Positions 1 to 64,000 of a stretch of DNA of 64,000 bases are shown one piece after another. Numbering within the stretch: position 1 is the first letter of the stretch; the number at the start of each line of letters is the position of its first letter. This stretch comes from Alphaproteobacteria bacterium. GTDB lineage: Bacteria > Pseudomonadota > Alphaproteobacteria > Rs-D84. The notes below the pieces were generated by a model. That model had not been told where the DNA came from and searched no databases. It saw nothing but the letters and a program-made list of their open reading frames with translations. A program made the translations under genes and the position numbers. The stretch lies in the NCBI GenBank assembly GCA_015062525.1, contig SUUM01000003.1, forward strand, positions 24,012 to 88,011, in the 5' to 3' direction.

Positions 1-249
1 GGGAAACTTAAATCTTTTATCGCCAAACTGTAACCAGAACAACAAATCATACGATGATTCCAAACCAAACGGCATCTTGTACTGATAATAAATTTTGAAC
101 GGCAATTTTATTCCATACCGGGCATATCGTTGTTCACTCTTCAACGCAGACGGCGGATTATATTCATATTCAAACGCAGACAATTCACGCAAAATATTTT
201 TACGCGCCACCACTAACTCTGCGTTTTCAAAATTTACCTTCTTATTCAT
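1..249 (-). CDS. Hypothetical protein, N-terminal fragment (gene continues past the window start); start overlaps the lolE stop (ATGAATAA)
   Basis: Open frame on the minus strand from an ATG at 249-247 (MNKKVNFENAELVVARKNIL...) running to the window edge. The 8-nt overlap with the lolE stop suggests translational coupling. No Walker A motif, so it is not LolD. Confidence 0.35.
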   Translation of the reverse strand, partial: MNKKVNFENAELVVARKNILRELSAFEYEYNPPSALKSEQRYARYGIKLPFKIYYQYKMPFGLESSYDLLFWLQFGDKRFKFP

Positions 250-1495
250 TTCTCAGCACCTCGACCGGGTCTGTGTTTGCCGCCTTCCATGCTGGGTACA
301 GTGTTGCCAAAAACGCCAACAACACCGCAATCATGGCAATTCCCAACACATCTGTCCAAACCAACTTGGACGGCAATTCTGACAAATAATACAATTCCGC
401 TGGGAACAAATCACGCCCCGTAATCCATTGAAAGAACTGACGAATTGGTTCTATATAAATTGCAACCAGCACCCCAAATATCGTCCCAAAGAACGCACCA
501 ATCACCCCAATGGATGTGCCTGATAAAATAAATATCTTCATCATAGACTTGCGCGACACACCGAACGTACGCAGCACCGCAATATCTTTGTTTTTATCTT
601 TGACCAACATAACCAACGACGACACAATATTAAACGCCGCCACAATTACAATCAGCAACAAAATTAAAAACATAACATTTGATTCCACCTGCAATGCCCC
701 AACGAACCCACGGTTCAAATCGCGCCAATCACGCACCACAAAGCCATCTGGCAACAAACGCGCCAAACTTTCGACGACCGCCGTTGTATCTTCTGGATTA
801 TCCAAGAATAAATCAATATGGGTTACACTGTTTCCAATATTCAAATACTTCTGTGCGGTTTCCAACGGCATGAATATATACCCAGAATCATATTCATACA
901 TCCCCATAAAGAAAGAACTCATCACCGGGTACGACATAATCCGTGGCATAGAACCGAATGGTGTTGGTGTTGCATTATTGGCGGACACCAATGAAATACT
1001 GTCCCCCATACCAACACGCAAAGCCCGTGTAAGCGACGCCCCCGCCACCAATTCACCATCTGTTATCGCCGATAAATCCTTGCCATAGATACGCGTACCT
1101 GTCTTGGTCTTTTCCACCAAATCAGACATTCGAATACCGCGCACCATGGCACCTGTATTATTTCCATTGGCGGTTGCCATAACCTGACCCTCGGCAATTG
1201 GCACAATAGACACAACGCGTTGTGCAACGGCCTTGTTCTGCCGCATTTTATCAATCAAGAAATCAAAGTCAGAAATCGCACCATCCTGATGATACACGAC
1301 AACATGCCCGTTCATTCCAACGATACGTCCCAGCAACGTGTCATGAAAACCACCCATAACAGACATCACCACAATCAGTGTTGCCACCCCCAACATAATA
1401 CCAATCAGCGACACCCACGAAATCACAGAACCAAATCCGCGCTTTTTCGCACCCAAATATCTAAAAGCAATCTTTCTTTCTAACCTTGAAAACAT
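242..1495 (-). CDS. lolE: Lipoprotein-releasing system permease LolC/LolE (FtsX-like ABC permease with a MacB-type periplasmic domain)
   Basis: 417 aa. N-terminus MFSRLERKIAFRYLGAKKRGF...SLIGIMLGVATLIVVMSVMGGF, a large periplasmic domain, and a C-terminal FtsX 3-TM bundle: all typical of the LolC/E family. Confidence 0.85.
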   Translation of the reverse strand: MFSRLERKIAFRYLGAKKRGFGSVISWVSLIGIMLGVATLIVVMSVMGGFHDTLLGRIVGMNGHVVVYHQDGAISDFDFLIDKMRQNKAVAQRVVSIVPIAEGQVMATANGNNTGAMVRGIRMSDLVEKTKTGTRIYGKDLSAITDGELVAGASLTRALRVGMGDSISLVSANNATPTPFGSMPRIMSYPVMSSFFMGMYEYDSGYIFMPLETAQKYLNIGNSVTHIDLFLDNPEDTTAVVESLARLLPDGFVVRDWRDLNRGFVGALQVESNVMFLILLLIVIVAAFNIVSSLVMLVKDKNKDIAVLRTFGVSRKSMMKIFILSGTSIGVIGAFFGTIFGVLVAIYIEPIRQFFQWITGRDLFPAELYYLSELPSKLVWTDVLGIAMIAVLLAFLATLYPAWKAANTDPVEVLRNE

Positions 1496-1507
1496 ACTTT
1501 TCTATCC

Positions 1508-2836
1508 TTAGTCCTGTAAAAAATCCCGCAACGCATCCCCAATCAGTTCATTTGACTGTTCGATACCCGCATTATCTGCGATTGAAATCACCCGTGGCGA
1601 CATAAACACCACCAGTTCTGCAAACGGCGACACCAATGTTTCCGGTGTTGTTACAAACGAATGTGTCGGAATACCGATAATTACATAGTTATCACCAACG
1701 GTTGATGGGATATTAAACGAACTCAGTTCACCCTGGCTGGTGCGCAGAACAATCTTGGCATCAATTTTGTCGCGTCCGCCAAAGTCCCCATATGTCCCGG
1801 TCGCCCCAACAACCAAATCTGTTTCCAATCTTTCTTCGCGCCCACATTGACCAATATCAAACCGCGACTGCCAACCATTTGGAATTGCAAACGTCCCTTG
1901 GGAAATCAGAACAACATTCGCCTGTTGTCCTAAAAATTCCTGTAATGTTTTTGTGTTAATTTCTGGCCCCACGACAAGTGCGCGCCCAACAACACCCGGG
2001 ATTGACATTTTAATATTCTTTTCCCCAAACGCAGGCAACAAATTCATCCACACAATCGGATTGTCCGTCCGTGGATACACACGATACACATCAATATCCC
2101 ACGCCAACATATATTTCTTGCCTGAAATATCTGCGATTATTTTCGCGACTTCGCGTTCTGTCTGATAATTACCCTCGAACACAACGGTTTTGTCCGCCCA
2201 ATCGACCAACAAATTACGCATATCCGCCCCATGCATCGCATCCAGCAATGCCATAATTATCGTCTGGTCCTGGGGCATTTTAATCAGCCACTTTGCCCGA
2301 TGCGACAAATTCAATTCACCATTTTGCGCATCGTACGAATAGTACACACGTCCCATCTTGGTCATTAATTCAACCGCATCTGACAAATCCCCCGATGAAA
2401 TAGTCCCCGTGATTTTTTCATACAATGCGCCCTGTTCCACCACAGCAATATCGGTTCCATCCAATAATTTATCCAGCGCATTTTTCACCGTCAAATCCTT
2501 GAATTCATAATCAGAAACTTGTAATTCCGGCAACGCGTCGCCCGCCCCCAATCGTACCATTTCGATATGTTCCGCTGGCACCACCGACACAACACTTTGG
2601 TTATCCCAGTCCACCTCGCACCGCATTGGCAATTCCACCGAGAATCGTCGCGCAGTATCCGTGGTCAACGCCGCTTTCTTTGGGAAAATCGGCACAGAAT
2701 TTTCATCAATTACCAAATCATCAACAACCGTGATATTGTCATACAACGGCATATTTTGTTGTTGCTGTTGTGCACATCCCACAACCAGCCCCACACAAAA
2801 TATCCCAATCAAACTTTTCATAAACTTCATTATCAT
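1508..2836 (-). CDS. Secretin-family outer-membrane lipoprotein (BfpB/TcpC/PilN-like small secretin)
   Basis: Signal peptide plus lipobox LVVGC. A strong AAGGAG RBS lies 5 nt upstream of the ATG. The C-terminal ~135 aa resemble the secretin domain (…LVVGATGTYGDFGGRDKIDAKIVLRT…GDNYVIIGIPTHSFVTTPE…ELVVFMSPRVI). N0/N1-like repeats lie upstream (FKDLTVKNALDKLLDGTDI…). Confidence 0.5.
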   Translation of the reverse strand: MIMKFMKSLIGIFCVGLVVGCAQQQQQNMPLYDNITVVDDLVIDENSVPIFPKKAALTTDTARRFSVELPMRCEVDWDNQSVVSVVPAEHIEMVRLGAGDALPELQVSDYEFKDLTVKNALDKLLDGTDIAVVEQGALYEKITGTISSGDLSDAVELMTKMGRVYYSYDAQNGELNLSHRAKWLIKMPQDQTIIMALLDAMHGADMRNLLVDWADKTVVFEGNYQTEREVAKIIADISGKKYMLAWDIDVYRVYPRTDNPIVWMNLLPAFGEKNIKMSIPGVVGRALVVGPEINTKTLQEFLGQQANVVLISQGTFAIPNGWQSRFDIGQCGREERLETDLVVGATGTYGDFGGRDKIDAKIVLRTSQGELSSFNIPSTVGDNYVIIGIPTHSFVTTPETLVSPFAELVVFMSPRVISIADNAGIEQSNELIGDALRDFLQD

Positions 2837-2881
2837 TATCTCCTTTCACTGCACTCTGAACTCTGCACCCTGCAAACTGGC

Positions 2882-3205
2882 TCAGATATTCATTACCCTT
2901 TCAAATTCTTCCAGCGTCATTTCATGAATTGGCTTTTGCGACGGTGTCGTCAAATCACGCACGCGTTCAAACTGCGCCGCAAATCGATTAACCAATGCAA
3001 CAATTTCCGCACCAACGTTTTTATTTTGTTCTATCAATCTGCGTCCATATTCGACAACATATTCCAACACATCCGCCATATAGAACCGCCCAACATAGTT
3101 TTCCATTGCAATTCCGCCCTTTTGCACACATATCGCCGACATCAGCATAGCGGTCTGATTGTAATAATTTGCCAATTTAATAAATTGTTGCACAGTAATT
3201 GCCAT
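2882..3205 (-). CDS. Hypothetical protein (107 aa)
   Basis: ORF between the secretin-like gene and a divergent lipoprotein gene. No recognisable motif. Confidence 0.4.
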   Translation of the reverse strand: MAITVQQFIKLANYYNQTAMLMSAICVQKGGIAMENYVGRFYMADVLEYVVEYGRRLIEQNKNVGAEIVALVNRFAAQFERVRDLTTPSQKPIHEMTLEEFERVMNI

Positions 3206-3282
3206 GGGCGTTGTTCCTTCTCTCTTTTTTCATATTATAAAAACTATTGCCCCCCAAACGCAATTAAATTATAATATAAAAC

Positions 3283-3669
3283 ATGAGAATAAATTTTCCA
3301 ACAATCTTGGTATCAATTTTCTTGGCGTCCTGCGCATCTGTCAACCGTGGCAGCATTGATGACGCAACTGTCCTGAACTGGGAAAACGAAGCGGTCACCA
3401 CCGAACAATTCGTTCGCGACCACAAAGCATGCCTTGGGATAACCAAGCCATCGCACCAGCCACGTTCCCGTATTGCAAAATTAATCGCCCCGAACCAGGC
3501 CGCAATTATGCCCGACTGGGATGGACTGTGGGTTACATTTCAGTCAAACGAATATCGCGACGTGGGCCAGCGCAGTTTAATGTCCGTTCCCCGCAATACC
3601 ACATCTAAATCGGTTGGCGCATACCGCAAATGTATGTTTCGACGTGGGTATTTATTGCGCGCTATGTAA
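3283..3669 (+). CDS. Hypothetical lipoprotein (128 aa)
   Basis: Signal peptide with lipobox (MRINFPTILVSIFLASCAS). Followed by a hairpin terminator. Confidence 0.5.
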   Translation: MRINFPTILVSIFLASCASVNRGSIDDATVLNWENEAVTTEQFVRDHKACLGITKPSHQPRSRIAKLIAPNQAAIMPDWDGLWVTFQSNEYRDVGQRSLMSVPRNTTSKSVGAYRKCMFRRGYLLRAM

Positions 3670-3794
3670 ATTGGAATATACACCTATACAAAACCAAGTC
3701 AAAATATCACATAATACAAAACGCGGACACTGCACGAACAAACCCAAAGGGCTTCTAGGGCCCCGAACCCACATCCCTAAATGCATTGTTTGCG

Positions 3795-3821
3795 AAAATC
3801 CCGGCACCCCCGGGATTTTTT
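3795..3821 (+). terminator. Rho-independent terminator hairpin (aaaatcccggcacccccgggatttttt)
   Basis: 10-bp GC-rich stem plus a T-run, read directly from the sequence. Confidence 0.5.
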
Positions 3822-4053
3822 ATTTGAAATTTGTTGAAATTATAAAATTTATAATCTAAAATCCCACCGTACGCGGTACTAATACAATGACGTGATTAAC
3901 GACCACCGAGTGTTGTACCACAAACAAAAGTTATAAATCAGGGTGGCACCGCGCAGCCGAATTGACTTGCGCCCCTGAAAATTAACAAATGAAACAGGGT
4001 GCCGAAATTCCAAATTTTGTTTTTCGCGCCCGAAATAAAAAAAAGGGACCAAA

Positions 4054-5823
4054 ATGTTATCTTTGAAATCAAAGTACAGAACGCATACATGTGGTGAACT
4101 GAACACATCTAATGTGGGCGAAAGTGTTGTTTTATCGGGTTGGGTACATCGCAAACGCGACCACGGGTCATTGATGTTTATTGACCTGCGTGATAATTAC
4201 GGTATTACCCAGGTGGTTTTTGACGGTGGTAACGAGGCGTTGGAAAAAGTACGCCCGGAATCCGTGATTAAGGTTGTTGGCACGGTTGTTGCGCGTGATA
4301 CGTCGGCCGTCAATGATAAAATTCCAACCGGTGGTATTGAAATTCAGGCAGAATCTTTCGAGGTTTTAACAAACGCAGACATCTTGCCATTCCAGGTATT
4401 TGGCGACGATGATTCTGTTGCCGAAGATTTAAGATTAAAATATCGCTATATCGATTTAAGACGCGAAAGTCTGCACAAAAACATTTTGTTCCGTAATCGG
4501 GTAATGAAATATATTCGTGATAAAATGTGGGACATGGGCTTTTCAGAATTTCAGACACCTATTTTGACCGCGTCATCGCCAGAGGGCGCACGCGACTTTA
4601 TCGTCCCCAGCCGCAATCATCATGGGATGTTCTATGCCCTGCCCCAGGCACCACAGCAGTTTAAGCAGTTTATTCAGATTTCTGGATTTGACCGCTATTT
4701 CCAGATTGCGCCATGTTTCCGCGACGAAGATTTGCGTGCGGACAGATTGCTGGAATTTTATCAGTTGGATTTGGAAATGTCGTTTGTGGACCTGCCAGAC
4801 ATTCAGGCCGTCGGTAATAAATTAATGCCGGAAATGATACGCGAATTTGTGCCTGGCGCAAAAATATGTCCAGAAATTCCACACATCCCATTTGACGAAG
4901 CGATGCTGAAATATGGTTCAGATAAACCTGATTTGCGTAATCCAATTATTATTCATGACGTGACGGAAATTTTCCGCGGGTCTGATTTTGGTATTTTTGC
5001 AAATGCCATTGAAAATGGTGCCGTTGTGCGTGCAATCCCGGCACCAAATTCTGCGGATAAACCACGTTCTTGGTTTGATAAATTGGGCGAATTTGCGGTT
5101 AAAGAATTGGGCCTGGGTGGATTGGGCTATATCGTGTTCGCCGAAGAAGCCAAGGGACCAGTTGCGAAAAAGTTAGATGCGGGGCGCATCGCAAAGTTGC
5201 GCGAAATCGCAGGTGATAATTCATCATTGTTCTTTGTTTGTGATGAAAAAAATACCGCAGCCAAGGCCGCCGGTAAATTGCGCAATAAATTGGGCGATGA
5301 TTTGGGCCTAATTGACCCAAAAGAATTTAGATTCTGTTGGATAGAAGAATTCCCATTTTTTGAAGCGGACGAAGAATCACCAACGGGTATTGCATTTACG
5401 CATAATCCGTTCTCGTTCCCGATGGCAACACTGGAAGAATTGAATACAAAAAATCCTTTGGAAATCAAGGCTGCGCAATTTGACATGGTGTTAAATGGTG
5501 CGGAAATCTGCAGTGGTGGCTTGCGAAACTTTAACCCACAGGTTATGTTAAAATGCTTTGACATCACCGGGTACAGCGAAGATGTGGTCAAGGAAAAGTT
5601 CGGTGGTATGTACACCGCATTCCAATACGGTGCGCCACCACACGGTGGTTGTGCGTTCGGTTTGGACAGATTGGTTCAAATTATGCTGGATGAACCAAAC
5701 CTGCGCCAGGTTGTGATTTTCCCAACCAATCAACGCGGGCAAGACCTGATGATGGGGGCACCAACAACTGTAACAGAAAAGCAGTTGCGTGAAGTACACA
5801 TTCAGGTTCGCAAAAAGAACTAA
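4054..5823 (+). CDS. aspS: Aspartate--tRNA ligase
   Basis: 589 aa. Class II aaRS motifs present (…FYALPQAPQQFKQ…, GGCAFGLDRLV). N-terminal anticodon-binding OB fold. Terminator hairpin at 5826-5850. Confidence 0.95.
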   Translation: MLSLKSKYRTHTCGELNTSNVGESVVLSGWVHRKRDHGSLMFIDLRDNYGITQVVFDGGNEALEKVRPESVIKVVGTVVARDTSAVNDKIPTGGIEIQAESFEVLTNADILPFQVFGDDDSVAEDLRLKYRYIDLRRESLHKNILFRNRVMKYIRDKMWDMGFSEFQTPILTASSPEGARDFIVPSRNHHGMFYALPQAPQQFKQFIQISGFDRYFQIAPCFRDEDLRADRLLEFYQLDLEMSFVDLPDIQAVGNKLMPEMIREFVPGAKICPEIPHIPFDEAMLKYGSDKPDLRNPIIIHDVTEIFRGSDFGIFANAIENGAVVRAIPAPNSADKPRSWFDKLGEFAVKELGLGGLGYIVFAEEAKGPVAKKLDAGRIAKLREIAGDNSSLFFVCDEKNTAAKAAGKLRNKLGDDLGLIDPKEFRFCWIEEFPFFEADEESPTGIAFTHNPFSFPMATLEELNTKNPLEIKAAQFDMVLNGAEICSGGLRNFNPQVMLKCFDITGYSEDVVKEKFGGMYTAFQYGAPPHGGCAFGLDRLVQIMLDEPNLRQVVIFPTNQRGQDLMMGAPTTVTEKQLREVHIQVRKKN

Positions 5824-5825
5824 AC

Positions 5826-5850
5826 AAAATCCCCCATCTGGGGGATTTTT
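5826..5850 (+). terminator. Rho-independent terminator after aspS (aaaatcccccatctgggggatttt)
   Basis: Perfect 10-bp stem with a 4-nt loop, followed by a T-run. Confidence 0.6.
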
Positions 5851-5923
5851 AAATTGGAATTCATACCTGTTGGAAAAGATTTTTTTCCACATATAATTTC
5901 GTGCATAAAATAAGAGAGAAAAT

Positions 5924-6274
5924 ATGCACAAAAATATAAATCAATTATGTGATTTGTTGGGACTGAATCAATACCAAAGTGGTAAATTGAAAATGCATTG
6001 TGAACGGTATGATTTTTCCAGACTGCAACAACGTGGTGGGGTGTTGTATGCACCATATGCAACACACGGCATGCGACAATTTTTGGAAAAATTATTGCTG
6101 GGCGCGCGTGCGGATTTAATTGGAAAAAACACAATGCTGTTGCGGGCGCAACGTGGTATTCGGTTTTGTGCAAATGGGTATCATTGTGTACGTGCGGGAC
6201 GATATACATACTATGCAGATGCAATGGGACGCGTAATTTCACGTCGTGAATTTATGGAAAATAAATCCAATTAA
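5924..6274 (+). CDS. Hypothetical protein (116 aa), low confidence
   Basis: ORF with an AGAGAG RBS-like stretch 8 nt upstream. Its 3' end overlaps the end of the convergent AsmA-like gene. No motif recognised. Confidence 0.3.
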   Translation: MHKNINQLCDLLGLNQYQSGKLKMHCERYDFSRLQQRGGVLYAPYATHGMRQFLEKLLLGARADLIGKNTMLLRAQRGIRFCANGYHCVRAGRYTYYADAMGRVISRREFMENKSN

Positions 6275-8745
6275 AACTTGTCATGTGTTTTTACAAATGC
6301 ACGCATAAATCCCGGGTCAATTTGACGCATTATATCCGACAGGGAATAAGCACGTGTATTGTCCGGCATGATACTTAGTTGTATTGTTGCAGGTGTTGGT
6401 GCCGTACCGCGCAATGTTAAATCAAATTCCGCCGTCATAAACCCGTCAGTTATTGCAAAACCACCAACACCGTCTGTGTGGCGCATAGATATTTTTGCAG
6501 GTGCGGTTGTGATAAAATTACCACGTTCATAGTCGCCAATAATCTGCAATTGTTTCAATTTTGTTTCACCACCCGTTAATGCGCGCGCCAATGCATATTC
6601 TGCGTTGAATGAAGTTATGTTTTCTGCGGACGCATAAAATTCATCAAAACCAAAGCCCGATATAACACCACCATCAAATGTTAAATCCAGATTCCCGCGC
6701 AGATTATAATATATGTCATGGGCAATCTGGCCATTGGTGTTCATGGCAATTTGACCCGTTATCATTGTATCACGAATGTTCAATGGCATATTCTCAGACA
6801 GCAACCAACCGTTAATTACAAATTGATTCAGTTGCACAAATATTTCATAGTTTGTTTTATCGCGTTCAATTGTGGCAAGCATATTTCCACGGTCTGCATC
6901 CATAATAGAAAATGTTTGGGCGTTTGGTTTTAACGAATATACAAAATTCTTGTATTCATTGCCGTTGTAAATCAAACTCTGTGCGGACAATGAAATTTTA
7001 GCAGGTATGTTAAATAATATTAACAAGGGTTCATTTGTTCTAAATTCCAATTCTGCATAATTATCTATAAACGCTTGATTTATGAATGCATCAATGGACA
7101 GAACAGGTGTATGCAAGGTGATACTGTCATCGGATGCACTGCCAACAAATTCGTAATCACCCAGACGCAATGTCAGGTTTGATATTTTTCCATCTTGGTA
7201 AAAACCAGAAATAGTATATTTTGAATCATTGATTGATTGTAAATCTATGTTCGGAAACCATGCTTTGAAACTGTTGCCGGTCAAATAAAAATAGTTATCG
7301 TATTGGGATAATTGCCAATTACCACTGTACGGTGTAAATGTCAACATTCCGCCACGCCATGCAAAATCACCACGATCTGATTTCATAAAGTCGGGCAGGA
7401 ATGGAATATTTGCCCCCATGAAATCCAAAGTTTTGTTTTTAGCAAAGTTATATGAAACCCGGGTTTCTTTTTCGTCGATTTCATATATGCCACCAATGTC
7501 TGAAAATTGGAAAGAAACGCGTCCGCGCGACCCAAGTTTTTTGATGTCATTCAAAAATTTGTTCGTTTCTGGCATGGGGGTATCAGACAAAATCGTTATG
7601 TCAAACGTATCGCCATCAACGGAAATATTGCCCGATATATCGCCATACGAAAACACGGCGCAGTTCCATTTTTGTGGTGTCCCAGAAAACAAGCACATAG
7701 AATTTACACCATCAATGGGCATTGTTATCATCAGATTATCCGCACCATCCGCGGAAATCGTGCCACCTGTTATGGCAATGTCATCGATAACAACATTTGC
7801 AATCTGTAGTTTGTCAGATTCGCCAACCGCTTGAATGCGCAGGTGATTAAATTTGTACTTATCAAATTTCAGGTTTCCATAAAAATCAATATTCAGATTG
7901 GTTTTATGTATCAATTTGCCCGGATTTTTTAGAAATGAAAAATCATAATCTATATCTTCGGACACTAATTGAATATTTTTTTCGCCATTGGGTAAAATTT
8001 CTATGTTGCCAGAAATGTGGTCGGTATTTATATTGGTCAGTTTATAACTGTTGCCACCGCTCCATTCAAAATTCGTACTAAGTTTTATTGGACGGGATGT
8101 GCGTGGGGCATCAAATCCAAACCAAGAATTTATATCGTCTGTTTCAATCGATACATGGCCACGAATTGTGCCATCGGAATATATCTGTCCCGTCATCTCA
8201 AGGTTATTGTTTTTGTTTTCTATGCTGAATGTATCACCAGAAAATTCAACATCATATTTGTGATTTGCCGTGCGTATAATTCCATTAAATTCGCCATTGG
8301 AAAATTTTGCGCGGACAATATGAAATTTACGCCCCATAAAGTCTATGTTGCTGTTATAAATTTCAATAGTGTGATTAAAATTTGCGGCGGCCAGTTCGTC
8401 AATTGTTATATCTGCATCATAAACAACAACCGCTTTTTTTAATTCGGCGTGTTCCAGGTCAAAGAAATCGCGAAATGGAATAGATAACATCACGGCGCCG
8501 ATACGGGCGGTTGGTACAACAACATCATGTGCAACAATTGTTGCGCCACCAACAAGACTGAAATGAATGTCGCCATTCAATTTTGCCGGCACCGCCATTT
8601 GTTCATAAATTGATTTTTCGATTACAGGGCGAAATTTATTCAGGGTTATCATAGGCGGAATAATAATAACGGCCAAAACAAACACACCGATGATGCCCAC
8701 CAGCGTCCAGAATATTCTGCGTCTATATCTGGGTTTTAATGCCAT
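6271..8745 (-). CDS. AsmA-family large envelope protein (N-terminal membrane anchor, periplasmic beta-rich body)
   Basis: 824 aa. N-terminal TM segment (FWTLVGIIGVFVLAVIIIPPM) followed by a long low-complexity beta-rich domain, as in AsmA/TamB-like proteins. Confidence 0.5.
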   Translation of the reverse strand: MALKPRYRRRIFWTLVGIIGVFVLAVIIIPPMITLNKFRPVIEKSIYEQMAVPAKLNGDIHFSLVGGATIVAHDVVVPTARIGAVMLSIPFRDFFDLEHAELKKAVVVYDADITIDELAAANFNHTIEIYNSNIDFMGRKFHIVRAKFSNGEFNGIIRTANHKYDVEFSGDTFSIENKNNNLEMTGQIYSDGTIRGHVSIETDDINSWFGFDAPRTSRPIKLSTNFEWSGGNSYKLTNINTDHISGNIEILPNGEKNIQLVSEDIDYDFSFLKNPGKLIHKTNLNIDFYGNLKFDKYKFNHLRIQAVGESDKLQIANVVIDDIAITGGTISADGADNLMITMPIDGVNSMCLFSGTPQKWNCAVFSYGDISGNISVDGDTFDITILSDTPMPETNKFLNDIKKLGSRGRVSFQFSDIGGIYEIDEKETRVSYNFAKNKTLDFMGANIPFLPDFMKSDRGDFAWRGGMLTFTPYSGNWQLSQYDNYFYLTGNSFKAWFPNIDLQSINDSKYTISGFYQDGKISNLTLRLGDYEFVGSASDDSITLHTPVLSIDAFINQAFIDNYAELEFRTNEPLLILFNIPAKISLSAQSLIYNGNEYKNFVYSLKPNAQTFSIMDADRGNMLATIERDKTNYEIFVQLNQFVINGWLLSENMPLNIRDTMITGQIAMNTNGQIAHDIYYNLRGNLDLTFDGGVISGFGFDEFYASAENITSFNAEYALARALTGGETKLKQLQIIGDYERGNFITTAPAKISMRHTDGVGGFAITDGFMTAEFDLTLRGTAPTPATIQLSIMPDNTRAYSLSDIMRQIDPGFMRAFVKTHDKF

Positions 8746-8803
8746 TCTCTACTCCCTTGTATTTTCATTATAATGGATTATACTCTATATTGTGAATAAA
8801 AAA

Positions 8804-10795
8804 ATGAAGCGTGCAGAATTTTATCTTGAAAGTGCTTACAAGCCCATGGGCGACCAACCAACCGCGATTGCTGAATTGGTTGATGGTGTAAATGCCGGCA
8901 AACAATCCCAAGTGTTGCTGGGGGTGACGGGGTCGGGCAAAACGTTCACAATGGCAAATGTTATTGCGGAACTGGGGCGGCCCGCACTGATTATGGCACC
9001 TAATAAAATTCTGGCGGCGCAATTATACACGGAAATGAAGTCGTTCTTTCCGCGAAATCATGTTGAATATTTTGTGTCGTACTATGATTATTATCAGCCC
9101 GAGGCTTATATGCCAACAACCGATACTTATATCGACAAGGACGCATCAATTAACGAACAACTGGACCGCATGCGCCACAGTGCAACGCGCGCCATGCTAG
9201 AAGAACGTGATGTTGTCGTGGTATCATCTGTGTCGTCAATCTATGGTATGGGGTCGCCCGAACAATATGCCGGTATGCGTGTTGTATTAAGGGCGGGCGA
9301 TATTATGTCTATGCGTGATGTTATGCGTTCTTTGGTTGATATTCAATACAAACGCAACGACACAAATTTTGAACGTGGTACATTTCGCGCGCGTGGGGAT
9401 ACGTTGGATTTATTTCCGTCGCATGCAATGGACCGTGGGTGGAAATTATCGTTCTGGGGGGATGAAATCGAAGAGATTTGGGAATTCGATACCCTGACCG
9501 GGGCAAAATTACAAAAACTGGAACGGATTGCTGTTTATCCGAATACACACTATGCAACGCCAATGCCCAGTGTTTTACAGGCTATTTCCCAAATACGCAC
9601 AGACCTAAGGGAACGGTTGGAATACTTTCACGAAAATATGAAATATATCGAAGAACAGCGTCTGCGGGAACGTGTGAACTTTGACATAGAAATGATGGAA
9701 AGTACCGGCACATGTCGCGGGGTGGAAAATTATTCGCGATATTTATCGGGACGGTTGCCCGGACAGCCACCACCGACTTTGTTCGAGTATTTGCCAAAAG
9801 ATGCAGTATTGTTTATTGACGAAAGTCATGTGACGGTTCCACAAATTGGTGCTATGTCGCGGGGCGACCGTGCGCGCAAGGAAACATTGTCCCAGTATGG
9901 GTTCAGATTACCAGCATGCATTGATAACCGACCATTGACTTTTGATGAGTGGGACAATTTGCGACCACAAACAATCTTTGTTTCCGCCACACCCGCAGAA
10001 TGGGAATTGGCACAAGCGCATGGTGTTGTGTCTGAACAGGTTATAAGACCCACGGGATTATTAGACCCGGTGTGTGAAGTGCGCCCCACAGAACATCAGG
10101 TGGATGATTTGTTGGGACAAGTCAAGCAGACATCCGGGCGTGTATTGGTGACGACATTAACAAAAAAAATGGCGGAACAGTTGACCGATTACCTGAATGA
10201 AAATAACGTTCGGGCGCGATATCTGCACAGCGATATTGAAACACTGGAACGCATTGAATTATTGCGCGAATTGCGTATGGGGAAATTTGATGTTCTGGTT
10301 GGTATTAATTTGCTGCGTGAAGGTTTGGATGTGCCAGAATGTGAATTAGTGGCGATTATGGATGCAGATAAAGAAGGATTCTTGCGTTCAACGCGTTCAC
10401 TTATTCAGACAATTGGGCGTGCGGCACGTAATGCAAATGGGCGCGTTATTTTGTATGCTGATAAAATCACAGATTCTATGCGGGCGGCATTGGATGAAAC
10501 GGCGCGCAGACGTGAAAAACAAATGGCATATAATACGGAACACGGCATTACACCAACGACTGTGTCCAAGGCAATATTTGCCGAGGTTGGCGAAAAACAG
10601 GCAAAGACCGACAAGGGTCGCAGATTTGTGTACGATAAATCGGGTGGTGTGATGGATGCAGAATCGTTGCGCAAAGAGATTGTAAAACTGACTAAAAAAA
10701 TGCATAATGCCGCCCAGGACCTTGAATTTGAATTGGCCGCCGAAATACGCGACCAGATTCATAAATTAGAAGATGATTTGTTATTGGTGGAATAA
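8804..10795 (+). CDS. uvrB: Excinuclease ABC subunit B
   Basis: Walker A GVTGSGKTF, helicase motifs, and a C-terminal UVR domain (…EIRDQIHKLEDDLL). The ORF-track start at 8792 is a GTG. The ATG at 8804 (MKRAEFYLESAYKPMGDQP) matches canonical UvrB N-termini. Confidence 0.95.
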   Translation: MKRAEFYLESAYKPMGDQPTAIAELVDGVNAGKQSQVLLGVTGSGKTFTMANVIAELGRPALIMAPNKILAAQLYTEMKSFFPRNHVEYFVSYYDYYQPEAYMPTTDTYIDKDASINEQLDRMRHSATRAMLEERDVVVVSSVSSIYGMGSPEQYAGMRVVLRAGDIMSMRDVMRSLVDIQYKRNDTNFERGTFRARGDTLDLFPSHAMDRGWKLSFWGDEIEEIWEFDTLTGAKLQKLERIAVYPNTHYATPMPSVLQAISQIRTDLRERLEYFHENMKYIEEQRLRERVNFDIEMMESTGTCRGVENYSRYLSGRLPGQPPPTLFEYLPKDAVLFIDESHVTVPQIGAMSRGDRARKETLSQYGFRLPACIDNRPLTFDEWDNLRPQTIFVSATPAEWELAQAHGVVSEQVIRPTGLLDPVCEVRPTEHQVDDLLGQVKQTSGRVLVTTLTKKMAEQLTDYLNENNVRARYLHSDIETLERIELLRELRMGKFDVLVGINLLREGLDVPECELVAIMDADKEGFLRSTRSLIQTIGRAARNANGRVILYADKITDSMRAALDETARRREKQMAYNTEHGITPTTVSKAIFAEVGEKQAKTDKGRRFVYDKSGGVMDAESLRKEIVKLTKKMHNAAQDLEFELAAEIRDQIHKLEDDLLLVE

Positions 10796-10798
10796 AAT

Positions 10799-11197
10799 AT
10801 GAAAGAATATATATTGGAAAATGTTGAACAGATGCGGGCGTGGGCACGGGATTTTGCAAAAAAACTGACCGCGCCATGTGTGGTTGCGTTGCATGGTGAT
10901 TTAGGTATGGGAAAATCAGAGATTGCACGCACAGTAATTCAAACTTTGCGCGGGGCGGACACCGTTGTCCCCAGCCCGACATTTACCATTGTCCAATCGT
11001 ATGATGGGATTTCTCATTTTGATTTATATCGTATAGAAGACGCGTCCGAATTAACAGAAATTGGTTTAGCACACGCCATGGAAAACGATATTACTTTAAT
11101 TGAATGGCCGGAAATTGCACGGGAATTGTTGCCAGAAAACACAATTCATGTGCATATTATTCAACATGCAGACGGACGCAAAATAACAATTAAATAA
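10799..11197 (+). CDS. tsaE: tRNA threonylcarbamoyladenosine biosynthesis protein TsaE (YjeE ATPase)
   Basis: 132 aa. P-loop region VALHGDLGMGKSEIAR plus SPTFTIV. Begins 4 nt after the uvrB stop. Confidence 0.8.
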   Translation: MKEYILENVEQMRAWARDFAKKLTAPCVVALHGDLGMGKSEIARTVIQTLRGADTVVPSPTFTIVQSYDGISHFDLYRIEDASELTEIGLAHAMENDITLIEWPEIARELLPENTIHVHIIQHADGRKITIK

Positions 11198-11221
11198 TTT
11201 GACACATTAAATTAATTTTTA

Positions 11222-11541
11222 GCGTTATTAGCAACGAATGGCTGGTTTGCATCACAAGGATACCCAACTCACTTGTACCATTATTCAAACCTGGCACCCC
11301 CAACGGGAATCCGCGTGTATAAAAACCCCATGAGTTGCGTTATTAGCAACGAATGGCTGGTTTGCATCACAAGGATACCCAACTCACTTGCACCATTATC
11401 CAAACATGGCACCCCCAACGGGAATCCGCGTGTATAAAAACCCCATGAGTTGCGTTATTAGCAACGAATGGCTGGTTTGCATCACAAGGATACCCAACTC
11501 ACTTGTGCCATTATCCAAACTTGGCACCCCCAACGGGAATC
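11222..11541. repeat. Tandem direct repeat, 115-bp unit x about 2.8 copies. Each unit carries a truncated copy of the tRNA-Glu 3' end (tggcacccccaacgggaatc). The last copy merges into the tRNA-Glu gene.
   Basis: Unit starts at 11222, 11337 and 11452 (period 115), near-identical. The shared 20-mer equals the tRNA acceptor/T-stem 3' strand. Confidence 0.9.
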
Positions 11542-11596
11542 GAACCCGTGTTGCCAGAATGAGAATCTGATGTCCTAACCGCTAGACGATGGGGGC
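11522..11596 (-). tRNA. tRNA-Glu (anticodon CUC)
   Basis: Manual fold gives a 75-nt cloverleaf: GCCCCCA acceptor stem, TCGTCTAGCGGTTAGGAC D-arm characteristic of tRNA-Glu, anticodon loop TTCTCAT, TTCGATT T-loop, and encoded CCA. Confidence 0.8.
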
Positions 11597-11670
11597 AAAT
11601 TCAACCTATGCCACTTATTTTATACTTAAAGTCCGCATTTTTCAAATGAAACTTTTCCAGATGCCAATTT

Positions 11671-12411
11671 TTATTTTTTTGTTTTTTTGCACCCCTGCAA
11701 ATACAGTCTTCCATATTCTGCCATAACATCAACACCCATATATCGATAATCACGCTTTTCCCATGTGCGCGTTGCAACACGTATTGCCGGCAGAAAACTT
11801 TGAAATTTAGTATCTTCCCAATCAATAAAATATGTAATATTACAATTTTCATCCAACATAAAATTCTGCCATATATCGCCCTGGAACCATCCATACAAAT
11901 AACCCGGCTTATCATTTGGATTATCTTTTAAATCGCGTATTTCTTTTGGATCCGCCATACCAACAACATATAACATATTTGCAATTTGCCGTGCGATATG
12001 ACCACGATTTGACGCAACAACCGATGGTGCCACATCGCTTAACAAAGTACCATGTGCGAACTGGTACTTTCGCACGACAATATCCTTGTAATGAATTATT
12101 TTCATTGCCGGAATTTTAATTGGCGAAATTGGCGCCAACGCCTCTAAAATACGTTGTTCACGATACGCAATTTCACGTCCATCTGTGAACAGCGGAAATT
12201 TGAACACCCATTTATCATCCAACACGACGACAAAGTTCCGACATCCACGCCCCACCCGTGTTTTGATTTTTGCCCCTTTTTTCCCGGCATATTTACGAAC
12301 GTATTTGATATAAGACAACGTCTGCGGGTACCGAATCATAACGCGCACCTTGTCCCGCAGTGTTTTTATAGGAATAAACAAACAAACAACATTCGACAGG
12401 AAATGATGCAT
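11671..12411 (-). CDS. Protein-kinase-like fold enzyme, probable LPS-core/Kdo kinase family (WaaP/KdkA-like)
   Basis: 246 aa. Catalytic-loop-like GDIWQNFMLDE and DFG-like IDWED motifs. 4 nt downstream of a GT8 glycosyltransferase gene, so likely one operon. Confidence 0.4.
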   Translation of the reverse strand: MHHFLSNVVCLFIPIKTLRDKVRVMIRYPQTLSYIKYVRKYAGKKGAKIKTRVGRGCRNFVVVLDDKWVFKFPLFTDGREIAYREQRILEALAPISPIKIPAMKIIHYKDIVVRKYQFAHGTLLSDVAPSVVASNRGHIARQIANMLYVVGMADPKEIRDLKDNPNDKPGYLYGWFQGDIWQNFMLDENCNITYFIDWEDTKFQSFLPAIRVATRTWEKRDYRYMGVDVMAEYGRLYLQGCKKTKK

Positions 12412-12415
12412 TATC

Positions 12416-13399
12416 TTACTCCTGAAACAAACCTGTTTTGCGTGCTACATCCCACCAATACTCAGAAAACACCGGTCTAATACCATTAGACCACGGTTTG
12501 ATATAATCCGAATAATGCAACACCACCAAATTATGTTTCAAATCATCTAACTGGGATTCTGAATAAATCTTGAAGATTCGTGATCCATGCGACAATTGAA
12601 AATTATATCGCAACGGCAGAAATGCAATCCGTCCCTTTAACGTATAATTCAGCACATCCTGATCAGGATTATAATAATCATGATCTTTTGAATCCTGAAC
12701 CCACACATCATAGATATTTTCCTGGCGAATTTTCTTCAAATCCATTAACAAGAACCCAGAATTAATATACATATTCGTACGCGTAGGCACAGCCGCAATT
12801 ACATTATCACCCAAATCATATTCATATATATCAATCAAGTCATTAAAGAATATGATATCCAAATCAGCATAAATAATTCTGTCTACATTTGGCACCAATT
12901 TTGGCAACATTAACCGATACCACATTGCAACGGGCCATTTACCACGACTTGATTCATCAAAATCATGATTTCCATAAACAAAATGAATATCAGATTCCGT
13001 CCCATCAAGTACCCCACGAACAACATCCTGCAATTTATCATCAACATCATCATTAATCACACAATAAATATCATAATCGCAACGCCCTGCGGACGCCAAC
13101 AACAAAGACTTAATTGTAACGGCCGCCATTTTACACCCACGTGCATCAAAACAAAACGCCACAGGTATCTTGGTTGCATATTTCTGGCGTGGGATTCTTG
13201 TTTCAGACACAGTGGAAATTAATCCCTTGTATCTAATTTTATCACGATTTAATCTGCGTTTCGCGCGTGTTTTACCAAACAAGCCTGCGACAACTGAACT
13301 AACTCTTTTAACAAAACCATATTTATACATATACAATCCTTTTCTATACACCCGTATCATAGGACATTTTTCTTGTACAAGCAAATAAAATAAAAGCAC
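12416..13399 (-). CDS. Glycosyltransferase family 8 (LPS alpha-1,3-galactosyl/glucosyltransferase, RfaJ/LgtC-like)
   Basis: 327 aa. DxD region IYADLDIIFFNDL and a GT8-like nucleotide-binding N-terminus (…FCFDARGCKMAAVTIKSLL…). Confidence 0.7.
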   Translation of the reverse strand: MLLFYLLVQEKCPMIRVYRKGLYMYKYGFVKRVSSVVAGLFGKTRAKRRLNRDKIRYKGLISTVSETRIPRQKYATKIPVAFCFDARGCKMAAVTIKSLLLASAGRCDYDIYCVINDDVDDKLQDVVRGVLDGTESDIHFVYGNHDFDESSRGKWPVAMWYRLMLPKLVPNVDRIIYADLDIIFFNDLIDIYEYDLGDNVIAAVPTRTNMYINSGFLLMDLKKIRQENIYDVWVQDSKDHDYYNPDQDVLNYTLKGRIAFLPLRYNFQLSHGSRIFKIYSESQLDDLKHNLVVLHYSDYIKPWSNGIRPVFSEYWWDVARKTGLFQE

Positions 13400-13497
13400 A
13401 CACCACCGGCACTTATTTCAAGAATAGACACCTAGTTATTTTTAGTTTTTTTCATTGTATATCTTAAATACAGCAAACCAAACAAAAGGAAAAACAC

Positions 13498-16400
13498 ATG
13501 AAACATAATATCCTAATGGGTATATCTGTACTACCTGCCCTGTTGGTTATGCCGGCATTTGCCGACACAATCACCGCACGCCAGGTTATAACCACAAACA
13601 CAACATACAACAATCTAACCGCATCCAATATTGCATCCACCACGGCAAATAACGGCGGTGTATTTTATATGGAAAACGTGCCTACAACAACATTAACCTT
13701 TGATGGCACCAGTACCTTTTCAAACAACAGTTTGAATAACGGCGGTATGGGTGGCGCAATTGGAAACGGTTGGTTATCATCCACATCTGGCACCGGCTTT
13801 ACCCCCGGCGGTAAAATCTTATTTAATGGTGATGCCACATTTTCATCTAACACGACCAACAATCCAAACGGTGGTGGCGCAATATTTAATTATGGCAATG
13901 GCACATCCAGCAACCCGGATATAAAATTTAGCGACAATGCAACATTTATAAAAAATGCCGCCAACGGCACATCAAACAACAGTGTATTTTCTGGTGGTGG
14001 CGCAATAAACAACCGTGGTGGCACAATTATTTTTGATGACGAAGCAACATTTTCGGACAACACGTCATCTTATCGTGGTGGCGCGATTTTATCAGGTGGC
14101 GACATAATATTCAATGACACAGCAACATTTTCTGGCAACACAGCCACGACCAGCGGTGGCGCAATTACAATTCTGGGTGGCAATGTACAATTTGCAGACG
14201 ATGCCACATTTACCGGGAACACGGCTGGTGCCGGCGCAGCAATATTTTTAGACAATGCGAACACTCAACTGACCTTTGCGGATACAGCCACATTTTCATC
14301 CAACACCGGCACAGGTATTTTATTAAACAACAATGCATCTAGCACGGTATCTTTTGCCAATGGTGCAACATTTGACCGCAACACCAATCCATCGAACGGA
14401 GCATTGGTCAACACCGGCACAGTAAATGGGACCGGTGGCGACTTTATATTTACCAACAACACAGGCAGTAATGGTGGCGGTCTAAAAAACGCAGGCACCG
14501 TATCAATTGATACATCTGGGCGCATTTTATTTGACACCAACACCACCACCAGCACGGCTGGCGCGCTGGACAATGGTGGCGCGATAACTATGAAATCGGG
14601 CAACATTTCATTTACTAATAACAAATCGAATGCGGGCTATAGCGGGGCAATATTCAACGCGGGCGACCTTAGCCTTTTAGGTGCAACAAACACTTTCTCT
14701 GGCAACATCGCATCCGACACAGGTGCCACAAGCAGTGGTGGTGGCGCAATCCACAATCGTGGCAATTCTGGCACATCAACATTAATCATCGGCACACAAT
14801 CCAGCACAAACACATTTACATCTAACACATCCAGCGCACATGGCGGCGCAATTTTGTCACGTGCATTTAACGGGGCATCCCATGATTCAATTATCACTGT
14901 AAACGGCACAAGCGCATTTCGCAACAACAATGCAGCTTTCAATGGTGGTGCAATCTTGAATGTCACATCAAACGATGGTGGGGTCTCGGAAATAACATTC
15001 AACGGCAACACCTCATTTACAAACAATACTGCTGGCGGTATGGGTGGCGCAATCTATAACAATGACACCATCACCTTTAACGGCAACGCTAATTTTTCTG
15101 GCAACACGGCCGGTGGCACCGCAAATGACATCTATAACGATGGCACAGTGAACATGAACGGCAACACAACAATTGCGGGTGGCATAACAGGCAACGGCAC
15201 ATTAAATGTCGCAAGTGGTAAAACATTGAATATCGGCACAGCCACCCTGACCCAGGGCGCAGTCAACCTGGACGGCACTTTGCTTGCAACACTTCGCACC
15301 GGCAACACCGCCCAAATTAACGTCGCCAACGCGGGCGGCTTTACAGGCACCGGCAACATCAAATTATCCTTTGATTCTGCGGGCACCTATCGTGTATTCG
15401 GCAACGAAACATTTGATAACACAGACATCACCAGTTCGGTCTATGACCTGACCTGGAATGGCGGGGACGTTGTTGCAACGATTAAGTCCGTTGCAGACAT
15501 TGCATCTGAAAACAACCTGTCCAATGATGCGGCACGCACGGTTTCAAACGTATCACAATCATCTTCCAGTCGTTTGAACGACCTGTCTGTTTTAATGCAG
15601 GAAAACCTGTCCACCGGGACCCAGGCTGGACGCGACGCAGTTGAACACGCCGCCCGCGCAATCAATCCAGAAATCGCCCCAATCAACCACTCAATCAATG
15701 CATCATCTCAAAACACATTGTATCAATTGGCAACCGTGCGCTTGAATGAATTCGGCATGGGTCGCAATGGTGGCGACACAACGGTTGACCTTGGTGGCAT
15801 CTGGGCCCAGGGGCTGTATAACAAATCAAAACTGAACGACAGTTTTAACGGGTACACTCGTGGAATATCGGTTGGTTTTGATGGCACAGTGAACAACATC
15901 TTGACGTTGGGTATGGGTTATATGTACGGACATTCAGACATCGGCGCCATTGCCCGCAATACCGAAGTTGACTCACACTCAGTCTTTGCCTATGGTCAAT
16001 ATAAACCCAGCAATTGGTATATGAATGCGATTGTAAATTATACAATGTCCGATTATTCGGAACGCGGCGATGCGTTGGGCGTTTATGTATCAGGGGACTA
16101 TGACCTGAATGCATTTGGCGCGGCTGCAACCATTGGCTATGACTTTATTGGTGGCATAACACCAGAAATGTCGGTTCGGTATCTGCACATTGGTTCTGCG
16201 GAATACACAAATTCATTGGGCATCCGCAACAAAATTGATGGCACAGATTACATGACCGCATCCATTGGCACGCGGTATGGATTCGATATGCTGTTAAACA
16301 ACGGTTGGGTGCTGCGTCCACAAATGCACTATGCATTAAAATACGACCTGATATCAGACGACGGTCGCATCACGGTTGCGATGCCTGGCATCAGCGCGTA

Positions 16401-16560
16401 CAGCCTGGACGGCGAATCATTGTCGCGCATTGCGAACGAAATAGGCATTGGAATTGGCATGACGTACGGCGCATTGAACATGTCATTAAATTATGACATC
16501 GAAGCCCGTGCCGACTACACATCCCAAACCGGCCGTGTAAAATTCAGATATGAATTTTAA
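13498..16560 (+). CDS. Autotransporter (type Va) with a passenger domain built from Pmp-type GGAI/FxxN repeats and a C-terminal 12-strand beta-barrel
   Basis: 1020 aa. Signal peptide MKHNILMGISVLPALLVMPAFA. More than 20 repeats of the pattern (F[ST][GDN]N[TS]…GGAI). C-terminus ends …RVKFRYEF (terminal aromatic). Confidence 0.85.
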   Translation: MKHNILMGISVLPALLVMPAFADTITARQVITTNTTYNNLTASNIASTTANNGGVFYMENVPTTTLTFDGTSTFSNNSLNNGGMGGAIGNGWLSSTSGTGFTPGGKILFNGDATFSSNTTNNPNGGGAIFNYGNGTSSNPDIKFSDNATFIKNAANGTSNNSVFSGGGAINNRGGTIIFDDEATFSDNTSSYRGGAILSGGDIIFNDTATFSGNTATTSGGAITILGGNVQFADDATFTGNTAGAGAAIFLDNANTQLTFADTATFSSNTGTGILLNNNASSTVSFANGATFDRNTNPSNGALVNTGTVNGTGGDFIFTNNTGSNGGGLKNAGTVSIDTSGRILFDTNTTTSTAGALDNGGAITMKSGNISFTNNKSNAGYSGAIFNAGDLSLLGATNTFSGNIASDTGATSSGGGAIHNRGNSGTSTLIIGTQSSTNTFTSNTSSAHGGAILSRAFNGASHDSIITVNGTSAFRNNNAAFNGGAILNVTSNDGGVSEITFNGNTSFTNNTAGGMGGAIYNNDTITFNGNANFSGNTAGGTANDIYNDGTVNMNGNTTIAGGITGNGTLNVASGKTLNIGTATLTQGAVNLDGTLLATLRTGNTAQINVANAGGFTGTGNIKLSFDSAGTYRVFGNETFDNTDITSSVYDLTWNGGDVVATIKSVADIASENNLSNDAARTVSNVSQSSSSRLNDLSVLMQENLSTGTQAGRDAVEHAARAINPEIAPINHSINASSQNTLYQLATVRLNEFGMGRNGGDTTVDLGGIWAQGLYNKSKLNDSFNGYTRGISVGFDGTVNNILTLGMGYMYGHSDIGAIARNTEVDSHSVFAYGQYKPSNWYMNAIVNYTMSDYSERGDALGVYVSGDYDLNAFGAAATIGYDFIGGITPEMSVRYLHIGSAEYTNSLGIRNKIDGTDYMTASIGTRYGFDMLLNNGWVLRPQMHYALKYDLISDDGRITVAMPGISAYSLDGESLSRIANEIGIGIGMTYGALNMSLNYDIEARADYTSQTGRVKFRYEF

Positions 16561-16569
16561 TCTTTCTTG

Positions 16570-16601
16570 AAAACAACCGCCCAAATGGGCGGTTGTTTTT
16601 T
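16570..16601. terminator. Bidirectional hairpin terminator (aacaaccgcccaaatgggcggttgtt) between the autotransporter and the convergent small gene
   Basis: 11-bp stem flanked by an A-run and a T-run. Confidence 0.6.
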
Positions 16602-16610
16602 CAAAACACT

Positions 16611-16862
16611 TTAACGCTTCTTTTCAGCACACATTAAACCAATAACACCCGCACTCATCATCGCTATTGCGGTCAACGCCATATCCTTTATCTTTTTTTC
16701 ACTCATAACTTCCTTCTCATAACGAGCCCGTGTTTCCGCATCAGAATCCTTTAACTCATCACGAAAATCCGCATTTCCAGATGCCGCCAACGCCAGCATA
16801 AAACCAACACCAACAGACATAATAGATAAATTTCTTAACAAAGCCCTTTTCTTTTTATTCAT
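16611..16862 (-). CDS. Small secreted/membrane hypothetical protein (~83 aa from MNKKKRALL…)
   Basis: Signal-peptide-like N-terminus (LLRNLSIMSVGVGFMLALAASGNA) and a C-terminal hydrophobic segment. The longer ORF extends to 16925, but the internal ATG gives the signal peptide. Confidence 0.4.
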   Translation of the reverse strand: MNKKKRALLRNLSIMSVGVGFMLALAASGNADFRDELKDSDAETRARYEKEVMSEKKIKDMALTAIAMMSAGVIGLMCAEKKR

Positions 16863-17042
16863 ATGTAATCCATTTTGTTCAACATCATGCAATAAAATTT
16901 TTGCATAAAAAGTATCGTCAAGCAAAAGTTTTTCTCAAAAAACATTAATATCTTGCGCACAAAAAATATTTTTGTTACAATATCATCACATATAAATGAT
17001 TAAATTTACTACAAAACCTTAGAACTAACAAGGAGATTTTAA

Positions 17043-17492
17043 ATGGCAGAAAACACTAAGAAACCAACAATAAGCCCATCAGAATATCTTTTCATGCAAA
17101 AAGCAAAACGATTTCATGAAGGATTAAATTTTCTTTCTACATCAAATATTCTTTCCACAATGACCGAAGAACAAGTAACAAACATAACAAAACATACATT
17201 TAGTAACTTGTTGAACGACCTTAAAAGTATTCCAGACACCATAATTACCTTTGAACCGGTAACCGGCACAAACCATTTAAACATGTCAATAAAATCTAAA
17301 GGCTCTTCAGCAAAGCTATTAAGCATCGGCCCCAAAGGCGGAATAATTTTAGGCGATAAACTAATTATGGATTCCTATACCAACAGGGAAGATTTGGCTC
17401 TACACAAATCTCTCCATAACGAAGCAATGAAAATATACAATACAAATTTCACAATATATCAGGCAAAAAAACTTCATAATATAAACAGATAA
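17043..17492 (+). CDS. Hypothetical protein (149 aa), AT-rich island gene
   Basis: ORF with AGGAG RBS (caaggagattttaaATG). Own terminator at 17494-17522. No motif recognised. Confidence 0.5.
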   Translation: MAENTKKPTISPSEYLFMQKAKRFHEGLNFLSTSNILSTMTEEQVTNITKHTFSNLLNDLKSIPDTIITFEPVTGTNHLNMSIKSKGSSAKLLSIGPKGGIILGDKLIMDSYTNREDLALHKSLHNEAMKIYNTNFTIYQAKKLHNINR

Positions 17493-17633
17493 AAAATGCC
17501 CCCTACGGGCATTATTTATTTTGGTTGTGCTCGTCATGCAATTCGCGAACTGAATTGGTAGATATTGGGCAAGAAATAATAGATTTTAAACATATTTCTA
17601 TGATATAATTGCAAACATATAAAAGGAGAAGAC

Positions 17634-17993
17634 ATGAAAAAATTATTTTTTATTTTGCCAATCATCACATTGGGTGCATGTGCCCAGGATTACAGCAAAT
17701 ATGATTCCATTTTTGAAGGTTGCGAAAGAATAGAAACGACCGAATTTCATCTGGTTTATAAATGTCCTGCGGATCAAGAATGGGCACAACAAGTAAAACA
17801 ATTACAACCAAACGGCAAATTTAGAGCTGGTGGTCAATTGAATTTGGAAGAATTATATGCTGATACAGAACATGTTTATGCAGAAGTATCATTTAATGAT
17901 CCTGGTGTCTGCAAAGAAGATTTTACAATTCGTACAATGATTGCAAAACCAGTCGAGGGTGGAGACAATTGGGCATTTATCGGTTGCAGATAA
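17634..17993 (+). CDS. Hypothetical lipoprotein (119 aa)
   Basis: Signal peptide plus lipobox (MKKLFFILPIITLGACAQ). RBS AAGGAG. Terminator hairpin at 18017-18042. Confidence 0.55.
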   Translation: MKKLFFILPIITLGACAQDYSKYDSIFEGCERIETTEFHLVYKCPADQEWAQQVKQLQPNGKFRAGGQLNLEELYADTEHVYAEVSFNDPGVCKEDFTIRTMIAKPVEGGDNWAFIGCR

Positions 17994-18368
17994 ACATCAT
18001 TATAAACCGAGTACGAAAGTGGTGGTTTTTCACCACTTTTTTAATTTCAACTTTCGAACTCGGTGGAAATTTATTTTTTTACTCTCTGGAATGCGCACGA
18101 GACCTTGATAAACAATAACCAACCGCGGGGCAAAAACTCTATCAAAAATATCCGTTTTTGCGCGGCCGCGTTTGTTCATCTGCGTATTCGCCATGCGCTT
18201 CGCTCTGGCGTATCCGTGCGCAATCAAAAATTAAACCGGCATAAAAGCCGGTTGAATTTTTGGTTGTGGTGCGTGGGCGAAACGCGAATTTTGATTGTAT
18301 AAAGTCGGATTTTATGGTACGATAAAAAAGTATACAAATAACTAATTATTGGGTAAAAAAGGATAAAA

Positions 18369-19202
18369 ATGACAAAACAGATGCCAGGTTTTCAAGATTA
18401 TAAAAACTCTAAAGAAGAAAAAATAAAGACAGAGCTAGATAAAAAAACAAAAGAAAATGAAAGACAAGAATTCCTTAAGATGCAATTAAAAAAATTTGGG
18501 ACTATATTCAAACATACCAGTAAAAAAGATTTGGCTTTTAATGATTTTTTAAGAACGTTTTTTCAGGTTCAAACAATATCTTTTTTAATTGGCAGTATGG
18601 CATTTCTTTTTTCGAGCCGTACACAGTTTGTTAATGATTATGGAAAAACAACGGGTGGTATTATTAATAATCCGTTGAATGAGATTTATGGTGACGATAT
18701 GTCTTATGGTCAAGCCATAAAAAATGCATATCTGCTTGAAGATTGGCGTAACGACAAAGGAGGTGTATTTCAAGGGATATGCGGTTTGTTAAGTATGATA
18801 ATTGCTTTGGTTTTAGCAACCCGTGAAGGTTCTCGTAAAGTAAAATCTAACATGATAAAATCAAGAACTATTTTGTTGCAATTGGATGAATTAAAAAAAT
18901 ATGGTATAGATGTAAAACAGTTAATTGAAAAATTAGGCCCAGGAGCAGAAAAACTTATTTCTGCAATGTCAGAGAAAGATAGGGGGTATTTTGATAATTT
19001 AGTTGCTGGGGGACTGGATAAAGCAAATTATGAAACGTGTGTTGCTATTGTGTCTGGTTATTTAAAATCACATCCTAAAGAATATGAAAAAGTTGTTGAA
19101 ATCATTGATGAAGCAACCTTGCCAGATGAAATCAAAAAGAAATACGGCAAAGGAAAAACGATTTCGTTTGATGCTGCTAGGGAGATATCGTCAGAAAGAT
19201 AA
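18369..19202 (+). CDS. Hypothetical membrane protein (277 aa; K/E-rich N-terminus, two TM segments), candidate secreted effector
   Basis: ORF with AAAAGGA RBS. TM segments ISFLIGSMAFLF and GICGLLSMIIALVLA. Terminator at 19213-19243. AT-rich composition differs from flanking housekeeping genes. Confidence 0.5.
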   Translation: MTKQMPGFQDYKNSKEEKIKTELDKKTKENERQEFLKMQLKKFGTIFKHTSKKDLAFNDFLRTFFQVQTISFLIGSMAFLFSSRTQFVNDYGKTTGGIINNPLNEIYGDDMSYGQAIKNAYLLEDWRNDKGGVFQGICGLLSMIIALVLATREGSRKVKSNMIKSRTILLQLDELKKYGIDVKQLIEKLGPGAEKLISAMSEKDRGYFDNLVAGGLDKANYETCVAIVSGYLKSHPKEYEKVVEIIDEATLPDEIKKKYGKGKTISFDAAREISSER

Positions 19203-19343
19203 AAATAAATTCAAACTCACCATCTTGGTGAGTTATTTATTTTCGCCCATGCACCACAACCACTTTGAACGATAATATCTGGCAGGGCGGGTTATTGTTA
19301 TAAAAATAATCTTTTTACTAGTCCGAAAGTAAAAAAGCCTTTC

Positions 19344-20444
19344 TTAATCAGAAATTTCTTCAACCATTTTATACAAGTCTTTAAATCTGTATATTGATGG
19401 GCTCTGACCAGTACCTCTTTCTTCTACTTCAAGAATTTTTTTATCTTCTAAGCTTTTTAACAGAGATCTTGCGGTACTTGCTTTAATTCCGGTTTTTTCT
19501 ATAAAATCGGTCGTTTTAAATTTAATTTGCTTAAACAAGAAGTTTAGTACAGGTATACAAAACTGTGTTTTTAAATCCGATATTTCTTCTTCCGTTTTTC
19601 TTCTGATTTCTTTTAATCGTCTAAGAGTGTTTGTTAATACAATGGTTTGTTGTTCTATCGCTGTTATGAAAAAATTAATCCAAGTTTGCCAGTCATTTTC
19701 TTTTGATATTTTTTCTAATGCATTGATGTATTTTGTTCTGTTTATAGAAAAATAATAACTTATATAAAAATATGGCGTAGATAAGATATTATATTTTTTT
19801 AAGAGTATCGGTATCAAAATACGACCAACTCTACCATTTCCGTCCTCAAAAGGGTGTATTAATTCAAAATACGCATGAATAATGGCAGTTTTTATTAAAA
19901 GGTTTTCTGAATGATTTGAGTTTATGAAGTCAATCAAGTTATTCATATATTCTTCTGTGTGCAAATATGATACGGGAGTATAAGTTATTTCTCCGTCATA
20001 TTTATTGCCAATATAATTTTGTTTTTCTTTATATTTCCCTTTTAATTTATCGCCACCCCTAGAATTCGTTAATATAATGGCCTGAATATTTTTAATCAAT
20101 CTACTCGTAATTTTAAAATTGTTATCTTCTGCTTCTTTTATGCAATAACCCAAAGCATCTTTATAATTTTCTATTTCTGTTGCGTCTTTTTCTAATCTTT
20201 CAGATAAATTCTTACCAACTTTATAGTTTAAGATATCTGTAATTGTGGCTATAGTACCTTCTAATCTTGAAGACATTACAGATTCTTGATAAAAAAGTAT
20301 ACTTGTTAATACTTCTGGATAAGGAATAAATTCTACCATGCCATCGTATTTAGCTAATTTCAATAAAGCACTATTAGTATTTTCAGAAAAAGATATATCT
20401 GTCAATATATCTGGAAATTTTTTTAATACAAAAGAATTTGTCAT
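19344..20444 (-). CDS. Fic family protein (AMPylator/FIDO fold), class II, with an N-terminal autoinhibitory SxxxEG motif and a C-terminal winged-helix domain
   Basis: Catalytic motif HPFEDGNGRVGR present. Inhibitory helix motif …MSSRLEGT… about 50 aa from the N-terminus. C-terminal ~80 aa are wHTH-like. Confidence 0.9.
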   Translation of the reverse strand: MTNSFVLKKFPDILTDISFSENTNSALLKLAKYDGMVEFIPYPEVLTSILFYQESVMSSRLEGTIATITDILNYKVGKNLSERLEKDATEIENYKDALGYCIKEAEDNNFKITSRLIKNIQAIILTNSRGGDKLKGKYKEKQNYIGNKYDGEITYTPVSYLHTEEYMNNLIDFINSNHSENLLIKTAIIHAYFELIHPFEDGNGRVGRILIPILLKKYNILSTPYFYISYYFSINRTKYINALEKISKENDWQTWINFFITAIEQQTIVLTNTLRRLKEIRRKTEEEISDLKTQFCIPVLNFLFKQIKFKTTDFIEKTGIKASTARSLLKSLEDKKILEVEERGTGQSPSIYRFKDLYKMVEEISD

Positions 20445-20479
20445 TATAAGACCTTTTATTACAATATTAGCAAAACCAG

Positions 20480-20533
20480 TTGCTTATATTATAAAATAAG
20501 CAATAGAATTAGTCAACATTATAATATAAGCAA
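20480..20533. promoter_or_regulatory. Perfect 15-bp inverted repeat (TTGCTTATATTATAA…TTATAATATAAGCAA) with a 24-bp spacer that holds a third half-site. Candidate operator in the fic promoter region.
   Basis: Read directly from the sequence, 36-90 bp upstream of the fic start codon. TATAAT-like hexamers lie inside each arm. Confidence 0.45.
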
Positions 20534-20734
20534 TTATTTGGTTCGAAAGCGTTGATAAAGAGATAATTTTTCTAAAAATTACTTTCGGATTCACCAAATA
20601 CTTGTATTACAAACAAAAAATGCCTCATTGGGCATTTTGTTAACTATGGTCGGTCGCGCACACAGGGGCCTGCGATGCCCCCCACTAAAAATTTCTTTAA
20701 AGCTCTCTGGAATGCGCTACGTATCCTTGATAAA

Positions 20735-20980
20735 TCATTTCCAAAAATGTCTTTTTGCGAATGCGTGTCCGGAACCCGTTTTAAGATATTGTTCAAAATC
20801 CAATGCAGCGTCTTTGGAACTAAACGCAAAATAATTTACCAATTCCCAAGGTTTATATTTTGCTGTATGTATTGAATATCCCGCATTATGTTGCTTTAAC
20901 CGCTGTTTCAAATCATCAGTTTGCCCGATGTATTTTTGTTCTGGACGGGAAATGCTTTTTATAAGATAGACATAAAACAT
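20735..20980 (-). CDS. GIY-YIG nuclease-family small protein (81 aa; UvrC-N-terminal-like)
   Basis: Motifs YVYLIKS…KYIGQTDDLKQRLKQHN. Located immediately beside tRNA-Gln. Confidence 0.85.
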   Translation of the reverse strand: MFYVYLIKSISRPEQKYIGQTDDLKQRLKQHNAGYSIHTAKYKPWELVNYFAFSSKDAALDFEQYLKTGSGHAFAKRHFWK

Positions 20981-21078
20981 TTACAAGTCCCCCTTCGTTA
21001 AAACTTCGGGCGACACTACTTCGCCTATGCTTCTCGCCTTGTGTGGCCTGCCACACGAAGCCTCGTAGAGGCGAAGTG

Positions 21079-21152
21079 TGGTTGGGGCGCACGGATTCGA
21101 ACCATGATAAAGAGAACCAAAATCTCTTGTCCTACCATTAGACGACACCCCA
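21079..21152 (-). tRNA. tRNA-Gln (anticodon UUG)
   Basis: 74-nt cloverleaf. U1-A72 acceptor pair and UGGGG start typical of bacterial tRNA-Gln. Anticodon loop TTTTGGT, T-loop TTCGAAT, encoded CCA. Confidence 0.8.
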
Positions 21153-21235
21153 ATTGCGCTTGCAATTATACCCACCCCACAAAATTTTGCAATAATAAAA
21201 TATCATCCAAACAAAATCCCCCTGTCGGGGGATTT

Positions 21236-21838
21236 CTAAGATTCTTCTTCCATCTCTTCTTCTTCATCAGATTCGACGGCATTCAAATCAATTTCCTTGG
21301 GAATACCTAAAATATCTTCAATTTTGTCCGACGCCGCATCCAGGTCAATCTTATGCAGCACTGCAAATTCCTGGGCCATACGTTCCAGCGCACGCAAATA
21401 TAACTGGCGCGCGGAAAACGTCATTGTGTCCGCCGCACTACGCCGTTGCAAATCACGTACCACCTCGGCCAACTTCATTGGGTCACCCGAATTGATATTT
21501 TCTTCGTACTGGGCGGCACGTCGCGCCCAAATCATACGTTTTACACCCGCCTTGCCCTTGGCGGATGCAATCGCCTCGTCCATTTTTTTGGCGGTCGTCA
21601 ACGGACGCAACCCTGAAATTTCTGCACGTTCCACTGGCACACGCAACGTCATATGGTTACGTTCAAAATCAATCACCAACATTTTTATTTTCTGTCCAGC
21701 GATTACTTGTTCCTCGATACGAACCAGCTTTCCAACACCCTGGGTTGGATAGACAACATACTGTCCCGTTTTAAAATCTAGCTTTTTACTTGGCATTATT
21801 GGATACCCTTTTACGGTTGCCATTCTCTCTGTACCCAA
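21236..21838 (-). CDS. carD: CarD-family transcriptional regulator (CdnL-like, RNAP-binding) with an acidic C-terminal tail
   Basis: N-terminal RID-like domain (KTGQYVVYPTQGVGKLVRIEEQVIAGQ…). Acidic tail ESDEEEEMEEES. Confidence 0.75.
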   Translation of the reverse strand: MGTERMATVKGYPIMPSKKLDFKTGQYVVYPTQGVGKLVRIEEQVIAGQKIKMLVIDFERNHMTLRVPVERAEISGLRPLTTAKKMDEAIASAKGKAGVKRMIWARRAAQYEENINSGDPMKLAEVVRDLQRRSAADTMTFSARQLYLRALERMAQEFAVLHKIDLDAASDKIEDILGIPKEIDLNAVESDEEEEMEEES

Positions 21839-21918
21839 TTATTATATCACAAAAAACCAGAAAAACAAACATTTGTCAAAAAAATATCTTGCACACACCA
21901 TTCATTCACAACCAAGGT

Positions 21919-22581
21919 TTATACCGCATGCTTTTTCAACAAACTTTGCACCGCCAACGGAAAATCAGTCGCCCGCGCCAAATAAGACCCCGACACTAAC
22001 AAATCCGCCCCCGCGTCCCAACATAACTGGGCTGTTTTGTCGTTAATTCCCCCATCAACAGAAATTGTGAATTTCAAACCATACTTTTTACGCGTCGCGG
22101 CCATCACAGAAATCTTGTGCAACGCGCCCGGGTCAAATGCCTGCCCCGCCGCCCCCGGCGCAACAGACATAACCATAACCTCGTCCACATCGCGCAAAAT
22201 CGGCTTTAACAGCGCAACATTTGAATCTGGATGCAACGCCACCCCAACGCGTCGTCCCGCCGCACGCACATTACGCAACGCCGTCTTGAACCCGGACGTA
22301 TTGGTTGACAATATCACCGTATCTGCCCCCACCGCAATCGCATCCGCCGCCCACACAACCGGACTTTCAGTCATCAAATGCACATGCAAGTGCGCATTGG
22401 TTCGGGCACGAATATTTTTTAACTCGTCAATTCCACCGGCAATTCTGTCTACATAGAACCCATCCATAATATCAACATGAATCATAGAAATCCCACCCGA
22501 CTGAAACAGTGAATACGTTTCCGCCCGTCTCATATCAAAACATAAACTGCTGGGCAAAATCGGAATAAATCTTTGAACTTT
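21919..22581 (-). CDS. rpe: Ribulose-phosphate 3-epimerase domain, in frame with and directly continuing the ftsA reading frame (no own start codon; boundary approximate)
   Basis: …IPILPSSLCFDMRRAETYSLFQSGGISMIHVDIMDGFYVD… aligns with the Rpe N-terminus (IAPSILSADF…HFDVMDNHYVPN). C-terminal TIM-barrel motifs present (…SVDGGIN…). Confidence 0.75.
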   Translation of the reverse strand, partial: KVQRFIPILPSSLCFDMRRAETYSLFQSGGISMIHVDIMDGFYVDRIAGGIDELKNIRARTNAHLHVHLMTESPVVWAADAIAVGADTVILSTNTSGFKTALRNVRAAGRRVGVALHPDSNVALLKPILRDVDEVMVMSVAPGAAGQAFDPGALHKISVMAATRKKYGLKFTISVDGGINDKTAQLCWDAGADLLVSGSYLARATDFPLAVQSLLKKHAV

Positions 22582-23697
22582 CTTGGGCTTGCGATGGAAA
22601 ATTTTTCCAATCCAACTTGTACGTCGCGCCCAGCGTTCATGTCGCGAAATATAACTTTGCCTATGTGCCGATTCCCCATTCCAAACATAATCAGACAGCG
22701 CACGCACCGTTGCATCCGCCGACAGCACTTCGGTCATAACGGCAAATGCATTTTCAATAAAATCACGCAACCCTTCAATCTCGGCACCACCACCGGACAA
22801 AACAATCTTGGTCGGACGATATTTGGTAAAGGACGGCAAACATTGGTCCTTTAATTGCCCGATAATATCAACCAATATCGGCAACACAATGTCATTTACA
22901 TCCCCGCGCGAAAAATCATAGGCACGATCGGCGGGCGCAAATCGGTCCATTTCCTTGGGTACCAGGGATGCCACCGCACGTTTTATCCTGTCTGCAGAAT
23001 CAAAGTCTATATTTAACTTATCAACAATGGCGCGTGTAATATCCGTGCCACCCTTTTCTATTTTCGCATGCCAAACGGGGCCACGGTCGGTCCATATAGA
23101 CGCGCTTGTAAATTGGGCACCAAAATCAACGAACAACGTATTTTGTTTTTCTGCGCGCACAATTGCATTTTGTACAAATTGCGGATCAAACATAGCATCC
23201 GCCTGAATATGCGCGCCGCGCAACTTTTCAAATACCGCATCCACACCATCGCGCGAATAATAAATCACCCCAAACGCAGAAATCAACTGCCGGTCAACAT
23301 GTCCCAGGGGCGACACCATATTTCGCGCCTGGGGCGCATCATACCGCAGTGGCACAATATGCATTGGGAAAAATCCGTCCGCGGGTTTAATTTGCGAGAT
23401 TTGATTTCTAACATCCGTCATAGTAATCTTGTGTTCCCCACCCCAAACGGTACTTTTCGCACACATTTCATATTTTGATATACCAAAATTCCCCGTGATA
23501 AAGGCACTATCAAAATGGGAACCGATTTGTTTTTCCAATTCATCCACAACGGACTTAATCGCAAATACCGTATCATAACTGTCCATTGAAAAGAACGCAG
23601 ATTTATCAATCTTTGCGCTACGCACACGATGTGCAATACCACGCACACCACACGTGCCAATATCAAGACACAAAAAAGACGAATCAAATAAATTCAT
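22582..23697 (-). CDS. ftsA: Cell division protein FtsA (actin-like ATPase), lacking its own stop codon and reading through into rpe
   Basis: LDIGTCGVRGIA (phosphate 1), FVDFGAQFTSASIW, GGTDITRAI, IVLSGGGAEIEGL, and a C-terminal amphipathic membrane-targeting helix (WARRTSWIGKIFHRKPKK). ftsQ lies immediately upstream. Confidence 0.7.
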
Positions 23698-23701
23698 ACC
23701 C

Positions 23702-24409
23702 TTACTTTACCAATATTCGTGATGCATCGCGCATATCTATCACGCTTATATCACGCTTGAAAATCTGATGATTATTATTCAGCGACACCAATGTTCCAAT
23801 CGCCCCAATTGGATTTTCCTCGGGCAACAGAACCGTGATACCACCCATTATATGCAGATTCCAACGTCTGTTCTCAATCCATTCAAGATAATCCAGCATC
23901 CCCACCAAATTATGTGCAGCCTTGGTAATTTCATCTATATCATTTGGCACCACACCACGAAACACAACATGCGCCACATCACGCGCATCAGTTGGTTTAT
24001 TTACAATTGTACCATCCGCCGACAACGGGTAAAAATGTTCCCCATCTGTCCACAATGCCACCGCCGTGTACAAAGAAACCCGAACCACTAAATTTCCGTT
24101 TGGCAAACGACGAACCGCGGACTTTTTTACCCCCGGCACCGCCCCAACACGTGCATTCAGCGCATCTAAATCAACCGAATAAGACTGCGTTCCCGGCGCA
24201 ACCGTCGCCGCCATCGCCAGCGCAGATAAATCCTTGTTATTTTTATCCGCAGTAATTGAAATATTACGCACCCGCGAAATATTACCATGCCCCATTCCAA
24301 CCATAATGATACGAGACGCAAAATAGACCGCCAAAATTACGGAAACAATAAAACACAACCAAAACCAGATTGACCGCTTCATAAGCACAATTATATCACA
24401 AAAAAACAC
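23702..24409 (-). CDS. ftsQ: Cell division protein FtsQ/DivIB (bitopic, POTRA domain)
   Basis: N-terminal TM (SIWFWLCFIVSVILAVYFA). Size and position upstream of ftsA fit FtsQ. Confidence 0.7.
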   Translation of the reverse strand: MFFCDIIVLMKRSIWFWLCFIVSVILAVYFASRIIMVGMGHGNISRVRNISITADKNNKDLSALAMAATVAPGTQSYSVDLDALNARVGAVPGVKKSAVRRLPNGNLVVRVSLYTAVALWTDGEHFYPLSADGTIVNKPTDARDVAHVVFRGVVPNDIDEITKAAHNLVGMLDYLEWIENRRWNLHIMGGITVLLPEENPIGAIGTLVSLNNNHQIFKRDISVIDMRDASRILVK

Positions 24410-24455
24410 AATTATCTAAAATAAATAAAAATTTATCTACAGTTTCGGGGGACTT

Positions 24456-25262
24456 TTATTGCATAAACTGTGTTGCGATACTGCCCAATGATTGCAAAGC
24501 ACCCATTCCACCACTGTTTGCAACCCCACCAACTGTTTGCATAATCGTCGCAGTATTGGTCTTTTGCCCCAAACCACCAACGGTATCAACCAAAAATTCA
24601 CCCCACAATGCTTTTTTCTTGGCGTTTAATTTTGCATACGAACAATTTTCAATCTTGGAAATCAACGTTCCGGCCATTTTTGCTTCTTGCTGGGTATAGT
24701 CCGCCGTATCAAAATCAATCAAATTAAACACATCATATATATTGGATACATACTGTTTATTTTTATCCGAACACCCGGTCAGAGAACCATCCGTACAATA
24801 ATAAGTACTGACCGCCATTGGGAACTTTTCCCAGACCATCCCGTCATTACCGCTGCCCCCAAACCAATCATAGCAGATTAAATCTTTTTCATCTGTCCCT
24901 TGGGCAATACGCGTGGTCGATTCATAACCACCCGTTGGCGTCGTACAGCGTTTCATACCCAATGATGTCTGAACTTCGTCCGCGGTCTTGGCACCTGTTT
25001 TTGCCCATTCTTTGATGGTATTATTCACAAAGGTTATTTCAGAACTGCTGGGGATACATTCAGCGGTCAACGCCTTTTGCTGTTGTGTTAATTGTTTAAC
25101 CCCACTGACCAGTCCCAAAACAGATCCAACCAAACTGGCTGTATTATCTGTGGTTGACGCTGCCTTGGTCGCAACGGGCGCGGCCTTTTTAATGGTAACA
25201 GCCATGGCAACATTCTGCGCCATGAATATGGTCCCAACAAAGAACAGTAAAAATTTCTTCAT
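24456..25262 (-). CDS. Secreted Cys-rich hypothetical protein (268 aa)
   Basis: Signal peptide MKKFLLFFVGTIFMAQNVAMA. 10 Cys. No catalytic motif recognised. Confidence 0.5.
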   Translation of the reverse strand: MKKFLLFFVGTIFMAQNVAMAVTIKKAAPVATKAASTTDNTASLVGSVLGLVSGVKQLTQQQKALTAECIPSSSEITFVNNTIKEWAKTGAKTADEVQTSLGMKRCTTPTGGYESTTRIAQGTDEKDLICYDWFGGSGNDGMVWEKFPMAVSTYYCTDGSLTGCSDKNKQYVSNIYDVFNLIDFDTADYTQQEAKMAGTLISKIENCSYAKLNAKKKALWGEFLVDTVGGLGQKTNTATIMQTVGGVANSGGMGALQSLGSIATQFMQ

Positions 25263-25348
25263 CTCTCTTGGGATTAATTATAACACAAAAAAAAGTCCCC
25301 TCAAATATAAAAATTGCATTTTCGTTATTTACGGTCTAAACTGGACAC

Positions 25349-25828
25349 GTGCACAAAGACAAACGCAATTTTATCATATTCACAAAACACAGACGCCTTA
25401 AACGCCTGTGGCAGTTCTTTTTTACCGGCTGGGGACTGGTGATGGTTGCGGCATTGGTTGCGGGTGCCCTGTTCACCAAGCAAATTCTTTGGACCCCAAT
25501 ATCTGCGATTAACATGACCGACATTGTCAGTAATCAGTTCAAAATGTCCGGCGCATCATTTGTTGGCACGAACAAAAACGGCGAACCATTCAAACTTAGC
25601 GCCCAAACCGGCTACCAAGAATATGACAACCCAGATATAATCTTTATGGACACGGTATCCGGAACAATACGTCGCACAACAAACAATACCAAGATTACAG
25701 ATAATATCACGGCAAACCGCGGTCAATACAACCGCACAAAGAAAACAATAACCCTGACGGGCAACGTACGTGTCGATTCCAGCAATGGCGACCGCCTGCG
25801 CACAGACGAATTGGTGATAAGACTATGA
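25349..25828 (+). CDS. LptC-like (OstA-fold, membrane-anchored) LPS transport protein
   Basis: 159 aa. N-terminal TM anchor (LWQFFFTGWGLVMVAALVAGALF) and a beta-jellyroll-like body (…ITLTGNVRVDSSNGDRLRTDELV). Overlaps the lptB start by 4 nt (ATGA). Confidence 0.55.
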   Translation: MHKDKRNFIIFTKHRRLKRLWQFFFTGWGLVMVAALVAGALFTKQILWTPISAINMTDIVSNQFKMSGASFVGTNKNGEPFKLSAQTGYQEYDNPDIIFMDTVSGTIRRTTNNTKITDNITANRGQYNRTKKTITLTGNVRVDSSNGDRLRTDELVIRL

Positions 25829-26553
25829 AACAATCAGTATTACGTGTTGAACATTTATCAAAATCCTATGGCAAACGCATGGTAATCCGGGACGTTTCCC
25901 TTATTGCGCGCCAGGGTGAATCGGTGGGCCTGCTGGGGCCAAACGGCGCGGGCAAAACAACGGCATTTTATTGCATAACGGGCCAATTGGCGGCAACCGG
26001 CGGTCAAATTTTCCTTAACTCCCAGGACATAACCCACCTGCCGTTTTATCAACGCGCACGCCTGCACATCGGCTATCTGCCCCAGGAAAACAGTGTATTC
26101 CGCGGACTGACGGTTGAACAAAACATTATGGCAATTCTGGAAGTTGTCGAACCAGATAAAAAGAAACGCCAAAAGAAACTGGATTCCCTGCTGGATGAAT
26201 TTTCCATCACATCCCTGCGTCGCAGTCCTGCAACCGCCCTGTCGGGTGGTGAACGTCGTCGCGTTGAAATTGCGCGTGCCTTGGCAAACGACCCAAAATT
26301 TATTTTGCTGGACGAACCATTTGCGGGCATTGACCCAATCGCGGTAAATGAAATCCGCAGCCTGGTATCCCAGTTAAAGAATCGTGGCCTGGGGGTAATT
26401 ATCACCGACCATAATGTGCGTGAAACATTGGGTATCACCGACCGCAGTTATGTTCTGCACGACGGCAGAATCTTAAAGCACGGAACCACATCTGAAATCG
26501 TCCAAGACGAAATGGTAAAAAAAGTATATCTGGGCGAAGATTTTGTTATGTAA
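25825..26553 (+). CDS. lptB: LPS export ABC transporter ATP-binding protein LptB
   Basis: Walker A GPNGAGKTT, signature LSGGERRRVEIARAL, Walker B ILLDEP. 242 aa. Confidence 0.9.
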   Translation: MKQSVLRVEHLSKSYGKRMVIRDVSLIARQGESVGLLGPNGAGKTTAFYCITGQLAATGGQIFLNSQDITHLPFYQRARLHIGYLPQENSVFRGLTVEQNIMAILEVVEPDKKKRQKKLDSLLDEFSITSLRRSPATALSGGERRRVEIARALANDPKFILLDEPFAGIDPIAVNEIRSLVSQLKNRGLGVIITDHNVRETLGITDRSYVLHDGRILKHGTTSEIVQDEMVKKVYLGEDFVM

Positions 26554-26610
26554 ATTTTCTAAAAACCAGAATTCAAATACAGATTTAGTGGTCAGTACAC
26601 AAACCACTAA

Positions 26611-26636
26611 AAAATCCCCCAATCGGGGGGATTTTC
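26611..26636. terminator. Hairpin terminator (aaaatcccccaatcgggggatttt), preceded by a second hairpin at 26585-26610. Lies between convergent lptB and ung.
   Basis: 10-bp stem with flanking A and T runs. Confidence 0.55.
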
Positions 26637-27298
26637 TACCACTCAATCGGCGCTTTACCATTTTGTGTTAAATACTGGTTCGCGCGACTAAAATGTTTGC
26701 ACCCAAAAAAACCACGATACGCCGATAATGGTGACGGATGCACACTTTTCAAAATCAGATTTTTTTCCGGATTTACAAATGCTGCTTTTTTCTGTGCATA
26801 ACTGCCCCATAACATAAAGACAATATTGTCGCGCGCACTAACCGCACGAATAACACTGTCGGTAAATTCTTCCCATCCGCGCCCTGCGTGCGATGCCGCC
26901 GCATGCGCCCGAACAGTTAATGTTACGTTCAATAACAACACCCCCTGGTTTGCCCAGTGCGTCAAATCACCATTTGTAATCGATTTTCGTCCCAAATCAG
27001 ATTCAATTTCTTTATAGATATTCACCAGTGATGGCGGGATTGGCGTCGGCGGCAACACCGAAAAACACAGGCCATGCGCCTGACCCGGTTCGTGATATGG
27101 GTCCTGACCAATAATTACAACCTTGACCCGGTCTAGCGGACACAAATTGAACGCATTAAAAATATTTTGTGGCGCGGGGTACACGGCTTTCCCGGACAAA
27201 TATTCCCCCCGCACAAAATCAGTCAATTTGATAAAATAGTCTTTATCAAATTCTGTCGCCAATGCATCTTTCCAAGATTGTTCAATTTTCACATTCAT
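26636..27298 (-). CDS. ung: Uracil-DNA glycosylase (family 1)
   Basis: Motif [24 protein letters not shown]. Start reassigned to the ATG at 27298 ([13 protein letters not shown]…) with a GAGGAT RBS. The ORF-track N-terminal extension is unlikely. Confidence 0.9.
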
Positions 27299-27304
27299 AA
27301 TAAT

Positions 27305-27576
27305 CCTCTTCGCCCCGCACAAGGGGTGGCGCGAATGCGACGGGCTAGTGGTCGTCAACATTCGTTTTCCCCTTCTATATTTCACATGTTAACCTAACAG
27401 GCATCCACAGTTTCAAAATTAATTTCTGTGCAATGATTACGCAGCATAATCCCCTTCGCTGGCGAAGGGGTGGCGCGAATGCGACGGGGTAGTGGTCATC
27501 AACATTCGTTTTCCCCTTCTATATTTCACATGTTAACTTAACATGCATCCACAGTTTCAAAATTAATTTCTGTGCA
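27305..27576. repeat. Direct repeat of a ~113-130-bp unit, two copies with period 143 bp. Each is preceded by a GC palindrome (…ccccttcgctggcgaagggg…).
   Basis: Copy 1 at 27321-27432 and copy 2 at 27464-27576 are near-identical. They lie between ung and the HhH glycosylase-like gene. Confidence 0.85.
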
Positions 27577-28315
27577 AGTAATCGTCCATAGAAATTAATT
27601 TTACCTGACAAGATTTCCATAACACAACATCAATATACCCCCGTGGCAATCCCGTTTCACGTTTCAAATGCGCAAACATATCATCGCACGCATTTTTTAT
27701 TTCATCACACAGCTCACCATTATTTATTTTTGATTCTAAATTTGCTTTTTGCGCTTTGCTCTTTGCACATTGTGTTGCACATTGTGTCGCAAAAGCGACA
27801 CCAAGTCTTTGAATCCAGATATCATACTTCACAACATCTTCGCCCAGGTTTCGCGCCAAATGATTTGCAGTAATTTTTCCAACATGTGGTAATTTTTGCA
27901 GAAAATTTAATTTATCATCCAGTGATTCTAATTTGTAATATTCCCCGCGCAACTGTTCCCGATTTTCCCAAATTTTACAAATCGCATTTATTTTATTTTT
28001 GTTATTAAAAATTTTTAACAACGCACCAGACAAATTGCTCTTTGCGCTTTTTATCTCGGCTGTGCTGTGCACAGACGGATGCTCTTTGCTCATTAAAAAT
28101 TCCATCACCTTGTGATGAATTTTTTTTGCTGTTTTTTGTGAAAACCCACCCGCCAAAATCACATAGGCACAATGCGACGCAAACGCATCCGCATCATAAA
28201 TTTTTCGCGCACGCAGGTTTTCCAAAATCTCATCAAAACTTTGCGCATCGCTGTCCAACCCCGCCCCACGCAGTCGCGCATCTAAATCAAAAAACCAATC
28301 CCGCGAAAAATCCAT
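27563..28315 (-). CDS. HhH-GPD superfamily DNA glycosylase-like protein (250 aa)
   Basis: Helix-hairpin-helix motif …LQKLPHVGKITANHLARNLGEDVVKYDIWIQRLG… with an Asp at the position of the catalytic aspartate. Confidence 0.4.
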   Translation of the reverse strand: MDFSRDWFFDLDARLRGAGLDSDAQSFDEILENLRARKIYDADAFASHCAYVILAGGFSQKTAKKIHHKVMEFLMSKEHPSVHSTAEIKSAKSNLSGALLKIFNNKNKINAICKIWENREQLRGEYYKLESLDDKLNFLQKLPHVGKITANHLARNLGEDVVKYDIWIQRLGVAFATQCATQCAKSKAQKANLESKINNGELCDEIKNACDDMFAHLKRETGLPRGYIDVVLWKSCQVKLISMDDYLHRN

Positions 28316-28572
28316 TACCCGCGCCCACCACGCAATTCCGCGATTTGTTCCGGGGTCAGTTGCGGTTGTTGCGCCGCCATCATTTCTTTTAACTTATCAG
28401 TCCCCGCATTAAATTTACCCGCCGGCGATTCCAGTTCTGCTAATTCTTTTTTTATTTGCTCGATTCTGGCCTTTTTATGCCAAATTTGTGAATCAGATAC
28501 CGCCGTACCATACGATTCAATTTCAGATTCCAGCCTGTGCAATTCTGCGGTTAAATCTTCCTTCTTTGCCAT
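28315..28572 (-). CDS. Small coiled-coil hypothetical protein (85 aa)
   Basis: ORF predicted to be all-helical (ELHRLESEIESY…IEQIKKELAELE). Confidence 0.45.
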   Translation of the reverse strand: MAKKEDLTAELHRLESEIESYGTAVSDSQIWHKKARIEQIKKELAELESPAGKFNAGTDKLKEMMAAQQPQLTPEQIAELRGGRG

Positions 28573-28617
28573 AATAATTACCTATAAAATCTAGGCGCGG
28601 GAAACCGCGCCAACCAA

Positions 28618-31089
<2,472 letters not shown>

Positions 31090-31091
31090 TT

Positions 31092-31661
31092 ATGAAATTC
31101 AAATTACTATATTTTGGCGACATTTTGATTAATCCGAAAAAGCGCGCCCAACATATTGCGGACATACGCATGCAGTTTCATCCACAACTAAAAAAACTGG
31201 TTGAACACAGTCCATGGAACAACCTGACGCAATACATGGTACCCGACCCAACAAAAAGCCCAATTACCACACGCCACGTTGGCGGGATTGATTGGAATCC
31301 AATTATTACACCAAATTTGAAATTGATTGCCGAATTAGACATTCAAATGTTGCACCCTGAAATTGTGGGTGTACCACGTTCGGACATTGACAACCGCGTC
31401 AAAACGATTATGGACGGTCTGCGTTGTCCACAAAACGAACATGAAATCGGGGCAAACACACCACGCGACAAGGGTCCGATTTACACACTTTTGGATGACG
31501 ACCATTTGATTACAAAATTATCTGTTAACACCAGCCACCTGCTGGATTCTGAAATCTTTGCAAATCATGCACAACGCACACCTGATTCCGTCTTTATGAT
31601 GATTGACGTGAACGTACGCGTTGCCGAAGGGACATTGGAAAACCTGCCATTTATGGTGTAA
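31092..31661 (+). CDS. Hypothetical protein (189 aa)
   Basis: ORF with AAAAAGGGG RBS, divergent from gyrB. No motif recognised. Confidence 0.45.
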   Translation: MKFKLLYFGDILINPKKRAQHIADIRMQFHPQLKKLVEHSPWNNLTQYMVPDPTKSPITTRHVGGIDWNPIITPNLKLIAELDIQMLHPEIVGVPRSDIDNRVKTIMDGLRCPQNEHEIGANTPRDKGPIYTLLDDDHLITKLSVNTSHLLDSEIFANHAQRTPDSVFMMIDVNVRVAEGTLENLPFMV

Positions 31662-31796
31662 AAGACCAATACATACTCCTAGCAACGGGGTAAAAAATAA
31701 AGATGATGGTATAGATGCGCCGTGGTCGGCAAGTGTAGTGTACAGAAGTTACATGAACGCGCCGACCACAAGCAGATATGCCATCAGATTTGTTTT

Positions 31797-32900
31797 TTAC
31801 GATAATGCGGACGTGATTTGGTCCTGCATCTGAAACGTCCCAAGCACCACCCAAGCGATTATGGCGGACACCAATAAAATCCCCAAACTGTTTAATGTAT
31901 TTGAAATCTTTTCCATCTTGCGCACAGACTCGTTCAAATAATCGTTTGCAACTTGATTCAGATTTTCATCAAACTCATTCATATCGGCATAAATTGTTAA
32001 ATCCCCAATAATTTCAGAATCTGGGAAATCGCGCCCGGTATGCGCCAATGCCCGCCCCAAGTTTTCCCCATTTGCGATATATTTTAATGCGCGTTCCAGA
32101 ATACTTTTCAAATATCTGTTCGCGCTATCCGCCAACATTCGCATAGCATCCGGGATTGCAACACCGGCACTTACCATTGCACCCAAACTCATCAGCCAAC
32201 CAACAGACACCTGAATTTTATACACACTCCACGGGGGTAATTTATCAAACATCGCACGCAGGCGCCCCGACCAGTTGGCCAGACTGACCCACACAACGGC
32301 AATTACCGATGCAAACACCACCAGGAAAATATACCAATACCGAATTGAAACATCAGACAACCACACCAAAGACTGCGCCGTCCCGCGCCAAACAACATCG
32401 CTGCCTGCGATTTCCGCCAATGGTGGCACCAAATATAATCCCACCATAATGATGATACCAAACGTTAACGCCAATAAAAACAGTGGATATCCAATCGCAG
32501 ACGTCATTGCCCGTCTGATACGTTGTGTACCATCAACCACACGTCCAACGTTTTCAAGTGCGACCACCAAATTAGATAAATTACCACTGGTCACCAACAG
32601 TGTTTCATTTTCCGGCACCCAACCACGTGTTGCCTCGGAAAAACTCATACCACGTTCCAGGTTTTTTTGCCATTCGCGCATAACAATTGCAAACGGTTCG
32701 CGCGGTTTTGTCCCCCCATGCGATTCAATCATTTCCAAACGTTCCAGCGCATCAATCAGCGTGAAATCATTACGCAACAAGGATGCCAATTTTCTACAAA
32801 TTGACATACGTTTTTCCGTATTCATCCGGAACATTAACTTGGCATATAATAATTCCAATTTATTCATATCAATATGCCCCCGGCTGGTCCAGTTGTCCAA
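31797..32900 (-). CDS. GspF/PilC-family inner-membrane platform protein (T2SS-F domain, 3 TM; BfpE/TcpE-sized)
   Basis: 367 aa. Two cytoplasmic ~130-aa helical domains, each followed by TM segments. Overlaps the upstream ATPase gene by 32 nt. Confidence 0.6.
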   Translation of the reverse strand: MDNWTSRGHIDMNKLELLYAKLMFRMNTEKRMSICRKLASLLRNDFTLIDALERLEMIESHGGTKPREPFAIVMREWQKNLERGMSFSEATRGWVPENETLLVTSGNLSNLVVALENVGRVVDGTQRIRRAMTSAIGYPLFLLALTFGIIIMVGLYLVPPLAEIAGSDVVWRGTAQSLVWLSDVSIRYWYIFLVVFASVIAVVWVSLANWSGRLRAMFDKLPPWSVYKIQVSVGWLMSLGAMVSAGVAIPDAMRMLADSANRYLKSILERALKYIANGENLGRALAHTGRDFPDSEIIGDLTIYADMNEFDENLNQVANDYLNESVRKMEKISNTLNSLGILLVSAIIAWVVLGTFQMQDQITSALS

Positions 32901-34503
32901 CCCAGCGTTCTAATTCATCAACACTAATTACACCTTGCAACATTAACGACACGGCGGCCTCTTTTAGCGTACGTCCATCCATTTCTTCTAACCAATAACG
33001 CACCGCCCCATCTGTATTACCTGATAATGCCAGACGCAAAAATTCACTGTTTGTGATGATAATTTCACCCGCTTTGACACGCCCAATATTGCCTGTACCA
33101 TTACAATGCGCGCATCCCGCACCACGTTGATATACCTGGCGCAGACCAACATCACCATACGCATCCATAACACGACGATACGCACCACGTTCTGGGTGAT
33201 TTGCCAATGGTTCGCGACAATGTGGACAAACCTTTTTGAACAGACGCATAGACACCAATCCACGCATCAATGTTTCTTCTTTTAATTTAAAGGATTCAAC
33301 CCCTAAATCCAACAATCGTGTCAGGGCCGCCATGGCTGAATTAGCATGCAATGTTGTCCAAACATTATGCCCCGACAACGCGCCACGCACGGTTAATTCC
33401 GCCGCCGCCAACGTACGAATTTCCCCCACCATAAGCGTATCAGGGTCGCTGCGCAACGCCGCCGCCAAGGCTTCGACATACTTTTCTTCACGTTGTTCTT
33501 CATTGGTTGCATTAACAACCGGCATCTGACGTGCGCCAAAAATCTTTTGTTCAACGGGGTTTTCCACCGTAATCATATTAATTTCATAGTTGCGTTCTTT
33601 CAGCATCAACGACATATTGCGTACCAACGTCGTTGACTTACCAGAACTGGTCGGCCCCGCCACAATCACCAAACCCGTCGGAAAGGAACGCATACGTGCC
33701 AACAAACGCTGTTCATAGGGGCCAAATTCTTGTTCAACCTTGATCCCTTCGGACGGATTATCATACAACAATCGCATAACCGCATATCGCGTACCAAACG
33801 CGATTGGGTTAAACTGCATACGCACGCCCAACACCCCCGATGGCAGGTATAAATCCTTGGTTCCACGCAATGGTGTACGACCATCCTTTTGCGCAGATTG
33901 ATATTCATTTACCGCATAGTTCGCATTGGAAATATCCGCCGATGCAAATGCTGCGCGCAGGAACGATTCCCCCCATTGGGAATTATATTCCATAACGGGC
34001 TGCATACTGCCGTCTATGCGGAAATATATTGTTGTCTGGTCTGCGACTTCGACATGAACGTCTGACACTTTTTGTGCGGCGGCCTTGGCGATAATATCAA
34101 CAAAATCCTTTTGCATCTGGTTATCAAAGTCCGCACGTCCGCGCCCTGCCCCCCCCAGATGACTTTCATATGATTTATAAATATGTGAAATTAATCCCAG
34201 GTCCGAATAAAACGGTTCACGCATTTTGCGATTACGTTTTTTCAGCAACTCTAAAAACGCCAGCACCCGTCCATCATATCGATGTGTACGCGATATAATA
34301 ATTTCCCCACCGGAAAAATACGCAACCAAACCCTGCGTATCATGTGGCAATTCAAACATTGCCCCGGTCGCGGTCAACAAACGATTTCCATTAGAAAACA
34401 AATAATCAATAATATCTTTGGAATCTGCACTTTCCAGTCCCGCCGGAATTGACGGCATACTTTGAAATTTGATATTATCAAAATCACTTGTTTTATTTGG
34501 CAT
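32869..34503 (-). CDS. GspE/PilB-family secretion/pilus-assembly ATPase with a C-terminal tetracysteine zinc motif
   Basis: Walker A GPTSSGKSTT, Asp/His boxes (…DPDTLMVGEIR…, VWTTLHANSA), and CPHC…CAHC zinc-knuckle motifs. Confidence 0.85.
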   Translation of the reverse strand: MPNKTSDFDNIKFQSMPSIPAGLESADSKDIIDYLFSNGNRLLTATGAMFELPHDTQGLVAYFSGGEIIISRTHRYDGRVLAFLELLKKRNRKMREPFYSDLGLISHIYKSYESHLGGAGRGRADFDNQMQKDFVDIIAKAAAQKVSDVHVEVADQTTIYFRIDGSMQPVMEYNSQWGESFLRAAFASADISNANYAVNEYQSAQKDGRTPLRGTKDLYLPSGVLGVRMQFNPIAFGTRYAVMRLLYDNPSEGIKVEQEFGPYEQRLLARMRSFPTGLVIVAGPTSSGKSTTLVRNMSLMLKERNYEINMITVENPVEQKIFGARQMPVVNATNEEQREEKYVEALAAALRSDPDTLMVGEIRTLAAAELTVRGALSGHNVWTTLHANSAMAALTRLLDLGVESFKLKEETLMRGLVSMRLFKKVCPHCREPLANHPERGAYRRVMDAYGDVGLRQVYQRGAGCAHCNGTGNIGRVKAGEIIITNSEFLRLALSGNTDGAVRYWLEEMDGRTLKEAAVSLMLQGVISVDELERWVGQLDQPGAY

Positions 34504-34508
34504 ATTGA

Positions 34509-35186
34509 TTATTTCCCACTGCTGACATTCAAATTCTGTGTTACGCCGTCTTTGTCAACGAACACAACACCATCATACAATGATATAGATTTCACCGTTA
34601 ACCCATCCAACGACTTTCCAACACTAATACGCTTAGATTGGCCTGTATTTAAATCTTCCACAGTCGCCTGTAATTGTGAGCCCGCCCCAACAACATTAAC
34701 CAAACGATATTTTTTTGTAATATCAATTTCCGGTTCTTCTTCTGCGGCTTCGGGCACAGACATGGCCTTTGCCATCTTTTGTTCTTCTATATTTGCTAAC
34801 CAAGATTCCTTTTCTTGTTCGATACGCGCGGCCTCGGCCTCTAACTTGGCCTTTTGTGTTTCAATTTCCTGTTGTTGCTGTTCTGCACGTCCCGACAAAG
34901 TATCAATTTCCATATGCAACTTGATTTTTTCGGCCGCTAATCTGTCCAATTCTAAATCCAATTGGGCGCGTTCCTTTTCCAATTGCATAAGAACCTTTTC
35001 CTGTTCCAAATCAGTAATTTGTTGGAACAGCGACCCCGACACATCATAACCAGCGACCGCATCCGCCGATACTTCTTCCATATCGACATCAACTTCTACA
35101 ACTTCATCTACTGCGGCAAACGCGCTTGAAACCGCACCACAAAAAATCAACCCCAATAAAAACATTTTCTTATTTTGCATAGACAA
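34509..35186 (-). CDS. Periplasmic coiled-coil protein (GspM/PilO-like by position), signal or anchor at the N-terminus
   Basis: 225 aa. Hydrophobic N-terminus MFLLGLIFCGAVSSAFA, then a long heptad-repeat region (LEQEKVLMQLEKERAQLDLELDRLAAEKIKL…). Confidence 0.5.
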   Translation of the reverse strand: MSMQNKKMFLLGLIFCGAVSSAFAAVDEVVEVDVDMEEVSADAVAGYDVSGSLFQQITDLEQEKVLMQLEKERAQLDLELDRLAAEKIKLHMEIDTLSGRAEQQQQEIETQKAKLEAEAARIEQEKESWLANIEEQKMAKAMSVPEAAEEEPEIDITKKYRLVNVVGAGSQLQATVEDLNTGQSKRISVGKSLDGLTVKSISLYDGVVFVDKDGVTQNLNVSSGK

Positions 35187-36483
35187 TCACCTCATAGTTC
35201 CAAGAACGCGAACGCACATCCCATGATGCCTGCATCATATATACGCCGCCAAATTCATCAAATATTTTCATAAACTGCATCGGCACCAGTTTTGATTCCG
35301 CGCCAACCTCTACCACATTAACAGACGCAGTATCAACCCCGTTTGTTAACGTATCAACAACAACCAAAGTTTCAACATTTGTATCAATTCCCTGAAATGC
35401 AGTCGTAATATCACGCACAACCGTATCTGGGTCGCGTTCATCCTGGGACGAAAACACTTCCAATGTCGGCAGGGTTGCCCGCACACGAATTGTATCTTCA
35501 TCAATTTCACTTACAAAGGCCCCCGGCATCAACTGTGTTGCAATATTATAAAATTCACCAATTGTTCCAAAACTGCGAACAAATTCCGCCACAACATGCG
35601 TTTCGCCACAGGTTGCATAAACCTGATTCCAACCTGCAATCGGTTGCATAACAAAACCAATTGCCTGATAACATTGTTCTGCCCGCGCCATCACATCCGG
35701 CAACAATTCATACGGCATAACAATTGGCTCGGGCGGTAATTCTTTTTCTATTTCAAACTGCTCGTCTAACTTTTTGCTGCTTTCTTCTATCTGACGTTTA
35801 TATTCCGCCACCAATTCTGGATCCAATTCTGCCACTTTTGGGCGCGGACTAAGTGTCTGAACAATAGAATCATGAAATATCAGCGCCAATCCAAAAATAA
35901 ACACCCCAATCAGAACAGCGGACACCATCCCCGCACCAAAGCGACTGATTGAATGTAATACAACATTATTGCGTGCCACCAACAAATCCGCAAGATTACG
36001 TTCCGCCGCCCGCGGCATACCCCACGCACCTGGTGCAAAAAACGCCCCCCAGTCTGGAATTTCTGATAACTTGACATATTCCTTGCGTGCTTCGTCTTCG
36101 GATTCGAACACACTGTCTTCCAGAATAATTCCATTACGTGCCGCGACTAAATAGAATTTTTTTCCCATCGCAAACACCGCCAAAAAAGATGTATATTCTG
36201 AAAAACTGTTCATCACGGCAACGGCGGCAACATGCATTCCCGCCCGCACACCATTTTTACGCGCCGCCAACCCAACCATTTCGCGGTATTCAGTATATAA
36301 ACTTAATTTTTTATCAATATTACGCGACAAATTGCGTGCATAATTGCGCGCAGTAAATCCCGCAGAAACAGGTTGCCAAAACAACCCGACCGCATACTTC
36401 TTACGATTAACAGATATAGTCTGACTGGCCAAGTAAATTCTCTCTCTGAATATTCTGTTGTAAATTATAACACAAAATCCCAA
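35170..36483 (-). CDS. Bitopic inner-membrane assembly protein (GspL/BfpC-like topology: ~190-aa cytoplasmic domain, 1 TM, ~220-aa periplasmic domain)
   Basis: 437 aa with a single central TM (MVSAVLIGVFIFGLALIF). First gene of a four-gene overlapping operon ending with the GspF-like gene. Confidence 0.45.
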   Translation of the reverse strand: MGFCVIIYNRIFRERIYLASQTISVNRKKYAVGLFWQPVSAGFTARNYARNLSRNIDKKLSLYTEYREMVGLAARKNGVRAGMHVAAVAVMNSFSEYTSFLAVFAMGKKFYLVAARNGIILEDSVFESEDEARKEYVKLSEIPDWGAFFAPGAWGMPRAAERNLADLLVARNNVVLHSISRFGAGMVSAVLIGVFIFGLALIFHDSIVQTLSPRPKVAELDPELVAEYKRQIEESSKKLDEQFEIEKELPPEPIVMPYELLPDVMARAEQCYQAIGFVMQPIAGWNQVYATCGETHVVAEFVRSFGTIGEFYNIATQLMPGAFVSEIDEDTIRVRATLPTLEVFSSQDERDPDTVVRDITTAFQGIDTNVETLVVVDTLTNGVDTASVNVVEVGAESKLVPMQFMKIFDEFGGVYMMQASWDVRSRSWNYEVIVYAK

Positions 36484-36540
36484 ACGATAGCAAACGAATA
36501 TTCACCCACCCCCACCCACACGATAAACAAAAATTTATAT

Positions 36541-36703
36541 TAGTGTAAGTGGTTAGTGTAAGTGATTAGTGGCGGCACTATAATGTGCGGCATTCGCCGC
36601 ACACATCCACTAACCACTTGCACTTGCACTAACCACTAAACTTTTATTTATCGCGGTATTATTTATTCATTAACTGCACTCTGAACTCTGCACTCTGAAC
36701 ACT
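36541..36703. repeat. Full-length copy of a composite palindromic dispersed repeat. Imperfect 32-bp inverted arms (tagtgtaagtggttagtg… / …cactaaccacta) flank a GC palindrome, followed by the module cttttatttatcgcggtattatttattcattaactgcactctgaactctgcactctgaacact.
   Basis: Partial copies occur at 2845-2880, 42481-42548, 43224-43260, 46437-46475 (inverted) and 49994-50040. Confidence 0.8.
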
Positions 36704-36731
36704 AAAAAATCCCCGCTCCGCGGGGATTTTT
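36704..36731 (-). terminator. Hairpin terminator (aaaaatccccgctccgcggggattttt) after the OMP gene
   Basis: 10-bp stem and a T-run on the minus strand. Confidence 0.55.
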
Positions 36732-37712
36732 CTAAAACTCGAATCTAAGTCCCAACATTGCATTAACATAGAACAAATTTTCCGCACTAAACCATTCACG
36801 ATGTTTTGTGCCATCTTCATTGGACAGTTCCCACTTTACCCGCGGAATATACATCGCCCGCACACCGAAATCCATGAACATAGTCTCGCTCAGCCCATAT
36901 GAAAATCCCAACGCCACCAATCCCACAACATTTGATGTGTTATATTCTGATTTATAAAAACGAATTAAATTAGAATTATCCACAAAATCACCATACGGCC
37001 ATAAATCGGTTTGCTCGGACAAATCGCCATATGGATCCGACATATTCAATATTGTTTTTGTATCTGCATACCCAACACCAAATCCAATATACGGTATCAT
37101 TTGATACATCGGCTTATACAACCCGTCAAAGAAATCGTAAAATGCCATCGCACTGATAACATCGGTTGATATTTTGGACTGCACAGATGCACTTTGTATA
37201 TCTACCACAACCCCCCTTACATCGCCACCAACCAATTCCAATTCACCATCAAACATAGGCGACGCATTATAATCACTTTCCGAAATATGGTCCCATCCGG
37301 CTTCTAATCGCCATTGTGGCCTGTTTGATATTGTCCAACCGATACTGGCACCGGCTGCAAAAGAAAACCCTTCAAAATCTTTACTGGGGCTAACCTTACT
37401 TAAATCACCATACCCCGCATACAAATACCCATCACAGTTTTCACACTGATCATAATACATTCCCGTCACAACTGTACTCAGGTCCGGACTGATAAAATAT
37501 TCATTTACGACCGCACCAACTTCGTTTTTGACAGTTCCCATCCCAAATGCGGCACCACCACGCGCCGAAATTACAAAGCGCGAACCATCATCGGCATACC
37601 AACCATCCCCAACATATTCCCCGGGATATTGCCACCCTGCGGCCGCGGGCACGGTCATCAGACATGATAAAACGGTCAAAGCAAATAAATTTCTTTTTCT
37701 CATACCCCACAT
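36732..37712 (-). CDS. Outer-membrane beta-barrel protein (porin-like; C-terminal …LGLRFEF)
   Basis: Signal peptide MRKRNLFALTVLSCLMTVPAAA. Aromatic-rich alternating beta pattern and terminal Phe. The ORF-track start at 37727 is a TTG, so an internal ATG is preferred. Confidence 0.6.
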   Translation of the reverse strand: MWGMRKRNLFALTVLSCLMTVPAAAGWQYPGEYVGDGWYADDGSRFVISARGGAAFGMGTVKNEVGAVVNEYFISPDLSTVVTGMYYDQCENCDGYLYAGYGDLSKVSPSKDFEGFSFAAGASIGWTISNRPQWRLEAGWDHISESDYNASPMFDGELELVGGDVRGVVVDIQSASVQSKISTDVISAMAFYDFFDGLYKPMYQMIPYIGFGVGYADTKTILNMSDPYGDLSEQTDLWPYGDFVDNSNLIRFYKSEYNTSNVVGLVALGFSYGLSETMFMDFGVRAMYIPRVKWELSNEDGTKHREWFSAENLFYVNAMLGLRFEF

Positions 37713-37755
37713 TATATCACAAACCAACCCCTAATAAAAATGAAATATATTCCAT

Positions 37756-37782
37756 AAAAAAATCCCCGTTTGGGGATTTTTT
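37756..37782 (-). terminator. Hairpin terminator (aaaatccccgtttggggatttt) after the lipoprotein gene
   Basis: 9-bp stem plus a T-run. Confidence 0.55.
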
Positions 37783-38188
37783 AATTACACTTTCCATATG
37801 TACAATCCGTCGGCACAGACACAGTCGCCACCCCACCATCACGTGCGGTACGAACGCTGTTTGGATGTGGACAATCATACACATTTGCAACCAATACGAA
37901 TGCGCGTTCCGGTCCAAATATTACCCATTCATTTGGTTTGGTACGCTGGCTGGTAATCCAATATGCATTACCTGGACGCGCCTGGTCCACGATACGATTT
38001 TCCAAATATCTGCGTGCATCTTCGGCGGCATAAACCGACACTTCGGATTCTAACTTATACAAAAAAGTACATCCAATCGGTTCCGCATCTAACTGTACTA
38101 AATACTGACTGCCATTTTCATTTTTAACCATATTCCCGCACGCCGCAACAGACAACAAAACGGCAAAAATCGCCAAGAACTTTTTCAT
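37781..38188 (-). CDS. Hypothetical lipoprotein (135 aa)
   Basis: Lipobox MKKFLAIFAVLLSVAACGN. Confidence 0.55.
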   Translation of the reverse strand: MKKFLAIFAVLLSVAACGNMVKNENGSQYLVQLDAEPIGCTFLYKLESEVSVYAAEDARRYLENRIVDQARPGNAYWITSQRTKPNEWVIFGPERAFVLVANVYDCPHPNSVRTARDGGVATVSVPTDCTYGKCN

Positions 38189-38205
38189 ATTTCCTCTCCT
38201 ATTTT

Positions 38206-39165
38206 CTATTCTTCAACTATATCATAGTTTTCAGGATTGCTGAACAATTTTTTCAAAACCAGATTATTCAGCGCATGACTGCCCTTGTACGATTCCAACC
38301 CACCACACACAAACGCGCCCGATGTGAACATATCACCAATTGCATCAATTATCTTATGTCGCACAAATTCATCTGGCCAAATCGTTTTGTTTAACGTACC
38401 ATCACCCGCGTCATTTAATGCAATAACATTAGATTCATTTGCCCCGCGTCCCATACCACGCTTTTTCAGATATTCCCACTCGGAATACTTTCCAAACGTA
38501 CGCGCGCGTGCAATATTTTCAACAAAATCATCAACCGACTTATCCGTCCCATCAAACGAATATGAATAAGACTGATTTCCTATTATCTTTTCTGGATAAA
38601 CCAGGGTTGCCTTGACATCCAAAGACTTACCATCATTCGGACTTAATTTCACAAATCCATTGCTTTTGCGCCCGGCAACAGTATTAAACACCCATAATTT
38701 GAACCGCACAAACATTGGCAATTCGCGCAGCATTTCACGCGCATGCGCAATAACTGTACGTTTTACAACAATGCGTTTCATTTTACCCTTACCTACACCC
38801 GCCGCGCGAAAAGCATCTATAAACTGTGCCGCACTGCCATCCAGAATTGGTGTTTCCGGTCCATCAATTTCAATAATTGCACTGTCAATTCCAACCATAA
38901 ACAATGCCGCCATCAAATGTTCAATTGTCTGAACATGCGCGCCATCCATTTGCCCAACGGTCGTATTGCGCATTTTCGTTTCCCCAACATTATCATACAT
39001 CGCGGCAATTAAATCAGTCCCCGGCATATCAACGCGCTTGAAAAAAATCCCACGTTCCTTGGACGGTTTAACAACCAGATTCACCGGTGCCCCAGAATGA
39101 ATCCCGACACCCGAAATTTTCACCTGTTTTTTCAGCGTACTCAATTTAACTTCTCCTTTAACCAA
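38206..39165 (-). CDS. lpxC: UDP-3-O-acyl-N-acetylglucosamine deacetylase
   Basis: N-terminus TLKKQVKISGVGIHSGAPVNLVVKP matches LpxC. About 320 aa two-domain fold. Followed by lipid A genes. Confidence 0.9.
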   Translation of the reverse strand: MVKGEVKLSTLKKQVKISGVGIHSGAPVNLVVKPSKERGIFFKRVDMPGTDLIAAMYDNVGETKMRNTTVGQMDGAHVQTIEHLMAALFMVGIDSAIIEIDGPETPILDGSAAQFIDAFRAAGVGKGKMKRIVVKRTVIAHAREMLRELPMFVRFKLWVFNTVAGRKSNGFVKLSPNDGKSLDVKATLVYPEKIIGNQSYSYSFDGTDKSVDDFVENIARARTFGKYSEWEYLKKRGMGRGANESNVIALNDAGDGTLNKTIWPDEFVRHKIIDAIGDMFTSGAFVCGGLESYKGSHALNNLVLKKLFSNPENYDIVEE

Positions 39166-40043
39166 ACCCAGAACGAATAATCTATTACAGTTTCCAAACG
39201 CGCATATTTTATCTGGTCTTGCAATTCCACCGGCAACCGCACCCAGTCTTTTTCAGTTGTAATTAATTTTGCTTTTTTCTTGTCTGCCAACGCAATTAAA
39301 CGTTCCAAATCTTCGCTTGTATATTGATAGTGGTCTGGAAAACTGCGACGCGCCACAACATTTTTCAAAGAATTAAAGAACTTTTTCGGATACCCAATTC
39401 CGGCAAACGCCACCAATTTTTCATCTTCATCATACGGTGATGTCGTCTGATTTTTCGCATAAAACACAGGCACCCCCGCCGGCAAAACAAAGTTCCTTTT
39501 TGGTTTTCTATTTTTAATAACAATAATTGCATCGGCGTGGCGTGCCATACGCTTTGGCACACGCAACGGGCCGGCCGGCAACATCAACCCATTACCATAT
39601 CCCAACCCTTCATCAAAGACAATGATTGAAACATCCTTTTTGATTGTTGGATTTTGCAAGCCATCATCCATAATGATTGGCGTATCGTCATCTTGCCTGT
39701 TCAGCACAGAAATATTACTTTTTCTGTCGCCAACATGCACCGCCAACCCGGTCCGCGCCAACATTGTTGCCTCGTCCCCGATATTACCGGTCTTGGCACT
39801 TTTTTTATAACCACGCATAACCACCGGCGCGCCATATCTGTTTGCAATTGCGCGCACCACGGGCGTTTTTCCAACCCCCCCCGCCAAAATATTACCGACA
39901 CAGATAATCGGACGACGCGATTTCATTGGATGTAAAGATCGCATAAAATACACCACACGCCCCACACCATAATAAACCCAGGACACCGGCATCAACAACA
40001 ACGATACGGGATTTTTACTTAAAAACCACCAAGGTGTTTTCAT
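39141..40043 (-). CDS. lpxK: Tetraacyldisaccharide 4'-kinase
   Basis: P-loop VGNILAGGVGKTPVV. 300 aa. Overlaps lpxC by 25 nt. Confidence 0.85.
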   Translation of the reverse strand: MKTPWWFLSKNPVSLLLMPVSWVYYGVGRVVYFMRSLHPMKSRRPIICVGNILAGGVGKTPVVRAIANRYGAPVVMRGYKKSAKTGNIGDEATMLARTGLAVHVGDRKSNISVLNRQDDDTPIIMDDGLQNPTIKKDVSIIVFDEGLGYGNGLMLPAGPLRVPKRMARHADAIIVIKNRKPKRNFVLPAGVPVFYAKNQTTSPYDEDEKLVAFAGIGYPKKFFNSLKNVVARRSFPDHYQYTSEDLERLIALADKKKAKLITTEKDWVRLPVELQDQIKYARLETVIDYSFWVWLKEKLN

Positions 40044-40045
40044 TA

Positions 40046-40846
40046 TTATTTCCCTTTTTTCTTATTTGCTTTTTTTGCTTCCCTTGCTTCGCGCTTTTGT
40101 TTTTTATAAGCACTACTTTTCATATCCTGTTCAATAAATGGCAAGCCAAATTCCGCATCCAATTCGCGCATTTGCGCAACCATAAAATCTTCTAAATCCT
40201 TGCGGATTTTTTCAAACTCTTCTGCGGTTGCACGTTTTGGCACAAAAATCGGATTACCAATATTATATACAATTTTGTTAAAAGGTAATGCCAACAGATA
40301 CTTATCCCATCTGTCCTGAATCCAGGCACGTTTTGCGGTAAAGCAAACCGGAATAATCGGTGCGCCGGACATTTTTGCAAAATACAAAGCCCCCTCTTTC
40401 ACCCGCAACGATGGCCCGCCGGGTCCATCGGGCGCCATACAAATACCATGGTCCCCGCGCGCCAGGACGCGCAACCCTTCGCGCAGTACCGACACCCCGC
40501 CCTTGTGGGACGACCCATAAATTGCCCGCAATCCGAACAAGTGCTGTAATTTTGCCATCATACGTCCATCTTTGTGGCGACTTGCAACCGCATAAGCATG
40601 CATTCCCCCCAAACAAATCAGCGGACTTAACATCAAACTGCGCCCATGCCAGAACACAAAAATCGCCGGTTTTTTGCGATATTTATAAAAAACTTCGATA
40701 TTAGTAATCTTTTTAATAGACGTAAAATAAGAAAGCCAAATTGGGATTGCCATGAACACGGCAATAACCCATTGAAAAAACCCAAGTCCCAAAATAGGTT
40801 CCCAAAATTTTTTCCACGCTTTTCTAAACGTTAATTTATCAGACAC
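40046..40846 (-). CDS. DUF374/lysophospholipid-acyltransferase-like membrane protein (the gene usually found between waaA and lpxK in alphaproteobacteria)
   Basis: N-terminal TM, HG…D acyltransferase-like core, lysine-rich C-terminal tail. Conserved position 3 nt upstream of lpxK. Confidence 0.5.
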   Translation of the reverse strand: MSDKLTFRKAWKKFWEPILGLGFFQWVIAVFMAIPIWLSYFTSIKKITNIEVFYKYRKKPAIFVFWHGRSLMLSPLICLGGMHAYAVASRHKDGRMMAKLQHLFGLRAIYGSSHKGGVSVLREGLRVLARGDHGICMAPDGPGGPSLRVKEGALYFAKMSGAPIIPVCFTAKRAWIQDRWDKYLLALPFNKIVYNIGNPIFVPKRATAEEFEKIRKDLEDFMVAQMRELDAEFGLPFIEQDMKSSAYKKQKREAREAKKANKKKGK

Positions 40847-40996
40847 ACCAAACCCTTACTTTTAATTACATATTGGCTAAATCTTAGCAAACAAAAAAAT
40901 ATAATTCAAGAAAGACTAGGAAAAGCCCCCAAAATCTGCAAAGACAATTTTTTATTTGACTATTATCATAAATAATATACAATACACACACCTTAT

Positions 40997-41073
<77 letters not shown>

Positions 41074-41210
41074 GTTAAAACAAAAAACGTACCCCTGTGG
41101 TACGTTTTTTTGTTTTATACCTGTTGCTGGATTTGAACCAACGAAGAAGGTGGTTCAACCGCAGAAAATAGGCGCACGTGTACGCCGGTTTGCGCCCCGC
41201 GCAAAATTTT

Positions 41211-41240
41211 CAAGGTCGCTAAATCCATTCCCCGCAACCA
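41211..41240 (+). repeat. Direct repeat of the tRNA-fMet 3' end (aaggtc…aaatccattccccgcaacca), 167 bp downstream of the tRNA. An att-like remnant.
   Basis: 20/20 identity with the last 20 nt of the tRNA. Additional inverted T-arm fragments at 41130-41140 and 41148-41163. Confidence 0.8.
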
Positions 41241-41390
41241 CGAATTTTCTAAAAATACCGCGTTTGCGGTATTTTTCTTTAGAAAATTCAGTGTCTCGGC
41301 GTAGTGAAACGAAGACGGACCATAACTACAAATTTGCGCACAGCCGGCACCTTGTGCCGAGCGAGCGAAATCCACCCCCACCCCGCGATT

Positions 41391-41765
41391 TTACCTTTTA
41401 ATATAAACAAAACCCTGGGGGGCGGTACGAACACCAAAGTCAGATAATGGACGTGGTACGTCAAACCTTAACACATGCCCCAGTTTATATGCATATGCAA
41501 TATTACCCCCACTAAAATAAGAATCAAAAAAACCGCGGTCAATCCCCGCTGCATTGCATGTCCGCGCCCAAACATCATCTGGGGTCCCTGAAATAATGCC
41601 ACATACATCCACAGCACCCACAACCGAACAAATCGGACGCGTGGCATATATGACAATTTTATCCACATTACACAGCGCAACACGACGCCGAAATTCAAAT
41701 TTCTTGTCGCCGGAAAAAATTCTTTCTATAAATTCTGGTTTTATTGCCAATAATATTGTTGCCAT
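41391..41765 (-). CDS. ASCH-domain protein (PUA-like fold)
   Basis: GxKxxExR motif (SGDKKFEFRRR). About 125 aa. The ATG at 41765 is preferred over the ORF-track TTG start. Confidence 0.55.
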   Translation of the reverse strand: MATILLAIKPEFIERIFSGDKKFEFRRRVALCNVDKIVIYATRPICSVVGAVDVCGIISGTPDDVWARTCNAAGIDRGFFDSYFSGGNIAYAYKLGHVLRFDVPRPLSDFGVRTAPQGFVYIKR

Positions 41766-41814
41766 AAATTCAACCTTTGAATACAATTATACACAACAAC
41801 AAATGGAACAAAAA

Positions 41815-42402
41815 ATGAAAAAAATATTAATATTATCGACTATATTATTTACAACCGCCGCCCACGCGGGCATATACACTAACACAGGCAATTTTCGCCC
41901 ATATATTGGGATTGATGCCGGCTTAAATATTGCCGATTACACATACAAGACCGAACTGGATGAAACATATTATTCTGCGACAATAAACGCAGGCGCCCGT
42001 ATTGGTCGCAATTTTGGTGTGGAATTATTTTTCACACATTCATCAACAAACGAACTTGAAAACACATATGATTTTTCTGCAATAAATCACGAGTTATATT
42101 ATATGGCATACGGTTTTGATATTTATGGCTATTACAATATAACGAACGAATTTAATTTCTTTACCACATTTGGTGTTGCAAATTACAAGACATATAATAA
42201 ATACACCTATATAAACACCTTAACCGAAACATCCGAAAAAACAGACGAAAACGATGTCAGCACCCGCATTGGCATTGGTCTGATGTACACATTTCCATCC
42301 GACAAAGTATCAGCATTAATTAAATATCAATACACCCCAATTAATAATGAAATGATACAAACAATGTCAGAATTTTCCGCCGGATTCAGATATAATTTTT
42401 AA
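41815..42402 (+). CDS. Small outer-membrane beta-barrel protein (OmpA-like/OmpW-like 8-strand barrel family)
   Basis: Signal peptide MKKILILSTILFTTAAHA. Alternating aromatic beta-strand pattern and C-terminal …AGFRYNF. Paralogous to the ORF at 48411-48992. Confidence 0.6.
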   Translation: MKKILILSTILFTTAAHAGIYTNTGNFRPYIGIDAGLNIADYTYKTELDETYYSATINAGARIGRNFGVELFFTHSSTNELENTYDFSAINHELYYMAYGFDIYGYYNITNEFNFFTTFGVANYKTYNKYTYINTLTETSEKTDENDVSTRIGIGLMYTFPSDKVSALIKYQYTPINNEMIQTMSEFSAGFRYNF

Positions 42403-42612
42403 CATGTGTTTGCTGATATAAATAAGATTTTAGCAGGGTAAGTTGCGGACTTAATTCCCCTTCGCTGGCGAAGGGAATTAAACTTTTATTTATCTAAGTA
42501 TTATTTATTCATTAACTGCACTCTAAACTCTGCACACTGCACTCTAATAAAAATCCCCATCAACCGGGCCCCGCGCAAACGAATGTTTGCGTGGGTGGAC
42601 ATTGGGGGATTT

Positions 42613-43227
42613 TTATTTACACTTTTTTAATTCCTCGCCTGATTCCATTCTATCGATTTGTTTATTTTTTATTTCCACATCTGCAAAGATTTTTTGTTTT
42701 ACCAACACAACATCTGGGTGCGATTGCAATTGCATATTCATATCATCAACCACCGAATCAATCATATCGCGTGATTTAACAAATTGTGGCATAACAGATT
42801 GCGCCGCACTATAAACAGACTTTTGTAATTCCCCCTTGAAATCATCAATCACAGACAAATAAGTTTTTATATGTTTATCTTCGTGCGCTAACACCGCATT
42901 ATATTCACATGTTTCTGGAACATTACGAATATCGATATTTACCACAAAATCATTATATCCAACCACCGCATTAACGGATTTTAGCCCAACACAAAACCCA
43001 CCATCAACCGGCACAACATCTGCATTAATCTGATAATTATCAACCATAGTCGCGACAACATTACCATGCAATTTGTCCATTTCATGACGTGGTTGCACTA
43101 TGGTCTTATTCCAATCCGGTACATTAATATAGACGGCGGGAATTTTTTTATACGCCACACAATCCACCGCCAACCCCGGCAAAGATACAAGAATACAAAA
43201 AACAAAAAATAAATATTTCACCACCAC
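42613..43227 (-). CDS. Secreted hypothetical protein immediately downstream of virB4 (possible VirB5/TrbJ-like minor pilus protein)
   Basis: 204 aa with a signal peptide (VVKYLFFVFCILVSLPGLA). GTG start embedded in a copy of the dispersed repeat. 19 nt after the virB4 stop, so the same operon. Confidence 0.4.
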   Translation of the reverse strand: MVVKYLFFVFCILVSLPGLAVDCVAYKKIPAVYINVPDWNKTIVQPRHEMDKLHGNVVATMVDNYQINADVVPVDGGFCVGLKSVNAVVGYNDFVVNIDIRNVPETCEYNAVLAHEDKHIKTYLSVIDDFKGELQKSVYSAAQSVMPQFVKSRDMIDSVVDDMNMQLQSHPDVVLVKQKIFADVEIKNKQIDRMESGEELKKCK

Positions 43228-43245
43228 TAACCACTTACACTAACA

Positions 43246-45669
43246 CTAACCACTCTTTTTCAAATATTCATTAACAAAATTATTACCATACATTTTATAC
43301 AATTCTTCGGCCAGCAATACTGACGAACGTCCCGATTCAAACAACCGCAACAAATTCCCCAAACCACCAAGTTCTGTATTCAAAATCACCGATTCCCCAT
43401 TAACCGGTCGCGACAACAACACCGCGCGTTTCAGGTTTGGATATGCCTTGCCCTGGATAAATGCCATTTCCAACGGGTTCAAATTCCAATGCGCATAGTC
43501 TGATGCATCGGCGGCGGGATTTCTGAAAAACATAACAGTCTGGGCCTGGCCACGCACCACATCCCCTACCCCCAATTTATCAAGGACATTAGCACGTTGG
43601 AATGCAACCATGTACGCCTGGCGATTTTTGCGTCCTTCTTGCAATCCTGTAATAAAATTATCACGGAACATTTTGTTTTCCAGCATTGGCGCCGTTTCGT
43701 CAATCATAATCAGCGACGGATTACCACCCGACACAGTAATATTATTAATTCTGTGTAATATATAAGAAATCACCGCAGGCGACAAAACTTCGTCCTGTAA
43801 AATATCTGTGAAATCGAACGTGGTCAGACGCGAATGCAAATCCAACGTATCGGACGCTTCGTTAAACATATCGCCATACTGTAATGGGTCAACCCATTTT
43901 TTAAGTGCCGCCCGCATATTCCCCGACGACGAAAAACAACTTTCCCACAGGTTTTTCAGCATTCTATCTTTATCGGACAAATAGTCAAAATTTACAGACA
44001 CCGCACGCGCAATTTCATCCGCAGATGCGGCATCACTTTGCCCTGAAATAATTGCAAACCACCGACGCAGAAACGCACGATTTGCCGCCGTATCCGGCAT
44101 TTTCAGCGGATTTAAGTGGGTCAAGAAACTTTGTGCCATTGGGTCTGAATTTTTCTCTTTCCCCTGCATGGTGATGTACTTTCCACCCACGGCCAGCGTG
44201 AAAATCTCGGCGCCTTTATTTCTGTCAAAGAAAAACGCCTTTAACTTTGGATGACGCAAACTTTGCGCGATTAAAAATGAAAACAATGTTGTTTTACCAC
44301 CACCTGTTGGCCCAATTGTCAATGTATGTCCAACGGCCGCCGGCTTATCAGACACATGGAATTGAAATTGATACGGAGTCCCCTGGGCGGTTGGAAATAC
44401 AACCAATGGTCCCGGTCCCCAATCCGAGTTTTCAACACCCCGCGGTTGCGTTGACATAGGTATTGAAATTGCCGCCGCACGCGATAACAATTTGAAACTG
44501 CGCGGAAATACATTAAACCCAGGAATCTGTGCAAACCAAGAAACCTTGGACGCGAATGTTTCAACAACCGGTGAAATACCGAACTGGGCTGCGATTTTTT
44601 TAAATTCATCAACATATTTTTGTAAATCTTCGCGCGTCGCACCAAATAATACAAACAGCGGGTAATAATCAACCAAACTTTGATTACCACTCAGATTTTC
44701 ATCCATGGCATTTTGCGCCTCGGAAATTTGTGTTTCGGTTGAATCCCGTCTTTCATCATCTGCGGTCGAACGCTTTTTACGTATAGTACTTTCAACATCC
44801 GCCGCGCCCATAATATGAAAACCATTCATGGCAATCATTTCTGTTTGAATTGTTGACACACTATCAAAAAATTCTTCATCCAGATAATCCGGCGAAATTT
44901 TAAAAGACAAACACGCGGCAAAAGATTGTTCCCCACCACTTATATATCTAATAATACCATCACGCAAAAATTCAACATCATCAACGGTTGTAAGTTTTGC
45001 AATATTGTTATCGGCACGTTTTGGTGCGGGCTTAGAAATCGGCGACAAAATCCGTCCAAAGAAACGCGCCATATTATCCACGCTGTCATTTTTCAACACC
45101 ACCGGTTTATACGCCGCCAAAATAGATTCTATATAATTACCATATTGATTCAGTTTTGCCCGCGCATCCACCCCAGCAACAGACACCACTATATAATAAT
45201 TATTCAAAAATATTTTTAATCCCTGCCCGCGCCATTTATCATAAATGCGTTGCAATGTCGGCTGATCAAATTCATAGTTTGTATTTTCATCCGCCGCATC
45301 ACGCACCATATAAAACCGCAACACTACATTCGGGTCGCGAATCTGATTAAACAATTGCGCCCGCAAATCCAAGAATTTTTCTTTTGTCGCATCATCTTGC
45401 ATACTGGTCTGGACACCTGCTACGCGATAAACTCGAATTAAACTGCCGTCTGTCAACTGCATAGAATTATCAGTGAACACGGTCCCGAATGGCAAATAGC
45501 TGGAATATTTCGCATAACCAAATTTTGGGAAAATTTTTCGCGTCAGTGCCGGCACATACATCATCAGCACCAGAAACAAGCACAACGCCGCCAGCACCAA
45601 AACCATCAACGTAATTGGGAATCCGCTGCCTGCAAAGTATTCAAAAAAACCGTTTAAATTTTCAATCAT
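43246..45669 (-). CDS. virB4: Type IV secretion system ATPase VirB4/TrbE
   Basis: 807 aa. Walker A GPTGGGKTT, Walker B region (…LIMIDETAPML), N-terminal membrane segment. Overlaps virB3 by 4 nt. Confidence 0.9.
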   Translation of the reverse strand: MIENLNGFFEYFAGSGFPITLMVLVLAALCLFLVLMMYVPALTRKIFPKFGYAKYSSYLPFGTVFTDNSMQLTDGSLIRVYRVAGVQTSMQDDATKEKFLDLRAQLFNQIRDPNVVLRFYMVRDAADENTNYEFDQPTLQRIYDKWRGQGLKIFLNNYYIVVSVAGVDARAKLNQYGNYIESILAAYKPVVLKNDSVDNMARFFGRILSPISKPAPKRADNNIAKLTTVDDVEFLRDGIIRYISGGEQSFAACLSFKISPDYLDEEFFDSVSTIQTEMIAMNGFHIMGAADVESTIRKKRSTADDERRDSTETQISEAQNAMDENLSGNQSLVDYYPLFVLFGATREDLQKYVDEFKKIAAQFGISPVVETFASKVSWFAQIPGFNVFPRSFKLLSRAAAISIPMSTQPRGVENSDWGPGPLVVFPTAQGTPYQFQFHVSDKPAAVGHTLTIGPTGGGKTTLFSFLIAQSLRHPKLKAFFFDRNKGAEIFTLAVGGKYITMQGKEKNSDPMAQSFLTHLNPLKMPDTAANRAFLRRWFAIISGQSDAASADEIARAVSVNFDYLSDKDRMLKNLWESCFSSSGNMRAALKKWVDPLQYGDMFNEASDTLDLHSRLTTFDFTDILQDEVLSPAVISYILHRINNITVSGGNPSLIMIDETAPMLENKMFRDNFITGLQEGRKNRQAYMVAFQRANVLDKLGVGDVVRGQAQTVMFFRNPAADASDYAHWNLNPLEMAFIQGKAYPNLKRAVLLSRPVNGESVILNTELGGLGNLLRLFESGRSSVLLAEELYKMYGNNFVNEYLKKSG

Positions 45670-45962
45670 GCTGCTAACTTCCCTGGTATTTTACGTTTTA
45701 ACAATTGAATTTTTGCGGTGATAATCTGTCCGACCTGCGGGTCTCGTTTTGAATAAATAGCCATAATTGAATGAACAATTATCACAGAAATTAAAAAAAA
45801 CATCGGATTTACAGGATTTGCCCCTTTTGTAATAATCAGGGACGCCACAAACAAAACAATCCAAATCAGGAATTGAATAACAAAATTCAGCACCGCCAGC
45901 GAATAAGGCACATAAAAAATATGCGCCGGATTTGCCAATGCTTTTAATACCTGCTGTTTCAT
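45666..45962 (-). CDS. virB3: Type IV secretion system protein VirB3/TrbD
   Basis: 98 aa with two TM helices (LAVLNFVIQFLIWIVLFVASLII; MFFLISVIIVHSIMAIY). Immediately upstream of, and overlapping, virB4. Confidence 0.7.
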   Translation of the reverse strand: MKQQVLKALANPAHIFYVPYSLAVLNFVIQFLIWIVLFVASLIITKGANPVNPMFFLISVIIVHSIMAIYSKRDPQVGQIITAKIQLLKRKIPGKLAA

Positions 45963-45969
45963 TCTCTTT

Positions 45970-46190
45970 CCGTCCTGTTGATAATTATAACAATTTCAAC
46001 AATTTTCAACAAGTACAAAAAGCCCCCACCCCAATTTTGTTAAAAGTGTTGAAAACACCCCCTTTTTTTAACTGTTAATTATTTTGCAAAATTTTCAACA
46101 ATTTTACAAAAAGGCCGGGAAACCCCGGGAATTTTTTGTTGAAAACCTGTTAATAAAAAACTAAAAACCATTTTCAACAATTTCAACAGC
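45970..46190. promoter_or_regulatory. Array of at least 8 copies of the motif TTTTCAACAA(T) in both orientations, upstream of the virB3-virB4 operon. Candidate iterons or regulator-binding sites.
   Basis: Motif positions about 45973, 45992, 46003, 46046(rc), 46089, 46136(rc), 46169 and 46180. Interspersed GC hairpins (ggccgggaaaccccgg). Confidence 0.4.
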
Positions 46191-46275
46191 CTCTACTACT
46201 ACAACTAAATAAATAATATATTATTTGATTTTTCAAAAAATATGTTTATAATCGCCTTGTAAAAAGGATAACGAC

Positions 46276-46410
46276 ATGAAATTTTTAAGTTCCTTAAAGG
46301 CTTGGAAGAAACGCGGTAATATTAAACAAATCCGTCGTGGAAAGCAAGTAATCTTGATTGACCCTGATAATCCAAAGTTCAAAGCGAAACAGGGCTTCAA
46401 AAAGAAATAA
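46276..46410 (+). CDS. rpmJ: 50S ribosomal protein bL36, Cys-less (zinc-independent, YkgO-type) form
   Basis: 44-aa ORF MKFLSSLKAWKKRGNIKQIRRGKQVILIDPDNPKFKAKQGFKKK aligns along its whole length with YkgO/RpmJ2. AAAAAGGA RBS. Terminator hairpin at 46413-46436. Too short to appear in the ORF track. Confidence 0.8.
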   Translation: MKFLSSLKAWKKRGNIKQIRRGKQVILIDPDNPKFKAKQGFKKK

Positions 46411-46519
46411 AAATTCCGCCAATCGGCGGTTTTTTTAGTGGTTAGTGATGTAATTCATGATTACCGCGATAAATAAAAGTTTGGTATAGTAAAATGACTG
46501 ATACCAGATGACTAAACTT

Positions 46520-47188
46520 TTACTCACTTAAAAATGCTTCTTTTAATGCCACGTCAACTTCGGCGCCCGACAGTCCCGCCCCGCGCAAATAAAATACCTG
46601 GGCATCGGTTGGTTTGTAAATGCTTGCGCTGTGGTCGGCACGTTTGGGTTCTGATTTTATTCTTTGCCCCGGCATAAAATCAATTTTTGCACCCACGTCC
46701 GCCATCGCAACAAAAGCGATATCGGATTCGCACCCGTCGCAATCTTTATCAATTACCGCCATGCCTGACAATTTTGAATTTGAATTTTTCCCGGCTAAAA
46801 CTTTATTTTTTATCAAAATAGCCGTGTTTTTATACAAATGTCGCGCCCGACAATCATATGTTAAATCTGATTCATTATCTAAAAATACAGTTCCCGAAAT
46901 TTTAGAATTTTTCCCGGCGTTTTTAATAAAAATGTTCAAAATTGCCGGCTTTTTTATTTTTACATTTGCGCTGATAATAACTTCTTGGTTTTCCACACCA
47001 ACCAAAACATCCAACCGGTTTTCCCCGGCAATTTCACCAACATAGATAATATGAACCGGCAAATCATACTTTGTATTAATTGGCGCGTTTGGCAATGTTG
47101 ATAAATCAGCACAATAAACACCATCGCGGAAAACGATAGTTTCCGCAGGTCTGGTTTTTATGTTGAATTCGTTCCACATGTATGACAT
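46520..47188 (-). CDS. SufD/SufB-family-like protein, short form (222 aa). The CDS contains two in-frame copies of an intergenic hairpin repeat.
   Basis: C-terminus …AQVFYLRGAGLSGAEVDVALKEAFL resembles the conserved SufB/SufD C-terminus (…FYLRSRGI.EEA…GF). Beta-helix-like repeats present. Repeat copies at 46775-46835 and 46907-46960. Confidence 0.4.
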   Translation of the reverse strand: MSYMWNEFNIKTRPAETIVFRDGVYCADLSTLPNAPINTKYDLPVHIIYVGEIAGENRLDVLVGVENQEVIISANVKIKKPAILNIFIKNAGKNSKISGTVFLDNESDLTYDCRARHLYKNTAILIKNKVLAGKNSNSKLSGMAVIDKDCDGCESDIAFVAMADVGAKIDFMPGQRIKSEPKRADHSASIYKPTDAQVFYLRGAGLSGAEVDVALKEAFLSE

Positions 47189-47215
47189 ATTATGCCTATT
47201 ATAAAGGATTTAGTT

Positions 47216-48295
47216 ATGGGATTCAATTGTGGAATTGTAGGCCTGCCAAATGTTGGTAAATCTACATTGTTTAATGCGTTAACACAAAGTGCCGCCGCCG
47301 ATGCGCAGAATTATCCATTCTGCACAATCGAACCGAACACGGGCCGCGTTGTTGTGCCGGACGCGACATTACATGCCTTGGCGCGTGTGGCGGGGTCGCA
47401 AAAAATATTACCGACGCAATTGGAAATTGTTGATATTGCGGGGCTGGTACGTGGTGCATCCGCGGGCGAAGGGCTTGGGAATAAATTCCTGGGGAATATT
47501 TTATCAACGGACGCAATTATTCATGTTGTGCGTTGCTTTGAAAACGACGATATTGTGCACGTCCATGGCAAGATTGATCCATTATCTGACATTGAAACAA
47601 TTGAAACAGAATTAATGTTGGCTGACCTTGAAAGCATTGAAAAACAGATAAAGAATCTAGAAAAGCGGGCACGCGGTCTGGACAAAGATGCAATTAAATT
47701 ATTGGCTGATGCGAACACGATTAAGTCGAATCTAGAAAAATCGATACCTGCGCGTCTGGGTGATGTTGATTCAACGCCGTTTAATTTGCTGACAACCAAA
47801 CCGGTTATTTATGTCTGTAATGTGGACGAAGCGTCCGCCGCCACCGGCAATAAATATTCCGATATGGTTCGTGAAAAATTTGGCGCAACAAATGATGTTT
47901 TGGTTATTTCGTCAAAAATAGAAATGGAAATTTCCCAAATTGTTGACCCGGATGAAAGGAAAATGTTCCTGGATGACTTGGGGCTGACCGAATCCGGTCT
48001 GGACCAGGTTATCAAGACAGGCTATAAAACCCTGGGCCTGCAAACATATTATACCATTGGCCCGAAAGAGGCACACGCCTGGACAATAACCGCCGGTATG
48101 ACCGCGCCCCAGGCGGCGGGAAAAATCCATACTGATTTTGAACGTGGCTTTATCCGCGCCGAAGTTATCAGCCCAGACGATTTCATTTCATTAGGTGGCG
48201 AAGTTGCAGTAAAAGAAGCCGGCAAAATGCGCCTTGTCGGTCGTGATTATGTGATGCAACCCGGCGACATCTGCCACTTCTTATTCAACACTTAA
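47216..48295 (+). CDS. ychF: Ribosome-binding ATPase YchF (Obg-family GTPase)
   Basis: G1 GIVGLPNVGKSTLFNALT and a C-terminal TGS domain. Start at the ATG at 47216 (MGFNCGIVG…) with an AAAGGA RBS, rather than the upstream ORF-track start. Confidence 0.95.
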   Translation: MGFNCGIVGLPNVGKSTLFNALTQSAAADAQNYPFCTIEPNTGRVVVPDATLHALARVAGSQKILPTQLEIVDIAGLVRGASAGEGLGNKFLGNILSTDAIIHVVRCFENDDIVHVHGKIDPLSDIETIETELMLADLESIEKQIKNLEKRARGLDKDAIKLLADANTIKSNLEKSIPARLGDVDSTPFNLLTTKPVIYVCNVDEASAATGNKYSDMVREKFGATNDVLVISSKIEMEISQIVDPDERKMFLDDLGLTESGLDQVIKTGYKTLGLQTYYTIGPKEAHAWTITAGMTAPQAAGKIHTDFERGFIRAEVISPDDFISLGGEVAVKEAGKMRLVGRDYVMQPGDICHFLFNT

Positions 48296-48357
48296 TCCAC
48301 TTCGCTGGCGAAGGGGTGCCGGCGCCGCCGGCGGGGTAGTGGATAAATAAATATGTT

Positions 48358-48406
48358 AAAAATTTCCCGGCTTTTTTGATAAAAATGTTCAAAAAAGCCG
48401 GGATTT
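48358..48406. repeat. Hairpin repeat R1 (aaaaatttcccggcttttttgataaaaatgttcaaaaaagccggg). Second intergenic copy at 49946-49990. Degenerate in-frame copies inside the CDS at 46520-47188.
   Basis: Near-identical 45-bp copies, each abutting a gene 3' end (OMP gene, dnaG), where they act as terminator-like hairpins. Confidence 0.85.
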
Positions 48407-48410
48407 TTAT

Positions 48411-48992
48411 TTAGAAACGATAACCGATACTTGTTGTTAACTTGAAACCAGATGTATCAACAGAATATTCATATCCATTTACATTTGTTTCAAAATTCAT
48501 AGATTGATACTCTATTCCCGCTTTGATGTTCATATTGTCATTAAAGTTATATTTAATACCCGCACCAATGCCGTATGCGTATGCGGTGTCATCAAAATTT
48601 ATACTGCCGTCATCATATTCCATGCTGGCAAAACCTAATTCGGCCATAACATATGGTTGAATATCATTATCCATAAATGGAACGACCGCACGAACATTTA
48701 ATGCCAATATTTCTTCTGTGTCCGAATCTGAATATTCCGGTGCAAAACCAATTTGTACACCATCAAAATCTGCACCAATATAAGCTATACCACCACCATT
48801 AAATGCTGATGCATCTGCTTCGCCAACTTTTTCACCTTCTATTTCATAATCCGTCGAAGAATTTGAATATAGACTTATGCCATATTCGACAAAGAATCGT
48901 GGATTAAATTTATTTTGTTCTTGTATATTTTCTGAAGCAAAAGAAGCGATTGGTAAAAAAGCCAATGCGGCGATAATTGAAATTTTTTTCAT
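48411..48992 (-). CDS. Small outer-membrane beta-barrel protein (paralog of the ORF at 41815-42402)
   Basis: Signal peptide MKKISIIAALAFLPIASFAS. C-terminal …TTSIGYRF. Confidence 0.6.
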   Translation of the reverse strand: MKKISIIAALAFLPIASFASENIQEQNKFNPRFFVEYGISLYSNSSTDYEIEGEKVGEADASAFNGGGIAYIGADFDGVQIGFAPEYSDSDTEEILALNVRAVVPFMDNDIQPYVMAELGFASMEYDDGSINFDDTAYAYGIGAGIKYNFNDNMNIKAGIEYQSMNFETNVNGYEYSVDTSGFKLTTSIGYRF

Positions 48993-49260
48993 ACATTCCC
49001 CTTTTTATTAAAAATTAAACCGTCAGAAATGACGGTTGGGGTGGTTCATAAATCGCTTTGTCATCGATTCTGTTGATTTTTTATTTTCCTGTATTTTATA
49101 TATCAACACCCCCCGACCAAAGTCGGGGATTTGCGGTCTTAATTACACCGGACAAAGCAATCCTACGACAGCCCCAAACCCACATCCCTGTGGATTCAGC
49201 ATAAATTATACCACAAAAACAAACATTTTTAATATTTTGAAAATAAAAATCCTTTCACAT

Positions 49261-49285
49261 CGTCACCCCGACGCAGGTCGGGGTC
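49261..49285. repeat. Left 25-bp inverted repeat (cgtcaccccgacgcaggtcggggtc) flanking the GIY-YIG gene. Exact reverse complement at 49680-49704.
   Basis: Perfect reverse-complement match. Each arm is itself a palindrome (ccccgac gcag gtcgggg). A third copy at 49857-49925 is split by a nested 42-bp palindromic insert, and a solo copy of that insert lies at 49758-49796. Confidence 0.85.
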
Positions 49286-49343
49286 TATTGCGTTCCTGAT
49301 ACCACTTGCGCTGGAAAATAAAAAACAATAAAATTAAATCATT

Positions 49344-49661
49344 ATGAAATCTGGTGGTTGGGTATATATTTTATCGAATAAAAAAATGGGGACTTTGTAT
49401 GTTGGCTCTACAACTGATTTGATTGGGCGCACGTGGCAGCACAAGCATCATGAAATACCTGGTTTTACATCAAGATATAATGTTGATAAATTGGTTTATT
49501 ATGAATGGCATGACAGTCTAAGAAATATGGTCACACGTGAGCGTCAAATCAAAGAATGGCACCGTTCATGGAAATTAAGATTGATAATAAACTTTAATCC
49601 AGATTGGTGTGATTTGTATAATGATTTATTAATTCAATCTGGTTACAGCCCAGAATATTAA
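49344..49661 (+). CDS. GIY-YIG nuclease-family small protein (105 aa)
   Basis: WVYILSNKKMGTLYVGSTTDLIGRTWQHK matches the GIY-YIG core. Flanked by 25-bp inverted repeats. Confidence 0.8.
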   Translation: MKSGGWVYILSNKKMGTLYVGSTTDLIGRTWQHKHHEIPGFTSRYNVDKLVYYEWHDSLRNMVTRERQIKEWHRSWKLRLIINFNPDWCDLYNDLLIQSGYSPEY

Positions 49662-50034
49662 AAAAAGTTGAATACAGTGGACCCCGACCTGCGTCGGGGT
49701 GACGATAACTTTTTATATGAACAATAGTATAATATTACAAGACCTTGTCATACCAGCATCGGGTCCGGCAAAAATTGAAAATTTTTGTGGATGATACGGG
49801 CGATTAATATTAAAGATTGCAGTTTTGTGGATTTGGTAAATAAAAGTAAAAAAGAAGTCGTCACCCCGACTTCGGGTCCCGCAAAAATTGAAAATTTTTG
49901 TGGGTGATACTAGGTCGGGGTCCATTGTGTTCTGGTTAATTTGTTAAAAATTTCCCGGCTTTTTTGATAAAAATGTTCAAAAAAGCCGGGAAATTATTTT
50001 TGCCACCACTAACCACTTGCACTAACACTAATCA

Positions 50035-51654
50035 CTAAATAGAAATCAATACTTCTAATTTCTCATTAAATTTTTCAATTTCCGAATCTATGCGCTTGAT
50101 TTCATCGCGTGCCGTATCATCCCCCGCCAACAGTTGCGTGGTTAATTCGCGTTTTTGTGCATTCAGTTTTTCCAGATACCTTTGCAACTTTAATGATACA
50201 AGGTATTTTTCCGCCCCATTTATATCCATATTTAATTCGGGCGCCGTCCCATCAAAATCCACCCCCAGTGTCCCCAAAAATTCCAAATACCGTTCCGCCA
50301 GTTCCGGATATTTGTTCACAATATAAACCAGCGTATTTTTAGTAATCACATCAATATCAGGCAATTTTATGTTGACTGTTTTTGGCGCACGTCTCCAACT
50401 GTGCCAATTTTGGAATTTGCGTTTTTCATATTCTTGCTTGTATTGCTTGCGCAGTTCTGGGTCGGCTATTTTTTCAATTTGAGCGTCCAAAAATTTTTCC
50501 GCCTGGGTCCGTCCACCCGGTGTGGACACAACATAGTTTTTGTTTGTTAATTCCCACAGAAAATCAGTCAGATTCATCGCGTCATCAATGATTTTCCGCA
50601 TGGCATCCGCGCCGGATGTTTTCAGAATTTCATCCGGGTCCTTGCCCCCACTAACAAACGCAAATTTAACATCCGATGTATCACGAATAAACGGCATAAC
50701 TATGTTGCAGGCACGCGCGGCGGCCTTTTGCCCGGCCGCGTCCCCGTCAAAACAGAATGTTATATTTCGATTTGATTTACACAGCAACGCGATATGATCT
50801 TCGGTCAATGCGGTCCCCAGTGGCGCGACGGTTTCGCCGAATCCATTTACCTGCATTTTAATTGCGTCAATTTGTCCTTCGACAACGATGCTGCGATTTG
50901 CGCGATGAATTGCTTCGCGTGCAAAGTTAAAACCAAACACAGTCTGACGTTTATGGAATATATCAGTATCAGTTGTGTTTATATACTTTGGTTCAGACCC
51001 ATCCAGCGAACGCCCTGAAAACGCAACAACCTTGCCGTGTGCATTGAAAATTGGGAACATTAATTTATCACGGAAAAAATCATACATCCCATAATCGCCA
51101 CGCCGACACAGACCAGATGGTATCAAAAATTTAGATTCTGCAAATTTGTTCGCGATGATATTATTTTTTGGCGCATACCCGATACGATATTTTTTTATTT
51201 CTTCATCTGAAAAACCGCGTCTACGCACATATTCCAGCGCATGCGCCGCGTCGGGTGTGAATAATTTTTCGGCATATGTTTGCGCCGCGCGTTCACAAAT
51301 ATCAAATAACGCGTCTTCGCGTTTGACAACATTCGGGTCGCGTGGTTTATAGTCTGGCATTTTCAGACCCGCCATATTGGCCAGTTCCGCAATCGCCGAT
51401 TTGAAATCCATATTATTATGCTTCATGGTGAACGATATGATATCGCCATGCTCACCGCACCCAAAGCAGTGATAAAATCCCTTTTCTTCGTTCACGGAAA
51501 AACTGGGGGTTTTTTCATTATGAAACGGACAGCACCCCCAGTAATTTTGTCCCTTTTTATTCAATGGCACGACGCGTCCCACAACATCCACCACCGACAA
51601 CCGCGCCCGCAGTTCATCTGTGAAATTGGAATAGTTGTGTCGTCCTGGCGCCAT
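50035..51654 (-). CDS. dnaG: DNA primase
   Basis: Zinc-binding CCPFHNEKTPSFSVNEEKGFYHCFGCGEHGD, a Toprim domain, and a C-terminal helicase-interaction region. 539 aa. Confidence 0.95.
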   Translation of the reverse strand: MAPGRHNYSNFTDELRARLSVVDVVGRVVPLNKKGQNYWGCCPFHNEKTPSFSVNEEKGFYHCFGCGEHGDIISFTMKHNNMDFKSAIAELANMAGLKMPDYKPRDPNVVKREDALFDICERAAQTYAEKLFTPDAAHALEYVRRRGFSDEEIKKYRIGYAPKNNIIANKFAESKFLIPSGLCRRGDYGMYDFFRDKLMFPIFNAHGKVVAFSGRSLDGSEPKYINTTDTDIFHKRQTVFGFNFAREAIHRANRSIVVEGQIDAIKMQVNGFGETVAPLGTALTEDHIALLCKSNRNITFCFDGDAAGQKAAARACNIVMPFIRDTSDVKFAFVSGGKDPDEILKTSGADAMRKIIDDAMNLTDFLWELTNKNYVVSTPGGRTQAEKFLDAQIEKIADPELRKQYKQEYEKRKFQNWHSWRRAPKTVNIKLPDIDVITKNTLVYIVNKYPELAERYLEFLGTLGVDFDGTAPELNMDINGAEKYLVSLKLQRYLEKLNAQKRELTTQLLAGDDTARDEIKRIDSEIEKFNEKLEVLISI

Positions 51655-51656
51655 TA

Positions 51657-53897
51657 TTACTTCTTTGCCTTGTTATTAATAAGTTTAATTGCGGTTTCTA
51701 AATCAGGCTGTTCTTTGACCGAAACATTTACCCGATTAGATGATATATACGCACCGTACCGCCCAGTCGGGTAAAAGTAAATAATTTTCTTGGTTGTGGG
51801 ATTTTCACCAATTTTAATTGGTTCGGCCTTTTTATTTGCGTTCGCCAATAATTCGCGCGCGATTTCCAATGTGATGGTTTCACGGTTATATTGTTTGGCG
51901 GCAACATTTTTCGCGCCATCCGTTACATATGGACCAAATTTTCCAACACGAAATTCAATCCCATCGCCCAGTTCAACCGCATCGTTCTTAGACGTCTGTA
52001 CGGCGGATTCTGTGGTCTGCGCCGAATTGTCATTTTTATTTAATTGTTTTGTATATTTGCAATCTGGGTATTTTGCGCAACCTATAAATGGTCCGAACTT
52101 AGACAATTTTATCCCCAACTTTGCACCACATTCGGGACATGTATCGCCCGCGTCCCCAAACAAATGATGGTGCATAAATTCGTTTATTTCATCAATAATT
52201 TCCGATGTCTTAATCCCGCGTGCGCCATCAATCATCGCGTCCGTTGGCCCCCAGAAGTTTTTGAGTGCCGTAATCTTATCCTGTTTTCCATTTGAAACAT
52301 CGTCCAACGTATCTTCTGTTTTAGCGGTAAAGTTCACATCAACTAAATCCGTAAAGTACTTGTTCAAATAAGATGCGATTACCCACCCACCGGACGTTGG
52401 ATGAAAACGACGTTGTTTGTCCTGTTCAACATATGCGCGGTCAACAATTGTTGACATAATTGTTGCATATGTAGATGGTCGCCCGATACCCAATTCTTCT
52501 AATTTTTTAACCAGCGACGCTTCGGTATATCTTGGTGGTGCCTGGGTAAAGTGCTGTTCCGGAATAATTTCAGAAATTGCAATCTTGTCCCCAACATTCA
52601 TTGGTGGTAATTTTGCATCCTTTTTATCTTCGTCATCATCCTTGTCTTCGGTATAGACCTTCATAAAACCGTCAAATGTGCGCGTTGTGCCGACCGCATG
52701 GAAAACGGCCACCTGATTATCTGTTTCAATGTCAGCGGCAACTGAATCAAATTCAGCGTTTGTCATCTGACACGCAATTGTACGCTTCCATATCAGGTCG
52801 TATAATTTTGCCTCGTCCCCCGATAAATTCTTTGCCGGCGCGTCAAAGTGTGTTGGACGAATTGCTTCGTGTGCTTCCTGGGCATTTTTGGATTTAGTCG
52901 CATAAACAATTGGCGCACTTGGCACAAATTTTTCACCATATTCGCGTGCGATAAAACCGCGTATTTCGGCAACCGCATCCGCGTTCAGGTTTGTTGCGTC
53001 CGTACGCATATATGTGATTAACCCTTGTTCGTAAAGGTGCTGGGCGGCACTCATTGTGCGTTTTGAAGCAAAGTATAATTTACGCGCCGCTTCCTGTTGC
53101 AGGGTAGATGTTGTAAATGGTGCCGCTGGTTTTCGCTGTGTTTTCTTGCGTTCAATATTTATAACAGACGCACCAATCTCAGGTGTTCCAATTTTGTTTA
53201 AAATATCATCAACCATAGATTTATTTTCAACGGTCATTTTTTCAATTTTCTGCCCGTTGAATTTTACTAATCCTGCATTGAATATTTGCTCTTTGTCTTT
53301 CTTGCATTGCGCATTGACACCCCAATACTCAACCGGCTTAAACGCCTCAATCTCTTTTTCGCGGTCAACAACCAATTTTACCGCCACCGATTGCACACGC
53401 CCCGCCGATTTCCCCAGGTTTCTGCGCCACAGCAACGGTGAAATTCCAAACCCAATCAGATAATCCAACGCGCGTCGCACCAAATATGCATCAACCAAAT
53501 TAGTATCAATTTCGCGTGGATTTTCAATTGCACTTTGCACGGCCTTTTTAGTAATTTCGTGGAAAGCCACACGATAAACTTTTTTATCTTTTAATAATTT
53601 TTTTGCCTTTAAAATATCCAGCAAATGCCATGCGATTGCTTCACCTTCGCGGTCAGGGTCGCTTGCCAGATAAACCGCATCTGCTTTTTTTAATTCATCA
53701 GTAATCAGTTTAATTTGTTTTTCTTTGCCCGGCATAATTTGCCATTTCATTTTGAAATTATTTTCTGTATCCACGCTGCCGTTTTCAGGCACCAAATCGC
53801 GCACATGTCCAACAGACGCGATAACGCGCCAACCTGCCCCAAGATATTTTTCAATTGTCTTTGCCTTGGACGGTGATTCCACAATTAATAAATTCAT
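51657..53897 (-). CDS. topA: DNA topoisomerase I
   Basis: Toprim N-terminus MNLLIVESPSKAKTIEKYLG (the ORF-track start is further upstream). Active-site region (…YATIMSTI…) and a C-terminal Zn-ribbon CPECGAKL…CAKYPDC. Confidence 0.9.
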   Translation of the reverse strand: MNLLIVESPSKAKTIEKYLGAGWRVIASVGHVRDLVPENGSVDTENNFKMKWQIMPGKEKQIKLITDELKKADAVYLASDPDREGEAIAWHLLDILKAKKLLKDKKVYRVAFHEITKKAVQSAIENPREIDTNLVDAYLVRRALDYLIGFGISPLLWRRNLGKSAGRVQSVAVKLVVDREKEIEAFKPVEYWGVNAQCKKDKEQIFNAGLVKFNGQKIEKMTVENKSMVDDILNKIGTPEIGASVINIERKKTQRKPAAPFTTSTLQQEAARKLYFASKRTMSAAQHLYEQGLITYMRTDATNLNADAVAEIRGFIAREYGEKFVPSAPIVYATKSKNAQEAHEAIRPTHFDAPAKNLSGDEAKLYDLIWKRTIACQMTNAEFDSVAADIETDNQVAVFHAVGTTRTFDGFMKVYTEDKDDDEDKKDAKLPPMNVGDKIAISEIIPEQHFTQAPPRYTEASLVKKLEELGIGRPSTYATIMSTIVDRAYVEQDKQRRFHPTSGGWVIASYLNKYFTDLVDVNFTAKTEDTLDDVSNGKQDKITALKNFWGPTDAMIDGARGIKTSEIIDEINEFMHHHLFGDAGDTCPECGAKLGIKLSKFGPFIGCAKYPDCKYTKQLNKNDNSAQTTESAVQTSKNDAVELGDGIEFRVGKFGPYVTDGAKNVAAKQYNRETITLEIARELLANANKKAEPIKIGENPTTKKIIYFYPTGRYGAYISSNRVNVSVKEQPDLETAIKLINNKAKK

Positions 53898-53901
53898 ACC
53901 T

Positions 53902-55047
53902 TTAACTCCCCTTTGCAGATAATTGTTGGTCTTTGTGAATGTGGGCATTTTGGCACAGTCCAAACCCAAACATCAGTGATAACAGACTGCTGCCGCCGAA
54001 CGACATTAACGGCAATGGCACCCCGACGGTTGGCAACAATCCCAAAACCATAGAAATATTTATAAAATAATAAACAAAAAAGTTCAACATAAATCCAAAG
54101 CACACCAATTGCCCAAATCTGTTCCTGCATGTTTTTGCCATCCAGAACAACGCAACCACAATCCATGTGTAAATCATCAACAGGGAAAATGCACCGATAA
54201 ATCCGAATTCTTCGCCCAGCATTGTGAATATAAAGTCCGTCTGCTTTTCAGGCAAAAAAGATTGTTGTGATTGTGTACCGGCCATGTATCCTTTGCCGGT
54301 CATGCCACCGCTGCCGAATGCGATTTTTGCCTGATGAATTTGATAGCCTGCGCCCTGCAAATCACTGTCTGGATTAAACAGTGTTATAATGCGCCCCCTT
54401 TGATAGTCGTGCAACCCACCATACCAAATTGCCGGTGCCGCCATCAACCCCAGTATTGCCGCAATAATAAACCACTTTTTGTTTGCGCCAACAATATAGA
54501 ACACACCAACCGTAATCATCCCCAGCGACAGCGCGGTCCCCAAATCAGGTTGCGCCACAATCAATCCAAAAGGCACCAACAACATAAGCATTGGCGCGAT
54601 ATAGTTCTTAAATTGCCCCAGTTCCACCGAATTAAACCATGCAAAATATCGCGCCAACGCCAGCACCAGCGCAATTTTAATCAATTCAGACGGTTGAATA
54701 TGAATAATCCCCAGGTTTAACCACCTTTGTGCCCCCATACCCGTATGCCCAACAAATGTCACCAGCACAATCATAATTAATGCTATGGCATAGATAATAT
54801 AAGCAGACTTTACCCACGTTTTAATATTTATAAACGCTGCGAAAAAGAACACCCCAAACCCCAGCAAAATTTTCATCAATTGCGACAACGCGAATGGTTT
54901 CCAGTTTCCCCCACCCGCCGAAAACAGCACCACAATAGAAATCGCCAACACCATACACATTGGCACAAACAACCCCCAGGAAAATCGATTTAACTTTTCC
55001 GGCAAAGTCATCATATTTGCATTTGAAACGCGTGTTTGTCGTGCCAT
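53902..55047 (-). CDS. rodA: Peptidoglycan glycosyltransferase RodA (SEDS family)
   Basis: 10-TM SEDS protein. Operon position downstream of mrdA. Confidence 0.85.
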   Translation of the reverse strand: MARQTRVSNANMMTLPEKLNRFSWGLFVPMCMVLAISIVVLFSAGGGNWKPFALSQLMKILLGFGVFFFAAFINIKTWVKSAYIIYAIALIMIVLVTFVGHTGMGAQRWLNLGIIHIQPSELIKIALVLALARYFAWFNSVELGQFKNYIAPMLMLLVPFGLIVAQPDLGTALSLGMITVGVFYIVGANKKWFIIAAILGLMAAPAIWYGGLHDYQRGRIITLFNPDSDLQGAGYQIHQAKIAFGSGGMTGKGYMAGTQSQQSFLPEKQTDFIFTMLGEEFGFIGAFSLLMIYTWIVVALFWMAKTCRNRFGQLVCFGFMLNFFVYYFINISMVLGLLPTVGVPLPLMSFGGSSLLSLMFGFGLCQNAHIHKDQQLSAKGS

Positions 55048-55051
55048 GATT

Positions 55052-56827
55052 TTATTTTAATCCCTTTAATAATTCCTTCATAACGGCGGAAACAGTGCGT
55101 GCAGCGGGACCACTGCCACCGGAATGTTCTGTGATTGCGCACACTGCAAAACGTGGATTATCGGTTGGCGCATATCCCACAAACAAACCATGATTTCGCA
55201 TTTGCCATTTTAATTGTTCGTTGGTAAGTACCCCGCTTTGACGTTCTTTTTTTGAAATGCTGCGCACCTGGGATGTACCTGTTTTCCCGCCCATTCGCAT
55301 ACCATTAACATTAATCGCGCTGCCAACCGCGGTACCACCTTTTTTCAGCACCATTTCCAGTCCATTTAATACATGCCTAATATTCCTAGGTTGTAAATTC
55401 ATACTTTCAAATTGTGGTTTAGTATTATCAAAAATCAATCTTGGTACCACACGTTTATTGGACGACGCGCGTGCCATCATTACCGCCAACTGCAAACAGT
55501 TTGTCAAAATAAATCCCTGCCCAATACCGGAAATAACAGTATCCCCATGTACCCAACGCGCACCGATTTGTTTTTCCTTCCAGTATCTGTCCGGCATAAC
55601 ACCCGGCATTTCACGGGACAAAATATCATCCATAAATTTTTCAGTCAATCCCAAACGAATTGCCATATCTTTGATTGCATCAATCCCGATACGCAATGCA
55701 ATCTGATAGAAATAAATATCGCACGAATGTTGCAGGGCCCCCGCCAAATCAACGTGTCCATGACCCTTGTCTTCCCAACAATGATATCTGCGGTCGCCAT
55801 AGTCCCAATACCCCGGACAGAAAATTTTTTCACGTTCGTTAATTGCGCCTGATTCCAACGCCGCCAACGCCACGACAATCTTGAACGTAGAACCCGGTGG
55901 GTACAGCCCCTCAATTGCCTTGTTCATAAATGGCTTTGCCACATCCTCACGCAACGTTTGAATATATTCATCCCCGTCATCTTCACGGAACATATTTGCA
56001 TCAAAACTGGGGGTTGATACCATTGCCAAAATGTCGCCTGTTTCGATATCCAGCGCAACACCACAACCCGACCGATGTTGCATCAGTGCATCATACATCA
56101 CGCGTTGTGCATTTTCGTTAATAGTTGTTTTAACGTTTTCGCCAATTATTGGGGCGATATATTGTGTTTTATCTTCGCCTGTGATACGACCAACCGCATT
56201 TGAAATCATCACGGTCTGCCCGGCACTGCCCTTCATTTCATCATCAAATCTTTTTTCCAGTCCCGTAATCCCAGTTGTTAAAAAAGGTGCATTTGGAACC
56301 GGGGTTTTTGGTTCGCCAACATAACCAAAAATCTGTGCGCCGGCGGGCCCCATTTCATATATTCGCGCATAACCACTTTCCACATGCAGTCCCGGTAAAT
56401 TTTTAGCCTGTAATTTTGCCAACACATTCCAGTCTGTATTTTCGCTGACCAGCACGGGTTGAAACTTTAATTGTTTTTTTATTTTGGCGCGAATTTTTTC
56501 AACGCGCCGCGCCCGCAAATTCAAATCATGTGCAACGGTATCGACCAAAGCATCTATGTCGTGCGCTTCTTCGGGAACGATATAGATTCTGTAAATCGGT
56601 GCGTCGCGTGAAATAGGCGCGCCATTGCGCGATAAAATTTTTCCACGTTCTGGCATATCAATCTGGATACGGAACGAATTGCTTTCGCTTTTCTTTTTGT
56701 AATCGCGATATGAAAACAATTGCATCTGCAACATGCGCAACACCAACGCAGATGTCATCACCGCCCCGGCGGTTAAAAATAATGCGCTGCGTCTGTCAAA
56801 GGTTCGTGCCACTTCTTTATCTATCAT
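55052..56827 (-). CDS. mrdA: Penicillin-binding protein 2 (elongasome transpeptidase)
   Basis: N-terminal anchor, dimerisation domain, and transpeptidase motifs STFK (…PPGSTFKIV…), SCD (QHSCDIYF) and KTG (GGKTGTSQ). Confidence 0.9.
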   Translation of the reverse strand: MIDKEVARTFDRRSALFLTAGAVMTSALVLRMLQMQLFSYRDYKKKSESNSFRIQIDMPERGKILSRNGAPISRDAPIYRIYIVPEEAHDIDALVDTVAHDLNLRARRVEKIRAKIKKQLKFQPVLVSENTDWNVLAKLQAKNLPGLHVESGYARIYEMGPAGAQIFGYVGEPKTPVPNAPFLTTGITGLEKRFDDEMKGSAGQTVMISNAVGRITGEDKTQYIAPIIGENVKTTINENAQRVMYDALMQHRSGCGVALDIETGDILAMVSTPSFDANMFREDDGDEYIQTLREDVAKPFMNKAIEGLYPPGSTFKIVVALAALESGAINEREKIFCPGYWDYGDRRYHCWEDKGHGHVDLAGALQHSCDIYFYQIALRIGIDAIKDMAIRLGLTEKFMDDILSREMPGVMPDRYWKEKQIGARWVHGDTVISGIGQGFILTNCLQLAVMMARASSNKRVVPRLIFDNTKPQFESMNLQPRNIRHVLNGLEMVLKKGGTAVGSAINVNGMRMGGKTGTSQVRSISKKERQSGVLTNEQLKWQMRNHGLFVGYAPTDNPRFAVCAITEHSGGSGPAARTVSAVMKELLKGLK

Positions 56828-57275
56828 CGCCGACCCTTTGTATCAGTTTTGCAACCGGAATATAAACAATACCCGCCAATGCGAAAATCCATACACCGCG
56901 CAATAAATTCATAAAATTAAAGTTCGCAACCGCCTGAATAAACAGCGCGACCCCAAAGAACACCATAAACGCAAACAGCCCATAATTATCCATACGTGGA
57001 ATATCGATATATGTCTGAAAACTGTTGATTGAAAAGAACAGACAATACATCGCCAACCAAAAACAAACGGTTTCCATGTTATAATCCAAACATACGCACA
57101 TTAACATTGAAAATAACACAAACCAATTTGTTGGCCTAACAAAAGAACAGATAAATATCGGTACAATCGCCAACACCCCCGCCGGATTCCATGTGGGACT
57201 GGCCAGCCGCCACAATCCGATTGTTAATAAAAACGGAAATGCGACGCGTAAAAAATGAATTATGCTTTCTTTCAT
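56817..57275 (-). CDS. mreD: Rod shape-determining protein MreD
   Basis: 152-aa polytopic membrane protein between mreC and mrdA. 11-nt overlap with mrdA. Confidence 0.6.
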   Translation of the reverse strand: MKESIIHFLRVAFPFLLTIGLWRLASPTWNPAGVLAIVPIFICSFVRPTNWFVLFSMLMCVCLDYNMETVCFWLAMYCLFFSINSFQTYIDIPRMDNYGLFAFMVFFGVALFIQAVANFNFMNLLRGVWIFALAGIVYIPVAKLIQRVGDDR

Positions 57276-58096
57276 CTGTATTCGTTTTCTGGTGTGTCAA
57301 ATTTCAGTACCATAACACGTGAAAATTCATCGGGGTCTGCGACGGCAACATCTGTTGCATCAATCATTTCCCCAACAATCAGTCCCGCCGGCAACACGCC
57401 CGAAATATTACTGCTGACCAGTTTAATACCCCGCGCCGGTTGAAATTCAGGATTACTAAAAAATCCCATTGTTGGTTTTTTTGAACCGTTGCCACTCATA
57501 AACCCATAAACCTCGGACCCGACGACGCGCACGGCAATATTTGTATCCGTGTCCGTCAATGCACGCACACGTGAAAAGTTATTTGCGCTGTCAACAATAA
57601 CCCCGGCCAGGCGCATATCAGTTGTTGCAACCACCATACCCGTTTCCACCCCATCACGTGCGCCACGATTAATAATATAAGTATTATGCCCCATTGCGCG
57701 GTTATCATGAATAACATCGGCAATCACGGCATCACGTGGTTGTGTTTTGACCAATCCCAATTCATTGCTTAACTTTTGATTTTCTTTGATTGCGACATCA
57801 CAAATATTTTTATCAATCAATGCCGCGTCCAGTCGTGCGCGCAGTTCGCGATTTTCTTCACGCAGGCTAGATAATTCTGCGATACCACCAATTGTGTCGC
57901 CAACAACCCGAAATGGCCATGTAATAACGTCGCCAATACCGCGTGCCACCGGCACCACCACATGCCCCAACGCATTCATTATTGCGTAATCAGGCTTTGC
58001 AATCATTATATATATAAACAGCACCGGCAACACCGCCGCCGTCAAGACCGCACGAATAATCGGATATATTTTGGAAGATATCTTGTTTTGCTTCAT
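57272..58096 (-). CDS. mreC: Rod shape-determining protein MreC
   Basis: N-terminal TM, a coiled-coil, then beta-rich domains (…RLAGVIVDSANNFSRVRALTD…). 4-nt overlap with mreD. Confidence 0.8.
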   Translation of the reverse strand: MKQNKISSKIYPIIRAVLTAAVLPVLFIYIMIAKPDYAIMNALGHVVVPVARGIGDVITWPFRVVGDTIGGIAELSSLREENRELRARLDAALIDKNICDVAIKENQKLSNELGLVKTQPRDAVIADVIHDNRAMGHNTYIINRGARDGVETGMVVATTDMRLAGVIVDSANNFSRVRALTDTDTNIAVRVVGSEVYGFMSGNGSKKPTMGFFSNPEFQPARGIKLVSSNISGVLPAGLIVGEMIDATDVAVADPDEFSRVMVLKFDTPENEYR

Positions 58097-58236
58097 CGGG
58101 CCTACTTTAATCCTAAAAAGTCAGATATTCAATAAAAACTTGATTTTTGAAATAAATCTGCCAAAATACCAATCAGTCAAAGTGGCAGGCATTGCCACCA
58201 GACGATAAAAACTATCTAAAAATAAAAGGATATAAA

Positions 58237-58440
58237 ATGCCAAAATTAAAGACCAAGTCGTACTTGAAAAAACGTGCGTCTATGACCGCGACCGGCAAAA
58301 TCCGTGTTGCACGCAACTCTCATAAAAAACTGTTGCGCAAGAAATCTGCCCGTGCAAACAAGGCAGGTGCAAAACCACAGTATTTGAATGAAAACATGGT
58401 GGGTCAGGCAAAAATCTTGGCACCATACGGTTTGAAATAA
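58237..58440 (+). CDS. rpmI: 50S ribosomal protein bL35
   Basis: MPKLKTKSYLKKRASMTATGKIRVARNSHKKLLRKK… 67 aa. RBS AAAAGGA. The ORF-track start at 58192 is an upstream extension. Confidence 0.9.
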   Translation: MPKLKTKSYLKKRASMTATGKIRVARNSHKKLLRKKSARANKAGAKPQYLNENMVGQAKILAPYGLK

Positions 58441-58454
58441 GGGGGTAACAGGTC

Positions 58455-58823
58455 ATGGCAAGAGTAAAACGCGGTACAACCGTTAAACAAAAGCACAATA
58501 AAATCTTAGCACGTGCCAAGGGTTACCTGGGCCGTCATCATTCAACATATCGCGCTGCCCGTGAAAAAACGGAAAAGGCGGGTCAGTATGCATATCGCGA
58601 CCGTCGCGTTAAAAAACGTGAATTCCGCGGTTTGTGGATTGTCCGTATCAATGCAGCAGTGCGTGCAAATGGTATGACTTACAGCCAGTTTATGAACGGC
58701 TTGAAAAAGGCCGGCGTCGCCCTGGACCGCAAGGTTTTGGCCGAAATGGCATATGCAGGTGATGCAAACTTCGTCAAATTGGTTGACACAGCGAAACGAT
58801 TTAACAACGCCGAATCTAAATAA
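58455..58823 (+). CDS. rplT: 50S ribosomal protein bL20
   Basis: [24 protein letters not shown]… 122 aa. Terminator hairpin at 58859-58884. Confidence 0.95.
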
Positions 58824-58904
58824 TACCTTGTCGGCGGGGTATCTGTTTTGTAATAATAAAAGCCGTCGTATGACGGCTTTTTTAAGTTTATAAGGTAAGA
58901 AAAA

Positions 58905-59852
58905 ATGCACGAACAAATAAAGAATATTAACACATTAGAAGAATTACAGGCGTTATATACCGCAACATACGGTAAAAATGGCACAATGACTGCGCGCCTG
59001 CGTGACATGAAAAATCTGGACAATGATGCCCGTGCGGCATTGAATACAGAAAATGCGACCCTGCGTGAATTATTCAAAACGCGCCAGGCGGAAATTGAAA
59101 ACGCGGTTTTGATGGCGGGTTTGCAGAAACAAAAATTGGACATGTCGTTAAATCCAGAACCAGAAAATCGTGGCACATTACACCCATTGACACAAAGTCT
59201 GTCGGAAATATCGGCGATACTGGAATCGTTTGGCTATACAATGCACACCGGTCCCGAAATCGAAGATGATTGGCATAACTTTACAGCGTTAAACACGCCA
59301 TTACATCACCCGGCGCGTGATATGCAGGATTCATTCTTTTTGGAAAATGGCAATGTGCTGCGCACACAAACGTCCGCCATTCAAATTCGTGCGATGGAAT
59401 CGGAATCTGTTCCTATTAAAATGTTCGGCATTGGTTCTACATACCGCAAAGAAATGGATGCAACGCACAGTCCAATGTTCCATCAAATCGAAGGGCTGTA
59501 TATCGATAAAAACATTACAATGTCAGATTTAATCGCGGACGTTCGTGCATTTTTGTCGCGTTATTTTGGCATTGATAATATAGAGTTGCGTATTCGCCCA
59601 TCATACTTTCCATTTACCGACCCATCGATTGAAATTGACCTGAAATGGCAGGGTGGCAAGTGGCTTGAAATCATGGGTGCGGGTATGGTTCATCCAAACG
59701 TATTGCGCAATTGTGGTGTGAACCCAGACGAATACCAGGGTTTTGCCTTTGGTTTTGGTTGGGACAGATTGGCGATGTTAAAATATGGTCTGAACGATAT
59801 TCGTCAGTTTTATGACAGCGATGTGCGCTGGTTGAACAAGGCAGGATTCTAA
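58905..59852 (+). CDS. pheS: Phenylalanine--tRNA ligase alpha subunit
   Basis: Class II motifs (…FRPSYFPFTDPSIEID…, GFAFGFGWDRLAML). 315 aa. Confidence 0.9.
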   Translation: MHEQIKNINTLEELQALYTATYGKNGTMTARLRDMKNLDNDARAALNTENATLRELFKTRQAEIENAVLMAGLQKQKLDMSLNPEPENRGTLHPLTQSLSEISAILESFGYTMHTGPEIEDDWHNFTALNTPLHHPARDMQDSFFLENGNVLRTQTSAIQIRAMESESVPIKMFGIGSTYRKEMDATHSPMFHQIEGLYIDKNITMSDLIADVRAFLSRYFGIDNIELRIRPSYFPFTDPSIEIDLKWQGGKWLEIMGAGMVHPNVLRNCGVNPDEYQGFAFGFGWDRLAMLKYGLNDIRQFYDSDVRWLNKAGF

Positions 59853-59866
59853 TACGGGGGCAAAAA

Positions 59867-62170
59867 ATGAAATGGACTTATGATTGGTTAATGGAATATT
59901 TAAAAACGGACGCATCCGCATCTGCAATTGCCGACACCCTGACACAAATAGGGCTAGAAGTGGAAGACCTGCAATCCCCAATTTCCCCAATTGCGGCGCG
60001 TATTGTAGAGTGCAAACCACATGAAAACAGCGACCACCTGCATGTATTAATGGTGAACGATGGCACCAACACCCTGCGTCAGGTTGTCTGTGGCGCACCA
60101 AATGCACGCGTGGGCTTGATATCTGCGTTGGCGGTACCAGGCTGTGTCATTGGTGGCATGGAAATCAAATCTGGTAAATTGCGTGGTGTGTTGTCAGACG
60201 GTATGATGTGTTCTGCGCGCGAATTGGGCATTGGCGACGACCACAGTGGTATTATCGAATTACCTGCCGACACAAAAATCGGTTCGCCTGTGATTGATGC
60301 GAAAACAGTCTTTGATGCGGGCATTACACCAAACCGTCCTGATTACCTGTCGGTACGCGGTGTTGCGCGTGATTTATCTGCATCTGGCATTGGTGAATAT
60401 ATTGCACCAACTGATAAAGAATTTGAACCAGTTGCGGGCACACGTTGTGTTAAACTGGAAACACCAAAGTGCCGTGCATATAAAATGATTGAAATTCATG
60501 GTGTAAATATTGCGCCAAGTGACAAGAAAATAGCATCGCGCCTGGCGGCAATTGGAATAAATCCGAAAAATGCAGCGGTCGATGCAACGAACTATATCTG
60601 TTATGACATGGCGCAACCCATGCATTGTTTTGACGCAGACGAAATCAACGGTGATATTGTTGTTCGCGATGCGCGCGCTGGCGAAAAATTCACAGACCTG
60701 TTCGGAAACGAACACGAACTGACCGAAAATGATATGGTTATTGCGGACGCATCTGGCGTATTGGCGTTGGCGGGTGTGATTGGTGGCGCGCGCGGGTCTA
60801 CAACGGAAAAAACAAAAAATATTATTCTGGAATCTGCATACTTTGACCCGGTATCTGTCCGTAAATCTGCGAAAAGATTGGGCATATCGACCGACGCGTC
60901 ATACCGTTATGAACGCGGCATTGATCCAACTATAACAGGTGTGGCCGCCATGCGCGCAGCGGATATTATAATGGATGCATGTGGTGGCAAGATTGTATGT
61001 GCGTACGCGGCGGGTACAGACGTGGCACCAGATGTAAAAATCAAATACACCCCGTCTTATTTTAAGAAAAAGACCGGCTTTGATATTGATGCGGATACCC
61101 AGGCTGAAATTTTGACACGCTTGGGGTATAAAATAAAAATATCGGGTGATGATTGGACATTAACGCCACCACCGGCGCGTGTAGATGTTCAAATCCCAGA
61201 AACTGTTGTTGCGGATTTATTGCGTATCTATGGGTATGAAAAAATCGCAACATCGTCTGCGCATACGATTGGCGATGCGCGCCCACATGACACGCATGAA
61301 ATGGAAATCAAAACATTATTAGCATCGCGCGGATTAAACGAATGTCGTTCATTTGGATTCGGAAATTTATCAACAGAACAGTTATTATCGGACAAACCAA
61401 ACGTAAAAATTGCGAACCCAATCACATCGGACTATGATACGATGCGAAATGGTCTGTTGTGTGGTTTGTTGACGGCGGTGTCTAATAATGAAAAGCGTGG
61501 CTATGCGAATTTGAACCTGTTTGAATTGGGGACGGTATTTGACGGTGATATGCCGGGAAATCAGCATACGTCCTTGTGCATTGTTCGCACCGGCGCGACA
61601 TCACCAAAACATTGGACTGGGCGCAATCGTAATGTTGATGTCTATGATATCAAATCGGATTTGATTGCGTTGATGGGCGGACAAAAATTCACCGTATCAA
61701 CCGACAATGCACCGCGCTGGGCACATCCATATCGATATGCCGCATTGATGCAGGGAAAAAAGTGTATTGCAGAATTTGGCGAATTACATCCGTCGGTTGC
61801 AAAAAAACTGCGTATAAAAACAAACACAGTTGTTGCGATTGTGGACGATATTAAAAACCTGCCCGCGCGTCGTCGTGGCACGGCACCAATATTGTCTGAT
61901 TTTCAGCCGATAACGCGTGATTTTGCGTTTATTGTGGACGCGGATACAATGGCGGAAAAATTAACCACCACCGCACGTGCGACTGACAATCGTATAACGG
62001 ACGTTGTTGTATTTGACGCGTTTGATATGGCGGACGGTAAGAAATCAATTGCATTTACAATCACGATTCAGCCAACTGAAAACATGTCTGACACAGATTT
62101 GATGGCGTTGCAAAATGCTGTGATTGGTGCGGTTGAAAAAAAGTGTAATGCACAAATCCGTGATAAATAA
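59867..62170 (+). CDS. pheT: Phenylalanine--tRNA ligase beta subunit
   Basis: 767 aa. N-terminal tRNA-binding OB fold, B3/B4 domain, and a C-terminal FDX-ACB domain. Terminator at 62178-62206. Confidence 0.9.
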   Translation: MKWTYDWLMEYLKTDASASAIADTLTQIGLEVEDLQSPISPIAARIVECKPHENSDHLHVLMVNDGTNTLRQVVCGAPNARVGLISALAVPGCVIGGMEIKSGKLRGVLSDGMMCSARELGIGDDHSGIIELPADTKIGSPVIDAKTVFDAGITPNRPDYLSVRGVARDLSASGIGEYIAPTDKEFEPVAGTRCVKLETPKCRAYKMIEIHGVNIAPSDKKIASRLAAIGINPKNAAVDATNYICYDMAQPMHCFDADEINGDIVVRDARAGEKFTDLFGNEHELTENDMVIADASGVLALAGVIGGARGSTTEKTKNIILESAYFDPVSVRKSAKRLGISTDASYRYERGIDPTITGVAAMRAADIIMDACGGKIVCAYAAGTDVAPDVKIKYTPSYFKKKTGFDIDADTQAEILTRLGYKIKISGDDWTLTPPPARVDVQIPETVVADLLRIYGYEKIATSSAHTIGDARPHDTHEMEIKTLLASRGLNECRSFGFGNLSTEQLLSDKPNVKIANPITSDYDTMRNGLLCGLLTAVSNNEKRGYANLNLFELGTVFDGDMPGNQHTSLCIVRTGATSPKHWTGRNRNVDVYDIKSDLIALMGGQKFTVSTDNAPRWAHPYRYAALMQGKKCIAEFGELHPSVAKKLRIKTNTVVAIVDDIKNLPARRRGTAPILSDFQPITRDFAFIVDADTMAEKLTTTARATDNRITDVVVFDAFDMADGKKSIAFTITIQPTENMSDTDLMALQNAVIGAVEKKCNAQIRDK

Positions 62171-62203
62171 TACTGAAAAAAAAACCGGCAATTGCCGGTT
62201 TTT

Positions 62204-62842
62204 TTATTTGTTTGGAATAATTTTTATTTCTACGCGACGATTCTGGGCGCGACCAGTTGCGTTTGAATTAGACGCAATTGGATTAGACGACCCCAGCCCC
62301 AGCACCTCGAAACGTGATGATTTAACGCCCTGACCCTGTAAATAAGACGCAACGGATGACGCACGTTCACGCGACAGGTTCAGGTTGTAATCGGCGCTGC
62401 CCGTGCTGTCGGTATGACCGGACACCATAACCGTTGAATTTGAATATTTATTCAAAACCTTGGCAACCGAGTTCAATACCGGATAGAAAGACGAATTAAT
62501 ATCCGCAGAATCTGTCTTGAAAGTAATATTGCCCGGCATAATCAAGCGAATGCTGTCATCATCTTCGATAACCTGGACACCGGTGGACACCAGTTCAGCG
62601 CGCAGTTCTGCCGCCTGGGCATCCAGATAATAACCAACACCACCACCGACGGCCGCCCCAGCAAGTCCGCCAACCAATGCGCCGGTACTGCTTTGTGTGG
62701 AACCAATCAGTGCCCCGGTCGCCGCGCCAATTGCGGTTCCCCATGTAGATTTAGACGTCTGAGTCTGACCTGTATATGGATTTACGGTTGTACACCCCGC
62801 CACCAAGGCCAAGACAGCCAATATAGATACTGTTTTTTTCAT
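62204..62842 (-). CDS. OmpA-family peptidoglycan-binding lipoprotein with an N-terminal glycine-zipper region
   Basis: Lipobox LALVAGCTT. Gly-zipper (GAATGALIGSTQ…GGLAGAAVGGGVGYY). C-terminal OmpA domain (…VSGHTDSTGSADYNLNLSRERA…RRVEIKI). Start at the ATG at 62842 with an AAAGGGG RBS. Confidence 0.85.
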   Translation of the reverse strand: MKKTVSILAVLALVAGCTTVNPYTGQTQTSKSTWGTAIGAATGALIGSTQSSTGALVGGLAGAAVGGGVGYYLDAQAAELRAELVSTGVQVIEDDDSIRLIMPGNITFKTDSADINSSFYPVLNSVAKVLNKYSNSTVMVSGHTDSTGSADYNLNLSRERASSVASYLQGQGVKSSRFEVLGLGSSNPIASNSNATGRAQNRRVEIKIIPNK

Positions 62843-62955
62843 ATTTTCCCCTTTTGTGATAATTAATCGACACAAACATTCTATACTATATTTTTCAGAA
62901 ATACAAAAACAAAAGAAAGAAAATAAAAAAACCGACAAAATGTCGGTTTAATTTC

Positions 62956-63032
62956 TGGTGGGTGTTGAGGGACTCAAACCCCCGACCCTCTCGGTGTAAA
63001 CGAGATGCTCTAATCAACTGAGCTAAACACCC
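62956..63032 (-). tRNA. tRNA-Val (anticodon UAC)
   Basis: 77-nt cloverleaf: GGGTGTT acceptor stem, anticodon loop TTTACAC, T-loop TTTGAGT, discriminator A and encoded CCA. Confidence 0.8.
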
Positions 63033-63070
63033 AAAGCCTTAATAGCGGACGAATGATATAACATATTTTC

Positions 63071-63805
63071 TTATTTGTCCAGTATTTTTTTGCCGTCCCG
63101 CACATTAAACGTTTCGGAACCAACATTTATACGGCCCGCATCATACGTTGGGGCAACCTGATGTTTCGTTGCGCTGCGCCATAAAACCGTGCCATCCTTT
63201 AACGATATGGCGTATAAATTATCGTCCGTCGCAACAACAAATGCATATTTGTCCGCAATAACAAATGGCATGGCGGATGCAATATTTACACACCAATTTT
63301 TCGCGCCCGACGTGGCATTCACACGACAAAACGCATCGCCCAGCCCCGCCACATACACGGAATTTTCGTATGGCACAATTGGCGCAATAATATCAACCAC
63401 AGATGCGCCACCGGTCATATTACTGGCACGATAAATGTCCGCAATCCACATAATCTGACGATTCTTTGGGTTTATTTTAACCAATTCGCCGGTTGACAGC
63501 CCCGCATAGACATATTTACCACTGCAAACCGGTTTTGGTTTTGCCGAAACAGTATTATTTGTTGGGAAACCGCTGAAAATTTTACGCGTCCCGTCCCAGA
63601 CAACATTGTTCGAATCCTGGGTATATGTACATTTTGTATTGTCGAATGTATAAGCGTTTTGTGGAATATCTGTGATTTCTTGGTTTTGCACATTAATAGT
63701 ATCCGTGTCAAATATCGGTGTGCGCACCCCCGGCAAAATAGGGTCATGTTTATCACACGCCACAACCAAGAACAAACAACATAAAATCACATAAATCCGA
63801 CGCAT
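63071..63805 (-). CDS. BamB-like PQQ-repeat beta-propeller lipoprotein (short)
   Basis: Lipobox LFLVVACDKH. PQQ-type repeats (…YAISLKDGTVLWR…). Lies downstream of a YfgM-like TPR gene, as in the yfgM-bamB pairing. Confidence 0.55.
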   Translation of the reverse strand: MRRIYVILCCLFLVVACDKHDPILPGVRTPIFDTDTINVQNQEITDIPQNAYTFDNTKCTYTQDSNNVVWDGTRKIFSGFPTNNTVSAKPKPVCSGKYVYAGLSTGELVKINPKNRQIMWIADIYRASNMTGGASVVDIIAPIVPYENSVYVAGLGDAFCRVNATSGAKNWCVNIASAMPFVIADKYAFVVATDDNLYAISLKDGTVLWRSATKHQVAPTYDAGRINVGSETFNVRDGKKILDK

Positions 63806-63819
63806 TTCACACCCCATTA

Positions 63820-64000
63820 ACGCAAAGATGCCGCGGTTGCCGCGATTGTTGATGGTGTGTTCTTATCGGCAATCAAATCATCCAAGATTTTATTCGCCGC
63901 CGCCGTATCGCCAGATGTTAAATATTTCTGGGCCAATGTTATGCGCGCCGTATAATAAAATGGGGAACTTTTAGAATCCATACCCGACAGATATTTTTTC
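63820..64000 (-). CDS. YfgM-like TPR protein, C-terminal fragment (gene begins beyond the window end)
   Basis: Open frame to the window edge, ending …ARITLAQKYLTSGDTAAANKILDDLIADKNTPSTIAATAASLR*. Confidence 0.4.

What the first reader, a model, noticed from the sequence alone, without database searches (positions are those of the whole stretch)
31797..36483. Four-gene GspE/GspF-type ATPase-platform operon with no pilin, prepilin peptidase or secretin: a minimal, possibly divergent type IVb-pilus/T2SS-like machine
Four genes with overlapping start/stop codons encode, in order: a GspL/BfpC-like bitopic protein, a periplasmic coiled-coil protein, a GspE/PilB ATPase with a tetracysteine zinc motif, and a BfpE/TcpE-sized GspF platform. 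Within the 64-kb window there is no prepilin-like ORF (no G/FTLIE N-terminus), no prepilin peptidase and no adjacent secretin. For a lineage with an intracellular-style genome this is an unusual, stripped-down fibre-assembly or secretion core. The accessory proteins are not recognisable by simple motifs and may represent novel components.
Basis: partly seen in the sequence, partly recalled or inferred. Interest (0 to 1): 0.7.

Follow-up and report, generated by a model that had tools for sequence, protein, structure and literature searches.

The report
Dispersed type IVb pilus motor operon
These four genes are the inner-membrane motor of an ordinary type IVb pilus in a tiny-genome gut bacterium (Candidatus Enterousia); its pilin genes lie elsewhere in the genome, so it is a scattered known machine, with only the outer-membrane pore and the pilin-processing enzyme still unlocated.

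Summary
The four minus-strand genes are real and tightly packed. They are pilO2 (Pfam PAP_PilO), pilP (TIGR03021), a BfpD/PilQ2-type extension ATPase with an invariant Cys4 site, and a two-domain T2SSF platform. This is the order found at the centre of R64/Tfp7/BFP-type type IVb pilus loci.

The window comes from Candidatus Enterousia (order Rs-D84), a gut alphaproteobacterium reported to have a genome under 1 Mb. The cluster keeps the same order in all 80 species-level genomes fetched. Median identity of the ATPase is 87%, against 92% for GyrB and 73% for LpxC.

The window holds no pilin, A24 peptidase or secretin. However, the genus encodes a conserved 152-aa type IVb pilin (G|RSLIE) after dnaX, and a separate operon with three 400-450-aa prepilin-like proteins. 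In three relatives these lie on the same contig as the ATPase. I could not show them in the window's own genome.

Sister lineages (ATPase 47-54% identical) keep a complete operon: 367aa-TcpQ-secretin-PilO-PilP-ATPase-platform, followed by a pilin where the flank was read.

So this is a fragmented type IVb pilus, not a minimal pilin-less machine. I could not test genome-wide whether the secretin, TcpQ, peptidase and PilT were moved or lost. Interest is moderate to low.

The parts
35170..36432 (-). pilO2-like bitopic assembly protein, 420 aa. It has a cytoplasmic N-terminal domain, a hydrophobic stretch at about residues 157-194 that I take to hold a single membrane span, and a periplasmic C-terminal domain. 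The longest ORF extends to 36483.
   Evidence: PF06864 PAP_PilO, E = 6e-8. Full-length tblastn matches to genes annotated 'type 4b pilus protein PilO2'. hhalign probability 99.3-99.6% to PilO2 of Bosea and of the sister lineages. Hydrophobic segment. Called start.
34509..35180 (-). pilP-like periplasmic protein, 223 aa. It has a signal peptide, a helix of about 90 residues and a small C-terminal beta domain.
   Evidence: TIGR03021 pilP_fam, E = 1.5e-8, 35.6 bits against a cut-off of 34.65. hhalign probability 92% to the protein at the same position in the sister-lineage operon. The single-sequence AF2 model gives helix 48-140 at pLDDT above 90 and a low-confidence beta domain at 158-217. The fold search was not significant; PilP and GspC-HR chains appear only among the weak hits.
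32869..34503 (-). Type IVb pilus extension ATPase (PilQ2/BfpD/TcpT class), 544 aa, with a Cys4 zinc site.
   Evidence: PF00437, E = 1.8e-61. Best solved relative is BfpD at 264 bits over residues 36-531, against about 154 bits for PilF and GspE. Best plasmid hits are type IVb ATPases at 32-36% identity. Motifs and invariant cysteines.
31797..32867 (-). Platform protein (PilR2/BfpE/GspF class), 356 aa, with two T2SSF domains.
   Evidence: PF00482, two stretches, E = 3e-26. 42-46% identical to the platform of the sister-lineage type IVb operons.
36464..36493 (-). Promoter-like site in front of pilO (TTGCTA, 18 nt, TG-TATAAT). It lies downstream of the omp326 terminator at 36705-36731.
   Evidence: This is a consensus match only, not shown to be functional.
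37781..38188 (-). Conserved 135-aa lipoprotein of unknown function. In most species it sits 100-200 bp upstream of pilO. It is a possible but unproven accessory gene.
   Evidence: Position relative to pilO. Median 79% identity over 66 species. No similarity to TcpQ, secretin or pilins.

Best explanation
The cluster is the inner-membrane assembly core (PilO2-PilP-ATPase-platform) of a chromosomal, vertically inherited type IVb pilus of the R64 thin-pilus/Tfp7/BFP kind. The host is Candidatus Enterousia (order Rs-D84), a gut alphaproteobacterium reported to have a genome under 1 Mb.

Mechanism, inferred from the homologous systems. The hexameric Cys4 ATPase is held at the membrane by the cytoplasmic domain of PilO2. 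It drives the polytopic platform, which lifts processed pilins out of the inner membrane into a growing fibre. PilP, with its long coiled coil and C-terminal beta domain, spans the periplasm towards an outer-membrane channel.

Substrates. They are encoded elsewhere in the genus: a 152-aa type IVb pilin (leader MKxxSG|RSLIE) directly after dnaX, followed by an OmpA-type lipoprotein, and a separate operon with three 400-450-aa prepilin-like proteins that probably act as tip or adhesin subunits.

Origin. The cluster is what remains in place of an ancestral operon (367aa-TcpQ-secretin-PilO-PilP-ATPase-platform, followed by pilin and PilT genes in the sister loci whose flanks were read). That operon has been broken up in this reduced genome.

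Likely role, inferred. Attachment to a partner or host cell by a metabolically dependent bacterium.
For: - Family assignments.
- The gene order matches the centre of annotated type IVb loci on Bosea and E. coli plasmids and the published N2-O2-P2-Q2-R2-S2 order (PMC3984277).
- Organism and genome size.
- Conservation: all 80 species loci keep pilO-pilP-pilQ-pilR together. Median identities are ATPase 87%, platform 82%, PilP 70%, PilO 65%, against GyrB 92% and LpxC 73%. Catalytic motifs are intact.
- Pilins in the genus: class III signal peptides in L026 and L037. The pilin family comprises 350 clusters of about 152 aa among those listed. The dnaX-pilin-OmpA locus and the 451-406-438-175-154 operon are conserved.
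- Same contig as the ATPase: about 11.5 kb apart in JAZLBQ010000026.1, about 86.5 kb apart in JAZTWM010000007.1, and about 1.5 kb upstream of pilO in L037. L026 shows the same prepilin-like ORFs at matching positions. In MAG E7008 the two genes share one assembly's locus tags, E7008_03690 and E7008_04320.
- Pilin fold: the model (pLDDT 85) matches only type IVb pilins (TcpA, the ETEC type IVb pilin, CofA) at significant E-values, with PilS a weaker hit.
- Sister lineages: the complete operon appears in L093 and L094 and in every one of the 80 metagenome loci long enough to show it. G|RSMVE pilins were found in most of the longer ones, and one of these pilins is a PF08805 PilS match (E = 2.6e-17).
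Against: - No secretin, TcpQ, A24 prepilin peptidase or PilT-like ATPase was found in the window or in about 1.75 Mb of largely redundant Enterousia DNA. This was tested by tblastn for all four and by profile HMMs for secretin, TcpQ, the 367-aa protein and PilT.
- The 80 best secretin loci from metagenomes all belong to sister lineages.
- The pilin locus was not shown in the window's own genome. It is absent from the window and from the 10 kb beyond its right end.
- The PilP assignment rests on a score barely above the cut-off, and the structure model of its beta domain is poor.
- No expression data and no imaging exist.
Confidence: 0.8

Rival explanations
1. This is a truly secretin-less type IVb derivative. 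Enterousia lost TcpQ, the secretin and PilT. The retained motor then either assembles a fibre that crosses the outer membrane by another route (for example a different outer-membrane protein, or the neighbouring T4SS outer-membrane complex) or works as a periplasmic piston.
For: - In every sister-lineage locus, TcpQ and the secretin directly precede pilO. In most of the 66 Enterousia species where both genes could be placed, a 135-aa lipoprotein and lpxC sit there instead.
- No match to secretin, TcpQ or the 367-aa protein appeared in any Enterousia DNA in hand, even with profile HMMs at E up to 10.
- None of the 80 best metagenome secretin loci is of Enterousia type.
Against: - Only an estimated 15-20% of a genome could be examined (my estimate, not computed).
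- The pilin genes show that this lineage scatters pilus genes, so relocation of the secretin is plausible.
- PilP, whose homologues dock on secretins, is kept under purifying selection, with a nearly invariant C-terminal beta domain.
- Three large adhesin-like minor pilins imply a fibre exposed on the surface.
- 268 further secretin-positive metagenome stretches were found but not shown.
Confidence: 0.15
2. The system works mainly as a secretion or uptake device rather than an adhesive pilus. It would resemble a T2SS, or the secretion of TcpF and CofJ by type IVb pili, or a DNA-uptake machine.
For: - The ATPase and platform also match GspE and GspF models.
- Type IVb pili with large minor pilins are known to secrete proteins (my own knowledge: TcpB/TcpF and CofB/CofJ).
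- The organism is reported to lack nucleotide and amino-acid synthesis and standard transporters (PMC12306168), so uptake of macromolecules would be useful to it.
Against: - GspE and GspF equivalog cut-offs are missed by a wide margin: 212 against 630 bits, and 75 against 424 bits.
- No GspC, D, G-K or M was found.
- The accessory proteins, the pilin fold and the synteny are all type IVb.
- No ComEA, ComEC or secreted-substrate gene was seen next to the loci.
- This rival concerns the output of the machine, not its identity, and it does not exclude adhesion.
Confidence: 0.1
3. The cluster is a decaying, non-functional remnant of a former mobile-element type IVb pilus locus.
For: Type IVb pili of the R64 kind are usually carried on plasmids or ICEs. 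A virB3-virB4 fragment lies about 7 kb away. Several expected genes are missing from the locus.
Against: - All four ORFs are intact in 80 species, and the ATPase is nearly as conserved as GyrB.
- Catalytic and zinc-site residues are invariant.
- The published genomes show no accumulation of pseudogenes (PMC12306168).
- The flanks are housekeeping genes with conserved synteny.
Confidence: 0.03

Closest known systems
R64 thin pilus / Burkholderia pseudomallei Tfp7 / PAPI-1 type IVb pilus (PilN2-O2-P2-Q2-R2-S2, with TcpQ2 and PilT2)
   Same: Same core order: PilO2 (PF06864), PilP (TIGR03021), Cys4 ATPase, platform. The pilin of the sister lineage is PilS/bundlin-type. As in PAPI-1 and Tfp7, no prepilin peptidase lies in the operon.
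   Different: Here the core is chromosomal, flanked by gyrB and lpxC, and vertically inherited in a genome reported to be under 1 Mb. The secretin, TcpQ, pilin and PilT genes are not adjacent. Sequence identity is low: ATPase about 32-36%, PilO about 21-25%. No shufflon-type PilV was seen.
EPEC bundle-forming pilus (BfpB/G secretin, BfpC, BfpD, BfpE, bundlin)
   Same: BfpD is the best solved relative of the ATPase, including its N-terminal domain. BfpC is a PF06864-type bitopic partner (PMC3984277). The pilin fold class is type IVb.
   Different: BFP is a single 14-gene plasmid operon that includes its own peptidase (BfpP), retraction ATPase (BfpF) and secretin. None of these is present at this locus.
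Uncharacterised type IVb operon of sister gut Alphaproteobacteria (loci L093-L174)
   Same: Closest relatives outside the genus: ATPase 47-54%, platform 42-46%, PilO 22-32% identical. They share the unusual pilin N-terminus G|RS(L/M)(I/V)E and have virB4 within about 10 kb.
   Different: They keep 367aa-TcpQ-secretin upstream of pilO. Where the downstream flank was read, they also keep pilin and PilT-like genes. Their ATPases carry N-terminal extensions of about 100-250 aa that Enterousia lacks.
Type II secretion system (GspC-M)
   Same: It uses the same ATPase, platform and bitopic-anchor principle. GspL and GspC are functional analogues of PilO2 and PilP.
   Different: All Gsp equivalog cut-offs are missed. 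No GspD, GspC, GspM or pseudopilin set was found. The pilin fold is type IVb.
Scattered rvh type IV secretion genes of Rickettsiales (comparison from my own knowledge, not tested here)
   Same: A multi-gene envelope machine whose genes are spread among housekeeping genes in a reduced alphaproteobacterial genome.
   Different: It is a different machine (VirB/D T4SS). The comparison covers only genome organisation.

Membership tests
Type IVb pilus (R64/Tfp7/BFP kind) | Extension ATPase of the BfpD/PilQ2/TcpT clade with intact Walker, Asp and His boxes and a Cys4 site | tested here: met
Type IVb pilus (R64/Tfp7/BFP kind) | Polytopic platform protein with two T2SSF domains, encoded next to the ATPase | tested here: met
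   the 1-nt gap to the ATPase gene follows from the called gene starts.
Type IVb pilus (R64/Tfp7/BFP kind) | PilO2/BfpC-type bitopic protein (PF06864) | tested here: met
   32.3 bits against a gathering score of 26.7; full-length matches to annotated PilO2; hhalign 99%.
Type IVb pilus (R64/Tfp7/BFP kind) | PilP-family periplasmic protein (TIGR03021) | tested here: met
   35.6 bits against a cut-off of 34.65; syntenic homologue in the sister operon, hhalign 92%. The structure test was inconclusive.
Type IVb pilus (R64/Tfp7/BFP kind) | Type IVb major pilin with a class III signal peptide | tested here: inconclusive
   Absent from the window. Present and conserved in the genus, on the same contig as the ATPase in three MAGs, with a fold that matches TcpA, CofA and PilS. 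Not shown for the window's own genome.
Type IVb pilus (R64/Tfp7/BFP kind) | Outer-membrane secretin (PilN2/BfpB/TcpC), usually with TcpQ or a pilotin | tested here: inconclusive
   Not found in the window, in the 10-kb flanks of 80 species, or in the pilin loci. Present next to pilO in sister lineages. A whole-genome search was not possible.
Type IVb pilus (R64/Tfp7/BFP kind) | A24 prepilin peptidase somewhere in the genome | not testable with these tools
   None in the window or in the fetched loci. The conserved G(-1)/E(+5) pilin leaders imply that one exists. It also lies outside the operon in PAPI-1, Tfp7 and the sister lineages.
Type II secretion system | GspE and GspF equivalogs together with GspC, D, G-K, L and M | tested here: not met
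   GspE 212 against 630 bits; GspF 75 against 424 bits. No other Gsp family was found in the window.
Type IVa pilus | PilB and PilC equivalogs, the PilMNOPQ alignment complex and a type IVa pilin | tested here: not met
   PilB 193 against 675 bits. The accessory protein is PF06864, not PF04350. The pilin fold is type IVb.
Tad/Flp pilus (the name PGAP gives to several orthologues) | TadA-type ATPase, TadB/C, RcpA, Flp pilin and TadV | tested here: not met
   The closest TadA-named NCBIfam model, TIGR03819 ('TadA family conjugal transfer-associated ATPase'), scores 32 against a cut-off of 373 bits. No Tad or Rcp genes were found. The 'TadA' names are over-general annotation.

The most novel reading that the evidence does not exclude
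Candidatus Enterousia has discarded the TcpQ-secretin module and the retraction ATPase of its ancestral type IVb pilus, yet keeps the motor, PilP, one pilin and three giant minor pilins under strong selection. The fibre would then cross, or act beneath, the outer membrane by a route not known for any type IV filament system. Candidates are the neighbouring T4SS outer-membrane complex or the OmpA-type lipoprotein that always follows the pilin gene. The machine would serve an obligate cell-to-cell parasitic lifestyle.
Probability: 0.15. Interest if true: 0.7.

Novelty: new member of a known kind. Interest (0 to 1): 0.35.

Why it matters
Enterousia (order Rs-D84) is a widespread uncultured gut lineage. 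About 295 species-level genomes carry this ATPase. The published analysis reports a genome under 1 Mb, no respiration and no biosynthesis of amino acids or nucleotides, and suggests that the cells depend on a partner (PMC12306168). That paper mentions pili only for another lineage.

A type IVb pilus motor nearly as conserved as GyrB, together with one pilin and three adhesin-sized minor pilins, uses roughly 1% of the gene count. It is a concrete candidate for the organelle that mediates partner or host contact, and a target for enrichment, imaging and metatranscriptomic work.

For specialists in type IV filaments, it is a chromosomal, vertically inherited and fragmented type IVb pilus with a clear unfragmented outgroup. 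That makes it a natural case for asking which parts of the machine can be dispensed with or relocated.

Tried and rejected
- Prepilin search in the window by regular expression and by tblastn: negative.
- lipo135, orf189 and orf204 as hidden TcpQ, pilotin, secretin fragment or pilin: hhalign probabilities at or below 1%. Rejected.
- omp326 as a substitute outer-membrane channel: present only in the window and three closest relatives. It is not part of the conserved system.
- The Cys-rich proteins of 745 and 685 aa near the pilin locus as divergent secretins: no Pfam support and no secretin-like features. Rejected.
- Metagenome scan with a secretin alignment: the 80 loci returned were all sister-lineage seven-gene operons, so the scan says nothing about Enterousia.
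- Profile HMMs for secretin, TcpQ, the 367-aa protein and PilT against all Enterousia ORFs in hand: negative. The PilT profile hit only the main ATPase.
The single-sequence PilP model was too poor for a significant fold match.
- Extending 10 kb past the right end of the window did not reach the pilin locus.
- Cluster look-up did not identify the pilin of the window's own sample.
- The 2023 Enterousia paper is not held, and no supplements were available for PMC12306168.
- Literature searches for pili in Rs-D84 found nothing specific.

Full report
**Observation**

The interval 31797-36483 holds four co-directional minus-strand ORFs. Gene calls on the source contig give 420, 223, 544 and 356 aa. 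The source is JGI 3300031555, Ga0318466_10000070, 432 kb; a window coordinate plus 287,424 gives the contig coordinate.

Its 36483 start lies inside a promoter-like site (TTGCTA, 18 nt, TG-TATAAT at 36493-36464). That site follows a perfect terminator at 36705-36731 belonging to the upstream gene. With the called starts, pilO and pilP overlap by 11 nt. The other two junctions are gaps of 5 nt and 1 nt. The packing is operon-like, but 'overlapping start/stop codons' holds strictly for one junction only.

**What the four proteins are**

| Gene | Best family match |
|---|---|
| 1 | Pfam PF06864 PAP_PilO, E = 6e-8, above the gathering score |
| 2 | NCBIfam TIGR03021 pilP_fam, 35.6 bits against a cut-off of 34.65 |
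| 3 | PF00437 T2SSE, E = 1.8e-61 |
| 4 | PF00482 T2SSF, two stretches |

- The best solved relative of the ATPase is BfpD, the extension ATPase of the EPEC type IVb bundle-forming pilus. It scores 264 bits over residues 36-531, against about 154 bits for PilF and GspE.
- GspE, PilB and the closest TadA-named model all miss their equivalog cut-offs by a wide margin.
- The Walker A, Asp, Walker B and His boxes are intact. The four cysteines (CPHC at 426, CAHC at 464) are invariant in all 78 rows of the aligned orthologue set.
- Gene 1 matches plasmid genes annotated 'type 4b pilus protein PilO2' over its full length. By hhalign it aligns at 99% probability to PilO2 of Bosea and of the sister lineages.
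- Gene 2 has a signal peptide, a confidently predicted helix of about 90 residues and a small C-terminal beta domain. It aligns at 92% probability to the protein at the same position in sister-lineage operons. The fold search on the poor single-sequence model was not significant, although PilP and GspC-HR chains recur among the weak hits.
- The order O2-P2-ATPase-platform is the centre of annotated type IVb loci on Bosea and E. coli plasmids: TcpQ-secretin-PilO2-hyp-ATPase-platform-PilT and beyond. It is also the published order for R64, Tfp7 and PAPI-1 (PMC3984277).

The two accessory proteins are therefore known components, not new ones.

**Organism and conservation**

The ATPase is 82-97% identical to genes in MAGs named Candidatus Enterousia or 'Alphaproteobacteria bacterium' from ruminant, human and bird guts. 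In the species-dereplicated genome collection, 295 stretches encoded a relative.

Enterousia (order Rs-D84) is reported to have genomes of 0.75-1.0 Mb, without respiration, TCA cycle, flagella or most biosynthesis, and is proposed to depend on a partner. That paper mentions type IV pili only for another lineage (PMC12306168).

In all 80 loci fetched, the four genes stay together in the same order, between lpxC-lipo135 and orf189-gyrB. The few incomplete cases are cut by contig ends.

| Protein | Median amino-acid identity to the window |
|---|---|
| GyrB | 92% |
| ATPase | 87% |
| Platform | 82% |
| LpxC | 73% |
| PilP | 70% |
| LpxK | 70% |
| PilO | 65% |

The cluster is functional and under strong constraint. 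It is not a decaying remnant.

**What is missing from the window, and where some of it is**

- No called gene in the window, or in the 10 kb beyond its right end, has a pilin, A24 peptidase or secretin domain.
- Regular-expression and tblastn searches of the window are negative.
- tblastn with an E. coli type IVb pilin gave one weak hit, in locus L037. Reading it revealed a textbook prepilin, MKSQSG|RSLIEVIGVLAITGV....
- A scan of all loci found three prepilin-like ORFs each in L026 and L037.
- The 152-aa pilin defines a family of 350 clusters at 90% identity; the listed members are about 152 aa.
- Its context is conserved. On the plus strand it reads 103aa-dnaX-pilin-OmpA-type lipoprotein. 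Diverging from it is an operon of 451-, 406-, 438-, 175- and 154-aa genes, whose first three products carry RG|xxxx(E/Q) class III leaders.
- The pilin and the ATPase share a contig in three MAGs: about 11.5 kb apart in JAZLBQ010000026.1, about 86.5 kb apart in JAZTWM010000007.1, and about 1.5 kb upstream of pilO in L037. L026 shows the same ORFs at matching positions. In MAG E7008 the two genes carry locus tags of one assembly.
- An AF2 model of the pilin, built on 67 sequences with pLDDT 85, matches only type IVb pilins at significant E-values: TcpA, the ETEC type IVb pilin and CofA, with PilS as a weaker hit.

The machine is therefore not pilin-less. Its genes are dispersed. I could not show the pilin locus in the window's own genome.

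**Ancestral state**

A search of 50%-identity cluster representatives shows the nearest non-Enterousia ATPases at 45-56% identity, then a drop to 40% or less. These belong to other gut Alphaproteobacteria.

Their loci are 367aa-TcpQ-secretin-PAP_PilO-PilP-ATPase-platform. A metagenome scan with the secretin returned 80 loci. Every one long enough shows this seven-gene operon. Most of the longer loci have one or more pilins with the N-terminus G|RSMVEMLGVLAIIG downstream. Of the two loci examined for it, L113 and L136 both carry a PilT-like ATPase, and the L136 pilin is a PF08805 PilS match at E = 2.6e-17.

The unusual G|RS(L/M)(I/V)E start is shared with the Enterousia pilin, which ties the dispersed pilin to this machine. 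Many of these loci also have virB4 7-10 kb upstream, and L136 has virB2-virB3-virB4 there. The window has virB3-virB4 about 7 kb upstream of pilO.

**Unresolved**

TcpQ, the secretin, the 367-aa protein, an A24 peptidase and a PilT-like ATPase were not found in the window or in 1.75 Mb of largely redundant Enterousia DNA. All were tested by tblastn. Profile HMMs built from the sister-lineage families were run for secretin, TcpQ, the 367-aa protein and PilT. By my estimate, not computed, this covers only 15-20% of a genome.

- The conserved G(-1)/E(+5) leaders imply that a prepilin peptidase exists. Its absence from the operon is normal for PAPI-1, Tfp7 and the sister lineages.
- Retention of PilP, and of three adhesin-sized minor pilins, argues that an outer-membrane channel exists somewhere.
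- I put about 0.15 on true loss of the secretin.

**Mechanism (inferred from homologous systems, not shown here)**

1. PilO2 anchors the hexameric Cys4 ATPase at the inner membrane.
2. ATP hydrolysis drives the platform, which extracts leader-cleaved pilins from the membrane and adds them to the base of the fibre.
3. PilP bridges towards the outer-membrane channel.
4. The large minor pilins probably prime assembly and form an adhesive tip, as TcpB, CofB and PilV do in other type IVb pili (my own knowledge).
5. In an organism that depends on a partner, the likely role is attachment to a partner or host cell. Secretion or uptake of macromolecules are possible additional outputs.

**Verdict**

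This is a new member of a known kind, in a lineage where it has not been described. Interest is moderate to low, unless a whole-genome search shows the secretin to be truly absent.

Noticed in passing
window 42613-45962 (-): virB3 45666-45962, virB4 43246-45669, orf204 42613-43227: An isolated fragment of a type IV secretion system (VirB3, VirB4 and an unknown secreted 204-aa protein) sits among housekeeping genes about 7 kb upstream of pilO. In many sister-lineage loci virB4 lies 7-10 kb upstream of the complete type IVb pilus operon on the opposite strand, and L136 has TrbC/VirB2 x2-VirB3-VirB4 there. The linkage of the two systems therefore looks older than the genus.
   Followed up: partly
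window 31092-31661 (+): orf189, convergent with pilR, has no Pfam or NCBIfam match. Its median identity over 58 species is 92%, as high as GyrB. It shows no similarity to any type IVb pilus component tested.
   Followed up: partly
window 37781-38188 (-): A 135-aa lipoprotein with conserved cysteines lies 100-200 bp upstream of pilO in most Enterousia species. This is the position that TcpQ-secretin occupies in sister lineages, but the protein shows no detectable similarity to either. Its function is unknown.
   Followed up: partly
window 36732-37727 (-), terminator 36705-36731: A 326-aa beta-barrel-type outer-membrane protein with a perfect intrinsic terminator is inserted between lipo135 and pilO. 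It occurs only in the window and its three closest relatives (L001-L003).
   Followed up: yes
window 36521-36653: An imperfect palindrome of about 135 nt, built from short AGTG/TTAGTG-type repeats, lies between the omp326 terminator and the pilO promoter-like site. It is unique in the window. It could be a scar of the insertion or a regulatory element.
   Followed up: partly
window 21919-23697 (-): A 592-aa product carries both FtsA and ribulose-phosphate 3-epimerase Pfam hits, which suggests an apparent FtsA-Rpe fusion.
   Followed up: no
window 13498-20444: The region holds a 1020-aa autotransporter (13498-16560), followed by a low-GC stretch (GC 0.32-0.38 at 16-20 kb) with unannotated ORFs, a Fic-domain gene (19344-20444) and a small GIY-YIG gene nearby. 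This may be an acquired island.
   Followed up: no
L092 5078-7315 (about 1.7-3.9 kb beyond the window's right end); L088 11179-13236: Secreted, cysteine-rich proteins of 745 and 685 aa with no Pfam match are 38% identical to each other. In other species the 685-aa form sits next to the pilin-OmpA pair.
   Followed up: partly
L088 3442-3969 and 2981-3445 (Enterousia minor-pilin operon): The operon of three prepilin-like genes ends with two further genes. One encodes a 175-aa protein with an MJ0042-type zinc ribbon, a membrane span and an FxLYD/DUF3426 domain. The other encodes a 154-aa secreted protein. Both are conserved partners of unknown role.
   Followed up: no

Follow-up and report, generated by a model that had tools for sequence, protein, structure and literature searches.

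Single-strand nucleases of the Ssn family (CDD cd10448, GIY-YIG_unchar_3) are single-domain GIY-YIG proteins. They bind hairpins with a CGTC tag in single-stranded DNA (ssDNA), and cleavage falls immediately 5' of the hairpin (Chenal et al. 2025, Nat Commun 16:2388; PMC11893778). For four homologs, cleavage has been reported to be site-specific and confined to ssDNA, at a distance of a few nucleotides on the 5' side of the hairpin, and the characterised enzymes show no action on double-stranded DNA (dsDNA) or RNA (PMC11893778). In Neisseria, Ssn is proposed to restrict transformation by hairpin-bearing DNA, and the activity of meningococcal SsnA (Nm SsnA) was abolished when the palindrome was changed while the hairpin was kept (Chenal et al., PMC11893778). 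The Neisseria repeat, NTS, has the form CGTC / ATTCCCGC / GMAV / GCGGGAAT / C, and a degenerate Ssn-related motif (SRM) has been published as HGTCWYN(0-2)YYVSBRHN(0-5)WNVSBRGN(0-2)RNCYNB (PMC11893778). Mobility of Ssn and SRM was raised by the same authors as a hypothesis only (PMC11893778), and our literature search found no follow-up on Ssn mobility. CGTC-tagged REPs had been described as family CGTC-1, which includes dRS3 of Neisseria and the rickettsial RPE-6, with no dedicated enzyme found for these repeats (Di Nocera et al., BMC Genomics 2013;14:522).

We analysed a stretch of alphaproteobacterial DNA of 64,000 nucleotides, referred to here as the window, in which the preliminary description had reported an ORF at 49344-49661 (forward strand) between two perfect 25-nt inverted repeats that are each self-palindromic. 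Both statements were confirmed, each repeat being a hairpin with an 8-bp stem and a GCAG loop. The locus comprises the following features:

49261-49285, forward strand: left Ssn-related motif (SRM-L), extended arm 49259-49295; tag CGTC 49261-64, stem ACCCCGAC 49265-72, loop GCAG 49273-76, stem GTCGGGGT 49277-84, C 49285
49306-49334, forward strand: putative ssn promoter read from the sequence; -35 TTGCGC 49306-11, 17-nt spacer, -10 TAAAAT 49329-34
49344-49661, forward strand: ssn gene; its product is an Ssn-family GIY-YIG protein with one domain and 105 aa
49680-49704, reverse strand: right Ssn-related motif (SRM-R), exact reverse complement of SRM-L with its tag outward; extended arm 49670-49706

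Two exact copies of CGTCACCCCGACGCAGGTCGGGGTC are present in the 64-kb window, SRM-L and SRM-R, and no exact match was seen in shuffled sequence (0/100 shuffles). The inverted repeat extends to 37 nt with 89% complementarity between the two extended arms, and ssDNA folding gives each arm a stem ACCCCGAC/GTCGGGGT with a free energy of -9.4 kcal/mol. The tail is CTA on the left arm and CCA on the right arm. A geometry search (GTC, a perfect 7-8-bp stem, a 4-6-nt loop, the second stem and C) recovered the two arms as the only intact hairpins in 64 kb, with 0.05 expected per shuffle. Measured from tag to tag, the SRM-ssn-SRM cassette is 444 bp long. The position of the putative promoter relative to the gene start would produce a near-leaderless mRNA; a promoter consensus scan did not flag 49306-49334, and L010 keeps a TTGCGC-17 nt-TATAAT promoter layout. 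An Rfam scan of the 64 kb at gathering thresholds returned four tRNAs and nothing else, and a permissive scan of 48950-50100 yielded only sub-threshold miRNA-like hairpin noise.

The 105-aa protein matches Pfam GIY-YIG (PF01541, residues 5-78, E=9.4e-15) and, as in the characterised Ssn members, a single GIY-YIG domain makes up a protein of about 100 aa (family range roughly 90-110 aa). Our reference was the gonococcal SsnA ortholog, a 94-aa ORF of the N. gonorrhoeae chromosome that carries Y6/Y17/E64 and has NTS repeats around its gene, and not meningococcal SsnA itself. The chromosome was matched by tblastn with E=3e-24, and BLASTP against the ortholog gave 46/90 identical residues (51%), ungapped, with E=7e-35; by way of this ortholog, the protein falls within the family homology threshold of E < 1e-10 to Neisseria SsnA. 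The catalytic Tyr/Tyr/Glu residues are in register (Y8/Y19/E66, corresponding to Y6/Y17/E64 of SsnA) and invariant in 17 homologs, and the protein exceeds SsnA by 2 aa at the N-terminus and by roughly 9 aa at the C-terminus. The AlphaFold2 model (pLDDT 94.4) shows one compact GIY-YIG domain whose best PDB structure matches are GIY-YIG folds, the closest being 1zg2 and Slx1. A PDB sequence search gave no match, so that no solved Ssn structure was found; NCBIfam holds no specific model for the protein, and no phage match was obtained among 50,697 phage records. The gene is under strong purifying selection (dN/dS 0.05-0.15).

A second GIY-YIG ORF that the preliminary description had offered as a paralog next to a tRNA (20735-20980, reverse strand) does exist, 98 nt from tRNA-Gln, but it belongs to another family, being Slx1/UPF0213-like and devoid of such repeats, and is thus uninformative about ssn. 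A third candidate at 24617-24709, a weak tblastn match (E=0.016) antisense to a 268-aa ORF, was dismissed.

Compared to NTS, the arms share the 4+8+4+8+1 layout, the GMAV loop and the outward tags, whereas the stem is ACCCCGAC instead of ATTCCCGC, with 4/8 stem positions different. Neither the published SRM motif nor the NTS consensus matched anywhere in the 64-kb window, and the published motif misses these arms because half of the stem positions differ; it serves for searching and does not define the family. In strains whose Ssn protein is identical, the upstream arm has another stem, ATACCGGC, so that, in a further difference from the Ssn/NTS pair, one protein is here paired with two stem types.

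To place these arms in the wider family, we compared 80 homolog loci across phyla. Hairpins of the generic geometry adjoin the gene in 75/80 and lie on both sides in 59/80, with tags outward. The published SRM motif occurs within 300 nt on any side in 58/80 and on both sides in 35/80; the figures reported for SRM near ssn are 71% and 42%, respectively (Chenal et al. 2025, PMC11893778). Upstream hairpins are predominantly in the forward orientation (68:24, + vs -) and downstream hairpins in the reverse one (72:28, - vs +), and hairpins number 4.05 per kb up to 300 nt from the homologs vs 0.33 per kb farther off. In a covariation test with sites chosen by tag and tail alone, at least 7/8 Watson-Crick stem pairs were present in 79/97 sites near the genes vs 12/92 sites far from them. 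Sites near ssn homologs show compensatory pair types at stem positions 1, 2, 3 and 6, and the second stem pair is C-G, as here, in 6/97; both the CGTC tag and the 3' C have been kept across phyla. In the approximately 169 kb of clade DNA, intact repeats occur only at ssn genes, and none was found in 54 kb of relatives' ssn-less loci. In other genomes, the SRM motif is dispersed and also found far from ssn. Among the matches listed, a metagenome scan with GTCACCCCGACNNNNGTCGGGGT returned unrelated, mostly high-GC contigs, and the stem variant ACCCCGAC was, again among the matches listed, widespread in metagenomes with the correct tag and a CCAG tail. Unlike in Neisseria, no genome-wide hairpin expansion was seen in the clade, and the transformation-restriction role proposed for Neisseria may not apply here.

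The SRM-ssn-SRM arrangement is therefore real, non-random and of an already known kind. In all likelihood, the locus belongs to the Ssn family and its repeats are the cognate hairpins of the nuclease. Such an enzyme would bind the CGTC-tagged hairpin on ssDNA and cut the same strand on the 5' side of the tag, a few nucleotides away. The two inverted repeats would provide one cognate hairpin per strand with tags outward, so that either strand, once single-stranded, would carry one cleavable site outside the 444-bp cassette. By analogy with its relatives, the protein probably cuts its flanking hairpins; since Nm SsnA was inactive on a changed palindrome, cognate recognition of the hairpins here is an assumption. 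What this analysis established is the homology and the catalytic residues of the protein, the geometry and covariation of the hairpins, the association of gene and hairpins throughout the family, and purifying selection; ssDNA binding and cutting, as well as restriction of transformation by hairpin-bearing DNA, are taken from the literature on relatives. Recombination or breakage at hairpins may account for the local structural polymorphism, that is, deletion between repeats and neighbours that change at the tags.

The surroundings of the cassette contain further hairpins and a long direct repeat:

48350-48412, forward strand: left copy of the 63-nt direct repeat, hairpin terminator downstream of ychF
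49111-49128, no strand assigned: hairpin CCCCGAC-CAAA-GTCGGGG, which has the SRM stem sequence but no tag, inside the OMP gene leader, -8.6 kcal/mol
49746-49797, forward strand: truncated split SRM; TGTC tag and left stem ATACCAGC 49746-57, insert copy 49758-97, no right stem
49859-49922, forward strand: third SRM; CGTC and ACCCCGAC 49859-49870, 41-nt insert 49871-49911, AG, GTCGGGGT and C 49912-49922
49938-50000, forward strand: right copy of the 63-nt direct repeat, hairpin terminator shared with dnaG

The interrupted third copy noted earlier is real, although its limits are narrower than the 49857-49925 first given. Its 41-nt insert is a hairpin sitting in the SRM loop and does not prevent the outer stems from pairing in the ssDNA fold (-17.2 kcal/mol, z=-4.0); loop extensions were tolerated by Nm SsnA in vitro (Chenal et al. 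2025, PMC11893778). The other copy of the insert had been described as standing alone at 49758-49796; instead, it ends at 49797 and is directly preceded by a degenerate left repeat half, TGTC-ATACCAGC. The 59 nt from 49739 to 49797 copy 49852-49910 at 83% without the right half, and their stem type, ATACCGGC, is the stem used upstream of ssn in L003-L006. The split and half repeats would thus represent extra or decayed copies of the SRM. Strain L005 lacks the 41-nt insert together with the whole repeat zone around the third SRM. The untagged hairpin, conserved in L003-L006, was left out of the SRM count because it has no CGTC tag. The two copies of the direct repeat are 92% identical with a 50-nt identical core, and the segment that they bound contains the OMP gene with its leader as well as the ssn cassette and the repeat zone. 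An equivalent 55-nt direct repeat flanks the cassette of L007, and the empty ychF-dnaG sites of relatives have one copy of this hairpin, which also forms a dispersed family in genomes of the clade. The OMP of the window has no homology with the 153-aa ORF beside ssn in L010.

Several other explanations of the flanked gene were weighed. CGTC-tagged REPs are abundant in many Alphaproteobacteria, and the flanking could in principle be the chance effect of a REP family abundant genome-wide, as the preliminary description had allowed. We give this practically no credence, as the only two intact copies in 64 kb are both at ssn, the ssn-less loci of relatives have none, and hairpin density drops away from the homologs; with the gene-repeat association family-wide and the intact repeats of the clade only at the cassette, chance flanking is refuted for the DNA examined. 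It is improbable that the hairpins are mainly transcription signals of ssn, an operator or insulator before the gene and a terminator after it, with the inverted symmetry a by-product. The spacing would suit such roles, with SRM-R beginning 18 nt after the ssn stop codon, a weak terminator-like site overlapping it at 49692-49704, and SRM-L about 20 nt upstream of the putative -35 element. However, the SRM-R stem has no T-run directly after it, a plain terminator does not need the CGTC tag and 3' C that are conserved across phyla, the motif is dispersed far from ssn in other genomes, and Ssn relatives bind SRM as ssDNA and are inactive on RNA. The earlier suggestion of an HEG-like selfish element was not upheld either. 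A GIY-YIG homing endonuclease of the free-standing type, cutting dsDNA targets that have no cassette and being copied into them, would fit the GIY-YIG domain and the presence/absence polymorphism at the ychF-dnaG site, but we consider it very improbable: the protein is one 105-aa domain and lacks a DNA-binding module, the model for group I intron endonucleases (TIGR01453) scores 18 bits vs a cut-off of 56, the gene occupies a chromosomal intergenic site with no intron, intein or phage context, and characterised Ssn homologs are ssDNA-only, with no dsDNA cutting. The idea that the REPs are protected targets likewise found no support, as the hairpins of characterised relatives are recognition sites adjoining the cut.

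Part of the mobile nuclease cassette proposed in the preliminary description stands, namely the IS-like look and the presence/absence and positional polymorphism among close relatives, which have the cassette at other sites or have empty sites. The 444-bp CGTC-to-CGTC unit may tentatively be read as a cassette mobile within and between genomes of this gut alphaproteobacterial clade, a GIY-YIG counterpart of IS200/IS605-RAYT/REPIN, because sites are filled or empty, flanks change at the tags, the cassette is discordant with the backbone, and small hairpins have been inserted recurrently in SRM loops. That the unit still moves today as a selfish cassette of the IS or RAYT/REPIN sort, each move being initiated by Ssn cleavage at the outward tags, we regard as unlikely. 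The 37-nt terminal inverted repeats and the constant length of the unit (443-444 bp at five loci; two further ones measure 423 and 449 bp) agree with this idea, as does the fall in identity across contexts, which is 0.74/0.66 immediately within the tags and 0.29/0.33 immediately beyond them, similarity at SRM-R stopping exactly at the tag. The cassette has at least five genomic contexts in one clade, ychF-dnaG sites are empty in relatives with YchF 90-93% identical, and identical Ssn proteins have flanks that differ from the tag on (L007 vs L009; L010 vs L013). The cassette is 87% identical to that of L007 with a backbone of 79%, and only 74% identical to that of L221 with a backbone of 88-91%, values that are based on few kb of backbone. 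The mobility idea is shared by the authors of the Ssn family paper (Chenal et al., PMC11893778). In contrast, there is one cassette copy per locus and no second in 64 kb, the strong purifying selection on ssn is at odds with an active selfish cassette, GIY-YIG enzymes are DNA hydrolases for which strand transfer is not known, and the two Ssn cut sites would be on opposite strands, unlike in IS200/IS605. The 55-63-nt direct repeat of the target hairpin around the insert, single-copy at empty sites, is real, but this hairpin is dispersed in the genomes, so the repeat need not be the target-site duplication that had been sought and is suggestive only. L216 holds rmlC/rmlD at the same intergenic site, and this suggests a hot spot for recombination in general. 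Together, the signs of cassette mobility, that is, varied positions, empty sites and similarity at odds with the backbone, are suggestive only.

The locus serves well as a test case in three respects. The ACCCCGAC stem escapes the published motif yet is widespread in metagenomes, which indicates that the repeat repertoire of the family is under-counted, and the missed variant offers new enzyme/hairpin pairs for ssDNA tools. One protein with two stem types could help to define the hairpin positions read by the enzyme. With a cassette, no genome-wide hairpin expansion, empty sites and shifted positions, the clade is a clean place to test SRM-ssn-SRM movement; cassette mobility, if true, would be the first natural-population evidence for a movement only hypothesised by the discoverers of the family. 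From raw sequence, the preliminary description had already singled out the hallmark arrangement of nucleases that were characterised as a family only in 2025.

Among the known systems, the UPF0213 proteins (YhbQ, BH0048) and Slx1 share the small GIY-YIG fold and are the nearest solved structures to the Ssn model, whereas UPF0213 genes, 20735-20980 included, have no flanking hairpins. The I-TevI type of GIY-YIG homing endonuclease shares the catalytic fold and differs in its DNA-binding domain, its intron or phage context and its dsDNA substrate, that of the Ssn relatives being ssDNA. A classical insertion sequence would have inverted repeats, as present here; the flanking direct repeat is ambiguous, no known transposase fold is present, and a single copy was seen. 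CGTC-1 REPs resemble the arms in CGTC tag, 8-bp stem, 4-nt loop, short CCA-like tail and opposite-orientation pairs, and differ in that the repeats here bracket an ssn gene, in copy number (high in CGTC-1, two intact copies in 64 kb here) and in the second stem pair, which is C-G here and a near-invariant T-A in CGTC-1 (the first being A-T). RAYT, a domesticated IS200/IS605 Y1 transposase, is an HUH/Y1 transesterase of a fold unrelated to the GIY-YIG hydrolase, its REPs carry the tag GTAG instead of CGTC, and copying of hairpins by Ssn has no evidence to match the REPINs. What the RAYT/REP-REPIN system does share with this locus is a single-copy nuclease gene between inverted copies of the hairpin that it recognises on ssDNA, vertical maintenance under purifying selection, and the occurrence of head-to-head hairpin doublets elsewhere.

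The ssn gene lies between exact 25-nt inverted repeats, as the preliminary description had claimed: CGTCACCCCGACGCAGGTCGGGGTC occurs only twice in the 64 kb and matched in 0/100 shuffled sequences. The GIY-YIG genes and the repeats are as follows.

49344-49661 (+): ssn ORF, 105 aa, GIY-YIG domain PF01541 (E = 9.4e-15)
49261-49285 (+) and 49680-49704 (-): 25-mer CGTCACCCCGACGCAGGTCGGGGTC, the Ssn-related motifs (SRMs), no further copy
49859-49922: third repeat copy, its loop split by a 41-nt hairpin at 49871-49911
49758-49797: insert copy with the degenerate left half-repeat TGTC-ATACCAGC in front, without the right half
20735-20980 (-): second GIY-YIG gene, 81 aa, Slx1/UPF0213 structure matches, 98 nt from tRNA-Gln

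The inverted repeat around ssn can be extended to 37 nt, and in ssDNA folding each arm formed a hairpin of -9.4 kcal/mol with 8 stem pairs and a loop of 4 nt. The interruption of the third copy by a palindromic insert is real, but its limits differ from the 49857-49925 first proposed, and the insert thought to occur alone at 49758 is in fact preceded by a half-repeat. A dN/dS of 0.05-0.15 places ssn under strong purifying selection. A TTGCGC-17 nt-TAAAAT element, read from the sequence, stands directly 5' of the ssn ATG and is kept in the comparison locus L010; this predicted promoter, not called by the promoter tool, suggests a near-leaderless transcript. The window, from an uncultured alphaproteobacterium, has a G+C content of 42.5%, and the exact stretch was also found on JGI metagenome contig Ga0318466_10000070.

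The window locus belongs to the known Ssn/SRM kind. Members of the Ssn family consist of one GIY-YIG domain, have a length of about 94 aa (CDD cd10448), and require ssDNA to bind the NTS hairpin CGTCATTCCCGCGMAVGCGGGAATCYRG, within which the Neisseria dRS3 repeat lies; they cut a few nucleotides upstream of the hairpin and act on neither dsDNA nor RNA (Chenal et al. 2025, PMC11893778). Cutting is governed by nucleotides just 5' of the palindrome and binding by the C just 3' of it, the Y6A, Y17A, and E64A mutants keep binding and lose cutting, and the enzyme lowers transformation of N. meningitidis by NTS-bearing DNA (PMC11893778). The ssnA genes typically have inverted SRM flanks, on at least one side in 71% and on both sides in 42% (PMC11893778); such sequences had previously been listed as 'CGTC-tagged REPs', with no enzyme known for them (Di Nocera et al., BMC Genomics 2013;14:522). 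As reference we used the 94-aa ORF of the gonococcal chromosome, which carries Y6, Y17, and E64 and is set among NTS repeats. The window protein was 51% identical to it, ungapped over 90 residues (E = 7e-35), with Y8/Y19/E66 in register with Y6/Y17/E64. Its AlphaFold2 model (pLDDT 94.4) matched the GIY-YIG structures of UPF0213 BH0048, Slx1, the UvrC N-terminal domain, and I-TevI, and a PDB sequence search found no Ssn structure. Two PLSDB entries, NZ_CP119140.1 and NZ_CP119142.1, are 2.17-Mb Neisseria gonorrhoeae chromosomes labelled plasmids, a database labelling error.

All loci with an identical or 83-90% identical protein had flanking inverted hairpins, whose stems co-varied (ACCCCGAC, ATACCGGC, ATCCCGGC) within a constant frame, CGTC ... 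TC(C/T)ATTG. We then considered 80 loci from many phyla with homologs 45-76% identical. An inverted repeat between the upstream and downstream flanks reached a score of 17 or more in 62/80 (shuffle maxima 8-13), its arm nearly always of CGTCATTCCCGCGNAGGCGGGAATCCAG type. A geometry-only detector placed a hairpin within 300 nt of the gene in 75/80 and on both sides in 59/80, with tags outward (upstream + 68:24; downstream - 72:28) and a density of 4.05 per kb near the gene versus 0.33 per kb farther off. At sites chosen solely by tag and tail, at least 7 of 8 stem pairs were Watson-Crick in 79/97 sites near genes versus 12/92 away, with compensatory pair types at several stem positions. The published SRM motif was found on any side in 58/80 (72%) and on both sides in 35/80 (44%), reproducing the published association with the authors' own motif. 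The arrangement is thus a family trait rather than a local accident.

Chance flanking was rejected, given that hairpins are concentrated at ssn in the window, the 80 homolog loci, and clade DNA. It is unlikely that the hairpins act purely in transcription, because tag and tail are conserved and copies are dispersed elsewhere. The proposed HEG-like nature of ssn was likewise rejected: the protein has a single domain, its intron-endonuclease score was below threshold, no phage or intron context was found for ssn, and the family acts only on ssDNA. The ORF at 20735-20980, taken earlier for a paralog, is of Slx1/UPF0213 type and unrelated to the Ssn system; it aligned to the Neisseria protein SsnA only with gaps (E = 1e-5), and a geometry search of the window found no tagged hairpins there. 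Within 20735-21152, the spacer that separates this ORF from tRNA-Gln is rich in short inverted repeats.

The idea of a mobile cassette agrees with the proposal of the discoverers of the Ssn family and is partly supported; mobility, or hairpin-centred rearrangement, is suggested, not proven. The tag-to-tag unit measured 444 bp in the window, L007, and L009, 443 bp in L010, L011, and L229, 423 bp in L223, and 449 bp in L225, and identity across different genomic contexts was 0.74/0.66 just inside the tags versus 0.29/0.33 just outside. The position of ssn varies within the clade, as follows.

Window: ychF, OMP, ssn, dnaG
L007: ychF, ssn, dnaG
L010, L229: L36, ssn, ..., ychF
L221: sufBD, ssn, L36
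L225: PPDK, ssn, PagL

L007 and L009, and likewise L010 and L013, have the same protein and flanks that diverge from the tag outward. The ychF-dnaG sites were empty in relatives whose YchF was 90-93% identical, and in one relative rmlC/rmlD occupied the site instead. The inserted segment lies between direct copies of a hairpin terminator (63 nt in the window, 55 nt in L007), of which empty sites have one; because the genomes also carry this hairpin as a dispersed family, a target-site duplication is just one possible interpretation. Cassette and backbone similarity are discordant: window and L221 have backbones 88-91% identical (YchF dS 0.33) but ssn genes 74% identical at different sites, and window and L007 have backbones only 79-80% identical (YchF dS 1.45) but, at one shared site, cassettes 87% identical (ssn dS 0.65). 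At the strain level, the 221-bp repeat zone is missing from L005, which retains a tagless 42-nt palindrome; this fits a deletion between direct copies of GTCGGGGT. Another hairpin insert, about 39 nt, lies in the upstream SRM loop of L221 and L224 and is absent from L223, whose protein is identical. Such population-level variation makes the locus a useful place for testing cassette mobility.

Several other elements were seen around the locus. In 48993-49232 (- strand), the outer-membrane-protein (OMP) gene (48411-48992, -) is preceded by an extended -10 promoter (49232-49205) and by about 205 nt of leader, whose terminal, terminator-like hairpin (49037-49018) stands some 25 nt ahead of the start codon. 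In L010 (leader region 3473-3716) and L011 this leader is found before an ORF of 153 aa that is not homologous to the OMP; the consensus fold of four sequences from two lineages had 45 pairs, 10 with compensatory changes, and Rfam gave no family match. The leader may serve envelope protein genes as an attenuator or in a riboswitch-like way. Hairpins of the CCGGCTTTTTTGATAAAAATGTTCAAAAAAGCCGG family, with a conserved loop, occupy bidirectional-terminator positions (46914-46948, 48367-48401, 49955-49989), with several copies in L007, L010, and L214-L220; one conserved copy lies within a SufBD-like coding sequence (46520-47188, -) and encodes PAILNIFIKNAG. The short motif CACTAAYCACTAA occurs at 26598, 36546, 36559, 36627, 43225, 46435, and 50026 (7 observed versus 0.16 expected), frequently as heptamers in tandem next to the ends of genes, and adjoins ssn loci in L010, L012, and L229.

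With one tagged hairpin per strand and tags outward, either strand, when single-stranded, would offer one site, and by analogy with the Neisseria enzyme we infer cuts just outside the cassette, near 49256-49260 (+ strand) and 49705-49709 (- strand). The stems of the split third repeat could still pair around the inner hairpin (-17.2 kcal/mol by folding), and it may remain a site because the Neisseria enzyme tolerates loop extensions (PMC11893778). The genome-wide hairpin network of Neisseria transformation control was not evident in about 169 kb of clade DNA, since intact hairpins occurred there solely at ssn cassettes. In L229/L230 (2070-3170), four to five SRM-like units, several of them with long inserts in the loop, form an array upstream of ssn, and downstream a solo SRM directly adjoins the 3' fragment of an OMP gene, which ends in ...SIGYRF as does the window OMP; the arrangement resembles Neisseria mosaic repeat arrays beside membrane-protein genes. 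SRMs of clade type were also present in 94 viral or proviral IMG/VR stretches, several of which (for example L242, L246, L247, L264, L282) carried opposite-strand pairs (+ then -), with about 50-80 nt from start to start and no intervening gene, a layout like REPINs.

The ACCCCGAC variant is common in metagenomes; among the matches listed, C stood before it in 68/81 and after it in 74/81, with CCAG next in most. In L003-L006 an identical protein accompanies an upstream arm with the ATACCGGC stem, giving two stem types for one protein. Compared to the Neisseria NTS, 4/8 stem positions are changed in the window arms, each with a compensating change. The NTS consensus and the degenerate SRM motif therefore both had no match anywhere in the window, and this stem variant escapes the published motif. 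The arms nevertheless share with the NTS the exact layout CGTC-8-GCAG-8-C, and their loop, GCAG, fits GMAV.
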